The notes under the pieces were generated by a model. It made no database searches. It saw nothing but the letters and a program-made list of their open reading frames with translations, and was not told where the DNA came from. Both the position numbers and the translations under genes were made by a program. A stretch of DNA of 54,065 bases, the filler included, from Dimargaris cristalligena (lineage: Eukaryota), in NCBI GenBank assembly GCA_003614675.1. It is 2 parts of 2 records of this genome, joined end to end, with 100 filler letters (N's around TTAATTAATTAA, not from the genome) between each part and the next. Parts side by side here need not be neighbours in the genome. Positions count along the whole stretch, not along the records: positions 27,084 to 54,065 come from ML002529.1; 1 more part is not named here. One strand, written 5' to 3'. This document shows positions 1-54,065 of the stretch, one piece after another. Numbering within the stretch: position 1 is the first letter of the stretch; each line of letters starts with the position of its first letter.

Positions 1-1018
1 TGGGCATACCCCCTCCCCATCGCAATATAGGCCAAGTCTCCTTGGCTTATGTTGGTGGCGATGGATGGGTGGATAATATAGGGGGGGAAGGTTATGTCCG
101 TCCTCTAAAGGTCACGTGACCTAAATATGATGGCCCCCCTATATGGATTTTACCCTATATAGTCGGGTTGAACTTTACCCATATTCTTATGGGGAGATGT
201 CTATATTGCTATCTTATACACCACTTAAAAAGGAAACACCCCAGAAAACTATAGATGGGAAATTGTGGATAGCCGAAAATACCCAAATAGTTGGTGGGCC
301 GCGCAGTACTGAATGTGCCGTAATTACAGTGTACTTTTGGAAAGCTGGCGCAGACGGTAGTCCCACTGACGTATGCTTGACCTTGGATTAGAGCATGTAG
401 TACAAAAAGTAAGTGACATTAATCATACAGTCTCATTTCAGCGAAGGGTTCGATATAATTGGCGTTGAACATTGTATATTTTTGGGACACCACTATTGTT
501 TCAGTGACCGGGTAGTACTATGTCCTCGGTTGAAAAGAAGGGCGCACCGAAATCCTATTTTGTGTGGGATGATAGGCTATTCCTACTAGAAGTGCATTTG
601 CCTTATTCTTGGCTTGTTTTCGTTGGACCCATCGACAATAATGGCGCACCTCCCTACTACCTAATAGTGTAACGTTCCCTTATTTCCCAGACTGGGTGGG
701 AGTGCTAAGGACTGGCAATGCGACTTTCACTTGAGGCACAGGAGCTATAGTATTTTTACCATTACTCTTACGCACTTAGTGGCACCACCCCATGCGGATA
801 CCCCTTGTTAAATGCGGAAGGGTGGTCATCATCTATACCCCCCCATCTCGGGATTGAAACATATAAATAGCGGGCCAAGCATCCGCATCTCAGACTCCCC
901 ACCCGCCAATCCCCCTACTTTCATTACGTATAGACTGTATTCGTGTTTTTATAAACACTCTATTTATTTAGTGCCTCGGTTTCATTTGGTGTTATTACTT
1001 CAACCCCACTGTGATAAA

Positions 1019-2011
1019 ATGCCTCTTCCTTACCTTCGGGCGCTCTTTCGTTGGGCCCAGGTTCCCGCCGTATCCCACTTGGGCCTTATAGCCCTAATGA
1101 CACTACTGAGCGCCAGTCAGCTCACCTGGGTCGCTAATGGGTCACCGCATAACATGGAAGAATTGGGCTCGTTATATATGCGTGAGGGTATATATACGGA
1201 GCTGGCTTCGGCCACGGCATTGAGTGCGACTCTCCCCCAATACCTAATTTCCGATTTAGACCTGTTGCCCGATGATACCCCCGTTGTGATTATTGGGGAC
1301 GTCCACGGGTGCATCAAAGAACTCAACCAGCTCATTGAGATTATTACCAATCAACTCGGCGACAATGTGCACTACATCTTTGCCGGGGATATGGTTGCGA
1401 AAGGCCCCGGCTCCGCGGAGGTCGTGGCCAAAGCCATCGAGCTCAACGCCAGCTGTGTACGGGGTAACCATGACCAACGGGTGCTCACCAGCCGGTACTT
1501 CCAGGACCGGAACTTGCCCATCGACCCCACCCTCCCCTCTGGCCTGGGTATCAAGGAAACCCATTGGGAAATAGCGCAGGCGTTCTCGCCCGAGGCCATC
1601 CATTATCTCCAGCAATGTCCCCTCGTTTTGAAATTGCCCGCCCAGTACCAGGGCCTGGTGGTGCACGCCGGGGTGAATCCGACCAAGTCCCTAGCCAACC
1701 AAACCCCAGTGGAACTCATGACCATGCGTAATATGCTAGGCGACCAGGCGGTGCCTATCATGAAGGAAGGCCGGCCCTGGTTCGATGTCTGGGAAGAGGC
1801 CGTGGCCAACAACAAAATTGCGGTCGATTTCGAGGGTCTGGAACGTATTTACTATGGACATGCCGCTAGCCGACGGATTCAAGATCTCCCTAGCTCGCTG
1901 GGCTTGGATTCCGCCTGCGTTACTGGGGGTCAACTCACCGCGGTCATTCTTCCTGGAAATCAGCTGGTGAGCGTGGACTGCGACGTCTACGAAATAAAAA
2001 TACAAAAATGA
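1019..2011 (+). CDS. Calcineurin-like metallophosphoesterase (Ppn2/YNL217W- or ApaH-like) with an N-terminal hydrophobic segment
   Basis: Intronless ORF with motifs GDVHG, GDMVAKG, RGNHD, VHAG, YGH and LDSAC. ATG 1019 (MPLPYL...) is more plausible than 812; the hydrophobic stretch HLGLIALMTLLSASQLTWV suggests a signal anchor or signal peptide. Confidence 0.85.
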   Translation: MPLPYLRALFRWAQVPAVSHLGLIALMTLLSASQLTWVANGSPHNMEELGSLYMREGIYTELASATALSATLPQYLISDLDLLPDDTPVVIIGDVHGCIKELNQLIEIITNQLGDNVHYIFAGDMVAKGPGSAEVVAKAIELNASCVRGNHDQRVLTSRYFQDRNLPIDPTLPSGLGIKETHWEIAQAFSPEAIHYLQQCPLVLKLPAQYQGLVVHAGVNPTKSLANQTPVELMTMRNMLGDQAVPIMKEGRPWFDVWEEAVANNKIAVDFEGLERIYYGHAASRRIQDLPSSLGLDSACVTGGQLTAVILPGNQLVSVDCDVYEIKIQK

Positions 2012-4586
2012 TCAGATGAGCAAAGTAATTGGTTAGAATTTAATAAAATTTATTAACGTTGGATGACACTGATGATGCTAGTGGTTAGTGAATGAATGGA
2101 CCAAACCACTTTGCTTTAGAAAAGGGCTAATGGCCTCCTTACATGAGAAAGCACATCTATCTTCAATGATCCCTAAAAATAATCGGGATACATTAGATAT
2201 CTGATGGCCAATTTCGAGGGGGTCTAAAATTGCCCCCGCATTTTCGGGGAAAGTGATACTTGGCTTCGGCTTCCGCTTTCGCTTAAAAGCCCTATAACCC
2301 AATACCGGGACCCTTTGGGGGAGAAGGGAAAAAGTATTCTGTCAGTGCATGGGAGTATGAACAGGTATGAGTGTTATACCTTCCCGTTTTTTTTACCCCA
2401 ACCCCCTTTTAGTGGACCTTCAATTGTGGCATTTGGTGAACGGCCCGCGGCTCCAGGTGCCGTTTCAAATGAATTGCTCTGCTAACTATGCCAAGTAGAT
2501 CTGACGCCTGTGTTACTCACCTGGACTCATATGTGCCTCTATCGGTCATAGCTGGGCCCATCAATTTAAAACCCGACCATACCAGCTGCACCAATCAATT
2601 TCACACGGGGGCTCATTATTACTTACCTGGGTATCACAGTCACCCCAATCTACGCCGCTTGCTCCGAAATTCTACATACACCACACGTGCTTGAACCACC
2701 GCTTTGCAATTTCAGCTCTAGTGGATGTAGCGCACTTGGCCAATCTCCGGTATAATCCATAATCTGCAATATTATGGAAAGTATTTTTAGCTTTTTGGGC
2801 TTGGGGGAGGACGGCTGTTGTACAGACCTTTCAATTTCGTATCTCACTCCGTCCCCGCCCTCCAACTATGGCTATACCACAAACCCAATAAGGACCACAA
2901 TGCGAATATTAATAGTGGTTATATAATTAGAAGTACGGTAAACCTACTAAGATATTCAGATTCACTACTATCAATTGTATCAATTGGATTTCGTCTGTGA
3001 TATGGGGTGAACCAAAATCCTCTGGGCCCCATTTAGTAAAGACTCCTCATCCGTACAACCTATAAATACAGTACATCGTCAATGTGGCTGTTTGGTGCCC
3101 TCAGATGGACTCAACTGCGCTTCCCGTATATATTATATTTATGTATAGTCTAGTTGGTAAATCCGTCGGCCTTTGGAAACACCTTTCCTTTTAGCGCAAT
3201 CCCCACGTGAGTTGTAGGGGGAATAGGGACTATGCTTCCCTTGTTACAGGGGCGCGGTCGTGATTGGTTCTCGTTTTTCCCCTCCTTTGAACATTACACC
3301 AAAAACTGCCACTCCTTATTTCATTCATTTTTTTCGACTTCTTTCGTTATTGAATTATAAACACGGATGGTGGAGGTACTTGTGGACTAATGGGTGTAAA
3401 GCGTACCTTCTTAAGTCAAAATGGGACTTATGGGTGGTTTGGCTGATGAATGTTGCCGATTAAGTGCCTGTTCATTTAGTACCCCGGTCAAGTGTGGGCG
3501 CTATTATAGACCCTTTGGTCTTATCTTTCGGTTTTCTTCTCAATCCCCCCTTCAATCCTACGGGATATAGCTCAATACCATTAGATGCTTTTTAAAATGT
3601 AGTGTGAGTGGGGAGGGGGGATAAGCTGGGCTAATTTATTTGACCCCTTATAACCCAACTTGGTGGACGGATTTCTGACTGTCTCACTTGACCAGCCCTA
3701 TCCCGTTGCAAAGCCCTGGTCCCCAATGTCAGCGGCGGGGGAAATGATCCAAAATAGGGTTGGTGTTGTTTGTAGTACCAAGGACCAATATGTTCTCCCT
3801 AACGTCAACTTCCAATATGGCTGGTACGGTAAGTCAACGGGACCAATGGAATGTCGGATTGAACAGGGCTCAATCTAGCTATATAACAAAGCCAACGATT
3901 GATAAACCGGAGTGTACCAGCCGAAAATGGTTTCCCCGCCCAGTGTGCCATTTACATTTACATTTTATCTCAAAACACGCACAGTTGCGTGGAATTTTAC
4001 CCAGCTGTTAATTTAAACCAATCGTTACAGTTTAGGCCTTATTTCCATATATCACTCTAGATTAGACCATACCTATAAACTTCCGTCAATGGCAATATAA
4101 TTGCCAGGGTGGGATGGTAGTGAAGATTCACATTTAATCAATGAAAAAGGGTGAAGTAGCAACTGGATTGCGAACGATGGAGAGGTTGACGAAGAATGTA
4201 GCACATCGGAGAGCAGGGTAGTAATAAACGCTGAATATATAAAAAAAAAAAGAGGGGCGGAAATGAGAGAGAGAAAGAAGTGGCGAATTGTGAAGGAGGA
4301 GAAAGGCATGTGTGCTTTACAAGGTGGAAGAGAATTTGACTGGTAAGCCGATTCGAGAAACTATGGGATAGTGGACTGTATCAGATACTTGAAGGTGGAT
4401 ACTCGTGCCTGATATCAAACTATCCCAACATTTCTTAGCAACTTCTGTTAAAAAAAACAATATAGCTCCATAGTATCGATATCAAGTGAGTGGCCAAACC
4501 AGAACGAGCACCCTGGAGATTGCGGCACAGAAGACGAAACACGACCATCCTACACGGTAAGCAAAATGACGAAAACGGACACCCCA

Positions 4587-6052
4587 CTACTTGAAGAGTT
4601 TCTTGAGACTGGTGTTGGATTCGGAGTCCTTCTTCATAATCTTAGCCACGGCCATTTCGAAGTCCTCTTGATTCACATGCACACGGCGTTCGCGAAGGGC
4701 ATACATGCCCGCCTCGGTGCACACACCCTTGACCTCAGCCCCGCTCGAGCCGTTCATCTTTTCGGCAATCTTGCGCAGGTTGATACCTCGGGTCAGGTTC
4801 ATTTTACGGGAATGGATCTTGAGGATATCCAGACGGGCCGATTCGGCTGGTGGGGGGAATTCGATCTTACGGTCGATCCGGCCCGGGCGGAGTAGGGCCG
4901 AGTCCAGAATGTCGATACGGTTAGTGGCCATAATCACCTTGATGTTCTTGGAGGGTTCGAAACCATCCAGCTGGTTGAGCAGTTCCAACATGGTACGTTG
5001 GACTTCCGAATCGCCACCACCACCGCCACCGGAGTCGCCCCGGGACGAACCAATCGAATCGATTTCATCCATAAAGATAATCGACGGAGCGTGTTCACGG
5101 GCCATAACGAACAGTTCACGGACCATCCGGCTACCTTCACCAATGTACTTTTGGACCAGTTCCGAGCCAGAGACACGGATAAATCGGCAGTCGGTGTGGT
5201 GAGCTACCGCACGGGCGAGCAGCGTCTTACCAGTACCGGGAGGGCCGTACAGTAGGACCCCCTTGGGCTGTTCGATACCCAACGTCTCGAAGAGTTCGGG
5301 ATGTTTAACCGGGAGTTCAATCACTTCCTTGATTTCCTTGATTTGTTTGTCGAGGCCGCCTACCATTTCATAGGTCGAGTCGGGTACTTTTTCGACCATC
5401 ATCAAACTGACCAGGGGGTCGATCTTGCTGGGGAGCACCTTGTGAAGTAAGTGGGAGTCGCTACGGAGGGCCACACGCTGGGAAGCGTTCAGCTTATTGA
5501 CGTCGATGTCGGGTGCAATATCCACCACGTACTTACCCTCGGGTTGGATCTTAACGAATACCTTCTTCTTGCCCATGGGCTTGATAACTTCGCCGACATA
5601 GGACCCTGGTTCCTGGAGAAGTTGGAGTTCTTCCCGGAGCAACCGGACTGATGGAAAGGGGGGAAAACGAGTGGTAAAGATGAGGGTGGGGTGTGTGGTA
5701 TTCATAAGGTGAATCATCCACATGGCTAATGCTTTGAAAGCGTTATACAGGGGGTCGCTATGTTATCCCAGATTGGGAGGGCGACGCCAAATGCAATGCT
5801 CGCCACTGAATGGGAGAACCAACCGCGCAGCGAGAAGGTATGACACATCAGACTGGGGGACAATAGGAATCACGAAAGGCGAAGCGGGAATAGCCTTATA
5901 GCAAAGAAGGTTCACATACCTTTGGCATTCAGAGTATTTCGCTGAGCCTCCAGGCGTCGGAGATTCTGGGTTTTCTCGACAATGACCAGTTCAGTTTCCT
6001 GAATTTTGGAAACATAGTAGTTGTGGAGTCCGTCGTCGCTCATGATGACCAT
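4587..6052 (-). CDS. RPT6: 26S proteasome regulatory ATPase Rpt6 (PSMC5)
   Basis: Exons complement(5920-6052, 4587-5647), intron GTATGT...CAG, 397 aa. Exon 1 reads [52 protein letters not shown]. Contains Walker A GPPGTGKT, Walker [19 protein letters not shown] and the C-terminus KKLFK. Confidence 0.97.
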
Positions 6053-6740
6053 CGAAGTACCGAAAGGGCTATTCGGAGAGGGGGGCGGAGTACGGGGGGG
6101 ATCAACGCACCGCAGGGGGGGAGCGGAGTAAAAAAGAGGAGGGAAGAGTAAGACTTAGATGGAACAGAGGTTCGGAGATGCTATAGGGTTTAAGATGAAT
6201 CAGTAAAGCAAGTGAAGGAAATAGAAGTAAAGTGTAAGATGAGGTTTGCAATGGAAACGGAAAGAGTCACAAGGGTCCGCATGCATCAGTCAACAGCATC
6301 CGTAATAGAGACGAGCGCGACTTGGGTGGTGTCAACTATACCCACCATTATTAAGCGAGCCTTCCAGCCTGTTCGATAGGCAACCACCACTAGGAGGGCT
6401 TAATGCGTGCTTTACCAGTTTCAGCTATAGATACCAACTCCCTTAGTTCGTTATGCCAAGGAGTCAACCACCGGACACGTGACACGTCTAATGAGGGTGG
6501 ACTGTGGTCGGCTTCTCCAATGGATTTAATGGGGCGAAACATTACTAGGCCTCGTTGACGAGAGAGCCCACTACGTTATTCGAGTTGGGCAAGGCAGTAG
6601 GGGAATCTAGCTATCCCGAAATATGTACCCCATGTAATGCCCCGGGATTCCCTTCGTTCTCCTATATAAATAAATACAATCTTCAACGAACCGGCCTCCG
6701 TTCACTTCGCTCGCCATAAACACCAACGAAGCATTCCAAC

Positions 6741-9700
6741 ATGCCGGTGGTCCTGTCCCAGCGCCTTGCAAATTGGGTCCAGGGGAGTCTTCCCATGGCC
6801 TCTGCCGTTCGTAACCTTCGTTCAACCGCGCATTGGCCCAGTGTGAGCCTAACAAGAGGCTATGCCGAACAGGCAATGCCTCAAGCGAACGCACCACCGG
6901 TAAGTAAGGCGGCCTTGGACATAGTATAGCTATAGGACTCGCCAGAGTAGCACAAGAGGGTAAACAAAACCCATTATTAGAAAAATGGGGCTACTATTTC
7001 CTAACGTTCCCCCCTGGCCATGGCCCATTTAACCATTTCCACCTATTATTTTGATTAACTGACCATGTTCCCTCGAAAATGCCGATTATAGCCCGCCTGC
7101 TACATATCGACCACCGATGATCCTTTCATAAATCTGGCTATTGAGGAATGGTAAGTTGAGGGTACCCCACGAATCTATCAAGACTATTACCGGTTGTACA
7201 CTAGATATACAGTACGTCGGTAGTAATTTATGGCCTCACACTATTTCGCTGTCCCGGCACCTCCTAACGCGCGTGCACCCTAGGTTATTGCGGCATAGTG
7301 ACCCCGATCGAATGACTTTGTATCTTTGGCGTAATCGACCATGTGTCGTTATTGGTCGTAACCAGGTAATGTTAGATACATCACCCAGTATAATACCAAT
7401 TATATACGTTTTTATTCCCGGTACTACCCTTTTTCGATCGAGCTATTAATTCCATCAACCTCCAGCCATTTGGGAAATGCAACCTTATGAATTGTCTGTA
7501 TATAGAATCCCTGGAAGGAATGTGACCAAGTCACTATGAAGCAAAAAGATATCTGGCTTGTTCGCCGCCAGAGTGGCGGTGGTACCGTTTACCATGTAAG
7601 TAATATGCTGTCCATTAATCCACATATAGTATAAGGGCGACCTAAACGAACAATGTTTTTTAGTAAATCTCCTAGACTCTATATCCATCATAACTCAAGA
7701 AATATCTCCCTATCCTATATTATCAACTGTTAACTATGCCATTTGCTCTAACAGGATCTGGGCAATAGTCTTTACACAGTCATCATGCCCCGCAGCAAGT
7801 TCACGCGGAAGGCCAGCGCCCAACTGGTGGCCCGGGCTCTCCATATGCTGGATATCCCCGCCGGTGTCAATGAGCGCCACGATATCACAATCGGAAATCG
7901 AAAGGTAGAATATATATTTATACATTAAGTTTCCAAATGACATGTATAGACATTGTTAGCCGGAGCGGAAGTAAGTCCGGATCGCATGCTACTAACCATA
8001 TAATTTTTGGCTTGAGTGTGATCTATCTTGTATTTGACTATCCTTGAATACTTCTATGGTTGAATAGATATCCGGATCGGCCTACAAAATCATCGGGAAA
8101 AGTGCATATCACCACGGCACGATGCTCATCAACTCCAACTTAACCTCCCTCTCTGACTGCTTGAAAAACAGCCGGGTAAGTCATTTAGAAACTCATGGGA
8201 GATTTACGACTGGGCACTGCTAGAAATATAAGTGAAAGTGTGTTTAGTTTATTATCAATGAACTCGAATGTCGGGACCATATATTAGAGCGGAATCCTGC
8301 CCCGATACCAATATTCCTATTTTTGTACTAACCCCCGCTGAATATGGTGACTACGATGATTGGCTATTCCTTTGACAAACTGCGTCCTTTAGGTATCAAT
8401 TGTTAGTAAAGGCGTGGAAAGTGTCCGCTCACCAGTTACCAAGCTGGCCGACTATTCGCTAACTGTAAACCACAAGGCTTTTTGTGACGCTGTACAATCG
8501 GAATTTGAACAGAGTTATTGTGACGCGGGTAATAATGTACGACATTCCTATTATTCAGTATACGGGTATGCTTAAGTCGAGGAGTAATGCAAGTCTAGTT
8601 AATCCTGGGTACCAATACGAGAGTAAATAGTTTAGTGCGAATATAGAGTGCAGCTGCCACTTTGAACTTGACTAAACGAGGTTGTTAATCGTTTTCCCCA
8701 TGATAACAATGCATGAATGCCCATCGAATATAGTTAACACCCATCTACATTGACAAACGCATGGCTGATGGCATCCAGCATATCGCCGAATATGAAACCA
8801 AACTTAAAGTAAGTCGCCCTACTACGTTTAAACTTGGCCATTTGGGCAGATTGCCTATGAATCCCTGCTATAATCGAATTAGTGACTGGTTTCTGAGTAA
8901 CTAACGCAATTTGATGATATTTATGTGACTGTGTGGGTATGCTACTCTATTTCCCCTGGATTTTACCACAGAGCTGGGACTGGGTTTACGGCCAAACCCC
9001 TGAGTTTGAAAACACGATTGATTGCCAGCCAATCGGGCTCTCTGCTGTAAGTTCATGTTCAACCCGGTTATGAAAATTATTTCGGCACTTTGATTGATTA
9101 TATTTATAGTATGATGTGTCTTTGGGTGCGGTGTTTCGGTGGGGAATGATCATAGTGGCCTAGTTTGGCCAAACGTGTACCTGGTGGCTTCCCCTGATAA
9201 ATCACCGATGCTTTACCACATGTATTTTTATATCCGTACATAGCGACTTATTATTAAGGTCCGACACGGTTTAATTCAAGAATGGACCTTTGCTGGTATT
9301 GAAGGTGGTGCTGGTGGAACTCAAGCCAGCCTTCAACCAATAGCTCTAGCCATGAAAGGTACAGTTAGATTATAAATTGAATGCCAGTGATACGACTGTT
9401 GCCCTTCGGCGATTAATAATACCGAGTTACCTTGATATCGGGGCTGTTCGACTGTGCCATTAATGGTCTACCCTATGCAACCATATGTATCGCATACATA
9501 CACTAACTTGTGCCTTTTATATATATATATATATATACTGATATACGTACCATTAATTTGGTCCCTTGCCCAATACTGCCATTTGCGTAATGTGCCGTGT
9601 CTCCGGTGGTCAGGGATTCGCTATGGTCCAGAGCCCGTTCGACAGGTGCTTATGGAGCTACTATCTGATGGAGCCAGCGACCCATCGGTGATGTCAAGTT

Positions 9701-9750
9701 CAGTCGGAGACCGCCAGTCCTGGGTGGCCCATATTGTGAATCGACTGTAG
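6741..9750 (+). CDS. AIM22: Lipoate-protein ligase A / lipoyltransferase (Aim22/Lip3/LIPT1-like), probably mitochondrial
   Basis: 11 exons: 6741-6899, 7092-7150, 7284-7365, 7506-7595, 7755-7904, 8068-8175, 8393-8536, 8734-8808, 8972-9046, 9244-9358, 9614-9750. All introns GT-AG; joined CDS is 1194 nt in frame (397 aa). LplA motifs [82 protein letters not shown]. Arg/Ser-rich N-terminus resembles a mitochondrial presequence (alternative ATG 6795). Confidence 0.92.
9518..9537. repeat. (TA)n microsatellite in the last intron of the lipoate ligase gene
   Basis: tatatatatatatatatata seen directly. Confidence 0.8.
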
Positions 9751-12700
9751 CACACATTTTGATGATTATTAATGCGGCATATATACAATAAGCGGCTGAT
9801 TAATATACTATGTTCTAAACCAACAGGCCTGGTTTATTTTACTAATAATTCGTTGGTAGCTTATATGTAAAGGAGGCGGTGACTAATCGAACACCGTTCC
9901 CCCGGTACGCGCTGTCCATTATCGTCTGGAATCACACTGTGCTATTTCCTGGAGGCTACCAAATAAATGCCGGAATATTTTTTTTTAAAAAAAAAAAAAG
10001 AAAACGACTAGCAATGTCTGTCTTGTCGGGCGCTTTATTCTTGCTATATAGCCAAATTGAAAACTAGCCATATTAAGAAAATACGAAACTGTCACCTAAA
10101 TTAGCCATTAGAGTGGCAGTTTACCCGAGTACAAGTATCCCCCAAAGGTGAAGGAGTTTGTATTTTTGGACGCCTGCTATGTAGAGTCACCTTATAGAAA
10201 CGAAAATGAGTTTTAATCGCCCAAATCGAGATTCAACCAACTCGACCGGGATTCTATGTACCGATCGGCTATTGTTGCCACAGTTGGGTTGTTTTGAGAG
10301 TCCTCGAAGTCATCGGGGATGCCATAGCGGATCGGATTTCGAGCCGATGTGCTTATCATGATATTTTCCGCGCACTATGGGATGCAGAAAAAGGCGGGGA
10401 GGACTGAGGTTTCTTCTCATAGTATAGGCATGTTGGGCTCGGGTAATAATGATTGGCAGGTAACGGGGTGACATCTGAGATGATTGGAACATTTCCACCT
10501 AACTACTACTGACTCAGTTCGGGAATTCTTAATGTATTCCTTCGAGGCAGTAACACCCCCCTCCTCTTCATCTATTGTATCGGCAGCGATTCCCAGTTAT
10601 TACATCGACTACTTCGGTGCTTTTGCATCATCATATTCGCTGAATATACATGCTTAGATTTATCTTGGACTCCCACACAGCTAAAGGGACACATAGGCAG
10701 CCTATTATATTCATAGTTATGACTGATTGTATTGATGCAACGCATTATCATCGGGGGAAGTTTGCAGATTCGTACCCAGTGATAAGGTTATATTTTTCCC
10801 CTGTCAACCAGATCAGCGATAAATTACACTGTCGTCCAACATTGCGAGCGTTCCCATGGTAACCTGTAGAAAGGGGTAAAAAAAACTGCCTGTACTGTGC
10901 CTGAAGCTTAAGTACCAACGCTGTTAAAACTCTGCGTTCGGGCAAAATAGAGCCTATCGCCTAGACCAGTCCAAAGCCCTTGACGTGGGTAACCTTATGT
11001 TTAACGGCCGAGGACTAGGGGAGGGGAGGGGGGTGCAGTATATTTCCGGAGCAACTTGCATTATATGGAATGCCTGAAGATGCACTCTCCAGGGGAAATA
11101 GACAGTGCTGGTTGACAAATGCGGCATCTAAGGTGCGTTGAGCTCCTAGGCTTATACGGCAGAGCCGGGGCTGCACGCGGCTTTTTGAGTGTATTTCCTA
11201 GTCCCCACACTCGCTTCTACAACACCCCTTTATCAGCCTCGGTCACCCAAAAGTGAGCTCATACCACCTATAAAAAAATCCGGTTTGGAGACGTGGTCAA
11301 TTAGGTCACGCTTATGTTCGAATACGCAAAGAGAAATTAAGAAGGACAATATACCTTCTATTTGGCACGCTATGTGTTTTAATTATTATTTTTTAAAAAA
11401 AAATACATTACATATGACAGTCAAAGAATTGGTCGGTATTGACAGAACGACGTGGCCTTTCAACCGGTTACCATCCAGTGGGATGGCGACGTTATCGTTA
11501 CTGTTGACGGCCCCCCCTCCACTCCGCCGTTCTCTATTGACGCCACATGCTTACAATATCCCTTTAATTATTCCCGACTCAGTGGTTTGACTCGGTTAGG
11601 TAATCTTTGACTGCCGCCCACTAGTTTATGTCATTTTCGTCAATTGGTAAACCCCAACTTAGTACCCCCCAACTGCCAAACATTGTACCCTACGCTTGGC
11701 TGAAATCTTCTAGTTAACAAACTGTATTAACTTACTCAAATTTCACCAATCTCCTTTTACGGTATCTAAGATCCACGTCATTCATATTTAGGGGAGAAGA
11801 CCGCCCCAATCTCTGTTGAATAAAAGTATGGCACTGACGGTTGCCCCGAATGTGACAAAATGCCAGTATTCATGGTACGTTATCCCAACCACTAAATACC
11901 TCGGTTTTTCTCAGTTAATTGGGCACTGTACCAGTATACCTATTGGTCACCGCTACTGGGGGTCAGCTTATTACGCATTTCTACTTGGAGCATGCCCCCC
12001 TTCCTCCCACCTCACCAATCCCCCCGGGCCATACACCACTCCACATAAGCCCCTGGTAAATGATGAAATAATACAGACCAGAAACCTATACATGAACCAC
12101 TACTACCTTTGGTTTATTCCTCGAAACGCCGGAACTGGTATTTCTCTTGAATTGAACTTTGTTATATTAAAAGGTGCTACAAGGAATTCAACCCAATTAG
12201 GAAGGTATCCCGATTTTAAGTTATGGGTGACTCACCCGCATTGCATTAGTACACAAACCTGTATTTTTGCAAGCCGAAAAAAACTAGTCCCCGGGTCTCG
12301 AGCCCGTGGATCGTTTTATATATATATGTTTACATGCCATTACTTCATAGCCACGCACTGGCCAAGTCACCATTAACTTGTATTCTGCAGACCAGTGGGT
12401 CGGAGACGGGTGACTGGGCCCCTCCCTCCTATCCCTCACCCCAGGAATTATGAACCAGGGGAGTGGAAGGGGTATGGATAGCGGGATATAGCAGGCAAGG
12501 AACTACGTCAGTTAAAGATCTGGAGAGCCGAAAATACCAGTAGCCCCGTAGTATGGGCGGTATGTAAAGCATTGGCCATAATGCAAGTGGAAACGGGGGA
12601 GCAAGACGGAGGTGCCGATAAACATGGCTAAATTGGTTTTATTTTTTTAATGCTGATCTGGCTGGTGCGAGCTGCAGAGAATGGCATGGAGGGAGGGAGG

Positions 12701-13025
12701 GGGAGGTCTACACTGTACCATATGACAATGGACCCTGTCCCTTGAGTTGGTGAAGGTCCAAACGGCACCCAGATGAGAAATGCCGTGACTGGGGGTGTAG
12801 AGGTGTGTGTGCGTGTGACAATGGGTGTAGACCTATGTATGAGCGACCCCCTCAGTGAGGCTGCATTTGGTAATAATTACCAACCCGGTCATCGACTGAC
12901 CACTGGTGCCGAAGGGTTGTAGCGTAACACCAGTAGTCCCCACAGTGCCGGGGAAGAGAGGAGGGGGCACTGACGTGGTATCGTAAATTCTCCTTTCGAG
13001 CCTGGTGAGAGAGTTGGTTTTTCCG

Positions 13026-13054
13026 ATAATAATAATAATAATAATAATAATAAT
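13026..13054. repeat. (AAT)n microsatellite, about 9-10 units
   Basis: ataataataataataataataataataat in the intergenic region; source of the spurious poly-I/Y/L ORFs. Confidence 0.85.
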
Positions 13055-15848
13055 ATTGGTAGGTATTTCGCACAGAGCATAAGACCGGTAAGCGCTGGTC
13101 GGAGAAGTCGACTCCGCGGTCACATGTACCAAAGCTAAATAGACACCCTCTCTTTTTTATGAAAAAGCACCAGACATTAGGCCAAACCTGATGATTGCCT
13201 AGGCGAAGAGGTTGAAGGGTTCCGGGCGATGTAGCAGCGCATCGATGTGGCGGTCACTTTGTGCTAGAGAATAACCAATTGACTATATAAAACTTACTTG
13301 GGGTGTACGCACCTTTCCAGCCCACCTAAAAGACACCCCACCACCACCACTACCCGTGCGACTTACTCAACTCTCCCTCCCCGACCAAGCCGCCTTTCCC
13401 CTCCTTTCCCTGTCAGTAGTAAACGGCCCAAAGGGGAGGAGGGGAAGAGAGACTGAAGAAGACGCTGATTGATGAGCCCAAAACGGTCACAGCCAACGTG
13501 CAAGGGGCTAGCGGCCCACACCCATATGAAAAGGGCAAACAACATAGCCACCCACATACATACATTAATGCTCACACCCACGCACCAGTTGGCGAGCCAC
13601 ATGACGGTCGAGCCCCACAGTGAACATGATATATGGTCGCCTCGCAATGATTCCCTCGTTCTCTTGCTCAGTCTCAAGTCTCTCGCAACGCTATTCTCTG
13701 CCATGGGCCATTCAGTCAGTCGGACAGATTGCCAGCGTCGGATTCGACCTCCCCCTCCCTCATTGATTCAATTTTCGGGACGGTATTGACCCTGAATTTA
13801 CACTCCCCTCATAGTGAGTGGGCTCCGTTCGGCATACGCCCCGTCGCCTTCGGTCCCCGATCAAGTATGGAATGGAATGGGGACTATAAATGGGTAAATG
13901 AATATAATCGTGCCTGTGGGTGTTTTGGGTGAATGGTTCGGCTAGACCGGATATCTCGACCAGGGGAGATGGCCATTAGAAGGCGGTATAACCCGCCACC
14001 ACCCACTTCCTACTATTACATCGCTCTACACCAGGGGAAATCCGGTGGCGGTCATGAAAAAAATATGAATCGGGTGGGTTGGGCGAGGAAGTATTATTAC
14101 TATTATTATTACTATTTCCCGGTCCAGCCCGGCATGCTTGGGAAAGTGGTGAGTGGGCTTTGTTAGATAAGACATCGCGCCATCCCCTTTTTCCCGCTCC
14201 CAATTCCCGAAATCTCCCCGGAGCTTGACTCAAGCTTCGACCAGGCCCTGTAACCCGGGCTCGACGAAACTAAACCGGGCAGACTTCCACCCCATGCTTA
14301 CCGGATAGACCCACACCCGTGTACACGTTGTTCCCCTCCGCCATTCGGCCACTGAATCCCCTAGAACCATCCCCTCCTCCACCATGCGACCATTCCGGCT
14401 ATTAATACGACCTACCGGGATTTTAACCGTTAGTAATTGGTGTCGCCGCTTATAGGCTCGCAACCTCCCCCTCTCTACTTCGCGCACCCAGCAAGTAGTC
14501 TCGTCATGAACCAGTGGTGCGGATGGATGGTATAATAATCCCCCCCCCCGGCCAGGTCGGACCGGGATACTGAGACCAAAACCGCTCGACCCTAAACCAA
14601 CCGACTTGACTTAGCTCGACTTGGCTTGGATTCTCCCCACCCCTTTTTTTCTTACTGGTCCCTCTCTCTCTCTCTCTCCCCGTTATCGACCTCGCCGTGC
14701 TAACCCTTTTCCCCCTCGCGCTTCCGTTCGGTGGAGTGTACGTGTCTGCGAGATATAGCCAGTGTGTATAGTCGAGTGTATGTTTTCAAATGGGCCGGTT
14801 GCTGGTCGCTTTTGCCCCTTAGTTTCCCGTTCCTTAGAAGAAGTAACCCAGGGGAGAGATCCCTCTCCGTTTATTGCTGTTGCTGTTATTGCTGCCGCCG
14901 CCCCCCCCTTTCTTCTGCTCAGCGTTCTCTCCCTTTAGCACACTCAATCTGTCTGGGACTCGCCTCCTTTCATATCGTTATAAGTACACCCCCGGGCCCG
15001 GCCTTAGTTTCGGATTACCCGAAGCTGCACCCGTCGCTGTGCCAGTTTGTTATCGTTTCTGGGTTACTCAGACCCTCCCTCCCCCTTCTTTCCTTCCTAT
15101 ATATCGATACCTGTTTCTATTTGATTATATTATATAGATTATTATTGCTTTTACTTTTATTTTAATTCTACAGTGCTATTGGCATTCCGGTTGTTTATAA
15201 AACCACACACCGCTCCCCACTGTCAGCGGGTGGCTCGATATATACCCATTTTAACCCGCTGTTTGGCATTTCAGTCCGGTAGTTCGGGATTGCAGCCATT
15301 ATTTGATATATATATTTTCGATATTTCCATCTGTATGTGTGATGACCCCCCAGTCACCTGAGTGACCCAAACACCCCCCTGCCATCTCGATTGCGCTCAT
15401 GACTGTGTGACGACTATTGATATCCCTTGATAATATTATACATCTTGAACCTCCCTCATTTATCCTAAGAGAGGGACCCGGCTGACCCTGGCGCACTTTC
15501 GTATATTCCTTCCCTTTCTTATACAAAGATATCTCTATCCGCTTTACCTATTCCCCAACCTGTCTATTTATTTAGTTTAATGCCCCATCAGCCTGCCTTG
15601 CTTTAAAGCCTCCCGAGTTCGAGCTGTACCGTTATCTCTTGCCCTACCTGTCCCGTGTCCGGGTTTCCCTTTATCAACCGACCCATCTTCTTCTTATTCC
15701 TCCTCTTCCGGCCTTGGCTTTTCTTTTGACCTGGACTCTCGCTTAGACTTCGCAGCCCTGTTCGCCAACTTCTGCTTATTATTTATCATACGACTCCGGC
15801 GGCCCGGCTTATTCAACGTTTTGAACTGACCCGCCCCCGTTTGCTACC

Positions 15849-17285
15849 ATGAGTTCCAGTGACCGCTACCCCCCATATCTAGTGCCCAATAAGGAGATAA
15901 TACGGCGCCAACACCGCACCAGTTGCGACAAGGAGCGGAATGAGTTGCGGGTCTTTGAGTACAAAATCGGGGAACACTACATCATGTGGGACCGCGAACT
16001 CGGCTTGGTCTACTGGACAGGAATATGGCAGGCCATTGGCGGGGATAAAATCGATTTGCCCAAGGGGCTCAACACTGACAAGGAACTCCGACCCGAGGAC
16101 ATGTTGATGGTCCGGGGCGGGAAACTGACGATCCAGGGAACGTGGATCCCGTTTGGCAACGCCCTGAAGTTGGCCATTCGCACGTGCTTTAAAATCCGCC
16201 ATGAGCTGATCCCCTTGTTCGGACCCCAGTTCGTTCAACAATGTCTGCTGCCCGACCACCCCGACTATTTGATCCCCCAGTCCCAGGTCACCGCGAATAA
16301 ACGCCGCTTAAACCAGCTTAACCAGCTCAATGGGACGGTCACTCCCCCCGTAGCGAAACGGACCCCCAACTCCAGAGGCCCCGGCAGTGCCCCCCATCGG
16401 GAGAAGCCGCCCTTACTACCGTCCAGCAACGGGTTCGGTCCACCGGGCTATGCGTCGCCCTACGGCCCCACTGACTCCGCTTTCCCCAACGATAAAATCC
16501 AGCGACCTCGCCCGGGGCAAAACCCAATGCGATCCCTCACTCCTCATCTTTCTCGGGCTGGCCCTCCCATGGTGACTACTAATAATAACAGCAACAGCAA
16601 CAGTAGCAGCAATAATAATATTAATAATCCCAGTAGCCATAGTAATAATAATGGTAACCACAATGGCCACCATCATTCTGGCGCGCTCAATCCCGCGGCA
16701 TCCCGGCTGGCCGGAGGCTCCGTTAAGCGGGTGTTTTCCCTGCCCATGGCCCCCCACAAGAAAGGGCCCGGGGCTGGTCTTTACCCCGGTGATAACGACG
16801 AAAACCACTTTGACAACAACGACCCGGGCCATCCCGCCGGTAAGAAGCGCCGGTTTATTGACCAGCCCGGTCGTCCCCACTCGGCCTTTGGGCATTCCCT
16901 ATCGCCGGGCCATCCCATCGAGGGCCCGGTGGGCTACGCCCGTGGGTTATCCGATCGCCCAACCTATGGTGCCATGGACACCCACGGCCACGGTCCGTCG
17001 GGGGCGTACCGACCACCGGGTGAGAACGCGATGGATGCGGCCCATGTGCTGTTGGCCATGCATAATGATGCCTGGTCCCGGCCCCTCAGTGCCCAGCCTA
17101 CTTTACCGCGGTCCCATTCGACCTTTTCCGAACGACCGGACCCTATCATGGGTAATCATGGCCCACGCACCCCTGCGGGTTTATTACGGCCCCATTTGCC
17201 GACCCTTCTGCCCATATTAGCAGCGGAAGCCGCCGATCTCTCCCGACCGCGACCCGAATCCCCGGGCGGCCACCGGATACCGGGG

Positions 17286-17319
<34 letters not shown>

Positions 17320-18185
17320 TTAATATTAATATTAATAATAATAACGGGTCGTTACCATTACCCCACCTGCCGGCGTTGACCCCCTCACGCTCCCACCAGG
17401 GGGCCCTGCCCTCCCCGCTCTCCCCTGCCTTCAACCTCGGTGGAGTGTTTGGCAGCGACCCCGTGTCGACCAAGAACAACCCAGCGAGTCCCACCCACCA
17501 CCATCTCTCCTTACGGTACTCCTCCACCCTTTCCCACCACCGCAAGGGAGTGAAGAGTCCCCCACCCCCCCTTCAGATTTACCCCCATGGCTTATCGAAT
17601 TCTTCCTCGCTGCTGACTTTGTCGTCGTCCTCCTCCAATTCCTCCTCTTCGGCCAACAACGGGTTTCCGAGTATTCTCCTACCGCGGATAGACCAAGTGC
17701 TACGCACGGCCCAGCCGTCGCCCAGTTTGCCTCCGGACTCAGCCATGGTAGTAGTAGCGTCCCTCAAGAGCCCGGCGGGTCTCATCACCCCGAGTCCCGA
17801 GACCACGCTGTTTAATCTCGCCTCCCCGCATTCGGTGGAGCTGCCCCCACTGCGCATCCCTTCCTCCCCAGCTTGTCCCCTGGACGCCACGCAAAGCCAT
17901 TCACTCCTCCTCCCACCATGTACACCCACCTCTGCGGTCCCACCCCACCTTGGTAACAATACCACCAATAACACCAACAACAGCCTGGCGGCCTTCTCGT
18001 TTGAGCGCTCTGGTACCGTTTCCCCCGGGTTTCCTCCGCCGACCAGTGGGGGAGGATCGTTGGCCCTGCATTTGGTCCCGACCTCCCTGAGTCACCCCCT
18101 GCCTGGTTCGTCGTCTTCGTCATCGATGGTGTCGTCGACCCCGTTTCCCGCCATGATGGTCCCCCCATCGAATGGTTCCAGCTAG
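15849..18185 (+). CDS. APSES/KilA-N domain transcription factor, Xbp1-like, with a long low-complexity C-terminus
   Basis: Intronless 778-aa ORF. The N-terminal domain IMWDRELGLVYWTGIW...VRGGKLTIQGTWIPF...IRTCFKIRHELIPLFGPQF resembles the Xbp1-clade APSES signature (RGG..KIQGTW.P...C..IR..L.P.FGP.F). The rest is Asn/Ser/Pro-rich. Confidence 0.85.
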
Positions 18186-18885
18186 GCCGGGGATAATGGC
18201 TTTCGTGGGCCCCTCTCCTCACTTGGTTCCCCTGTTCAGTATGAGTCCCCTCTTCTCCCCTTCCTTATTCATTATGGCTAACATGTCTTTAGTTATGTTC
18301 CCTCCGTCATCCTATCCTTCTATGTTTATCAGTGTATTTTTGATCCCCCCCCTACTACCACCTTGTTCCTTTCCTCCTAATTGTAAGTATCTGTATTTTG
18401 CAACCAATTCTCTAGCATCAATATAGACTCTATAGATCCCTGGTTTCGGGTCTGTTCACTATTTAATATTTTTACTGGCCTCCCGACCTTGCGTGATTTA
18501 TGTACAGCACTTCAATAAACGTGTACAACATGGCCACAAACGGTGAGAATGACTGGTGTAATAGAAAAAATATATACCTCTAACATATTCACAATGAAAT
18601 GCTCGGTGTCGTATATAGTTTACACTGTCCCCGCCGTGGATAGGGCAGTTGACCTTGCGGGGTTTACAATAGCCATCCCCACACCACCAGACAGTCCTCT
18701 CTCTCTCCTTCACTCACCCGGATATATCATCCTATTACCAAGCAGCTTACCAGCTGATTTTTTTTAGTGTACCTTCTTTCCCTCTTCCCAAGCCTCAATT
18801 TTCCTGCTTTTGCTTTAGTGGATTTCCACTTCATACATACCCCCTCCCTTTTACCTAATTTCACGACTCATTATCGCCCAATAGT

Positions 18886-20460
18886 ATGGCTTGGGGAAAT
18901 CCTGGTTCCGGCTCGCATAGCGAAGTAGACGGGTGGATTGCCCGTCTCAAACGCCGGGATCCGACCTTCACCTCGCTCCACATTTTAAGTTTCCGCCGAT
19001 TGACCACCGACAATTTCGTGCGCCTGTTCGAGGCCATTGCGCGAAATAACACCTTGACCGAACTGGGCTGTTCGGGCCACCAGTTGGATGTGCGGGCCCT
19101 CGGTGCCCTGTCGGACATGTTGCAAGCCAACCACACTTTGCGGCGCCTGACGTTCGGTAGCGCCCACCAGTTCGGCGAACACCCCGACCATTTGGCCATC
19201 GTGGCGGAGGGACTGGCGGCGAACCGCGGGTTGCAAGAACTCGACCTCGAATACAAGGACCTAAGTTTGGCCCACGTGTCCGCTTTGCGCCTAATTTTGA
19301 CCCGGCCCGCGGGTTGGGAAGTGCTGAAGCTGGGGCGTAATAAACTGGGCGACGAGGCCATTGCCCGGCTCCTGGGCCCGATTCTGGCGGCGGGGAGTGC
19401 CGCCGGCCCGGGTACGCTGGTGAGTCGTATTGCGGATTTGGATCTGACGGATAATACCATCCAGGCCCAGGGTGCTGCGGATATCGCCCGTTGGCTAACA
19501 ACCCCCGTGCCCGCTACGGCGGCCCAGTCGGTCAGTCGGCTCGGATCGGTGAAGGCCTTTAAATTATCCTATAATCCGTTGGGTACGGAAGGCATGGCCC
19601 ATATTACCCAGGCCCTGGGTTCCGATAATACGACCCTGGAACGCCTGTGGCTAATTGACTGCATCCAGCCGGACGAAGGGGCGGCTACTACCGCTGCCGC
19701 GGCGGAACTGGCCTCGGTCACCACGAACAGTGACGGAGTGTCGGAAGTAGCGGCGGATACCCACGCCGTGCTCCCTTGGATTGAATCGCTTCGGACCTCG
19801 CTGCGTCGTAATACCACTCTACGCGGCCTATGGTTACACCGCTGCCAATTGGGCGACAATGGGCTTGTGCACTTGAGCCAAGGGCTCGGCCGCCATGCCC
19901 CCAAATCCCGACTGGCTACGCTTTCCCTCCGGGATAACCGCATCACCGACACGGGGGTGGTGGCCCTCGCCCAGGCCCTGGCCGATGATACCGTAGCGAC
20001 CTCCTCATTAACCAATTCGAGTAATGATGACGATGACAATACCCCATCATCCGTCCGGAAACTCGACCTTTCCGAGAATCGGATTTCCCCCGCCGGGCTG
20101 GCCCACCTCCTCCAATGCCCCCAGTTGGGGGAGCTTACGCTCTACGCCAACCAAGTGGCCATTGCCGGCCCGATTCCCGAACTCAGCAACGGCGATAATG
20201 CCGGGGCCCTACGACGATTGGACCTGAGCTGCAATGATATTGAAATCCCGGGTTTCGAATATTTTAGTCGTGCCCTGAGTGCCGGACTGTTGCCAGCGTT
20301 GGAAATCCTCGAGGTGGCCGGCAATGCTAGCCAGGATCAGCAAAGTGCGTGGGACCCCCTGGTAGACCAACTGACGGAACAGCGTCCGACCCTCAAGGTT
20401 TACTGGAAGAAATACGAAAGTGCGGATAATAGCGAGGCCTGGCCCTCTATGCCCGCTTAA
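18886..20460 (+). CDS. RNI-like leucine-rich repeat protein
   Basis: Intronless 524-aa ORF with repeated LxxLxLxxNxI/LxxxGxxxLxxxL units (LKLGRNKLGDEA, LDLTDNTIQAQGA, LSYNPLGTEGM, LSLRDNRITDTGV, LDLSENRISPAGL, LDLSCNDI). Confidence 0.88.
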   Translation: MAWGNPGSGSHSEVDGWIARLKRRDPTFTSLHILSFRRLTTDNFVRLFEAIARNNTLTELGCSGHQLDVRALGALSDMLQANHTLRRLTFGSAHQFGEHPDHLAIVAEGLAANRGLQELDLEYKDLSLAHVSALRLILTRPAGWEVLKLGRNKLGDEAIARLLGPILAAGSAAGPGTLVSRIADLDLTDNTIQAQGAADIARWLTTPVPATAAQSVSRLGSVKAFKLSYNPLGTEGMAHITQALGSDNTTLERLWLIDCIQPDEGAATTAAAAELASVTTNSDGVSEVAADTHAVLPWIESLRTSLRRNTTLRGLWLHRCQLGDNGLVHLSQGLGRHAPKSRLATLSLRDNRITDTGVVALAQALADDTVATSSLTNSSNDDDDNTPSSVRKLDLSENRISPAGLAHLLQCPQLGELTLYANQVAIAGPIPELSNGDNAGALRRLDLSCNDIEIPGFEYFSRALSAGLLPALEILEVAGNASQDQQSAWDPLVDQLTEQRPTLKVYWKKYESADNSEAWPSMPA

Positions 20461-21463
20461 ACCCAGTTTATTTTTATTTTTGGATTGCTTAATGTGTAAT
20501 TGTTGGGAGGAGAGAGTTATCCAATCCGATAATTCCCTTCCCATTTGGTGGCTTAAATAAGCGGCTAATAATAAACCCCCTGAAGATACTCTCTGCTCTT
20601 CTATTGTTAAATGGCAACTTTTGCTGAACGGTGAGACGAAGACTAAACTTCTCCCATATGTACTCGGGTTTGCCATCCATTGAGCAGATGTAAGTATAGT
20701 GAGTTTTACTTTGAAATGGAAAGACCTAGTGGCGCGTAACCTGTCACTTTAAGTAGTGTTCCCACTCCCACTAGTCTCGTACACCTGGGCTGACCCCTGT
20801 CGAACTGCCAAACAAATGACCCTTAGAGCCTGGTGGGCTTGGTTTCCAGCCGTTTGGCGCCCTTCCCTGCACATGTCGGTAATAGGGAATCGCTGTGAAC
20901 CGAGTTGGCCAGCGTGCCAAGACTACCGAGGGTTAAAACCCCCAATAACCGGTAATAATACTATTAAACTATCTAGCAGCTACGCTCCTCTGGAAAAATA
21001 ATCGATAAGCTTGGGCCGGCCATTTGATATACAGCACCAATTAAAAAAGCCGCGGCTTTAGCATAGGCTGAGTAGTAAGTACCGAAGCAAGCCAAGACAA
21101 TCCCCCTCCCCTCCTCAGTGCCACAGAATATTCTTGGCAATCCTGCGTATTCGCCAACCTGCCCCAAGTCAAGTAGTTTACTTGGCCAAAAGCCAAGCAA
21201 GCTGCGCCCCCCTATAACTAACATACTTGGGCCATTGATTCGGACCGGAATATTCAGCCTTCGCTTGCTCCATTGTTTCAGTCCCACTTTATTGGCCTTA
21301 CATCGCCAACCCCCCTCATTACCTATCATTCTTCGGTATTAGCCTCACTATTTCATTTGTCTTTCTATTCTCTACTGCACCCACTGACTTGTCTCTTCAT
21401 TTCCTCCTGCACCCCCCCCCCCCTTCAGCTGACGAACAGCCTTCGTAAGCTCAGTCTTCCGCC

Positions 21464-24459
21464 ATGTTCCGTTCTAGCAACGCATTCGAGCCGCTTGTGG
21501 GTAGGTTCCTTTCATTCTAACTGTTTCAAAGGCACATTGCGCGGCCTGGTGTACCCATCCTATGTACGTCAAGGTTCATGGACCATCCAGCGACTTCCTG
21601 TATAGCAGGTGAATGCAAAGTTACTTCGTTCAGTCCTTTCAAAGCGTCCCGGTGAAATATGAGAAGCGAATGGGGGAGGAGAGAGAGAGGGAGAGAGGGG
21701 GAGGGGTATATTCATAACTGTATTTTTAATAGCAGTACGGTTCAGAAGGTAGCCTTACCTCGTCTCTTCCTCTTCAGGCCCTAAAAGCCGCCCCTTTCTA
21801 CCCCTCAACATACCCCCCGGTGGCCGTTTCCTACATGGCATAATCTAATAACCCCCTTTGCTACCTCTTACGACCAATACTATGTCCCGCCCACAGCAAA
21901 AGCCACTAGCGAAGACCTCGTCACAGAAAACTGGGAATTAAACCTGAACATCTGCGACAAAATTGGTCAGTCGGAAGCCAAGTAAGTTTTGTTTCATACT
22001 AGCTACGAAATTCAACCCACCACTACTACTACTACTACCACCACGTATACTACTTTCCTTAAACTCGACTGGCTTGGGCCTGGGGTTGCGGGAGAACCGC
22101 CGATACGGTACTATGTGAAGGCCGTTTTCTCCACTCGCTGAGTCCAGTAGACCCAGTGATAGATATAACAATCTGGGCTGAACGGAATTCCAGGGGATGG
22201 CGCTCGCCGCTAAGAGTAACAATCCCGCCACTAACCCGCGCCTCTGGCCATTCCGAAATCTTTGCTTAACCTTGTCCTCACACAGTGCCCGGGATTGTTT
22301 GGCCGCCATTAACAAGCGAATGCTCCACCGAAATGCCAATGTAGTGCTCTATACACTAAGCTTGGCCGAAAGCCTGGCCAAGAATTGTGGCAAAACGGCC
22401 CAGCGGGAAATCAGTTCGCGCGTGTTCACGTCTACTCTGGTGCGAGTACTCAACGACAAGGTAACTTCCCCTATTCCACTTTTATGTGGACCATTATTAT
22501 ACCTTCTATTGGTGGTCCCTATAGCTAGTTCGCATCCTCCCTGGTTCCCCCTACTTGTACTCCCCTCCCCTCCTACACCCCAACTTTCTAATCCAATCTA
22601 CCGACGTCCCCTCTAACTCCACTATCCCTACTACATCACCTATACCCAATTTATCCCCCAGTCTGTCCACGAGGTGGTCAAAAAGCGCATTCTAGAGCTT
22701 ATCCAGCAGTGGGCGTTCAATTTCCGCGTGGACCCCGACCTAGGACTCATGGAAGAAACCTACCACGAACTCCAGTCGCAAAACTTTGTGTTCCCCTCCC
22801 CACAAAAACCCCAGAAAGTGCCCAAACAGAGCGATTTGGACCGGCAGAAAGAAGAGGATGAGCTGCAACTGGCCCTAGCCCTATCCCTCTCGGAAAACCA
22901 AAATCAGCGACGGGCCACCGCAGCTTCCGGTAGTGCCACTGCATCCGCTTCTGCCCCGGCCGCGGCAGCGTCATCATCATCAGCCCAGACCCAACCCGGT
23001 ATGGGCCAGGACGGCAGTGGCTCGGCCCGGGTCAAGGCCCTGTTTGACTTCGCCGCAACGGAATCCGGCGAGCTGGGCTTTTACAAGGGCGACATCATCG
23101 AGGTGTTGGACCAGAAGTACAAGGACTGGTGGAAGGGCCGGCTTCGTGAACAGACCGGTATTTTCCCCGCCAACTACGTTGTAAGTTAATGTGTTGATGG
23201 ATATCTACCCTACTGGACTGGTGGTGCCATTATCGTAGACTAATACCAAGTGTTGACATGCCATTGTCAACTATTGCGCGTTTGTCTATCTAGTCCAATA
23301 GCTAAGGAAATAGGCATCTAGAGAGGGAGAAGGTATTTTTTTGATTATTTTAAAAATACTAATTGATCTATAATATTATTGGGGCTTCATATCGGCTGCA
23401 CTTTTACCAATCCATCCAGCAAATTATCCGGGAACCGTCTGCGGCCGAGCTAGCCAAGGAGTACGAATTAGAGTCGCGCGTGCTCAATAGTACCCACCAA
23501 GTAGATTCCCTCATTCGGATGCTCGACAGTATTGACCCACGCACCGACAACATGTCGGAGAATGAGGAATTACAACTGCTCTACCACAACGTCTTGACTC
23601 TTCGGCCCGCTATTGTCCAGCTCATTGAAAAATACACACAAAAGAAAGGTGAGTTTATTGACGGGAATGCCCATGTCAACCCAGCAGTCTAGCTTGCTTT
23701 ACTCTATGGTTTCGGTTGGTGAATAGGGTAGGCAAACTAGATTTATCTCGGGAGTTTCTAACCTACTATGGTATATGGTTTTGGCCCACCCCTTTGGTTG
23801 ACTCCTAGATGATTTGCTTGCCCTCAACGATAAATATAACCAAACAATTCAATCCTATGACCAAATTACGAAGGATTCGCTGGCCCAATACAATCACGGA
23901 GGTAAGTGAATATCCCGATGTGAATGGTTGGTCCGCAATGGCAATTCCCTTGAAGGATTAACATCGCTAATCTGCGCCTCCCTTCCATATCCTACGAGTT
24001 GAGGAATTCAACGGGAGTACCCAGAATGCCGGTGGTTTAACCATTATTGAGTAATTAAATATGTGGTGATGTATATTGAATTGTTGTTACATGTATGCCT
24101 TTTTTTACATAGCCGTCCCTTCCAACACTTACCAAACGTCTGCCACCTACGGAGCTGCGCAGTATCAACACTACCCGAGCACCATGGCGTCTAGTCAATC
24201 CTACCTTCCTGCCCAAGCCGCACCAGGCGGTTACCCACATTCTACGGACCCAGCCTACCTGGCCCACCAACAGCAACAGCAACAACAACAGCAGCACCCA
24301 CAATCACAATCACAACTGCAACCGCAACAACCTTACTCGTCTGTCGTATCTAGCACCCCACTTGCTACCGCCTACACTCCCGTCCCACCAAATGGATCGA
24401 CGGCAGCTCCCTATCCGCAGACCATGTATCCGCCCCCTGGCGGCCCATACTACCAGTAG
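21464..24459 (+). CDS. HSE1: ESCRT-0 subunit Hse1/STAM (VHS-UIM-SH3-GAT, Q/P/Y-rich tail)
   Basis: 7 exons: 21464-21500, 21897-21981, 22286-22460, 22662-23180, 23420-23648, 23809-23901, 24113-24459 (1485 nt, 494 aa). VHS ([22 protein letters not shown]...), UIM ([15 protein letters not shown]), SH3 (VKALFDF...[11 protein letters not shown]...DWWKG...GIFPANYV), then GAT-like helices. Confidence 0.93.
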
Positions 24460-25823
24460 TCAACAACCCATTTCTTTTATTCGTACCCTTTTAACCACGG
24501 GACCTCTACACCCTTGGTCCCTTCGCTCAGTATACTACTGCCAAATGTTTCTGTCCGTGTACTATCTGAAACAATAACCCCCCCTCACCTAGCTCCTTAT
24601 TTTCCATTTCCATTCGCTAATATGGGAATGTTTTCCTAGAGTTCTGCGCTCATAAACATCTTCTACTCATGTATACACATTTTGTCTACGTATGTTTTAC
24701 TACTTCACCTTCCATTTTATCCAATTAAATCTTGCTTCACTTCCGAATGACCTAGTCCATAAGCGGTCATGTCAGTGTGAGGATATCCAGCCGACTATTG
24801 ATCTAGCCCATATGTTAACTACCCAGGGATTCACTGGCTATTAGAGTGGTATTGGTGCTATACTCACCATATCCACCACTTCACCGGATTTTCCCGCCAA
24901 TAACGAGCGGTGCTATTGTATGAAATATGTAAATAGAAGAGTCCCGGGTGGTTATCATAGATAACATACTAGTTGTTTGCCGGCAATGTAAATTGCGAAA
25001 GTAGATCGTACGAATGAATTGATAAAGCCTCATGATCAACAAGGGATGCTCCAAGCTTGGCTATCCTAGTGATCGTCGGCTCGTCGGGATTCTCCAATTA
25101 TATTTTTCAACTCTCGTATGCTCCCCCTTCCCTTTTGCGGTATTTTTACCTTGCCCTCAATCATTGTCCCATAACTAAACCAGGTCCCATACAATATAGT
25201 ACAGGGTGGCCACTATTCTATTAAAAACCACTAAATCCCATCAGCTGGCCAACTGAAGGTGAGAGCATGTGGTGCCTAAAGGATTGAAGAGCGCTCATCG
25301 AACCCGCTGTATGGCTTGGGATGGGGTGGGCAGGACAATCTTGGATCCTCCTAATGCGTTAACCAATATCTGCTCTTAGGCAAGGTATCTGCGACTTTCA
25401 CGAAGAATCTTCCAGTCAAACCTGGGTAAGTTTTGGAAAATATTTCGGTAACTCACAAAAGAATTTCGCGTAAAGCAGCACCTCTCTCACCCCCCAGATC
25501 ATTGCACGAGTATTAGGTGAAGGAACTGAATAAAACCTTGAATTGCTAAAGAGTATCAGGGATACTTAAATGGCGCTTTCGCCTCACACTTCCAAACCAT
25601 ACAGCTTCTCTTCCTACGCTCCCCTCCCCACCCACTCGCACCATTCTTTTTATTTACCAGGTTGACTCCTGTTATTATATAATTCGATGATCGTTCCGCC
25701 TATAGTCGTCCGCTTGATATTTTTCTTGAAACCAGGAAGAAATCCAGCTCAGCCATTGTCCGCCTTAGATCGCAATCCCCACCCCGGCCCGTTTCTTTAA
25801 CCACTCGCTTCCCCGCAGCAATC

Positions 25824-26246
25824 ATGAAAGCCGTCACAATTCTGTTCGCCGCTTTACTCCATGGTGTCCTCGCCAGCCCTTTGGAACGCCGTCATCCCCT
25901 TCCCGACAGCAGCGATACTACGCTCGTCTTAGCGTATCAGCAACCAACGTGGCCCAAAGTAGAGGTCCCAGCCATCGCTGAGTGGGAGTCTCGGATCGAA
26001 GTCCTGAAGGAATTGTCATCGCCCGAGCTCGATGAAACTATCGAGAAGCTGCAAAAAAATCTCAGTAAGCTCGAGGACCTCGAGGAAGAGCTAATCAGAC
26101 TTGAGGAAGAAAGACGAACCGCAACCGATCCAGAAAGAATAAGCGCACTCGAGGACAACAGGAAAAAAATATACAAAAATCTAATGCAAATTGTTAGCGA
26201 AATGAAGGCAACTCCCACAGGGTTATTACCAACTCAAACACTCTGA
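25824..26246 (+). CDS. Small secreted protein with coiled coil, no recognisable family (effector candidate)
   Basis: 140 aa, intronless, good start context (atcATG). Signal peptide MKAVTILFAALLHGVLA|SP, then LERR (possible Kex2-type site), then heptad-rich LDETIEKLQKNLSKLEDLEEELIRLEEERR. Confidence 0.72.
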   Translation: MKAVTILFAALLHGVLASPLERRHPLPDSSDTTLVLAYQQPTWPKVEVPAIAEWESRIEVLKELSSPELDETIEKLQKNLSKLEDLEEELIRLEEERRTATDPERISALEDNRKKIYKNLMQIVSEMKATPTGLLPTQTL

Positions 26247-26983
26247 GGCCTATCCGCGCGACTCATATATTGGATCTTAATATGCCATGTCACCTTCCCT
26301 TGGCAAGACCCAGTCGATCCCCCGGTCGCTACCATTGGACTCCGCCCTTTATAATTAGCCACTGATCAGTCTACTCCTTTATCCTTTAGTATATAAATCA
26401 CCTACCCAGATTATTACGACCTATTATTCCCTTAGCCCACACTCACTTTAGTTTGTCCAATAAACACTTATACATTTACCCCTTTGATAGTAAGTGTGCA
26501 TCGGTGCTATTGATGATCGCGTGTCTATATTTTTATCACCTGTACTTGTTGAGTAAACGAGTATCGGTTAAGAATACTCCCGGTACTGTATTCAATATGG
26601 GCCTACTCACTCGGAATCTTTACAGACTGAGGGGGGTTGGCCCATACGACAAAGACCTTGGGCTGTCGATTATCCCGGTTTTCGGCAAGACATTTCCTTC
26701 TCCCAGTAGCGGAATTCCATATACTGTTTGGGTGTACTATGATAAATCCATATACATTGTTTAAGTTTCTTTTTACGTATTAACACAGTGGCGGGTACAT
26801 AACCAATGAATTTGTTCAACTGGGTTATATCAGATGAAGTAGAGTTTTATTTAATGTGAATCTCAGGCAGGCGACCTTTTGGTCATAAATGCTATCCACA
26901 GGGAACATGATAATGGGTACTTTGGTCAAAAACCCTCAAAAGCTACAGATATAGAGGGAAAGGACAGGAGGTAGAATAAAGAA

Positions 26984-27083
26984 NNNNNNNNNNNNNNNNN
27001 NNNNNNNNNNNNNNNNNNNNNNNNNNNTTAATTAATTAANNNNNNNNNNNNNNNNNNNNNNNNNNNNNNNNNNNNNNNNNNNN
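26984..27083. other. Artificial contig-joining spacer or assembly gap
   Basis: 44 N + TTAATTAATTAA (27028-27039, stop codons in all six frames) + 44 N, exactly 100 nt. Confidence 0.95.
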
Positions 27084-27599
27084 GGGATTTTATACTTCAA
27101 GTTGTGGTTGCCAAGGACCGACCTTTTGAGTTTCCAAACAAGTATTTTTTATATTGGATTACTTTGGTTAAAAACTTTATAAAGTTGGTTTTATTAATAT
27201 TTTCATTTAAGTGACAAACCAGTTTACCTGGAGAAGCCACCCTGCCCTTTTGATATATTTTTGTTGTTTATTTTAGTGGCCTGACACTACCACACTGTGA
27301 CACTGGAGGCTGGTTATTCCCAAGCCCTATTCATAAAGGATTGTCAATAGCATAAAAGTGGTAATATGAGGTCATCAATTGTCATAGTTTTAAAATCATC
27401 ATTGACTTTGATGACCTATAACTTTGTCAATAATGGACGGAAAAGCAAATGGAAGTATGATTTGGAAAGCTGAAGGAAAAGAAAATCAAAGTAAAAATTC
27501 ATGTAGAAAGAATAGGTTAAAAGGGAAGGGAAAAAAACTGGATATACTAGACAAAAAAGCCACTTCATACCTTGTATATAAATATAACTGTCAAATAGT

Positions 27600-28160
27600 A
27601 ATAATTTGTAGCTGTGGCAATCAAGGGGACACTCCACCTTGCCACAGTGGCAACTTCCCCTAAGGCCACCTCGGTCTCAACCCCCCCAAACCCAGCAAAG
27701 TCCAACATTCCACATTACATGATAAAATATGACAAGCCATCTAGTGGAAAGAAACCAGAGGTTCCCCCTCCTGCCAACTCTCCCAAAGGCATGCCAATGG
27801 AGTCCCTCAAATTGTTAGCAACACACATACATATAGGTAAAGAAATAACAAACTGGTCTATGGCCTAGAGGTAGATTTATGGGGAAGGATGGTGCCAAGA
27901 GTGGTACCCAAGAATGCCAATGGTAGCACAGCAGAGTGGATAATATATCACACTGGAGACTAGTGCAACCCCAAGGCAAGGCAGAACACCCAACTGTAGA
28001 ATGGCTAGGACATCTGGCCAATGAAATTGTCCAGCTCATCCCTCCCCTCACATCTGCCTCCACTGGGCAAGTGGTGAACAGCAGTCACCCAAGCCAATAG
28101 ACAACCAACTGAGTAGTATATAATGAATAGACATGACATAATCTTGACTCCTTAAGTTTT
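27600..28160 (+). mobile_element. Degenerate CpG-depleted coding relic, possibly a GCR1_C-domain (Crypton-like) fragment
   Basis: Only about 3 CpG in 27084-28200, with abundant TG/CA. With frameshifts and CpG back-mutation the relic reads W-YGLEG...YGEGW(R)-KSGTQE(R)QW...WII, reminiscent of GCR1_C. Contains stops and frameshifts. Confidence 0.3.
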
Positions 28161-28757
28161 GATTTAATAACCAATAAATAACTTTAAAAGCTTTCTTGTC
28201 CAACTCGGTGTCTTGTTATTTTGTCAAATCCTTCTTCCCTCCTTTGGAAACTTGGTTGATCCACAGGTCCCACTTGACCTAAACCGTTACACTAGTTTAT
28301 CCCCCTTTTTGTCCAAACATCCTGAGTTTTTTGAAGTACATCGTTCCTCATATTCCACCAACTAGTCTATAGTAAAACCCTTATAGTTTTTATGCAATTT
28401 TTTTATTTTCAAGTGCCAAGGGCAGAGGCTGTGAAACTTTCGTTGCAACAGCTGTACTCTATTATTCTACACTGAGACAATATAAATGCAAGGGGGGGGT
28501 AGGGTGTCACTTTGTCACCATGATTGGCAAAGCTGTTCTTTAGTTTGCATGCAACAACCAAGCAACCTTGTGTAAAATTTTAGAGAAGAAAAAATCAATA
28601 AATAGGTACTCAAACTCAGTCGGCCGTGGCAGACCCATTTTTTTAGTCAGCAAAAAGAAGCCTTTGGTGTTTATCGTTGGTAAAAAACAAAGCAAACCTG
28701 AAGGCCAGCGACCTCTATAATCCCTCAATAGCTAAATTCCGATGCGCTAAATACTTT

Positions 28758-28902
28758 ATATGGGTGACATACGACCCAATTGTAAAAGATTTAAATGATA
28801 TAAGAATGTGAAAATATGCGGGATATTTATTACCAACCAGTTGTGTTTGACTTATCCAACAGGTTCTTCGTTATACAGCCTGGTTGAACTTCTCTCATAA
28901 TA
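28758..28902 (+). repeat. Diverged dispersed repeat, copy 1 (about 145 bp)
   Basis: Aligns with 32666-32811 through shared blocks atatgggtga, gaaaat, gggatatttatt, caaccagt, ttatacagcct and ttgaact. Confidence 0.75.
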
Positions 28903-29759
28903 ACAAGTCGGTTTGGACATAATGTATGGCACTATTTGGTGGGGTTAATGCCAATGACTGAGCTGGACTGGGTATCTGGGAACCACCATGGCAGCTATTG
29001 TTAGGGAGTGCTTAGTGCTGCTTGGTTCATCAAGAAATAACATGTCGCTTAAGTTTCTTTGGAATATACACACCCCATTTCCCCCAAACATCGACCAATA
29101 TTGTAGGACGCCCTCAGGGATTAGTCTGTATTGAAATTTCGCTGTAGAACCAATTAAGATGTTGGGATCAAGTTGAAAATTGTCGTGGCTTATGCATTAT
29201 AGATTCACAGACCTGGAAACACCCCTGCGAAAGGCGGCCCCAGTTTAAGTTGACCCTCCTGCTGCGAGTAGTGGTTGCACATGATGCCCCCCATTGCTGC
29301 CCTAGCCTTGCTACGGCGGACTTATTGTTATATAGTAGTACCAATTATGGAAATAGTGGCTTGTAAAAGAATATACATCCATACCCAACTTCTATTACTT
29401 TCTGATACTTCGAAAACGGTCTAATGTTGGGGTGGGTCTTGTCCATTCGGCAAATAAAGGTCGCACAACTTAGTCATTGTATTACCGCCCTGGGCGAGTC
29501 ACCCAGGGTTATAGAAAGCCGCCAGTTTGCTCATTTCTTGTTGTTTTTTTCATTCAGGACTGAAGTGGTACCCAGCTTTCACAGCCTCGCCTGGATAATA
29601 CACATCCCCTTTATCATAAATGAACATATATATAAAGGTACTTTCCATCCCATCCCATTACTATCTTTAATTTTGGATGAATTTTTCGCTAGTTTGCTTT
29701 AGCTGATTGTTTATTACACTGTCCCTTATATTGCCACCACTAAGCTCACCTCCCTTACC

Positions 29760-31420
29760 ATGAGAAGCCCCATTCTGTTCTTGAGCGCTCCATTGGTCCA
29801 CCTTAGCCTATCTGTATCGGCCAAACCTGTCTTCGATCCCTCGGAAAAACTGCCAAAAGAGCTCCGCACTTGGGTATTAGAAATCCTTCCACTCCCTGAT
29901 CAAGTAGCGGCCGCGAACGTCAACCACGCATGGCGGGCCAAAATTTTGGAGAAACCCAAACGATTAAATATGATAGTAAGTATATAATTATATTATATGG
30001 TTTATCATTATCCAAACCTCAGGCTCATTCAGCTATTGAGCCTCCTAAGCATATGGCTGTAGGCCACTCTTTTTAAGAGCATGTCACTCCCCGCGTATGG
30101 TATACAGGCCAGCAGAAACCAAGTCTCTAGTACTAACTTGTATAACTATTGTAATGACACTGTTTAATTATTCAAACTACGAAAAACAATTTCGATTAGG
30201 CTGAAAGCGAGTTTTTAGCTAACCCTCTCAGTTACTACAGCTCGGATATCAGTGACAGCGAGGCTGATAAAAAATTTATGGACTTTAGTCCGCTCATTGG
30301 CAATCTTGTCCGATCGATTGTCGTCCAATCCATCCACTTAGCCCTTTTCTCCCTTCACTTAGATAAGCTGGGGAATCCTATTACTCGTGGCCTATTGTGG
30401 AACCATCCCGGAGCCGAACTCCCCATCTTTAAAGAAGCGATCCAGACTTTCAGGCCGGAGCTCGAATGGCTCAACAAAAGCGCCCACACTCTGAAGGTTA
30501 ACGAAGGCTCCGCTGAAGTGTTTGATACATTTTTCCCTATTCTGGGTAAGATCCGAACTGGCGATTCCGCCAATTTTGCCCCAATGATAAAGTACGTGTT
30601 TAGTGATACTTTTACTGAAGCCATGTATCGCCAGTTGGAGCACTGGGTGCCGTCAAGCTACGTCAACTTCCTAGCTATTCTTACATTCGTCCTAAATACC
30701 AGGTTTATTGCCCGGTCTGAAGTTGACCATATGCCCGAAATTGTTGCACTTAAAGTGCCGGAGCTTATCAAACGCAGCCTAAAAAATACATTGAACCAAG
30801 CGATCGGTCCTCTAGTGGTGCAAACCAGCGACTTTCAACGGATCATCGATATCGGCCAAGTGATCAAAGTCACGAATTTAGAAATTTCCAAAAATACAAT
30901 GCGTAGGGGTTTGCGTTCAGAAGAAAGGATGAATATGCCCCCAATGGACTCAATACCCTCCGGGCGGATTTCTTTCCCGACATTGATCAATACAGCCATT
31001 TTAATCGCTGAAATTCAGAAAAGACGCTCACTCGTCGAAGCCCTTTCGGACCCCGAGTTTGAGGGTATGCCCCAAGATATTCTAGGCTACTGTGCCGTTA
31101 AAGCCGGCATTATCAAACGCACTCTTTGCCCGAAAAATTGGCTCACCCCTAGTATGGAACGTCTCATCGACCAGCTGAAGGTATCGGAGGGTGATTTTCC
31201 TCAAAGTTGCGTCAGCCTTTTCCTTGAGAACGGCTTATCCGTTTTCCTGGATACTGACGGTGATGCCTCAGTTCGATTCTACCCGTTTAACACTAAATCC
31301 CCTGAACTAAAAATCCCCAATGACCTTTCAACTAACCCCGTTGTATTTGGGGTTGTACCTGCTATTAATGTAGAACCAGGTGATATAGTTGGCGAGGCAC
31401 CGCCTGGATTCCAACTTTAA
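29760..31420 (+). CDS. Secreted protein with an N-terminal F-box-like motif and an orphan C-terminal domain
   Basis: Exons 29760-29975 and 30200-31420; intron GTAAGT...TACTAAC(30131)...TAG, phase 0; 478 aa. This joins two ORFs from the track. Signal peptide MRSPILFLSAPLVHLSLSVSA|KP; residues 31-59 LPKELRTWVLEILPLPDQVAAANVNHAWR fit the F-box pattern. Confidence 0.75.
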
Positions 31421-32665
31421 GGAGTCTATTATTGGGCGTGATATGTTTACCTTTATATATTTTTACGGCACTATTATTTGCAATAAATTACAGCTTAAAG
31501 GTGGTTGTATTCATGTTTAGTCCCCGAAATATAAAATTCTCAACCCCATTTCCGCATCTCGAGAATGAACGGGGCCAACTTACATTCCCCATTACCGGTT
31601 GTCAATTGGAGTTTGGTCCTAATACCACATCAACACTACCCTGAATTGGTTTACCAGAATAGATAAGAATGGAGGAGTACACCTATTTGTCGATTAGTTC
31701 ATTAACGGGATGCTTGAGAATAGCAAATGCAAGCAATCCCAATGGAAGAAATTGGCCAAACAAGCCGGGACTTTGAATTATTCCTGAATATTGATTAAAG
31801 GATTGTATGAGAACTGATTCAAAGATCAGCCGGCAGTTACCTTTCCAGTCACCATTGTCGTAGGGGAGAATCATAGTAAACACAGGAATTCCTATGCATA
31901 GAAAAAGTAAGCTTTGGGGATGTTCATAATAAGGCTACAAACAGCGATTTATAAATAAAATTAATTCCGGATACCAATGTACAGTATAGTCGACTTCAGA
32001 AGGGGATATCAAATAATTGGGCAATGATCTGTGTGATAATTGTACGAAATTGCTAGGATTTAAAAAGACTGGTGGGCGATGGATATTGGCACAGATCGAA
32101 CAAGGAAGGCGTTAGTGGATATTGCTGAGTGGTATAATGTCAATATGGCAAATAACGGAGTTGGGATAATCAGTAGGGAGGCAAAATATAAGAATAGTGA
32201 AACAATACTGGCTAAACAGAGGTAATGTAGTGCTACCCGGAGGTTGAAACTTATCCCCGGACTATGGATAGCCAGTCCTCATTGTCAGAGGGCGGAATAT
32301 GCCGCGATATACAATGACGGTATCATTCCCGTCATTTTCCCACAAAAAATACCGCCTTTACTGTGGCATACATAATGAGACGGGGTCCCCCCTTTTAGAG
32401 GGGACCCCGCCTTTATTGCCCAAAGATAATAGTTCAATATAAGGGTGGTCGGCCTTGCAGACCGCCCCCCTTTTTCTCCTTATCTTTTCTCTTTTTTCGT
32501 TGGGGTTCTCCCACCCTCACCTCTTACCCCACGCCTGCACTCTCCCTTTACTGCGCGCGGGTTTTCTCTTTTAGCCATATCTCTGCGACCAGTTTACTGG
32601 TCCCCCTCTATTATGTATCGAAATTAGTTCAATAAATTGTCGTGCAGGCAATAAAAAACAACAAA

Positions 32666-32811
32666 ATATGGGTGAAGTTCAGCTCAGTTGCATAAGGTTT
32701 TAACTGTTATGCGTATGGGAAAATCGGTGGGATATTTATTTTCAACCAGTAGTATTTACCTCACCAAATGGATTTTTCTTTATACAGCCTAATTGAACTA
32801 CTCCCATATTA
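32666..32811 (+). repeat. Diverged dispersed repeat, copy 2 (about 145 bp)
   Basis: Direct-orientation partner of 28758-28902. Confidence 0.75.
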
Positions 32812-32877
32812 TCTATTTCTTTATACTCGCGGTTTACATTTAAAAGTCCACTGTTCTTTCTTGCATTAAAAGTCCGA

Positions 32878-34115
32878 CCTATTTTTCAGTGGATTCCTTA
32901 TTATTTTATCTCATTCTATTCTTGACCTTTTTCTGTACATCCTTTTCCTGCAGAAAAGCACATGTCCCAAGGGGTATATTATTAATATTACCTATTTCTG
33001 ACTAACTATGCTAGTTTATTTAGTTACTATATGTTCTTTCATTTTTAATCACTTAAAATACCCCCCATAGACTAAAATAATCAACAAATCTAGCTATCCA
33101 GAGATGTCTGTCATCCTTTAGCTATTTTTTCCCCTATCTCTCCAATTTTATTGATACTCCTATAGTATTTCTAACAGTAATTCCATCACTTACTGATCAC
33201 AATAGCCCCTATACAGTGCCTAGTTCCAGTAAAATGGGGCTATATGATTTGGGCCACATAAGTTTATATCTTAAATATGCAAATGATGTACTGGACCTCA
33301 GTTCTTCTTACTTAACCATGTTCCCCAGTAATAGTACATATATATAATATATTTAAATATTCCTTAATAGATATTGTAGGTTATCAGATTGTCTAATCCA
33401 CCTTAATCCAGCTAGCTTAGTATCCAACTATATTAGGCCTTATAATGCTATATTAGCTTTCTTATAGTCATTCCCAGTACTATGGGATCATCCCTTATTA
33501 TATAACCCTCCCCCTAGCTAGACTCTGCTTATTTACACTAATCACCCAATTACTGATCTAAAGACTCTTCTGGTTACCATCAGGTCCCCAAGATCCAAAC
33601 AGCTGTCTGGTTGGCCTATTTACCTATATCTTAGTCTTAGTAGTATCCTTACCTTAGGAACTCCCTCTAGAGTTGTCCCTGTATATATATAACTGGGTCC
33701 CATTAGGACCAGTTAGTTTCCTTAGCTTATTCTTACCCCCTGGTTTACCTCTAATAAACTCTATATATACTTACCTTCTTATACCTAACTAGTAGGTATA
33801 GCCACTGCATATCCCTTACCTATACCTGCATTAAGGCCTTCATTAGTTATCACTATACCCCTACCTAATACTAATGACCTACTTAGCTAAGCCTGAGCCC
33901 CATCTATTATTAGAAGCCTAACCTCAGGACTCTTAATAGACTATGAGTAGTTAACCCAGGTAATATAGGTATTTTATTTTACATATTTTTTTTCCCCTGC
34001 CTATACTAAAGTGTATTTCCCTTATTAAGAACTACTCACTATGATCCAGAAGATTCTTCTGTGATTTCCAATAACCTAACACATCTTCTACTGACTAGAA
34101 ATTAGGGTACCCTAG
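32878..34115 (-). mobile_element. Hypermutated transposon relic, probably the gag-protease region of an LTR retrotransposon
   Basis: No CpG in about 1.24 kb, dense TA/TAG/CTA, no ORFs. The minus strand retains TTG GAT ACT aa GCT AGC (LDT[G]AS-like, about 33411-33427) and CCC ATT TTA CTG GAA CTA (PILL[G]L-like, 33221-33238), about 60 codons apart, which is retropepsin spacing. Confidence 0.5.
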
Positions 34116-35276
34116 CGATAAAAGCTTTTTAATGTACTAGCTGAATATTTAAATACTAGTCATCCCTATACAAACTACCTCATTCTATTATATTAGATGT
34201 TATATTCGAAATATTCTCAAGTTTGAGTCTAGCTGTGCTCAAACCTAGGTTGCATGATCATTCATTATGATGCTATTAGGATGGAGCTGTAGATATTACA
34301 CAAAGAGCTTTTTTAGATTGCTGATACTAGTTGCCAAATTGCCAAATAATAACTAGTTGTTTATCCTACCAATTGAGAATTATATTATAGAGACACCTAC
34401 TCATTTCCACTGCCTCTCCTGCTTCGGTGAGCATTCCTTCAACAATCACCCATATTTTACCACATATTTCTTGGATTCATAATTGTGGCATATCCTTTCT
34501 GGCGAGTGTTCGGCTCTTAGATCAAAGTACTTTTCTATCTGGCCATTCTTGGGTCCAGGTAGGGTAATATAATTATTAGACCCAAGCCCGTCATCTGTCA
34601 TTCATCTGGGTATGGATCAGTGAACCAGTTATGCAGAAGATTTGCAAGCCGCTTGTCATGGTTGTTTTAATGGCCGATAAAAATACCACTACGCTCCCCA
34701 GTTCGTTGAACCAGCTCTAACATCAAGCCCGATATCCCTAAGTTGATTAAGGACCACTGATCAGTTGAAATCTTTAGGTAGGTACTGGCTACTCCACGGT
34801 AGAGTAATCCCGACCAAGTCATACATTATTTTAGTAGGGTTCCTAAACTACAGTACGGCCATTCCGTAATATAAACCCTAGTTACGATACTGACCCAGTA
34901 ATGAATATGTTATAATTTATTGATACTGGGATTAACACGGTGTAGTTCATGATACTCATCCCGGCTCCGCCATTGAAGGCAAGGTTATATAACCAGGGAA
35001 GAGTCTCATTGAAAAATGCGGGAATGCAAATAAGAAATGCGTAAATTTTTTAGGTAAGAGTCGTTCACTATAAGAAGCGGAGCCAAGTGGGGAATATATA
35101 TATTGGTAACATCTGGAATGAGGGGTGCGCCGTAAAAAAAACTGTTATTGCGAGCGAATAAGACGAAGTGGGTTATAAGAGAAACAATGAAGCGTGCTGG
35201 GTGAGTGACTAATATATGTATGTAATAATATAGAAGAAGGGAGGAAGAGGGCTCCAAAAAAAACGAGACCGCCAAC

Positions 35277-37388
35277 TTAGCAATTGGATGCACTACGTGG
35301 GCGGGCGTACGGATGGTGCCGTTGGCGAGAGGGTCGCTCACGGGTAGGTGAATGCTGAACCGATTTGACCACGGGTGTGACAGTTTTAGTAGTCGTAGTG
35401 GCAGTTGAGCGTGGCTGAAATGGACCCTGCGGGGGTTTCTTCTTCACCACCCCCACCCCCACCTTCACCGGCGGAGCTGCTACAGTTGATGATGGTGATG
35501 TCGATGATGGTGGTGACGAGTCGTCGGCGGATATGGCCGGGGTAACTAGGGCCCGGCCTTCAATGACCGCGTCAAAGATGGGTGGGGGGGAGAAGGTCGT
35601 TACGGGTGACGATGGAATAACCGCGGCCGAGATCCCAGTGCACCCGTCCGCTACTGGCCGACTGGGATCACTCTGCAGTAAGCAATTATGATGCAAGCGC
35701 TGAAGGGTTTCGATATCAGTCTGGATCCACGGGTGATTGAGGGCATCGTGTACGGTAGCCCGGCGCCGGGGATCGACCACCAACAGAGACTTGACCATGG
35801 AACGGGCCTCCTCGCTGATATCGCCCCAGTACACGGAGGGGAACGTCACAATACCGGCTTGGATCTCGCGGAACAGGAGGGTGTTATTGTCATCGTCACT
35901 CGAAAAGGGCAAGGTGCCGGAAAGGGCCGCATAAAGCAATACACCCAGGCTCCAACAGTCCACCATTTTGTTGTAGCCCTGGCAGGATTCGTCAGTGTCC
36001 TCGGGGCTCTTATTAACGGCAATCACCTCGGGTGCAATGTACTGGAAGGTTCCACACATGGTTTGCATAAACGACTTCTTACCTACGACGCGGGCCATAC
36101 CAAAATCAGTGAGCATGACCTGGGCGTAGGGTGAATTGGTCTTGAGCAGGACGTTCTCCGGTTTGACATCGCGGTGCGAAATGTTACGCTCGTGGAGGTA
36201 TTTGAGGGCGTGTAGGATTTGGAAGCAAATGAACTTGGCTTCGGCTTCGGGTAGCCGTTCCTGGTGCATGATGTACTCAAAGAGGTCACCGCCGGTTAGG
36301 AGGGGCATAAAGATATAGAGATACTTGGGGGTGCGGATGACATCAGTAACTTGGACGATGTTGGGGTGGGTAATGGACTGCATAATGTTGATTTCTTGGA
36401 CAAAGTCGGTTCCGCGCTGCTTGACCGAAATGGAGCCAAAGCGCTGGCGGTCAATGATCTTGGCAGCCAGCCGTTGGCCGGTGGTTTTGCAGATGGCCAG
36501 TTTGACCTGGGCAAAGGTGCCTGTGCCCAGTATCCGCTCGGTGATTTGGTACTTGGCATCCACGACCTCCTGGTCCTGGTGCAGTAGTGCGTCCTGACCC
36601 GGTCGCCGGTAAGTCTGTAAGAAGGTGAAGTAGTTACCCTTGTGGATTTCGAGGGTGTCTCCGTGGCTGAGGAGAACCGTCTTGCCCCGGCCGATCTTCT
36701 TGCGGTTTAGATAAGTGCCGTTGGAACTTAGATCCTCGCATGACACGTCGAAGTCTTCGGAACCGTCCAATGTGGCCTTTGCTGAAATACGACAATGAAG
36801 GTTGGAGCAGAAATCACCTTTGAGAATAACGTCGCATGATCGGTGGCGGCCAATGACCAGGGCTTGGCCCAGTTTGAGAGTGAACTCTAGTAAAGGTTGG
36901 TAAACGGCAGAGGGAGAGGGAGGACAATGATCGGAGCAACATGAGTTAGGCGGATATTTAATGAAAATAGATGGAGCACAGTCCGCCTCCCGCGCTAATT
37001 AATACAGGCGGGGTAGAGTTGGGCCAGTGCAAGCCGGCCTGCTCGGTCGTTTGGGAAGTGATTTGATCAGCCGACGAAAACCAGTTTGCCTATCAGGAAA
37101 CGGGCTATTTAATACAGTCCGTTTGAGTAATTGCGATCAATACAAACACCAGGGAGCACGCGCTTCTGGAGGGGGGCTATTGCTGCGGTATATTACCAAA
37201 TATATATATATATAGTAAGGCTTACCTTTGGACGGCTCACCTCCCCGACTGGCAATGAGTTTACCAATGACGCGTTCGCTGGTCGCAATGAAGGGCGTGG
37301 GTTCGGGCTGTTGTGACTCTTCTAGGATTTGGGTGGGCTGGGTGAACTCCGTGGTGTTGTCGAGAGGAGTCTCGATGGTCCAGGGCAT
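35277..37388 (-). CDS. FHA-domain Ser/Thr checkpoint kinase (Chk2/Cds1/Dun1/Mek1 family)
   Basis: Exons complement(37226-37388, 35277-36886), intron GTAAGC...CTAG, 590 aa. N-terminal TQ/SQ cluster (EFTQPTQILEESQQ); FHA (VIGRHRSCD...SNLHCRI...DLSSNGTYLN); kinase motifs GTGTFAQV, HRDVKPEN, DFG, MQTMCGT, APE, DCWSLG. Confidence 0.9.
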
Positions 37389-37835
37389 GGTGGCGAATGA
37401 ATGCGGAAAATAAGGTATTGGGAAGAAAGGAGGGGGTGGAGAAAATAGCAATTGAATGAGCGTCTGCCGAAATTAGCATAGACGAAAGAACAAGTAGGGG
37501 AAGAAAAAAAAAACAATAGTAGTGGCAGTTAGTATAAACATAGCCAAGTGGCAGAGACTAAGGAGTATTTGGTGTACAACGCAAAAGTGTGCGAGTGGCC
37601 GCAACGTCCGGGAACGCCCGTCCCACTTGGATTGAAGAGATACTTAATATGCCACTACTGCCACCTTACGAAGGCCCCAAGCCAGCACCGTCGGTATAGG
37701 GCCTTCCGGCAAGCATCGCTTTACTGAATATACCCCCTACTCCTCAGCCATTCGGAGTCCCGCTTGCATTTGTTATTACGATCACGGGTTATTTATAGTT
37801 CTATAGTTTGATTGTTTTGTCCATTGCGTCGGCCC

Positions 37836-39134
37836 ATGTGGACCTTACGCCAGCTTCTCCTAAGCGCAGCGTTATTGCGGCTTGTGCTGCTCGTCTATGG
37901 CCTGTGGCAAGATGAGCACTTTGTGGTCAAATACACAGACGTCGATTACCGGGTGTTCACCGATGCCGCCCGGTTCGTATGGCAGGGCCAAAGCCCATAC
38001 GAGCGGTCCACCTACCGCTACACCCCTTTACTGGCCTGGCTTCTCATTCCCAATGTCACCCTCCACCCCGCCTTTGGCAAGTTGATCTTCGTGGCCGCGG
38101 ACCTGGCCGTTGGCTATTTGATGGCCCAAGTCGTGGCCACTCGTCCACTTCCCGCTGCCGAAGCCCCGCCGTCCGCACTGGCCCGTGCCTGGTACCGCCG
38201 GAACCCGCTGGCCTCGATTCCGCCCGCTTTACTACCCATCACCCTCATATGGCTGTGGAACCCGATGGTGGCCAATATTTCGACCCGGGGCAACGCGGAG
38301 TCGTTGATGGGATTTCTGGTCCTTCTCACGCTATACTGTCTCAGCCGGGGCTGCCACCGGAGTGCCGCCCTCTTGTACGGCTTATCGGTTCACTTTAAAA
38401 TTTACCCCATTCTCCTGGCCCTACCCCTCATGGTGGCCCTGCGTTGCTATCCATCGTACCTAGGCCACCGCCTTGACCCCACGGCCACCACCTGGTGGAA
38501 ATACATTAACCGCTACCAGATTGAGTTCGCCCTACTAAGCGCTTCGGTGTTTTTCCTGCTCAATGCCGCCATGTACGCTCTGTACGGATTCCCATTTCTC
38601 CACGAAACGTATCTGTACCATATTGTGCGCAAGGACCACCGCCACAATTTTTCCATCTGGTTCTACCCCATCTACCTGATGTACCAGCAGTCCCCCCAGG
38701 GACTGGCCAGTGCCCTCCTGGCCTTCATCCCCCAGTTCGGCCTAAGCCTATTCCTTGGTGTCTTGTACGCTGACGACCTGTTCTTCAGCGGGTTTATGCA
38801 AATCTTTACGTTCGTGGCCTACAACAAAGTGGTGACGTCCCAGTATTTTATGTGGTACTTCTCCCTGCTACCCATGGTCCTACCGGCCGTTCGGGCCTCG
38901 TTTCTGTGGCGGGGGGCTGTCTGGCTGGGGGCCTGGATTGTCGGCCAACTTCTCTGGCTACAATTCGCTTTTCTGTTGGAATTCCGGGGGGAGAATACTT
39001 ATCTGGCCCTCTGGGGTGCCGGCGTGGTCTTTTTCCTTATCAACAACTGGCTCATTTGGCAGGTTGCTCGGTACTATACGCCCCAACCCACATTTACCCC
39101 TTCCGGGTTGGTTCAGCGTGCTAAAATAGCCTAG
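37836..39134 (+). CDS. GPI14: GPI mannosyltransferase I (PIG-M/Gpi14)
   Basis: Intronless multi-pass membrane protein with KYTDVDYRVFTDAA (DxD), SPYERSTYRYTPLLA, ISTRGNAES, HFKIYPI, RKDHRHNFS and NKVVTSQYFMWY. First in-frame ATG is 37836. Confidence 0.95.
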   Translation: MWTLRQLLLSAALLRLVLLVYGLWQDEHFVVKYTDVDYRVFTDAARFVWQGQSPYERSTYRYTPLLAWLLIPNVTLHPAFGKLIFVAADLAVGYLMAQVVATRPLPAAEAPPSALARAWYRRNPLASIPPALLPITLIWLWNPMVANISTRGNAESLMGFLVLLTLYCLSRGCHRSAALLYGLSVHFKIYPILLALPLMVALRCYPSYLGHRLDPTATTWWKYINRYQIEFALLSASVFFLLNAAMYALYGFPFLHETYLYHIVRKDHRHNFSIWFYPIYLMYQQSPQGLASALLAFIPQFGLSLFLGVLYADDLFFSGFMQIFTFVAYNKVVTSQYFMWYFSLLPMVLPAVRASFLWRGAVWLGAWIVGQLLWLQFAFLLEFRGENTYLALWGAGVVFFLINNWLIWQVARYYTPQPTFTPSGLVQRAKIA

Positions 39135-40011
39135 TGGTCCTTGGGGCCTTTATGATCACCTCCAGTTATACTAAACTAATGGCATTGCCTGCTCTGGAAC
39201 TATTATTTGATAGATAAAGGATTTCCATACTAAGTCACACCATTTTACTTACTTAGACTGTTCAAATTGAGCTTGCTTTTTATCAAATGAACTTCCGCCC
39301 TACACTGGTGTGCTCTACCTACTGTTCTTTGGGCAATCCCCCTTGACTAGAGTGAAATGATATCTCTTCCACATGGGGGAGAAATGGTGTAAACAACACC
39401 ACACTTACACGGGGGGGAGGCAGCGAGCATCCCCTCTCCTTGAAAAGTATTTAGTCCCCCCCCCCCAGTAAACCGCCAACTGGGGCTAATTTTCCCCTAG
39501 GGTGTATTCTGAAATCAGTGCCTTGTATTGGAGACATCGGAGCAACGCAATATAGGCAATATTAAAACAATTATCCCTTTCATTGATTTGCGTCGCCCTT
39601 TTTGAGAACTGAATTCCGGTAATTATTGATGCACTATTAGATCCATGGTTAAGCGCCGGGCTATTTTTTGTATATTATATTCTTCATACAACATGCAGCC
39701 TGGTTCTTGAAGCCAGCCCATTCACACCAAGCATCACTTGGCTCGTTTATTCCAAACCACTATTGCCTGTTTATTGCTTCACTTTCTCAGGCCACTGGAG
39801 GCTGACAACTCCGCTCAACTAATTACCGCTTACCCATTTATTATACCTTCGACTATCCCGTTTCCCAGTACTTCCTTTTTGCACTTTGACCAACCTTTCC
39901 CGCATTCGGTCTAATACAGACCCCGTTGAATAGCGGTTGGTCTCCGCATATATATATATATACCCATTGTTATAAACCTCCTCCAATTCCCTATTCCATC
40001 CCTTACGTTCT

Positions 40012-43000
40012 ATGCTTCAAACTCCGACCAAAACGACGGGGGCAGCTCCCACTGATCCCCTTAGCTCCACAACCCCACTGACTCGACCTGTTTTACCGAC
40101 CAGCACCGGTACCCCATTCCGGTCAACTACACCCGCTCGTCGGCTAACCGTCACTCCCGGTCGAGGAAGCCCTTTCCGCGCTGGCCCACCACCGGGGACC
40201 TTTAACAGCCCCATTGCCACACCGTTTATCCAACGGCTCAATGGACTAGAGTTACAATGGCGACTCCGGGACGCCTACCGTCTATTACGCAAGAAGGATG
40301 AAAGTAAGTATACTAACGCCTTTTCGTACAGGTTCTGGTCAGATATCAACCCTCCCTCCTTTTTTTCTTTCTTAAATCACATACCCGAACGAGTCCGATT
40401 ATTTCCCCCATGGTTCCATACTTATTCAACCGTTTAATAATGCTCCTGGCCCAATTGATAATACTAGATATCGTTCTGGCCGCTGAAATCGGCCAGAATC
40501 TGTTACGTTCCAACGAGGAAATCAAGGCCTCCTACGAAAAGGTTTTGAAGGACCACGGCGCCTTACTACAGGAATTCGATGAGGTGACCCAGCGGGAGGT
40601 GGATGTCCGGAGACTACTCGGTACCTCCAACCCAGATCCGCCGACCCCCAAGCATATCTCACCCACTGGATCCCAACGGGCCGGGCGCGAGCGAATAGGC
40701 CTGCTACAAGACCTGATCAGCGACCTTGAGCGGAGCAACGCCTCTCTCCAGGAGCGACTGGAGGACGCGGAAACTAAACTCAAAGACAAAACCCGGTCCC
40801 ACCATCGGGAACGGACCGACCTGCAGCAACAGCTCAGGACCGCCGCTTCCGAGGTTGACCGGCTAACCAATCTTAATGCGAATCTCGACGATAGTAAACA
40901 GCGGCTCATCCGGGAAAAGACCGAGTTGGCCAAGTCGCTTAAACAACTTAGTCAGCAGGGCGCTGACGTGCAGTCCCTGCAAACCCGAACGGACGAACTA
41001 CAGCAGGGGCTGTCCACCGCCTTAGCCACTAAAGCCGACTTGACCCGACATATTAGCGAACAGCACCGGACATTGGCTGAACTCGAGCAGCGCTGTCTCG
41101 AATACCAAGAACAACTCGCGGACGCCCAACAGGAGCAGAGCCGCTATCTGGACGAACTCCGGGATGCCGAAGAGACCCGCCGCGCCTATGCCGAGGCCCA
41201 GGAAACGATCCATGCCCTCACTACCCAAGTCGAGGAGTTGCAAAACCGGGAATCTACTACAAATGCTAGCAGTGGGGAAACCCCCGGTAACCCAACGGCC
41301 GATACCCAATCCCTATTGGGTGAGATGGAAGATAAGTGCCGTAGTCTACAAACCAAACACGAGCTACTTACCCAGCGCCATACCGGGTTGGTCAAGGCCC
41401 ATTTCCTGGCCGTACACCAAAAGAAACGGATGAAACACCACCTGGACCGACTCACCACCATGGCCGCTGAGCAACCGGCCCACGAGGCCCAGTTAAAGCA
41501 GCTGGAACAATTACTCAACCATACCCGGGAGGAAAATCAGGAACTGCAACGAAAAGTAGAATGGCTCGAGAATCTGCGCGCCGAGGAACGGGCCCAGCGT
41601 CTTACATGGGTCGACCAGGCCGCCCAAACCGGCGAGTCGATGTTGAATGATATGCGATCCCCCTGTGGCTCTCCCCTACGATTTGAAAAATTGGCCGATA
41701 AGGCCGTCCAAGTCAGCATCAGCCAGCCCGACGACAATTGCAATGATGACCTGTCCACTTCAATGATGGTATTCCCAGTCATAGGTTTTGGTAGAGTAGC
41801 CAGTCCTTTGGAGGTGGATGGTTCGGTGCAATCCCTAGCGGCAATCGAACGGGCCAACGCCACAATTGAACATCTTGAGAATCTGGTGGAGCGGTTAATT
41901 AGCGAAAATGACGATCTGCAAACCCGGTTAGACTCGGCCCCGACACCCCCCGGTTCCAAGGGCGCAGAAGTAGCGAACCAAAAAGACGAGGAAATCCGGG
42001 GCCTGCGGACCCGGCTCCAACAACTCCAATCGGAGTGCGACGAAGCCGGGGAAAAACTGCAGCTGGCTTTGGCCAGAAAGTCTCTATCACCACCACCCAT
42101 GGACCCGGGCCTCAGTCCACCGATGATGAACGACCGGTTACCGGTACTTAAGCCCCCACTCTCGCGTTCACCAGTCATCTCACCCCCGTCTTCCGGCTCG
42201 TTCGCCCCGACGATGGCCACGGTCCAAATGGCCAAACTCAAGGCCCAACTAGCGACCACCCGACCGCGGTTAGCCACTCGCCGCGACAAACGCCGGGTCT
42301 TTTCCGGCCACCGCGCCGAAATCCTACCCATGCGTCCCCTGCGGGCCGCCTACCGGGATGTGGAAATCCCCCTCGCTTCCTCCACTGGCAGCCAATCGTC
42401 GTCGCCCGCCAATTCCCCCCGACCGCGCTTGCGCCTGGGTTCCGGTACGCGGGACCGCCCACACACGAAATTCGTTTCGCCACCCCCGCCCCCACGGCCC
42501 ACGGACCCCTCGTATTCGTCCCTCTCCATGACCATGTCCATGGATATGTCCATGGCGTCGCCACCCCCGCCCCCCACCGTATTACCGCCGGCACCCCCCT
42601 CACCGCCGTCAATACCGCGGTCTTCGGTCGGACGGAAACCCTACCGGTCGTTCCAACACCGCCCGCCTGCCCCTTCCCACCGCGTGGGCCTAGGGGTCCA
42701 TTCCACCCCCACCCACTCCAAATCTATCAAAGGGCCGCCTACTCTGCAATTGACCACCGCCCACGCGGGAGGGGATTCCACGGGCCCTGCTGCGGGTCTG
42801 TTGGCCCCACCTAATAATAATACTTCCCCGGGGGACCAAGGGAAATCGCCCGCCACCGTGAATACTACTATTTCACCCCGTACTAATACCGCTGGCAGCG
42901 GGACATCCTCCCCATTAATTGGCCTAGGAACTACCCGTATTCCGCGTCGCACCTCCGGGGGATCATTTACGGAAAATGCCGCCGGCGGTCGAAAGCCCCC

Positions 43001-43178
43001 CATGGCCTATTTATCCCGCCGCGTATCGCATGACCCCACTATCCGACGGTCGACGGCTTCAGCTGATTTCCCGATTACCACCCTAAAGTCCTCCACGCGC
43101 GAACACTCCAAAAATACTAGCCGGCGGAGCTATCGTCAACCCTCTCCTGTCAATGCTAACGAATGTAATCAACAATAA
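40012..43178 (+). CDS. SPDL1: Spindly-like dynein-dynactin activating adaptor (coiled coil, CC1 box, Spindly motif, C-terminal CaaX-type CNQQ)
   Basis: Exons 40012-40303 and 40468-43178 (GTAAGT...TAG, phase 1; 3003 nt, 1000 aa). CC1 box KKDENIVLAAEIGQNLLRSN; long coiled coil; Spindly-motif-like SLLGEMEDK followed by QKKRMKHHLDRL; Pro/Ser-rich tail ending ECNQQ*. Confidence 0.75.
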
Positions 43179-44705
43179 TCGCCTCATTTGCCCTTTTTGT
43201 GTGTGTTTGGTGTGCATTTAACAGTGCCTCACTTTTTTCTCCTTCAATAGTGCTTCGGTTACTCTTATTCTACTTCTTTTCTATGTTTCTTTACTCCCCA
43301 TCCTCTCGCTTTTTTTTTTGTATTACTTTACTGTCTCATCTGGAGGCACAATGTGCTATAGCCTACCCATTTGCAACGACGCCTGTCTGAACCTACTTGA
43401 TAACCCATGTGTCGCACAATTGTCTAATTTACTCTTTAGAAACATTCTAGGCTGTGTTTAAAGAACTAAACCCGGCATTAAAAAAAATCTAACCAAAGCA
43501 CCATTTAAATAATAAGCAAGCTTCTATTTCGAGGACTTATGAGAGATAAGGTGTAGAACATACTATCCCATGTTTTCTGCTAGCGAGAGCTACCTTGGGC
43601 CTCCTCCAATGCGAGGTCGAAATGGTTCGATCAAGTAACTGGCCAAACCAGTACAAATAGGGATGCAATTTAGCGATGCGCGGGAGGATATGTGCTACTA
43701 GCGGGCATGACGGGAATCCGGGCTATGATAGAAAAGCCCCGGATAAATATTATTTTGAGAATAATGCCAGGGGTTTTGAATTATAGGATATTGCCAGTCT
43801 TGTATTCTCCGACCCTCGGGTTGGATGTCTCGGGCAATTTTGAATATACCAAGCGCTACAGCGGTCCAAACAATTATAAACTAAGCGGAACATACCGTTA
43901 TTGTGGCGACCTATTTAAGAGGCAGGTTGGCTCCGCGAAATCAAATCTCCTTAATTTTACCTGATTGTATATGGAACGCGATTAATTTATAGACCATGCG
44001 TCGGAATTCGAGATTCCGCCGGGGGGTTTTCGCCTAGTACCCAGTACCAATACCCCCTTCCGGTTGGAATTCATTAAAAATAGCAGTTGATACTCCCCTC
44101 TTACTTGGCCCGGAATTGTCCGCTAGGAGTCGCGGTGGGCATGTAGCGTAGATACCGTGCATTTCAAAGCCAGCCATGGTTCACTCCGTTCCGTTCCACG
44201 CCAGCGTGCACGTTGATTTGCGATGTTATATTGATCATTTTATTAGCAGCAGCACTGACCTTAAGCACAATAGAGTATATGTTGACCTGCGAAACCAACC
44301 ACCGACCATTGTTGTCGCGGCCGAATAAAATGAAGTCTGGCCAGCAAATGAATAGTTTATACTGCACTGTATTGTTTGGGGTCAGTAGGTGCAATTGGGG
44401 GTGTGGTGTATTGTCTGGGTTGGTGCTGTTGGGACCAAGCGTAGCTAAGCTGCACAATAGCCGAGCGTAGTGTTCCTAGTTGCCGGGAGCAGCGCATAGC
44501 AGGGAACAATACGGCGGACAATCCCAACGGTTATCGCTGGGCCCCGTGCGGGTTCTCTCTCTAGCTGCCCAAGCACATGCCACACCACCAGCCGGCAGTA
44601 GTGCGCCTGGGCCCATCTCAGGCCTTTTCCCTGAGAAGTTTTGTAGGTTTCCATAAGCCCATCTGTCCAGGCCCCCCCCCCTGCACATTGCCTTCCCTCC
44701 CTCTG

Positions 44706-44860
44706 TTTATACCAACTGCCCGTTCCTTCCCAGCTCTCATCCAAGTCCTTCTCTTTTATACCAACTGCCCGTTCCTTCCCAGCTCTCATCCAAGTCCTTC
44801 TCTTTTATACCAACTGCCCGTTCCTTCCCAACTCTCATCCAAGTCCTTCTCTTTTATACC
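44706..44860. repeat. Tandem repeat, 49-bp unit, about 3.2 copies, upstream of the MAPK gene
   Basis: Unit tttataccaactgcccgttccttcccagctctcatccaagtccttctct starts at 44706, 44755 and 44804 (one g>a change), with a partial copy at 44853. Confidence 0.95.
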
Positions 44861-44997
44861 CATTTAACCATAAGGCTTACAACCGTCAATACAAGCTCCC
44901 TTAACATCCCTTACTAGCCTGGCATTTGACCTGGTCGTTATATTTCACCCACTCTCACTCCCCCCTGTACCTGTCAGATCCGTCCCTACACTCGACC

Positions 44998-46481
44998 ATG
45001 GCTTCGAACCCCCCTTCTCTCATGACCAACCTGCCCCAGGCCATAGCCAGCCGCTATCGTCTTAAACGTGATATCGGCCAGGGCGCCTACGGCCTTGTTT
45101 GGTAAGTCGACCCTCCTCCACCGCCCTTGGGCATTCATCCCGGCGGGCCTACTATTAGCTTGTACAGGAGGATACCGTACACCCTGTAGTATTACTACAA
45201 CTCTACCGTACAATTGCAAGGCAAACTATATGCTTGAACTCTCCCCTCCGCCTGCAACTCACCCATGGTTACCCCACCTTTTACTATCCTCATTGAATGC
45301 TTCCCCCCGGTTCCAGCGAGGCCGAGGATATGATGACCGGCAAACTGGTGGCCATCAAAAAGGTGACCCGTATCTCGGATAAGGAAATTCTGGCCAAGCG
45401 CTGTCTCCGGGAAATCAAACTGCTGCGTCATTTTAGCGGGCACGACAACATCATTTCCCTCATTGACCTGGAAATTTCCCACCCGGACCACTTCAACGAA
45501 GTGTACATGATCCAGGAGCTAATGGAAGCTGACTTGCACCAGATTATTCGTTCGGGCCAGCCACTCACCGACGCCCATTTCCAGTACTTCATTTTCCAAA
45601 TCTGCCGCGGCCTAAAATACATCCACTCCGCCAATGTGCTGCACCGGGACATGAAACCGGGTAATCTGCTCGTTAACGCCGACTGCGAGTTGCGCATCTG
45701 CGATTTCGGCCTGGCCCGCGGCTACGCCGATACAGTCGAGGGTAACGCTGGGTTCATGACCGAATACGTGGCCACGCGGTGGTATCGGGCCCCGGAAATC
45801 ATGCTGTCCTTCCAATCCTACACCAAAGCCATTGACATTTGGTCGGTGGGCTGTATCTTTGCCGAAATGTTGGGCGGTCGGCCGTTATTCAAAGGCCGGG
45901 ATTATGTGGACCAACTCAACCAAATCCTCAGTATCCTCGGTACCCCCGATGACGAAACACTCCGCCGTATCGGAAGCGAGCGGGCCCAAATGTATATCCG
46001 TTCCCTGCCCTTCACCCCTAAACTCCCCTTCCACCAGCTCTACCCCAACGCCACCGCCCCCGCTTTGGACCTCCTCGAAAAATTACTCGCGTTCGATCCG
46101 GCCCGGCGTATCACCATCGAAGAGGTCCTCCAGCACCCGTACTTGGAAGCCTACCACGAACCCGAGGATGAACCCGCCCACGACCATATGTTCGACTTTT
46201 CGTTCGAGAGTGCCCACGATATTGACCAGATTAAACACATGATCGCCCGCGAAATCGCCGGTTTCAAGGCCGCCCAGCGACCTCCCGTGCAACGGCGGCC
46301 CAGTGTGCGCACCCAAGTCACCGATCCCGCTCCGGACAGCGCCGCCGGTCCAGGTCAGGGCTACGAAGAGCAGGCCGGCATCGCTGCCGGGGCCGTTCCC
46401 GCCCAAAATATTCACGCGGCTTCCAACATGGATATCGACTCGTCGGAATTGGAACGTGAATTGGCCGGCATTGGTTCGTAG
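44998..46481 (+). CDS. SLT2: Cell-wall-integrity MAP kinase (Slt2/Mpk1/Pmk1 type)
   Basis: Exons 44998-45101 and 45317-46481 (422 aa). Exon 1 supplies [10 protein letters not shown]. Contains [28 protein letters not shown], the TEY activation loop ([18 protein letters not shown]) and the Slt2-type [13 protein letters not shown]. Confidence 0.9.
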
Positions 46482-47222
46482 TTAATCTACTTCTCCCCCC
46501 TCCCCTCCCACCACCATTCATACACCCCATTTGACTTATCTCCCCGCCTCGACCACTTTATTGTCCTTCCGAATTCTTAAGTATGCTCGCTATTCTCGAA
46601 ACAACCACTTCGATTTCATATTAAAGTCTGGGGATCATGCTCCAATTAAACCCTTATTTTAACCTAACCCAAACACACGTGTAACTGATATCATGTTAGA
46701 TAGAGGGATACATTCAAACCACATGCTTGATTGAGCGGTTGGCTAGATGCTAATATTTCGTGCCATAAACAAATAACTCCGACCCATTTTTACTTCTACA
46801 ATCCAGAATGATTTTGAGTGAAGACCCATAGAACAAATCAAGGCCTTACCTGGCTATGGTTATGAGTGAGTCTCCGGTGTATCGATACAACCTATAACAA
46901 TCGTCTGTTAAAGTTTAAGACTATTATATTGAGGGAGAAATGGTTAGATCATTTTAAAGTGAAATAGATATAGTGAAAAATGTCGCAACATGAATGGATG
47001 ATGCTGACCCTCTAATGATAAGAATTAACGCAAGAAACTGAAATGAACAATAATTTTATAGAGCGAGACTGATAGACAATATATAGTCGGGAAAATGGTA
47101 GAATGAATATATAAATGGAAGGAAAAGTAGAAGGAGGAGGAGAAAGAATACCAAACGAGTCATTTAAACCGTTAAACAATAAATCCCGTTCATACCCCCC
47201 CTCCTCGGTATATATATATATT

Positions 47223-50161
47223 TTACTGACGGCCACTGCCCCAGAAATTACCTAATAAACCCTTGATACCCCCCAACACACTTTCCTCTTTACCGGCGCG
47301 TTTCTTCACCAAATCAATGGGTAGGTCAATATGGCTACCCGCCAAGTCAAAGAACATGGGCTTATAGGCCAATGGTTGGAAACGGGGCGGGAAATCGACC
47401 AGGTACGGAACATCGGTAGGGGGTTGGGGGGCCTTGTCAGTCGATTTGGACGGAGAAGTAAAGGACGGTACGGTCGGCTGAATAAAGGCCAGTTCGCCGT
47501 TCGACCGTTCGTCGATAAGGGGAATAGGCTGGGAGCGCTGACGCTGACGGTCGTTGTCGTGGTCGTGGTCAGCGGGTTGCGATTCATCCAAACGCAGGGC
47601 CCGACGGAACTGATAGGTCAAATCATCCTTGGCTTCCGTGGGGGCGTCTCCCCCTTCAGCAAGATACCACATGGCATGGGTTTGGACCTTACGGGCGTTA
47701 ATGGCGGACTGCAAGCGTTCAATCACGGCCAGTTGGGCCACGAGGGCGTCGGTGGTATTCGGGCTAATGTCCAGCGAATGCTCGGCCGACCGGAACGTAA
47801 GGCCCTGGAACCCGAGTTGGTAGTCCGCCGGGGTTGTGGTGGCAGTGGCATTGGCATTGGGGCGGCCACCCAGTTGGGATTTACACTGAATCAAGTACGA
47901 TAACGCCCGGTCGTAGAGGGCGGTCGCTTCGGTGAACTGCCCCGCATTATCGTAGGAGCCCGCCACCAGGAGGGTTCGTTGGGCACGGGTATGTAACAGT
48001 ACGGCCCGGGCCGTCCGACCAAGCACGGGAACACCTTCAACCAGAGCGAGGTCTAGGATAGCCTGCAGCGACTCGATGATTTGGTTAAACTGGTTGACCA
48101 AGGGGGCCAGGGCGGTATTACGCCGCTTAACCGAAAGCTCAGCGTTGTCGAGCACCCGCAGGGCCAACGTTTGTTGGATATCAAAAGCGCCTTTCGGTTG
48201 CGGGCTCCCCACTAATTGGGCGTGGATTTGGGTCCAGGCCAGGTAAATGGAACTCAATGCGTGTCCCAAACGGGACCAGTCCAGAACGGCCCGCAGGTCC
48301 GCCAAGCGACGGTCAGCCGATTGGGAGGCCACTTTCAGGCGGGCCGATTCGGCTTCGCTCAGCTCGCGTTCACCGAGTTTCACCGCAGTAGCCCATAATT
48401 TCATCGCCTGCGTCCATGCTGACAAGCTACACCCAGGGAGTCTCAGAGGGGCCAGTAGGTCCACCAGGATGGCACCAAGGGTTGTCTGGGACAGGGGCAG
48501 ATCAGCGGAAGAGAGGGGGCGTGTGGTCGACGACGAAAGGGTCGTCAGCAGGTTGTCGGTGGCCGACATGGCAGCCAACAGGGCTTTGTTCATATTGGCC
48601 CCTCCGGTAAGGGGACACTGGACCCCAAACCAGTTGAACCCCACGGTAGACTCAGTGTCGGTCTCCATCGCTTCGACGGCTTTAGGTTCGCCCTGCAGGA
48701 CATTTCGCAGATTCTGGGCATTGGAGTCGGCGGATGAAATGGTGGTAATGCTCGGGTGGTCCAGAGGAACGAAGCAAAGCTCGTCCAGGCTAGTCCACAG
48801 GGCCTGCCCTTTCGACTGGATGAAATCGCGGGTGAACCGGGCCCAGTCCCCGTCGCTGTTTTCTAAGCGCAGTTTATAGGCACAGTAACGGATCTGGGGG
48901 TCCAGCTCATCGATAAAAGAGTGGCACTGTTCCAGGTACTGGGGCCCAGCCGATCGACCGAGGTGCATGAAAATGTGCCGGGTAACGGTTAAAATATCCA
49001 GGGCGACGGACCAGTTGCCCTGGGCCAGCTGGACTAGGGAGTGAAGGTTGAGGAAGTAGGCGTAGGCTTCGAGACGAAGGGTGGGCATTTGTTCTAAAAG
49101 GGAAGTGCCGTTTAGTAGAGCCTGGGCGTAATAAATGGCCTTACGGAGACGCCGTAGATGGTGGTAGCGCTGGCGAGGCTCTCCGGAGGCATTGCTCGAT
49201 TCTTTCAGCTCTTGGGCATAACTCCAGGCGCGTTCAGCCTCTAGTAGTAGCGTGAGTAGGCATCTGGATAAATCAGAGGTAAAGACCATGACATAACAGG
49301 AGTGAGAGAGAGAGTTACAAACAGGACGACTGATTCAATATACAAATAATTAAAGGCAGATTGGCCAAATCGATGAAGAATTTCGAGACATTCGATTATT
49401 ACTTTTGTAATTATTGATAGTTAAAATGACTAGGATAACCATTGCTGCTATAATATTATGGGGGGAATCACCGAACTACTTACTGGCTGTTATCCGAAAC
49501 ATGATCGGCGGTGATGGCCTGAGGGGCAGTGGCCTTCTTCGAAACCTCGGCCAAATGAAGGGACTTGCGAACCGAGTGCAGGCGTTTGGTACAGAAGCGC
49601 CTGGTGATACAAAGAGATGCGGAGCGGGTAATATATAATAGAGTGGATTATTAGCATCGGGAAATTCGGACTAAGCGACCAAAAAATACACATACATGAT
49701 AGCGATTTGGTTAAAGCCATTGATTAGGTTTGCTAAGGGCGGTTCAGAGCTACTCTAAAGGTATCTTACCGATAACGAATATAGTCTTGCTGCCGCAGAC
49801 CGTTGGTAGTTCGAGCATCGTGAACGTAGCTGATAACTATTGGGGGTGGGGTAAATCATCGGATAGTTGGGTTTGTAAAGTGACGGGTGGAAGCATAAAC
49901 CAGGGACAGTGACTACGTTAGTGGGGGGTTAATGAAGAATGGCGCGGCACCGGCAGGGCACGCGGAAGTAGGAGAAATCCATGCGGATGGGTTAGGTGAA
50001 TGACTGAATGAGCCCTAAGCCAGGACATTCAGGCCGATCGACACTGTGTATTTAGAGATGGGGGTGACTTCGAAACTCAGACCAAAACACTCACTTGGTT
50101 GAAGGGTGGAGGAGGGCTTCACGGCTTCGTTGGAAGGGGGCGTCGTTGAATCCACGTCCAT
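47223..50161 (-). CDS. SRP68: Signal recognition particle subunit SRP68
   Basis: Exons complement(50095-50161, 49770-49836, 49484-49600, 47223-49263), 763 aa. Motifs NGLRQQDYIRYRRFCTKRL, LLLEAERAWSYAQELK, RLRKA, ELDPQIRYCAYKL, FPPRFQPLAYKPMFFDLA and GIKGLLGNFWG. The exon 1 boundary is the least certain. Confidence 0.92.
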
Positions 50162-50734
50162 GATAACGGAATAGCGGGCAGGGTGGGCAGATGGGGAGGG
50201 GGCACACTGAGTGAATGGATCAACCGAGGTGTCGGCGAGTAAAATAGCACAGTTCCGGCAATTAGACAGATGAAGAATGGGGCACACGGAGATGTATCGA
50301 ATTGACTTGTAAGAAGCACCTTCTTCAGCTCGTCGTTAGGGAAGGGAATCGAAAAATGAGAGTGAATTTAGAGAACTGCTCAGTTAGAAAAGGGGAGAGA
50401 GGATTCGGCGGGCTACCCTGTCGGCCAACTTGGCTTCGCTTGTGGTTCACACTCCCCTCTAACTTCAAGGACTTGTGTGTGGACAGTAGTTTGCCCAGCC
50501 AAGTAATGAAGCGATGTTCAAATTCCGTTGTTTTCCTTATTAGCCCGCCCAGTTTAAAAAATAGAGCCTCGCGCCCAGGCCATTTCACCAGTCTCCCCCA
50601 CTTGCTGCATTACCTTGCTAATCTATCTAGTTCTAACCTTCAGCACCCTCCCTTACCTTTGGTCCGTACTACCTTCACATTGCCCATCCTTTCATTCCCT
50701 TACCCGTGAAGCGGACTTGGTAAAGCCACCAACC

Positions 50735-53453
50735 ATGCTGTCTACTGCCTCTCTGGCCTCCCAAGCCCCAGCCGAGCTGGGCCCAGGCCTTAGTGTGCAG
50801 CTAACCCAAATGCTAGAGGCCCTGCCTACCTATAGCGCGACTGGTAATACTAAAATGGCCACGATTCAGCTCGAAAAATTCGCCGCGTTGGTCCAACATA
50901 CGGGCTTGTCGAAAGACCAGCTCCTGACCGTTCTGGGCTTCATTACCCACCCCAATACTGGTAAGCTACGATTAAACCACACCATACCTAGACCCGTTAC
51001 CCAAACGTGGCCCAGCCGGTGGCTAATCAAGCCGAATGGACATAAGAGCCACGCTATTACTGATGACATTTCAGATATTCGACTAATGATTGACTAAAAG
51101 AACCCTTCAATGAATATGGGTTATTATTACTATCGTTATGACTATTATTCATGTAGCTGCTTCGACTGCGCGCTTTCTCATCGACCAACTCTACCCACGG
51201 AACTCCGTGCCCATTGAAGCCGTACTACGCACCCTAGGTTTCATTTCACGGACGCAGTGCTATCCGATCCACGCCCGTCTCCTCCGCTGGGTCGTCCTGG
51301 TCAAAGACTTCGTCGACGACCCCGCTGCACTGGCCCAACTCTACGGCGTGTTTTTCCACTACCTGACTTACGAAACGCTACGTCCCTACGCCGCTCGGCT
51401 GCTCGTAGCACTCACCACCCAGCGCGTAGCCAAGCCCTTCCGGGTCCGCAAACTACTCACCCTGGTCGGCCAAGTTGGCAATGACCCCCATTTGCTGCTC
51501 TTGCTCTCCCTGTATCGAATCTACGCCCCGTCTGATATCATCATACCCACGGATCTACCGACCCCACCGCCGGAAAAGATGCGGTTTAAACTCGTGGATC
51601 GGCGGTGGCAGGAAACGGCGTTTCAGATCCAGCAACGGTGGCATAATGAAGCAGCCAACGAAGATACCGATAGCCACCCCATGCGGGCCCTCCTCCCGAG
51701 GGGAGGCGGTCCACCACCCATGGTGGCCACGTTTAAGGACCACTGGCGAGCGAACCAACGGGCCCTTCTTCCACCCATGTCCCACCAATACCCCGCCGCC
51801 GGTACCAACTCCTCCGAAACGACGCTCCCCTACCACCACCAGTCAACCATGGCCGCCCTCGCCGGGTTAACTACGTTTGCCGAATTCGCCCGCCTCGTTG
51901 ACCGGGTCCAACTGCCGGATCGGGCCGTGGCGGCCCTGGACCACCCGTTCCTCTCCCACCTCCTCGCCTGTACGACAGACCCCCGGCTACTGGCCCGCCT
52001 CAGCTACTGGCTCGAACAGTACCTCCACGAAACCGTGTTTTGGCCCGCACCCCATCCCACCCCACATGTCTATCGGCGCCCCACCCAGAGTGGGCTAGAA
52101 CTCGACGTGATGCTCCAGCGATTGCTCCGGGTAGCCCACATTACGCAGGAATTATTGCCGGTGGTCGAACGGTTTCTGATCCGCTATCTACGCACCTGGG
52201 ATGGCCAGGCCCACCGGAGTATGCTATTCGCCCTTCTCCCATTTATACGCTTAACGGCGTTTGAGTCGCTCTATATTTGGCTGCTCAAGCCTTTGCACCG
52301 TTTATTTAAAATGGCCGACCGCGACTGGCAGTGTCAGCTCCTACAGACTTACACCCAACTACTTAAACGCTGGTTAATTCGGGCCAATTTGGATGCTACC
52401 GCGCCGGCGTCAGAGTCGGAGTCGGAGTCAGGTTCAGAGTCGTCGGGTTCAGAGTCAGGGTCAAGGCCAACCACCAACTTCCGCCGCATGACAATCCCTG
52501 CCAATACCCTGTCCGATGGCTCCGCAGAATCGGATACCACCGCGGACCTGGATACCCACCTAACCCTGGTGGAATTCGTCGCCTACGTCAACAAACTATG
52601 TCTGCTAACTCTCCTGGCCAACCCCCGCCATCCGACCGTGCATACTACCATTCTCGCTTTTTATCGCCTCTTGGCTGCCGCTCCACAACAGTTCCGGGCA
52701 GTCGGCTTGTTGAGCTTACCTTCTTATCCCATCGTGCACCTCCTCTTCTTCTCCGGCCAAGCCGCCACGGTATCCGCCCTACTCGGTATCATTGCGGAGT
52801 ACCGTGTTGTACTCGACTTGGTAGCCCAGTCGGCACCTCCGCCTCGGCATCGAACCTCCCAAAGTAGGGGCAGTCAACCGCCGGCCTCCCCCTACGATGC
52901 CTTCGGACTAGGCGTCGATGAAATCAACCGATTCAACTTCCTCCTGCTGGATACGTGTCATGCGCTATGGACTTCTAGCGCTTTTAAACCCCCAGCCACT
53001 CCCCGTCCCCTCTTCAACGTATCCCCCGGATTTCTCGAATATTTACGGTCCGGGTTACCCATGGGACCCCGTACTCTCAAGTCGAGCTTCACGATTTTCA
53101 ATAATTTGGCCTTCGGGTCATTCCAAAGGGCCTTTATCCAACGGTCCGTCGCACCCCAATCCTCCTCCTCCTCCCCCACCCCAGAAGCAGCTTCCTCTTC
53201 TTCTCCATCCCGCATGGCCCTGTTTCCCTCCACCCCACCACCAATTTCGATCATGGGTACCATAGTACCGACCCACATCAACCAGGAATCATTCGGTCAA
53301 CTAAAACCAAGGTTGTTAGATCCTCAACTCCGCCACCTCTCCGAGTTTCGGTTGGCCTATTTGGCCTACCTCAAACAGCTGGGCTTTGGGGGCCTTAGTC
53401 GCTTTGTACATATCGCCATGTCGCCGCAGACCAAACGGCCCCATTCCAACTAA
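50735..53453 (+). CDS. MIS6: Inner kinetochore protein Mis6/CENP-I/Ctf3
   Basis: Exons 50735-50960 and 51157-53453 (GTAAGC...TAG, phase 1; 840 aa). Mis6-family segments LIDQLYP, LLRWVVLV, LYGVFFHYL..ETLRPYAARLL..LT...AKPFRVRKLL, LL.LYRIYAP, RLSYWL and FL.RYL.TWDG...LF.LL.FI...LLKPL..LF. Confidence 0.85.
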
Positions 53454-54065
53454 TCCTTGGCGCATCATGGACCAGCAACCATCATTAGAATCCCCATTTT
53501 TGAGAAGGGGCTTGCTAATTCTGTGACCATGCGTGATGCCGGGTGGTTCTTATATTCCAACTAGATCACTATAGCAATTATTCGTGCCAGACGCCTCTAT
53601 CTAGTTAATCAATCGGCCAAATTACTTATAGGGTATATTATTACAGGGGAATACCGCTGGATCACCTTGGCTTCCCGGTATTCGGCCAATGCGCTGCTCC
53701 TACTATCAGTTATTGAAAATCAGAACGTCCCACCACTGAAATTTCTGTACAAGGGATCTAAAACAATTACGGTTTACTAGAAACACTAACAATTGCAACA
53801 TGTATAGAAGAGATTAAAAAACAAACATTCCATCCGGTTATTAGAATAGAAGGTTGCAAAGGAAATTGTAATGGAGAGGGATGAACACAGAGGTGTAGAA
53901 AAGAGAAAAGACATGCAGACAGGTCATATAAATATTTTATATATATATAATAAAAAAATGGGCGGTTTTCTAAGCTGACCTACTCTCTATTATGTTAGTG
54001 ATATATTTATATAAAGACAGAGACTAAATGATAAATCTATTGCAAATCGCAATGGAAGCAGATAA

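Follow-up and report, generated by a model that had tools for sequence, protein, structure and literature searches.

Effectors of biotrophic mycoparasites are, to our knowledge, almost unknown, and the instances of SCF mimicry that we are aware of come from bacteria and viruses, together with one gall midge. Among the bacterial F-box effectors, Agrobacterium VirF and Legionella AnkB/LegU1 have been proposed to dock on host Skp1 and redirect the SCF. For Ralstonia, RipG7 is described as an F-box effector in which the F-box of the parasite is proposed to engage host Skp1 and redirect the SCF (PMC4617103). The same source describes the SSGP-71 proteins of the Hessian fly (Mayetiola destructor), which carry a signal peptide and an F-box and bind host Skp (PMC4617103); they form a lineage-specific, expanded family, some members of which are described as lacking the F-box (PMC4617103, PMC7330099). 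A fungal candidate has been named in Rhizophagus clarus, whose protein NLS_30765 is predicted to be secreted, contains an F-box-like domain (PF12937) and is proposed to interfere with the host SCF (PMC4746824). The original prediction for the locus described here presented F-box proteins delivered by an early-diverging fungus as a system not known to be characterised; SSGP-71 (PMC4617103) and the R. clarus candidate (PMC4746824) make it less unprecedented than implied, and no literature linking Dimargaris to F-box proteins was found, neither PMC9866270 nor PMC6784888 containing the term 'F-box' in its main text.

The gene analysed here comes from Dimargaris cristalligena, a haustorial mycoparasite among the early-diverging fungi. 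Its order is described as parasitising other fungi by means of haustoria (PMC9866270), in agreement with the parasitic source that had been assumed. The gene occupies positions 29760-31420 of the window, i.e. the whole 54,065-nt stretch of DNA that was analysed, and, like all features described below, lies on the + strand; it is represented by two public models, BJ085DRAFT_30410 and H4R33_002849. Exon 1 (29760-29975; 72 codons, ATG...ATGATA|GTAAGT) encodes the leader and the F-box-like motif, and its product agrees at every residue with aa 1-72 of P0023, the protein of BJ085DRAFT_30410. Intron 1 (29976-30199) comprises 224 nt with a GC content of 0.36, is in phase 0, runs from GTAAGT to TAG and contains CTAAC 63 nt 5' of the 3' splice site; its retention would bring in-frame stops. 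Exon 2 (30200-31420; 406 codons and TAA) encodes a family-specific helical domain. The proposed two-exon structure was upheld, as the 29975/30200 junction recurs in both public models: BJ085DRAFT_30410 corresponds letter for letter to 29760-29975, 30200-30868 and 31019-31417, and H4R33_002849 (P0001) uses the junction likewise. In the family alignment, the N-x-x-A spacing across this junction is kept family-wide. Joining exons 1 and 2 yields the proposed product of 478 aa; the junction stands, and the true length may be 478 aa or the 428 aa encoded by BJ085DRAFT_30410, since both public models additionally splice out an in-frame 150-nt stretch (30869-31018; GT..AG, without a stop) that had been read as coding. 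NTAILIAEIQ, which is encoded at the 3' end of this stretch, makes up the first half of a helix that most paralogues share, and this favours retention.

Residues 1-21 (29760-29822) look, by their anatomy, like a cleavable signal peptide, with MRS as the n-region, ILFLSAPLVHLSLSV (15 residues, mean Kyte-Doolittle 1.95) as the h-region and VSA|K at the candidate cleavage site. The evaluation used heuristics in our own script and not a trained predictor: a positive n-region, an h-region of 7-15 residues and small residues at -3/-1 are all present in the leader. Its best 19-mer reaches a Kyte-Doolittle value of 1.47, and Pro, Ser and His occur within the uncharged spans. No further transmembrane-like segment was detected in the protein (best 19-mer 1.54), and its C-terminus (...PPGFQL) has neither an HDEL/KDEL-type ending nor a hydrophobic tail. 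Under the charge-difference rule of Hartmann and von Heijne, the sign of delta(C-N) across the hydrophobic core indicates the orientation of insertion; it lies between 0 and -4 in all ten N-termini computed and is negative in nine, which predicts N-in/C-out insertion and places the F-box on the lumenal side. With regard to n/h/c anatomy, the -3/-1 rule and the charge rule as scored by this script, the signal peptide originally assigned to residues 1-21 is therefore retained as a candidate. A comparable hydrophobic, uncharged leader occurs in 10 of the 14 lineages of the family; one lineage is without it and three have incomplete N-termini, so that it is present in 10 of 11 lineages with a complete N-terminus, though N-terminal identity drops to 12-38%. 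In the AlphaFold2 (AF2) model of a paralogue, the leader is disordered. A mitochondrial presequence was ruled out by eye, as the segment has a single Arg, its hydrophobic core is continuous, and an amphipathic pattern of basic residues is lacking.

The sequence following the leader, at residues ~29-70, is a putative, divergent F-box on the evidence of motif and profile comparisons (feature at aa 29-72, 29844-29975). Its signature, LPKELRTWVLEILPLPDQVAAANVNHAWR (LPKEL...VN.AWR), lies at 29850-29936, exactly where it had been placed, and displays the L-P-x-E ... hydrophobic ... W pattern on three short predicted helices. Profile searches gave a divided answer to the claim of an F-box: exon 1 alone matches PF12937 weakly (12.8 bits, E 0.11), below the cutoff of 24.3, and a Pfam scan of the full public model P0023 gave no match at all, whereas the paralogue P0012 scores 23.9 bits against PF00646, above the cutoff of 20.5, with its F-box at aa 31-71 in register with aa 29-70 of the window protein (BLASTP, E 8e-4). 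P0012 represents the one lineage in 14 that passes a Pfam F-box cutoff; sub-threshold F-box or F-box-like matches at E<=1 were obtained for 7 of the 14. Among PDB sequences, the sole match at E<=10 was the F-box of Fbw7 (E 1), and the family profile matched the F-boxes of Cdc4 and Fbw7 as well as chain 1fs1_A, in each case over the same profile positions; a phmmer search of PDB with P0012 returned FliT alone (E 0.81). Within the family alignment, E34 is invariant and W58 nearly so. In the AF2 model of paralogue P0002, the F-box helices are predicted at ~33-42, ~45-54 and ~56-79 (pLDDT 65-90); for aa 29-72 of the window protein, modelled helices are placed at 33-42, 46-51 and 56-71. The third helix probably extends beyond exon 1 into exon 2; the exon boundary, which had been taken as the edge of a module, is thus spanned by a predicted helix and does not coincide with a domain boundary. 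The isolated exon-1 model is of low confidence (pLDDT 60.8), and with it Foldseek found 0 matches at E<=10 and VIA-align listed no F-box chain, its highest Z being 2.4.

The exon 2 domain is all-alpha in the P0002 model apart from a small beta hairpin at its C-terminus; model and family alignment together also show an insert that is variable and disordered. A Pfam scan of the C-terminal part found no family, and a search of the ESM Atlas with exon 2 gave no usable match. Using the P0002 model (519 aa), Foldseek gave no match at E<=0.001, the best value being 0.62, and VIA-align against 48,161 chains reached a best Z of 4.8 (the C-terminal part of Sec8, and Pex15), a level that is noise for helical proteins; the large domain dominated the match list of this structural comparison. 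Ankyrin-repeat proteins account for 5 of the 14 PDB profile matches, all weak (E 0.16-0.9) and at profile positions ~269-355. An ankyrin-repeat reading of the C-terminal third is treated as a lead and not as a claim, as it found no Pfam ankyrin match and no convincing structural match; among the 14 members scanned, Pfam gave neither LRR nor ankyrin families at E<=1, and exon 2 gave neither at E<=10. Two codons, for Cys370 (GYCAV; 31091-31093) and Cys409 (Q.C; 31208-31210), specify cysteines kept in every family member covering the respective column, the pattern that a disulfide would give. In general, the family proteins are large (~410-550 aa) and cysteine-poor.

An exhaustive HMMER search of 1,835,955,588 representative proteins returned 14 matches at E<=1e-3, all from D. 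cristalligena. By homology, the family is a set of about 14 paralogue lineages, the window gene included, that is found only in this species, a restriction that may partly reflect the sampling of other Dimargaritales. The paralogues lie on different contigs, and their identity to P0002 in the family alignment ranges from 18 to 67%; the family is accordingly lineage-restricted, expanded and fast-diverging in a parasite, an effector-like profile. Word-indexed searches recovered less: with exon 1 as query, P0001 alone was found and known paralogues were missed, so that the result has no bearing on other architectures, and the family alignment yielded at least 4 matches but failed to recover some of the proteins that it contains. 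The leader and F-box had been proposed to form a shuffle-ready module attached to variable C-termini. Recurrence of the architecture was borne out by the 10 paralogue lineages noted above, and the notion of shuffling was not supported, as one and the same C-terminal domain is common to all 14 relatives found. The two N-terminal modules are not strictly coupled, since P0017 and P0009 have the leader and C-terminal domain with no detectable F-box, and P0019 has an F-box-like stretch with no leader in either gene model.

Measured against the known systems, the Dimargaris family combines a candidate export signal and a putative F-box, both present by sequence anatomy. SSGP-71 as described resembles it in being eukaryotic, with a signal peptide and an N-terminal F-box, a lineage-specific expansion and members devoid of the F-box; it differs in that LRRs serve as the target-binding part and an insect injects a plant. 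In the Dimargaris family, by contrast, a helical domain without Pfam or fold match takes this place, one fungus parasitises another, and the proteins are known from sequence alone. The bacterial effectors (Ralstonia RipG/GALA, Legionella AnkB/LegU1 and VirF) are delivered by type III/IV secretion and not by a Sec-type signal peptide, possess LRR or ankyrin domains, and share similarity with the Dimargaris proteins confined to the F-box. Giving no LRR or ankyrin match in Pfam, the Dimargaris family is not a member of the SSGP-71, RipG or AnkB families and would at most work alike. NLS_30765, as described, is likewise a predicted secreted F-box-like protein of an early-diverging fungus in intimate contact with its host and is known from prediction; it differs in being a single candidate from a plant (arbuscular mycorrhizal) symbiont, and no Rhizophagus homologue was seen among the 14 HMMER matches. 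Cellular F-box adaptors provide the best PDB sequence matches of the family, and Fbw7, Cdc4 and Skp2 share with it the L-P-x-E-L ... W-R motif and three-helix layout. Unlike the Dimargaris proteins, in which the F-box is located between a leader and a novel helical domain, these adaptors begin without an export signal, and their substrate domains are of the WD40 or LRR type.

The layout of a candidate cleavable signal peptide, an F-box and a family-specific helical domain suggests, as a tentative reading well short of probable, a secreted F-box family that redirects the SCF ubiquitin ligase of the host. In such a mechanism, the leader would route the nascent chain into the ER of the parasite, and the F-box would thereby be kept from the parasite's own Skp1. 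The mature protein, with its F-box within ~10 residues of the new N-terminus, would be secreted at the haustorium and reach the host cytoplasm, where the F-box could bind Skp1-Cul1 of the host fungus; Skp1 is highly conserved among fungi. Subsequently, the helical domain might recruit host proteins for ubiquitination, or the protein might merely titrate Skp1. A more elaborate version is somewhat more doubtful: D. cristalligena would have evolved an arsenal of its own, some dozen secreted F-box proteins, which would travel through the haustoria to the cytoplasm of the mould it parasitises, plug into the Skp1-Cul1 ligase there and mark host proteins for destruction through a new helical recognition domain, with the signal peptide also keeping them from the near-identical Skp1 of the parasite. 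In favour of host SCF hijacking, we count the anatomy of the leader in a protein without any other transmembrane segment or retention ending, the persistence of the leader in 10 of 14 lineages despite low N-terminal identity, and the Pfam-level F-box of P0012 together with the conservation of E34 and W58. In addition, the occurrence in D. cristalligena only, on scattered contigs and with high divergence, is effector-like, and the AT-rich isolated position of the gene, the two family-wide cysteines and the haustorial order point in the same direction. Counted against it are the below-threshold F-box score, the missing Pfam match of P0023 and the poor isolated model, the uncoupled modules in P0017, P0009 and P0019, and the large size and few cysteines, which are unlike those of classical small secreted effectors. 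Furthermore, we know of no route across the host membrane for proteins of D. cristalligena. The original interpretation as a whole is therefore partly supported.

Much of the same evidence would fit a secreted or secretory-pathway family in which vestigial F-box-like helices cap the helical domain without binding Skp1 and which acts outside the cytosol, for instance at the cell wall or where haustorium and host meet. The leader speaks for it as much as for SCF hijacking; the Pfam scores, mostly below cutoff, the two lineages that lost a detectable F-box and retain leader and C-terminal domain, the modelled third helix running straight into the C-terminal domain and the two cysteines, which fit an oxidising compartment, all agree with it. 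We nevertheless consider it somewhat unlikely, as the L-P-x-E...W pattern remains recognisable at 18-38% identity, with E34 and W58 held as described above, which indicates selection on the motif itself, and P0012 has a bona fide Pfam F-box. To a similar degree unlikely is an ordinary endogenous SCF substrate adaptor, whose hydrophobic N-terminus, instead of being cleaved off as an export signal, would anchor the ligase in the membrane of an organelle or have no role. F-box proteins usually reside in the cytosol or nucleus, and it is common for a eukaryotic lineage to expand them; both points favour an adaptor, as do the housekeeping genes in the neighbourhood, the size and helicity of the protein, which are like those of many adaptors, the heuristic nature of the signal-peptide call, and P0020, in an alternative JGI model of which 35 residues precede the hydrophobic stretch. 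Against an anchor stand the short hydrophobic cores, which include Pro, Ser and His and end in small -3/-1 residues, and the charge rule, which in 10 of 10 cases predicts a translocated and not a cytosolic F-box side; a leader without function would be hard to reconcile with its presence in 10 of 11 complete lineages.

An annotation artefact or decaying gene, in which the frame is unexpressed or the true start or splicing removes the leader, is very improbable. The gene models of the family differ in detail (428 vs 478 aa here, truncated or extended members elsewhere), and P0005 and P0008 are fragments. This is outweighed by the intact 406-codon frame, the canonical splice sites and branch point, the ~99% protein identity of the gene between two independent assemblies, the start architecture common to ten lineages and an in-frame stop 57 nt upstream, after which the annotated ATG is the first.

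If the proteins are secreted and bind Skp1, SCF mimicry would also occur between two fungi, and, should the reading as an arsenal be true, no earlier effector family that hijacks a ubiquitin ligase would be known from fungus-on-fungus parasitism. As parasite and host possess nearly the same ubiquitin machinery, the question would arise of how the parasite escapes self-poisoning. The family would then also offer a new substrate-recognition fold and ~14 paralogues with which to trace the host proteins that a mycoparasite must remove. If, conversely, the leader is no export signal, the finding shrinks to ordinary F-box adaptors that have expanded in a single species.

With respect to its surroundings, the gene stands alone in a ~9-kb AT-rich stretch (GC 0.28-0.45) flanked by GC-richer housekeeping genes; tblastn with 22 family proteins matched solely this locus, and the window thus contains no second family copy. 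Outside the coding sequence, a TATA-like element (TATATATAAA; 29627-29636) lies ~125 nt 5' of the ATG and an AATAAA (31482-31487) 62 nt 3' of the stop codon, both of which are read directly from the sequence and may be functional.

The gene at 29760-31420 (+) joins a signal-peptide-like leader to an F-box-like stretch, as originally observed, and this architecture is conserved within a family restricted to Dimargaris cristalligena. It is already publicly annotated as BJ085DRAFT_30410, whose protein model (P0023, 428 aa; UniRef name 'F-box domain-containing protein') corresponds letter for letter to positions 29760-29975, 30200-30868 and 31019-31417. Exon 1 (29760-29975, +) comprises 72 codons from the ATG at 29760, which is the first ATG after an in-frame stop 57 nt upstream, and ends with ATGATA before GTAAGT. 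Intron 1 (29976-30199, +; 224 nt, GT..AG, phase 0, GC 0.36) carries CTAAC 63 nt before its 3' site and introduces in-frame stops on retention; it is followed by the 406-codon open frame of exon 2 (30200-31420, +). A TATA-like element, TATATATAAA (29627-29636, +), and an AATAAA (31482-31487, +) can be read from the sequence on either side, and between the TATA-like element and the main ATG lies an upstream open frame of nine codons (29677-29706, +; ATG...TGA) in a different reading frame. The 29975/30200 junction, named in the original prediction as a point of possible refutation, is used by both public models, P0023 and H4R33_002849 of a second assembly (P0001), and this exact junction is supported because the family consensus N-x-x-A bridges it with unchanged spacing in the family alignment. 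Both models also remove 30869-31018 (+) as an intron, a 150-nt GT..AG stretch that is in frame and stop-free. Since its 3' end codes for NTAILIAEIQ, the N-terminal half of a helix kept by most paralogues, we lean towards the 478-aa form, in which the 150 nt would be retained, over that of 428 aa. The P0001 model stops early (DGDASVI) when set against the paralogues and the open frame; the gene's public models are probably in need of revision.

The positions originally assigned to the leader (residues 1-21) and to LPKEL...AWR (29850-29936) proved correct. By its anatomy, the leader resembles a signal peptide, with a basic n-region (MRS), a 15-residue hydrophobic core (ILFLSAPLVHLSLSV) and VSA before K, which places small residues at -3 and -1. 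On the Kyte-Doolittle scale the core averages 1.95 (best 8-mer 2.26), and the best leader 19-mer scores 1.47, below a typical membrane span. No further TM-like segment was seen in the protein, whose last residues (...PPGFQL) are not hydrophobic and do not resemble HDEL. A comparable leader, hydrophobic and uncharged, opens 10 of 14 paralogue lineages (the gene itself/P0023, P0002, P0024, P0015, P0016, P0017, P0009, P0012, P0013/P0021 and P0014; that of P0024 was scored by eye). It is absent from one, P0019/P0011, in both gene models, and three (P0005, P0008 and P0018/P0010) have an incomplete N-terminus. Identity across the leader region falls to 12-38% among paralogues, so that a physical property rather than the sequence is conserved, as signal peptides would show; this comparative conservation is the strongest support for the leader. 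In the AlphaFold model of the paralogue P0002, residues 1-26 are disordered (pLDDT about 37).

Downstream of the leader, residues ~29-70 appear to be a divergent but genuine F-box homologue with putative Skp1 binding. In the Pfam check proposed at the outset, exon 1 alone reaches 12.8 bits with PF12937 (E 0.11), under a cutoff of 24.3, and full-length P0023 has no Pfam match. The paralogue P0012 scores 23.9 bits with PF00646 (E 3.7e-5), above the cutoff of 20.5. Two further paralogues, P0015 and P0014, score 18.9 and 17.5 bits with PF12937, and P0002 and P0024 give F-box-type E values of 0.04-0.06. Altogether, an F-box-type Pfam match at E<=1 is present in half of the lineages (7/14), and no other recurrent Pfam family was seen among family members. 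BLASTP places residues 29-70 on residues 31-73 of P0012 (E 8e-4), its Pfam F-box stretch. Among PDB sequences, exon 1 matches the Fbw7 F-box alone (E 1, aa 26-60) up to E 10, and the family profile matches the F-boxes of Cdc4 (E 0.23) and Fbw7 (0.86) and chain 1fs1_A (1.7), which we take to be that of the Skp2 F-box, over the same profile positions. The family alignment shows no variation at E34 and almost none at W58, and helices 33-42, 45-54 and 56-79 of the P0002 model follow the F-box layout (pLDDT 65-90). The model of the 72-aa exon 1 is poor (pLDDT 60.8, pTM 0.23), and fold searches with this low-confidence model returned no match. An F-box-like stretch without a leader is found in both models of P0019/P0011.

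Searched exhaustively with a HMMER profile, 1,835,955,588 representative proteins yielded 14 matches at E<=0.001 (six at E<=1e-30), all of them D. cristalligena proteins from two assemblies, on different contigs; the restriction of the family to this species among these representatives may partly reflect the sampling of Dimargaritales. Strain RSA 468 is described as possibly non-haploid (PMC9866270), and some near-identical 'lineages' could be alleles. Allelism would not apply to the lineages counted, whose identities of 18-67% are far too low. One C-terminal domain is common to every relative of sufficient length, and in none of the relatives found with the full-length protein as search seed were the leader and F-box joined to another domain. 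In the P0002 model, helix 3 of the F-box is predicted to continue across the boundary between exons 1 and 2. The proposal that exon 1 forms a 'shuffle-ready module' with variable C-termini therefore finds no support within the reach of this search. In the P0002 model the shared C-terminal domain is all-alpha (pLDDT about 90); it carries a disordered, variable insert and ends in a small beta hairpin. It matched no Pfam family, had no usable neighbour in the ESM Atlas and gave no match in fold searches (Foldseek best E 0.62; VIA-align best Z 4.8 over 48,161 chains). Weak ankyrin-repeat matches account for 5 of the 14 PDB matches of the family profile (E 0.16-0.9), and a relation to these repeats may be taken as a lead only. 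Cys370 and Cys409 (478-aa numbering) occur in all members covering those columns, a pair that would suit a disulfide.

No partner of the F-box is known, either in the secretory pathway or extracellularly. Since a conserved export leader directly precedes a conserved F-box, action in another cell's cytoplasm would be the simplest explanation, and Dimargaritales are described as parasitising Mucoromycota and some Ascomycota via an appressorium and haustorium (PMC9866270). We tentatively prefer a secreted F-box protein that may act on host Skp1-Cul1 via the haustorium; our results establish the architecture, its conservation and its confinement to this species, whereas every mechanistic step is inferred. 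Co-translational ER import would shield the parasite's own Skp1; secretion at the haustorium and uptake by the host would be followed by docking onto host Skp1-Cul1, with host targets recruited by the novel helical domain. The original interpretation, an effector hijacking host SCF, is partly supported.

It is rather doubtful that the protein is secreted with a merely vestigial F-box, a reading favoured by lineages P0017 and P0009, which keep the leader and C-terminal domain without a detectable F-box. Likewise improbable is an endogenous adaptor of the ordinary kind, with a hydrophobic N-terminus that is irrelevant or serves as an anchor. Here, the hydrophobic cores are short, and the charge difference over the leader core, computed for 10 N-termini, runs from 0 to -4 and is negative in nine. 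Under the charge-difference rule such a balance predicts translocation of the C-terminal side; the side after the core, F-box included, is thus predicted to be translocated, which would count against a cytosol-facing membrane anchor. That an annotation artefact accounts for the gene is very hard to credit.

For the preferred secreted F-box protein, the nearest functional analogue would be the Hessian fly SSGP-71 family, whose members are described as signal-peptide proteins with LRRs and an N-terminal F-box that bind host Skp, some of them having no F-box (PMC4617103). The same F-box mimicry through other secretion systems is described for bacterial RipG/GALA (PMC4617103), as well as for AnkB and LegU1, and Rhizophagus clarus has a predicted secreted F-box-like effector candidate (PMC4746824). 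The Dimargaris family has the F-box alone in common with all of these, whereas the LRR and ankyrin domains of known effectors are absent from it (Pfam); it would stand outside the known F-box effector families and at most work like them. Among the papers searched, none linked D. cristalligena with F-box, and the main texts of the two genome papers (PMC9866270, PMC6784888) make no mention of F-box, secretome or such effectors.

The gene lies alone within a ~9-kb AT-rich, gene-poor stretch (26300-35000; GC 0.28-0.45, flanks 0.50-0.59), of which it is the sole long open frame, with GC-richer housekeeping genes on either side. The gene is flanked by a direct repeat (28785-28902 and 32694-32811; about 118-150 nt, 75% identity), with one copy ~0.9 kb before the ATG and the other ~1.3 kb past the stop; these could be the remnants of a small dispersed element. 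Around 3.5 kb upstream of the gene, an open frame at 25683-26246 (+) has a signal-peptide-like start (MKAVTILFAALLHGVLASPLERR...) and a charged, coiled-coil-looking tail; it matched no Pfam family and may encode another small secreted protein. Farther away, a 533-aa open frame (18859-20460, +) encodes LRR_6-type leucine-rich repeats (Pfam, E 3e-18). Such repeats are common in F-box/LRR adaptors; within this frame no F-box was seen. Positions 26984-27083 hold two 44-N runs with TTAATTAATTAA between them, a scaffold-gap linker.

Follow-up and report, generated by a model that had tools for sequence, protein, structure and literature searches.

The closest described relatives of the protein analysed here are animal and fungal Spindly proteins. 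The domain plan described for human Spindly in the available text of PMC9481740 runs from CC1a through CC1b, a loop, CC2 and CC3 to a tail. That text also gives the segment containing R295 and K297 as required for kinetochore recruitment and for corona filament formation. Fungal members have been in print since 2015, when Holland et al. (PMC4436830) presented, in the part of the paper seen, a chytrid (Batrachochytrium) Spindly with a farnesylation motif. RZZ-Spindly was placed in fungi again by van Hooff 2017 and Wu 2023, and as far as the accessible parts of these surveys go (PMC4436830, PMC5579357, PMC10630089), non-Dikarya fungi retain an animal-type RZZ-Spindly dynein recruitment module. 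The original prediction had allowed that such surveys might already list Spindly in early-diverging fungi, which they do, and its estimate of novelty was accordingly too high. The protein of Dimargaris cristalligena is thus a divergent Spindly, a correct but largely ordinary find in a family already reported from these fungi. Our literature search found no functional work on any fungal Spindly, and the family therefore offers an opportunity for such work. D. cristalligena, a mycoparasite, is hard to manipulate, but the chytrid Spizellomyces punctatus, whose ortholog is P0073, has reportedly been transformed.

Gene model and motif arrangement

Within the window (the whole stretch of D. cristalligena DNA analysed, 54,065 nucleotides with filler included), the sequence was read as a gene of two exons on the + strand, with its start ATG at 40012 (Table 1). 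The spliced 1000-aa product is, letter for letter, database protein P0003, which NCBI carries as "hypothetical protein" H4R33_002846, just the kind of automatic label that had been anticipated. The splice junction reads ...KKDE-N-IVLAAEIGQ, identically in P0003, and agrees with DENLILAAEIGQ of Tieghemiomyces. Searches by tblastn with three sister-species proteins returned the same two exons, one at 40012-40305 and the other from 40467. No other reading frame gave a rescuing match, which rules out a frameshift or hidden exon behind the degenerate CC3 discussed below. Near the N terminus, M1, L2, T4, P5, T6 and K7 are invariant across four Dimargaritales proteins, as is the block PPPGTF..TPFI.RLNG.ELQWRLRDAYR.

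Table 1. Features of the D. cristalligena Spindly gene, in window coordinates
Feature	Position	Strand	Description
Exon 1	40012..40303	+	residues 1-97 and first base of codon 98
Exon 1 content	40012..40303		Pro/Thr-rich N-terminal extension, then start of helix CC1a
Intron	40304..40467	+	164 nt, GTAAGT...TAG, phase 1
Exon 2	40468..43178	+	residues 98-1000 and stop codon
CC1 box LAAEIGQNLL	40476..40505	+	AAxxG core, residues 102-106
Long helix CC1b	40674..41255	+	residues 167-360; AF2 pLDDT mostly 89-95
Spindly motif LLGEM	41313..41327	+	residues 380-384, pattern L-phi-x-E-phi
R418-M419-K420	41427..41435	+	within conserved CC2 segment GLVKAHFLAVHQKKRMKHHLDRLTTM
CC3-like helices	41823..42086	+	residues 550-587 and 596-637, AF2 model
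Pro-rich SAPTPPGS	41937-41960		residues 588-595, breaks up CC3-like helices
Disordered tail	42087..43163	+	residues 638-996; pLDDT <50 for most
C-terminal CNQQ and stop	43164..43178	+	C997 at -4, farnesylation-type box

Three motifs had been claimed for this protein, and each was found exactly where it had been placed, SLLGEMEDK beginning at 41310 and the other two as listed in Table 1. The CC1-box core AAEIG sits inside helix 78-146 of the AF2 model. Its residues A102, A103 and G106, with L109 and L110, are invariant in a 10-sequence alignment of fungal and animal proteins, and A102/A103 align with A23/A24 of the 605-aa rodent Spindly. By analogy with animal Spindly, this box is predicted to be where the light intermediate chain of dynein binds with its helix. 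Residues 147-166 then form a non-helical break ahead of CC1b. The Spindly motif forms the first turn of CC2, whose helix (380-491) begins at L380 after a loop at 361-379. Its L-phi-x-E-phi core leads directly into an ED(R/K) stretch (LLGEMEDK, residues 380-387), following the consensus given in the accessible text of PMC9481740 and 10.64898/2026.04.25.720804. Alignment A3 shows no variation at L380, E383 and D386, and the second Arg after the motif, near-invariant in the family, is Cys in D. cristalligena. The motif is predicted, again from the animal protein, to contact the dynactin pointed end (p25). The distance from the CC1 box to this motif had been put at about 277 residues; this was approximately right, although the measured value, from A102/A103 to L381, is 279.

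Beyond the motif, the register of animal Spindly continues. R418-M419-K420 corresponds to R295-M296-K297 of mammalian Spindly, and 37 residues separate it from the second residue of the Spindly motif in D. cristalligena and the 605-aa rodent protein alike. M419 and Q415 of CC2 are invariant in alignment A3, and the pattern [RK]M[RK]xx[IL]xxL matches 44 of the 61 proteins in the fungal set and 23 of the 37 from animals. L381 likewise corresponds to F258 of animal Spindly, and C997 to C602. Residues 638-1000 are rich in P (16.8%), S (14.6%), R (9.9%) and T (9.4%).

A generic coiled-coil protein could in principle carry three such motifs by accident, and searches did return coiled-coil noise (myosins, ATG17_like and others). 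However, in 20,000 shuffles of the protein the counts were 79 for the CC1-box pattern, 16 for the Spindly-motif pattern and two for a C-terminal CxQQ, and the motifs are kept across 61 homologs. These low frequencies, together with the recurrence of the same three features in homologs, indicate that the motifs did not arise by chance. With the hhalign match to animal Spindly described below, they refute the chance reading, to which we give almost no credence.

Placement within the Spindly family

An exhaustive phmmer search against 1.84 billion representatives (E<=1e-3) returned 61 matches, most of them spanning the query from the CC1 box to just beyond the Spindly motif. All relatives that bear a name are early-diverging fungi, namely chytrids, Blastocladiomycota, Zoopagomycota and Mucoromycota, and two of them, from Borealophlyctis and Gonapodya, are called 'Protein Spindly' in NCBI. 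The Spindly-motif pattern occurs in 53 of the 61. As expected if the CxQQ box were conserved in orthologs, Cys stands at -4 in 54 of them, mostly as CNQQ or CKQQ, with CNQQ, the ending of the D. cristalligena protein, the commonest (21); the same position is Cys in 29 of 37 animal sequences. A sister-species protein is 41% identical (phmmer E 6e-84), and in our tree the four Dimargaritales proteins form one clade (100*). The Spindly gene is present across Dimargaritales. A word-indexed search with the single D. cristalligena protein matched only the protein itself. One Batrachochytrium ortholog bears the UniRef name 'Up-regulated during septation protein 1 domain', which a local Pfam scan did not reproduce and which we dropped.

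On sequence evidence, the protein belongs to the Spindly family. A precomputed Pfam match, PF28219.1, lies on the exact protein, and the Atlas names PF28219 'Spindly'. When the four Dimargaritales proteins (D. cristalligena included) were combined into a profile and compared by hhalign with 23 animal Spindly sequences, the two sets aligned over 430 columns (99.4%, E 1.4e-21), joining residues 81-630 with 2-442 of the 605-aa rodent Spindly. A fungal profile scored 206 bits (E 4.6e-55) against starfish 'protein Spindly-like' and 57 bits (4.5e-10) against the best TRAK/HAP1 protein. An HMM built from animal Spindly only gave the three sister Dimargaritales proteins 73.7, 70.6 and 64.1 bits, versus 5.5 bits or less for TRAK/HAP1.

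The D. cristalligena protein taken alone was not detected by the same animal-only HMM: it scored 4.8 bits (E 480 at Z=1e6), no better than TRAK/HAP1, with domain scores of 10.0 bits for the CC1-box region and 13.6 bits for residues 379-488. Pairwise BLASTP against starfish Spindly gave an alignment of just 36 residues, located at the CC1 box (E 8e-5). Given these weak direct matches, the protein is tied to animal Spindly transitively, by way of its sister species or of a profile. The AF2 helices fit the plan of the human protein; for CC3, both helices are present and aligned by hhalign, and the HMM gave no score over the region. Local Pfam scans yielded just sub-threshold coiled-coil and HAP1_N matches, a silence that is uninformative because that Pfam copy holds no Spindly model, and rodent and starfish Spindly match nothing in it. 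Against PDB sequences, phmmer with the D. cristalligena protein returned coiled-coil noise only, and the Atlas structure search returned unrelated helical proteins at TM <=0.5.

A second alternative is that the protein comes from another CC1-box adaptor family (BICD, BICDR or HAP1/TRAK-like) and resembles Spindly through shared motifs only. Such a relationship could account for the sub-threshold match to Pfam HAP1_N (PF04849), at 16.4 bits against a gathering cut-off of 33.9, and for PDB matches of the fungal profile to BICDR1 (65 bits) and TRAK2 (42 bits), no chain named Spindly being among the matches listed (60 of 347). A chytrid CC1-box paralog with HAP1_N, P0081, matches the fungal profile at 6.7e-32 and is not separated from the Spindly group in the tree, but it lacks both a Spindly motif and a CaaX box. 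Moreover, the HAP1_N/TRAK matches stay within the CC1-box region, in the sister proteins at profile positions about 70-104. The BicD profile (PF09730) gave no Pfam match at E<=10, and in the PDB search with the fungal profile Drosophila BicD reached only 23.8 bits. The profile-profile comparison, whose sets comprised animal Spindly and TRAK/HAP1, favored Spindly, as the original prediction had proposed: the match to TRAK/HAP1 (96.6%) covers 45 columns around the CC1 box and nothing beyond, whereas that to animal Spindly is co-linear across all 430 columns, CC2 and CC3 included. A 100* branch of the tree also splits TRAK/HAP1 from Dimargaritales, fungal and animal Spindly. Membership in another adaptor family is therefore disfavored, and we consider it very unlikely. 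The identification as a fungal Spindly holds up on PF28219, the animal profile match, the motif and R-M-K register and the family-wide CxQQ.

A derived member and its possible function

Within its clade, no protein is more derived than that of D. cristalligena. The CC3 core ELRTxQMLKLSESEKL, conserved in animals and fungi alike, has given way here to a Pro-rich stretch and carries a gap of 6 residues. The PKQ..V block that precedes the CaaX box is degenerate. Among the four Dimargaritales, D. cristalligena alone shows both changes. Its end branch in the tree is 1.03, versus a median of 0.48, and its tail (residues 638-1000) is a Pro/Ser-rich stretch of 363 residues.

The best overall explanation, and in our judgment a probable one, is that the gene encodes a Spindly (SPDL1/CCDC99) ortholog, a dimeric coiled-coil activating adaptor for cytoplasmic dynein-dynactin with a predicted role at the kinetochore. 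If the protein works as animal Spindly does, its CC1 box would bind the dynein light intermediate chain, its Spindly motif would bind the dynactin pointed end, and C997 would be farnesylated. At unattached kinetochores, the lipid and the tail would then anchor the protein to Rod, a part of the RZZ complex, and this docking would recruit dynein to the kinetochore in mitosis. We infer this kinetochore role from animal Spindly work; neither Rod nor Zwilch was found among the 10 longest ORFs of the window outside the Spindly gene. D. cristalligena may retain Rod-Zw10-Zwilch, as the published co-occurrence of Spindly with Rod and Zwilch would suggest.

The departures of this member from its family allow a different fate, in which a Spindly-family protein now acts without RZZ at kinetochores, as a farnesyl-anchored dynein adaptor for other cargo such as a membrane or organelle. 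The long Pro/Ser-rich tail would then be a new cargo-binding or regulatory part. Indeed, the degenerate CC3 and pre-CaaX block, the long end branch and the 363 disordered residues would all fit such a change; non-mitotic roles of animal Spindly have been published (PMC9481740 and PMC12970171, in the parts available); and Rod and Zwilch are presumed in D. cristalligena. By contrast, the CC2 R-M-K segment is kept in register, the CxQQ box is kept, and in the accessible text of PMC5579357, the phylogenetic profile of Spindly correlates with those of Rod (r 0.730) and Zwilch (r 0.804). We regard this alternative as unlikely. The new tail, together with a decay of CC3 and the pre-CaaX block that is specific to this lineage, also underlies a related proposal, which we hold to be quite improbable: that Spindly has been uncoupled or rewired from RZZ in D. 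cristalligena, serving as a farnesylated dynein adaptor for other cargo or in a simplified corona. If true, it would be a natural case of Spindly switching partner. With this protein, the early-diverging fungal set gains a further Spindly, an unusually derived one. In practice, a gene annotated as hypothetical receives a more fitting name, and the conserved blocks that have decayed in the D. cristalligena lineage are listed.

Comparison with known adaptors

It is useful to contrast the D. cristalligena protein with four described groups. TRAK/HAP1 proteins (HAP1_N, PF04849) have the CC1-box region in common with it, and nothing aligns beyond. BICDR1 (BICD family-like cargo adapter 1) goes further: its CC1 box is followed at similar spacing by a Spindly motif, and among the PDB matches listed it ranks first with the fungal profile, from the CC1 box to LLSEIE. 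This likeness stops at the Spindly motif, however, and the Spindly-specific CC2 and CC3 find no match. The C-terminal coiled coil of BICDR1 binds Rab6, and BICDR1 is not known to have a CaaX box.

Animal Spindly (SPDL1/CCDC99; PF28219) has in common with it an AAxxG CC1 box, a CC1a-CC1b break and, where CC2 starts, the Spindly motif. In both, R-M-K is found 37 residues past the motif, CC3-like helices and a disordered tail come next, and the chain ends in CxQQ. The animal protein is shorter, at about 605 aa versus 1000 aa. The D. cristalligena protein has an extra Pro/Thr-rich N-terminal extension of ~75 residues, 44 more residues from the CC1 box to the Spindly motif than in mammals, and LLGEMEDKC in place of LFAEVEDRR; its CC3 is Pro-interrupted, its pre-CaaX block degenerate and its tail 363 residues long. 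Other early-diverging fungal Spindly proteins (Batrachochytrium, Borealophlyctis, Gonapodya) belong to the same family, with the same motifs and an ECNQQ/ECKQQ-type box. With the animal HMM, fungal orthologs reach 84-132 bits (Basidiobolus 132, Calcarisporiella 119, Borealophlyctis 84.6). These other fungal proteins, at 570-760 aa, have retained the CC3 and PKQ..V blocks, whereas that of D. cristalligena exceeds them in length and is the more derived.

Identification as Spindly

Sequence comparison places the 1000-aa product of this two-exon gene in the Spindly family, and the original identification was right. For this very protein Pfam has a precomputed domain, PF28219 ('Spindly' in the protein Atlas), and chordate SPDLY makes up two of its three nearest Atlas feature clusters, at 0.93. 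The Pfam set that we scanned holds no Spindly model, and rodent and starfish Spindly match nothing there; the protein's sub-threshold matches to ATG17_like and HAP1_N in that set therefore say little.

The CC1 box, Spindly motif, R-M-K segment and CxQQ ending are all retained, and the first, second and last lie exactly where they had been noted (see table). Shuffling the protein 20,000 times produced the CC1-box pattern in 79 cases, the Spindly-motif pattern in 16 and a C-terminal CxQQ in two. The landmarks of the 605-aa rodent Spindly (A23/A24, F258, R295-M296-K297 and C602), whose residue numbers are also those of the human mutants described in PMC9481740, correspond to A102/A103, L381, R418-M419-K420 and C997. 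The claim that the motifs stand in the same register as in animal Spindly holds because 37 residues separate the Spindly motif from R-M-K in both proteins.

An unlikely alternative is another CC1-box adaptor, for example of the TRAK/HAP1 type. A profile of 47 fungal proteins, scored against 7,999 candidates, found 49 at E≤1e-3. PF28219 is present on all of the top 24, which include a starfish 'protein Spindly-like' (E 4.6e-55, 206 bits); eleven matches are TRAK/HAP1, the best at 4.5e-10 (57 bits). An HMM built from 37 animal Spindly sequences and run on the other 102 collected proteins gave 132 bits for Basidiobolus, 119 for Calcarisporiella, and 73.7, 70.6 and 64.1 for the three sister Dimargaritales, against at most 5.5 for TRAK/HAP1. 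The D. cristalligena protein reached no more than 4.8 bits with this HMM (E 480 at Z=1e6), and its pairwise BLASTP alignment with starfish Spindly was confined to a 36-residue stretch at the CC1 box (E 8e-5). Because these direct matches are poor, its tie to animal Spindly is transitive. Profile-profile comparison closes the gap: hhalign aligned the four Dimargaritales with 23 animal Spindly sequences over 430 columns (99.4% probability, E 1.4e-21), pairing residues 81-630 with 2-442 of rodent Spindly, whereas with 11 TRAK/HAP1 proteins the alignment was limited to the surroundings of the CC1 box, 45 columns in all (96.6%, E 5.4e-10). A quick maximum-likelihood tree (36 rows) agrees: it groups the four Dimargaritales in one clade (100) and nine animal Spindly sequences in another (98), and a branch valued at 100 sets four TRAK/HAP1 rows apart from both and from the other fungal proteins.

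The comparison with BICD/BICDR rests on a PDB profile search and on the absence of a Pfam BicD match to the protein. BICDR1 was the best PDB match of the fungal profile (65 bits), the alignment running from the CC1 box as far as LLSEIE, followed by myosins, TRAK2 (42 bits), BicD (24 bits) and NuMA (22 bits); no chain named Spindly occurs among the best 60 of 347 matches.

Gene model, architecture and divergence

Joining the exons yields a product (...LRKKDE-N-IVLAAEIGQNLL...) with exactly the sequence of a database protein that NCBI names 'hypothetical protein H4R33_002846 [Dimargaris cristalligena]'. Its start codon and splice junction are supported by conservation, since M1, L2, T4, P5, T6, K7 and the sequence spanning the junction are common to all four Dimargaritales proteins. 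A tblastn search with the three sister proteins recovered both exons, one at 40012-40305 and the other from 40467.

In the AlphaFold2 model, mean pLDDT is 59.8, with values above 89 across most of the long helices. Its architecture matches the plan of human Spindly: CC1a, CC1b, a Spindly motif opening CC2, then a loop, CC3, and a disordered tail with a part in RZZ (Rod-Zw10-Zwilch) binding (PMC9481740). The D. cristalligena tail comprises 363 residues, with P, S, R and T abundant.

Features of the Spindly gene, its product and the surrounding window
Feature	Position	Strand	Remark
Exon 1	40012-40303	+	ATG at 40012
Intron	40304-40467	+	GTAAGT...TAG
Exon 2	40468-43178	+	stop at 43176-43178
CC1 box	40476-40505		LAAEIGQNLL
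Spindly motif	from 41310		SLLGEMEDK
C-terminus and stop	43164-43178		CNQQ
Disordered N-terminus	residues 1-77		AlphaFold2
Helix with CC1 box	residues 78-146		AlphaFold2
Break	residues 147-166		AlphaFold2
Helix	residues 167-360		AlphaFold2
Loop	residues 361-379		AlphaFold2
Helix beginning exactly at Spindly motif	residues 380-491		AlphaFold2
Disordered stretch	residues 492-549		AlphaFold2
Two helices	residues 550-587, 596-637		AlphaFold2
Low-confidence tail	after residue 637 to C-terminus		AlphaFold2
Short (AT)n run	39950-39962		about 50 nt upstream of start codon
PIG-M GPI mannosyltransferase, 432 aa	37836-39134	+	immediate upstream neighbour; Pfam Mannosyl_trans E 8.8e-72
CENP-I/Mis6 homolog, 771-aa ORF	51138-53453	+	Pfam CENP-I/Mis6 E 8.3e-52, 177 bits
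Six other Pfam-matched ORFs	35277-36383 (-), 45297-46481 (+), 47223-49289 (-), 4587-5723 (-), 18886-20460 (+), 812-2011 (+)
ORF, 778 aa	15849-18185	+	no Pfam family at E≤1e-4
ORF, 380 aa	30278-31420	+	no Pfam family at E≤1e-4

Several features set the D. cristalligena protein apart from its three sisters and from other fungi. The CC3 core, whose consensus is ELRTxQMLKLSESEKL, reads RLDSAPTPPGSKGAEVA and has a gap of 6 residues; the PKQ..V block preceding the CaaX box is degenerate; the near-invariant second Arg after the Spindly motif is Cys; the distance from CC1 box to Spindly motif is 44 residues shorter in mammals; and the 363-residue tail is a further difference. From the CC3 block alone the sister species gain 39-52 low-bias bits with the animal HMM, and D. 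cristalligena gains none, which is why direct detection failed. A frameshift artefact behind these features is unlikely, as tblastn with the sister proteins found no better match in another frame. The protein is a new and fairly derived member of the Spindly family, which had previously been recorded in early-diverging fungi.

Fungal relatives and genomic neighbourhood

Residues 99-658, searched exhaustively with phmmer against 1.84 billion representatives, returned 61 relatives at E≤1e-3, the query protein included (28 at ≤1e-10, five at ≤1e-30), most matches spanning the CC1 box to shortly beyond the Spindly motif. The Tieghemiomyces protein is 41% identical (E 6e-84). The CxQQ-type ending is conserved, with Cys at position -4 in 54 of the 61: CNQQ in 21, CKQQ in 17, CHQQ and CAQQ in three each, CRQQ in two, and eight endings, CPQQ among them, in one relative each. 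Five of the seven without this Cys may be incomplete, since one is annotated as partial and four more are shorter than 420 aa. The Spindly-motif pattern occurs in 53/61 and the strict CC1-box pattern in only 28; at least ten more have AAE(I/L/M)G with another continuation, and the rest lack a CC1 box in their first 250 residues, some starting at or after the Spindly motif.

Named relatives are without exception early-diverging fungi: Tieghemiomyces, Dispira, Dimargaris xerosporica, Calcarisporiella, Basidiobolus, Endogone, Jimgerdemannia, Syncephalis, Coemansia, Olpidium, Allomyces, Paraphysoderma, Gonapodya and several chytrids. No named PF28219-bearing match from Ascomycota or Basidiomycota was among them, and two already carry the NCBI name 'Protein Spindly'.

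Outside the window, a 552-aa protein of Spizellomyces sp. 'palustris' (P0081) has the CC1-box sequence RDLTLAAEIGQQLV. It matches the fungal profile at 6.7e-32, scores -2.0 with the animal HMM, lacks a Spindly motif and CaaX box, and has HAP1_N as its only annotation; on its long branch, the tree does not separate it from the Spindly group. This second CC1-box protein of chytrids may represent a distinct, uncharacterised dynein adaptor of fungi.

The genes around Spindly are ordinary, with one exception: a homolog of the inner-kinetochore (CCAN) protein CENP-I/Mis6, 8 kb downstream. This closeness is probably coincidence, but the ORF shows that D. cristalligena keeps at least this one CCAN subunit. 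The six other Pfam-matched ORFs, several of which probably represent one exon each of larger genes, encode two protein kinases, SRP68, a proteasomal-type AAA ATPase, an LRR protein and a calcineurin-like phosphoesterase (metallophosphoesterase). G+C content is 0.38-0.43 at 26001-34000, below the roughly 0.50-0.59 seen elsewhere in the window.

Proposed role and comparison with animal Spindly

No functional study of Spindly in a fungus turned up in full-text literature searches that paired Spindly with fungal terms. By analogy with animal work (PMC9481740, 10.1101/279398, PMC4436830, 10.64898/2026.04.25.720804), the CC1 box would bind the dynein light intermediate chain and the Spindly motif would bind p25 at the dynactin pointed end. 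The R-M-K segment of CC2 would contribute to autoinhibition, to binding at the kinetochore and to the formation of corona filaments, and docking on RZZ would fall to a farnesylated Cys together with the tail. A kinetochore role in D. cristalligena would be a reasonable expectation from the animal systems.

A chytrid Spindly bearing the farnesylation motif was shown by Holland et al. in 2015 (PMC4436830). Van Hooff et al. 2017 define a Rod-Zwilch-Spindly module; in published phylogenetic profiles the correlation of Spindly is r 0.730 for Rod and r 0.804 for Zwilch (PMC5579357). According to Wu et al. 2023, the full set of RZZ-S members occurs together in Opisthokonta, in fungi as well as animals, and the Spindly CaaX box arose in the opisthokont ancestor at the latest (PMC10630089).
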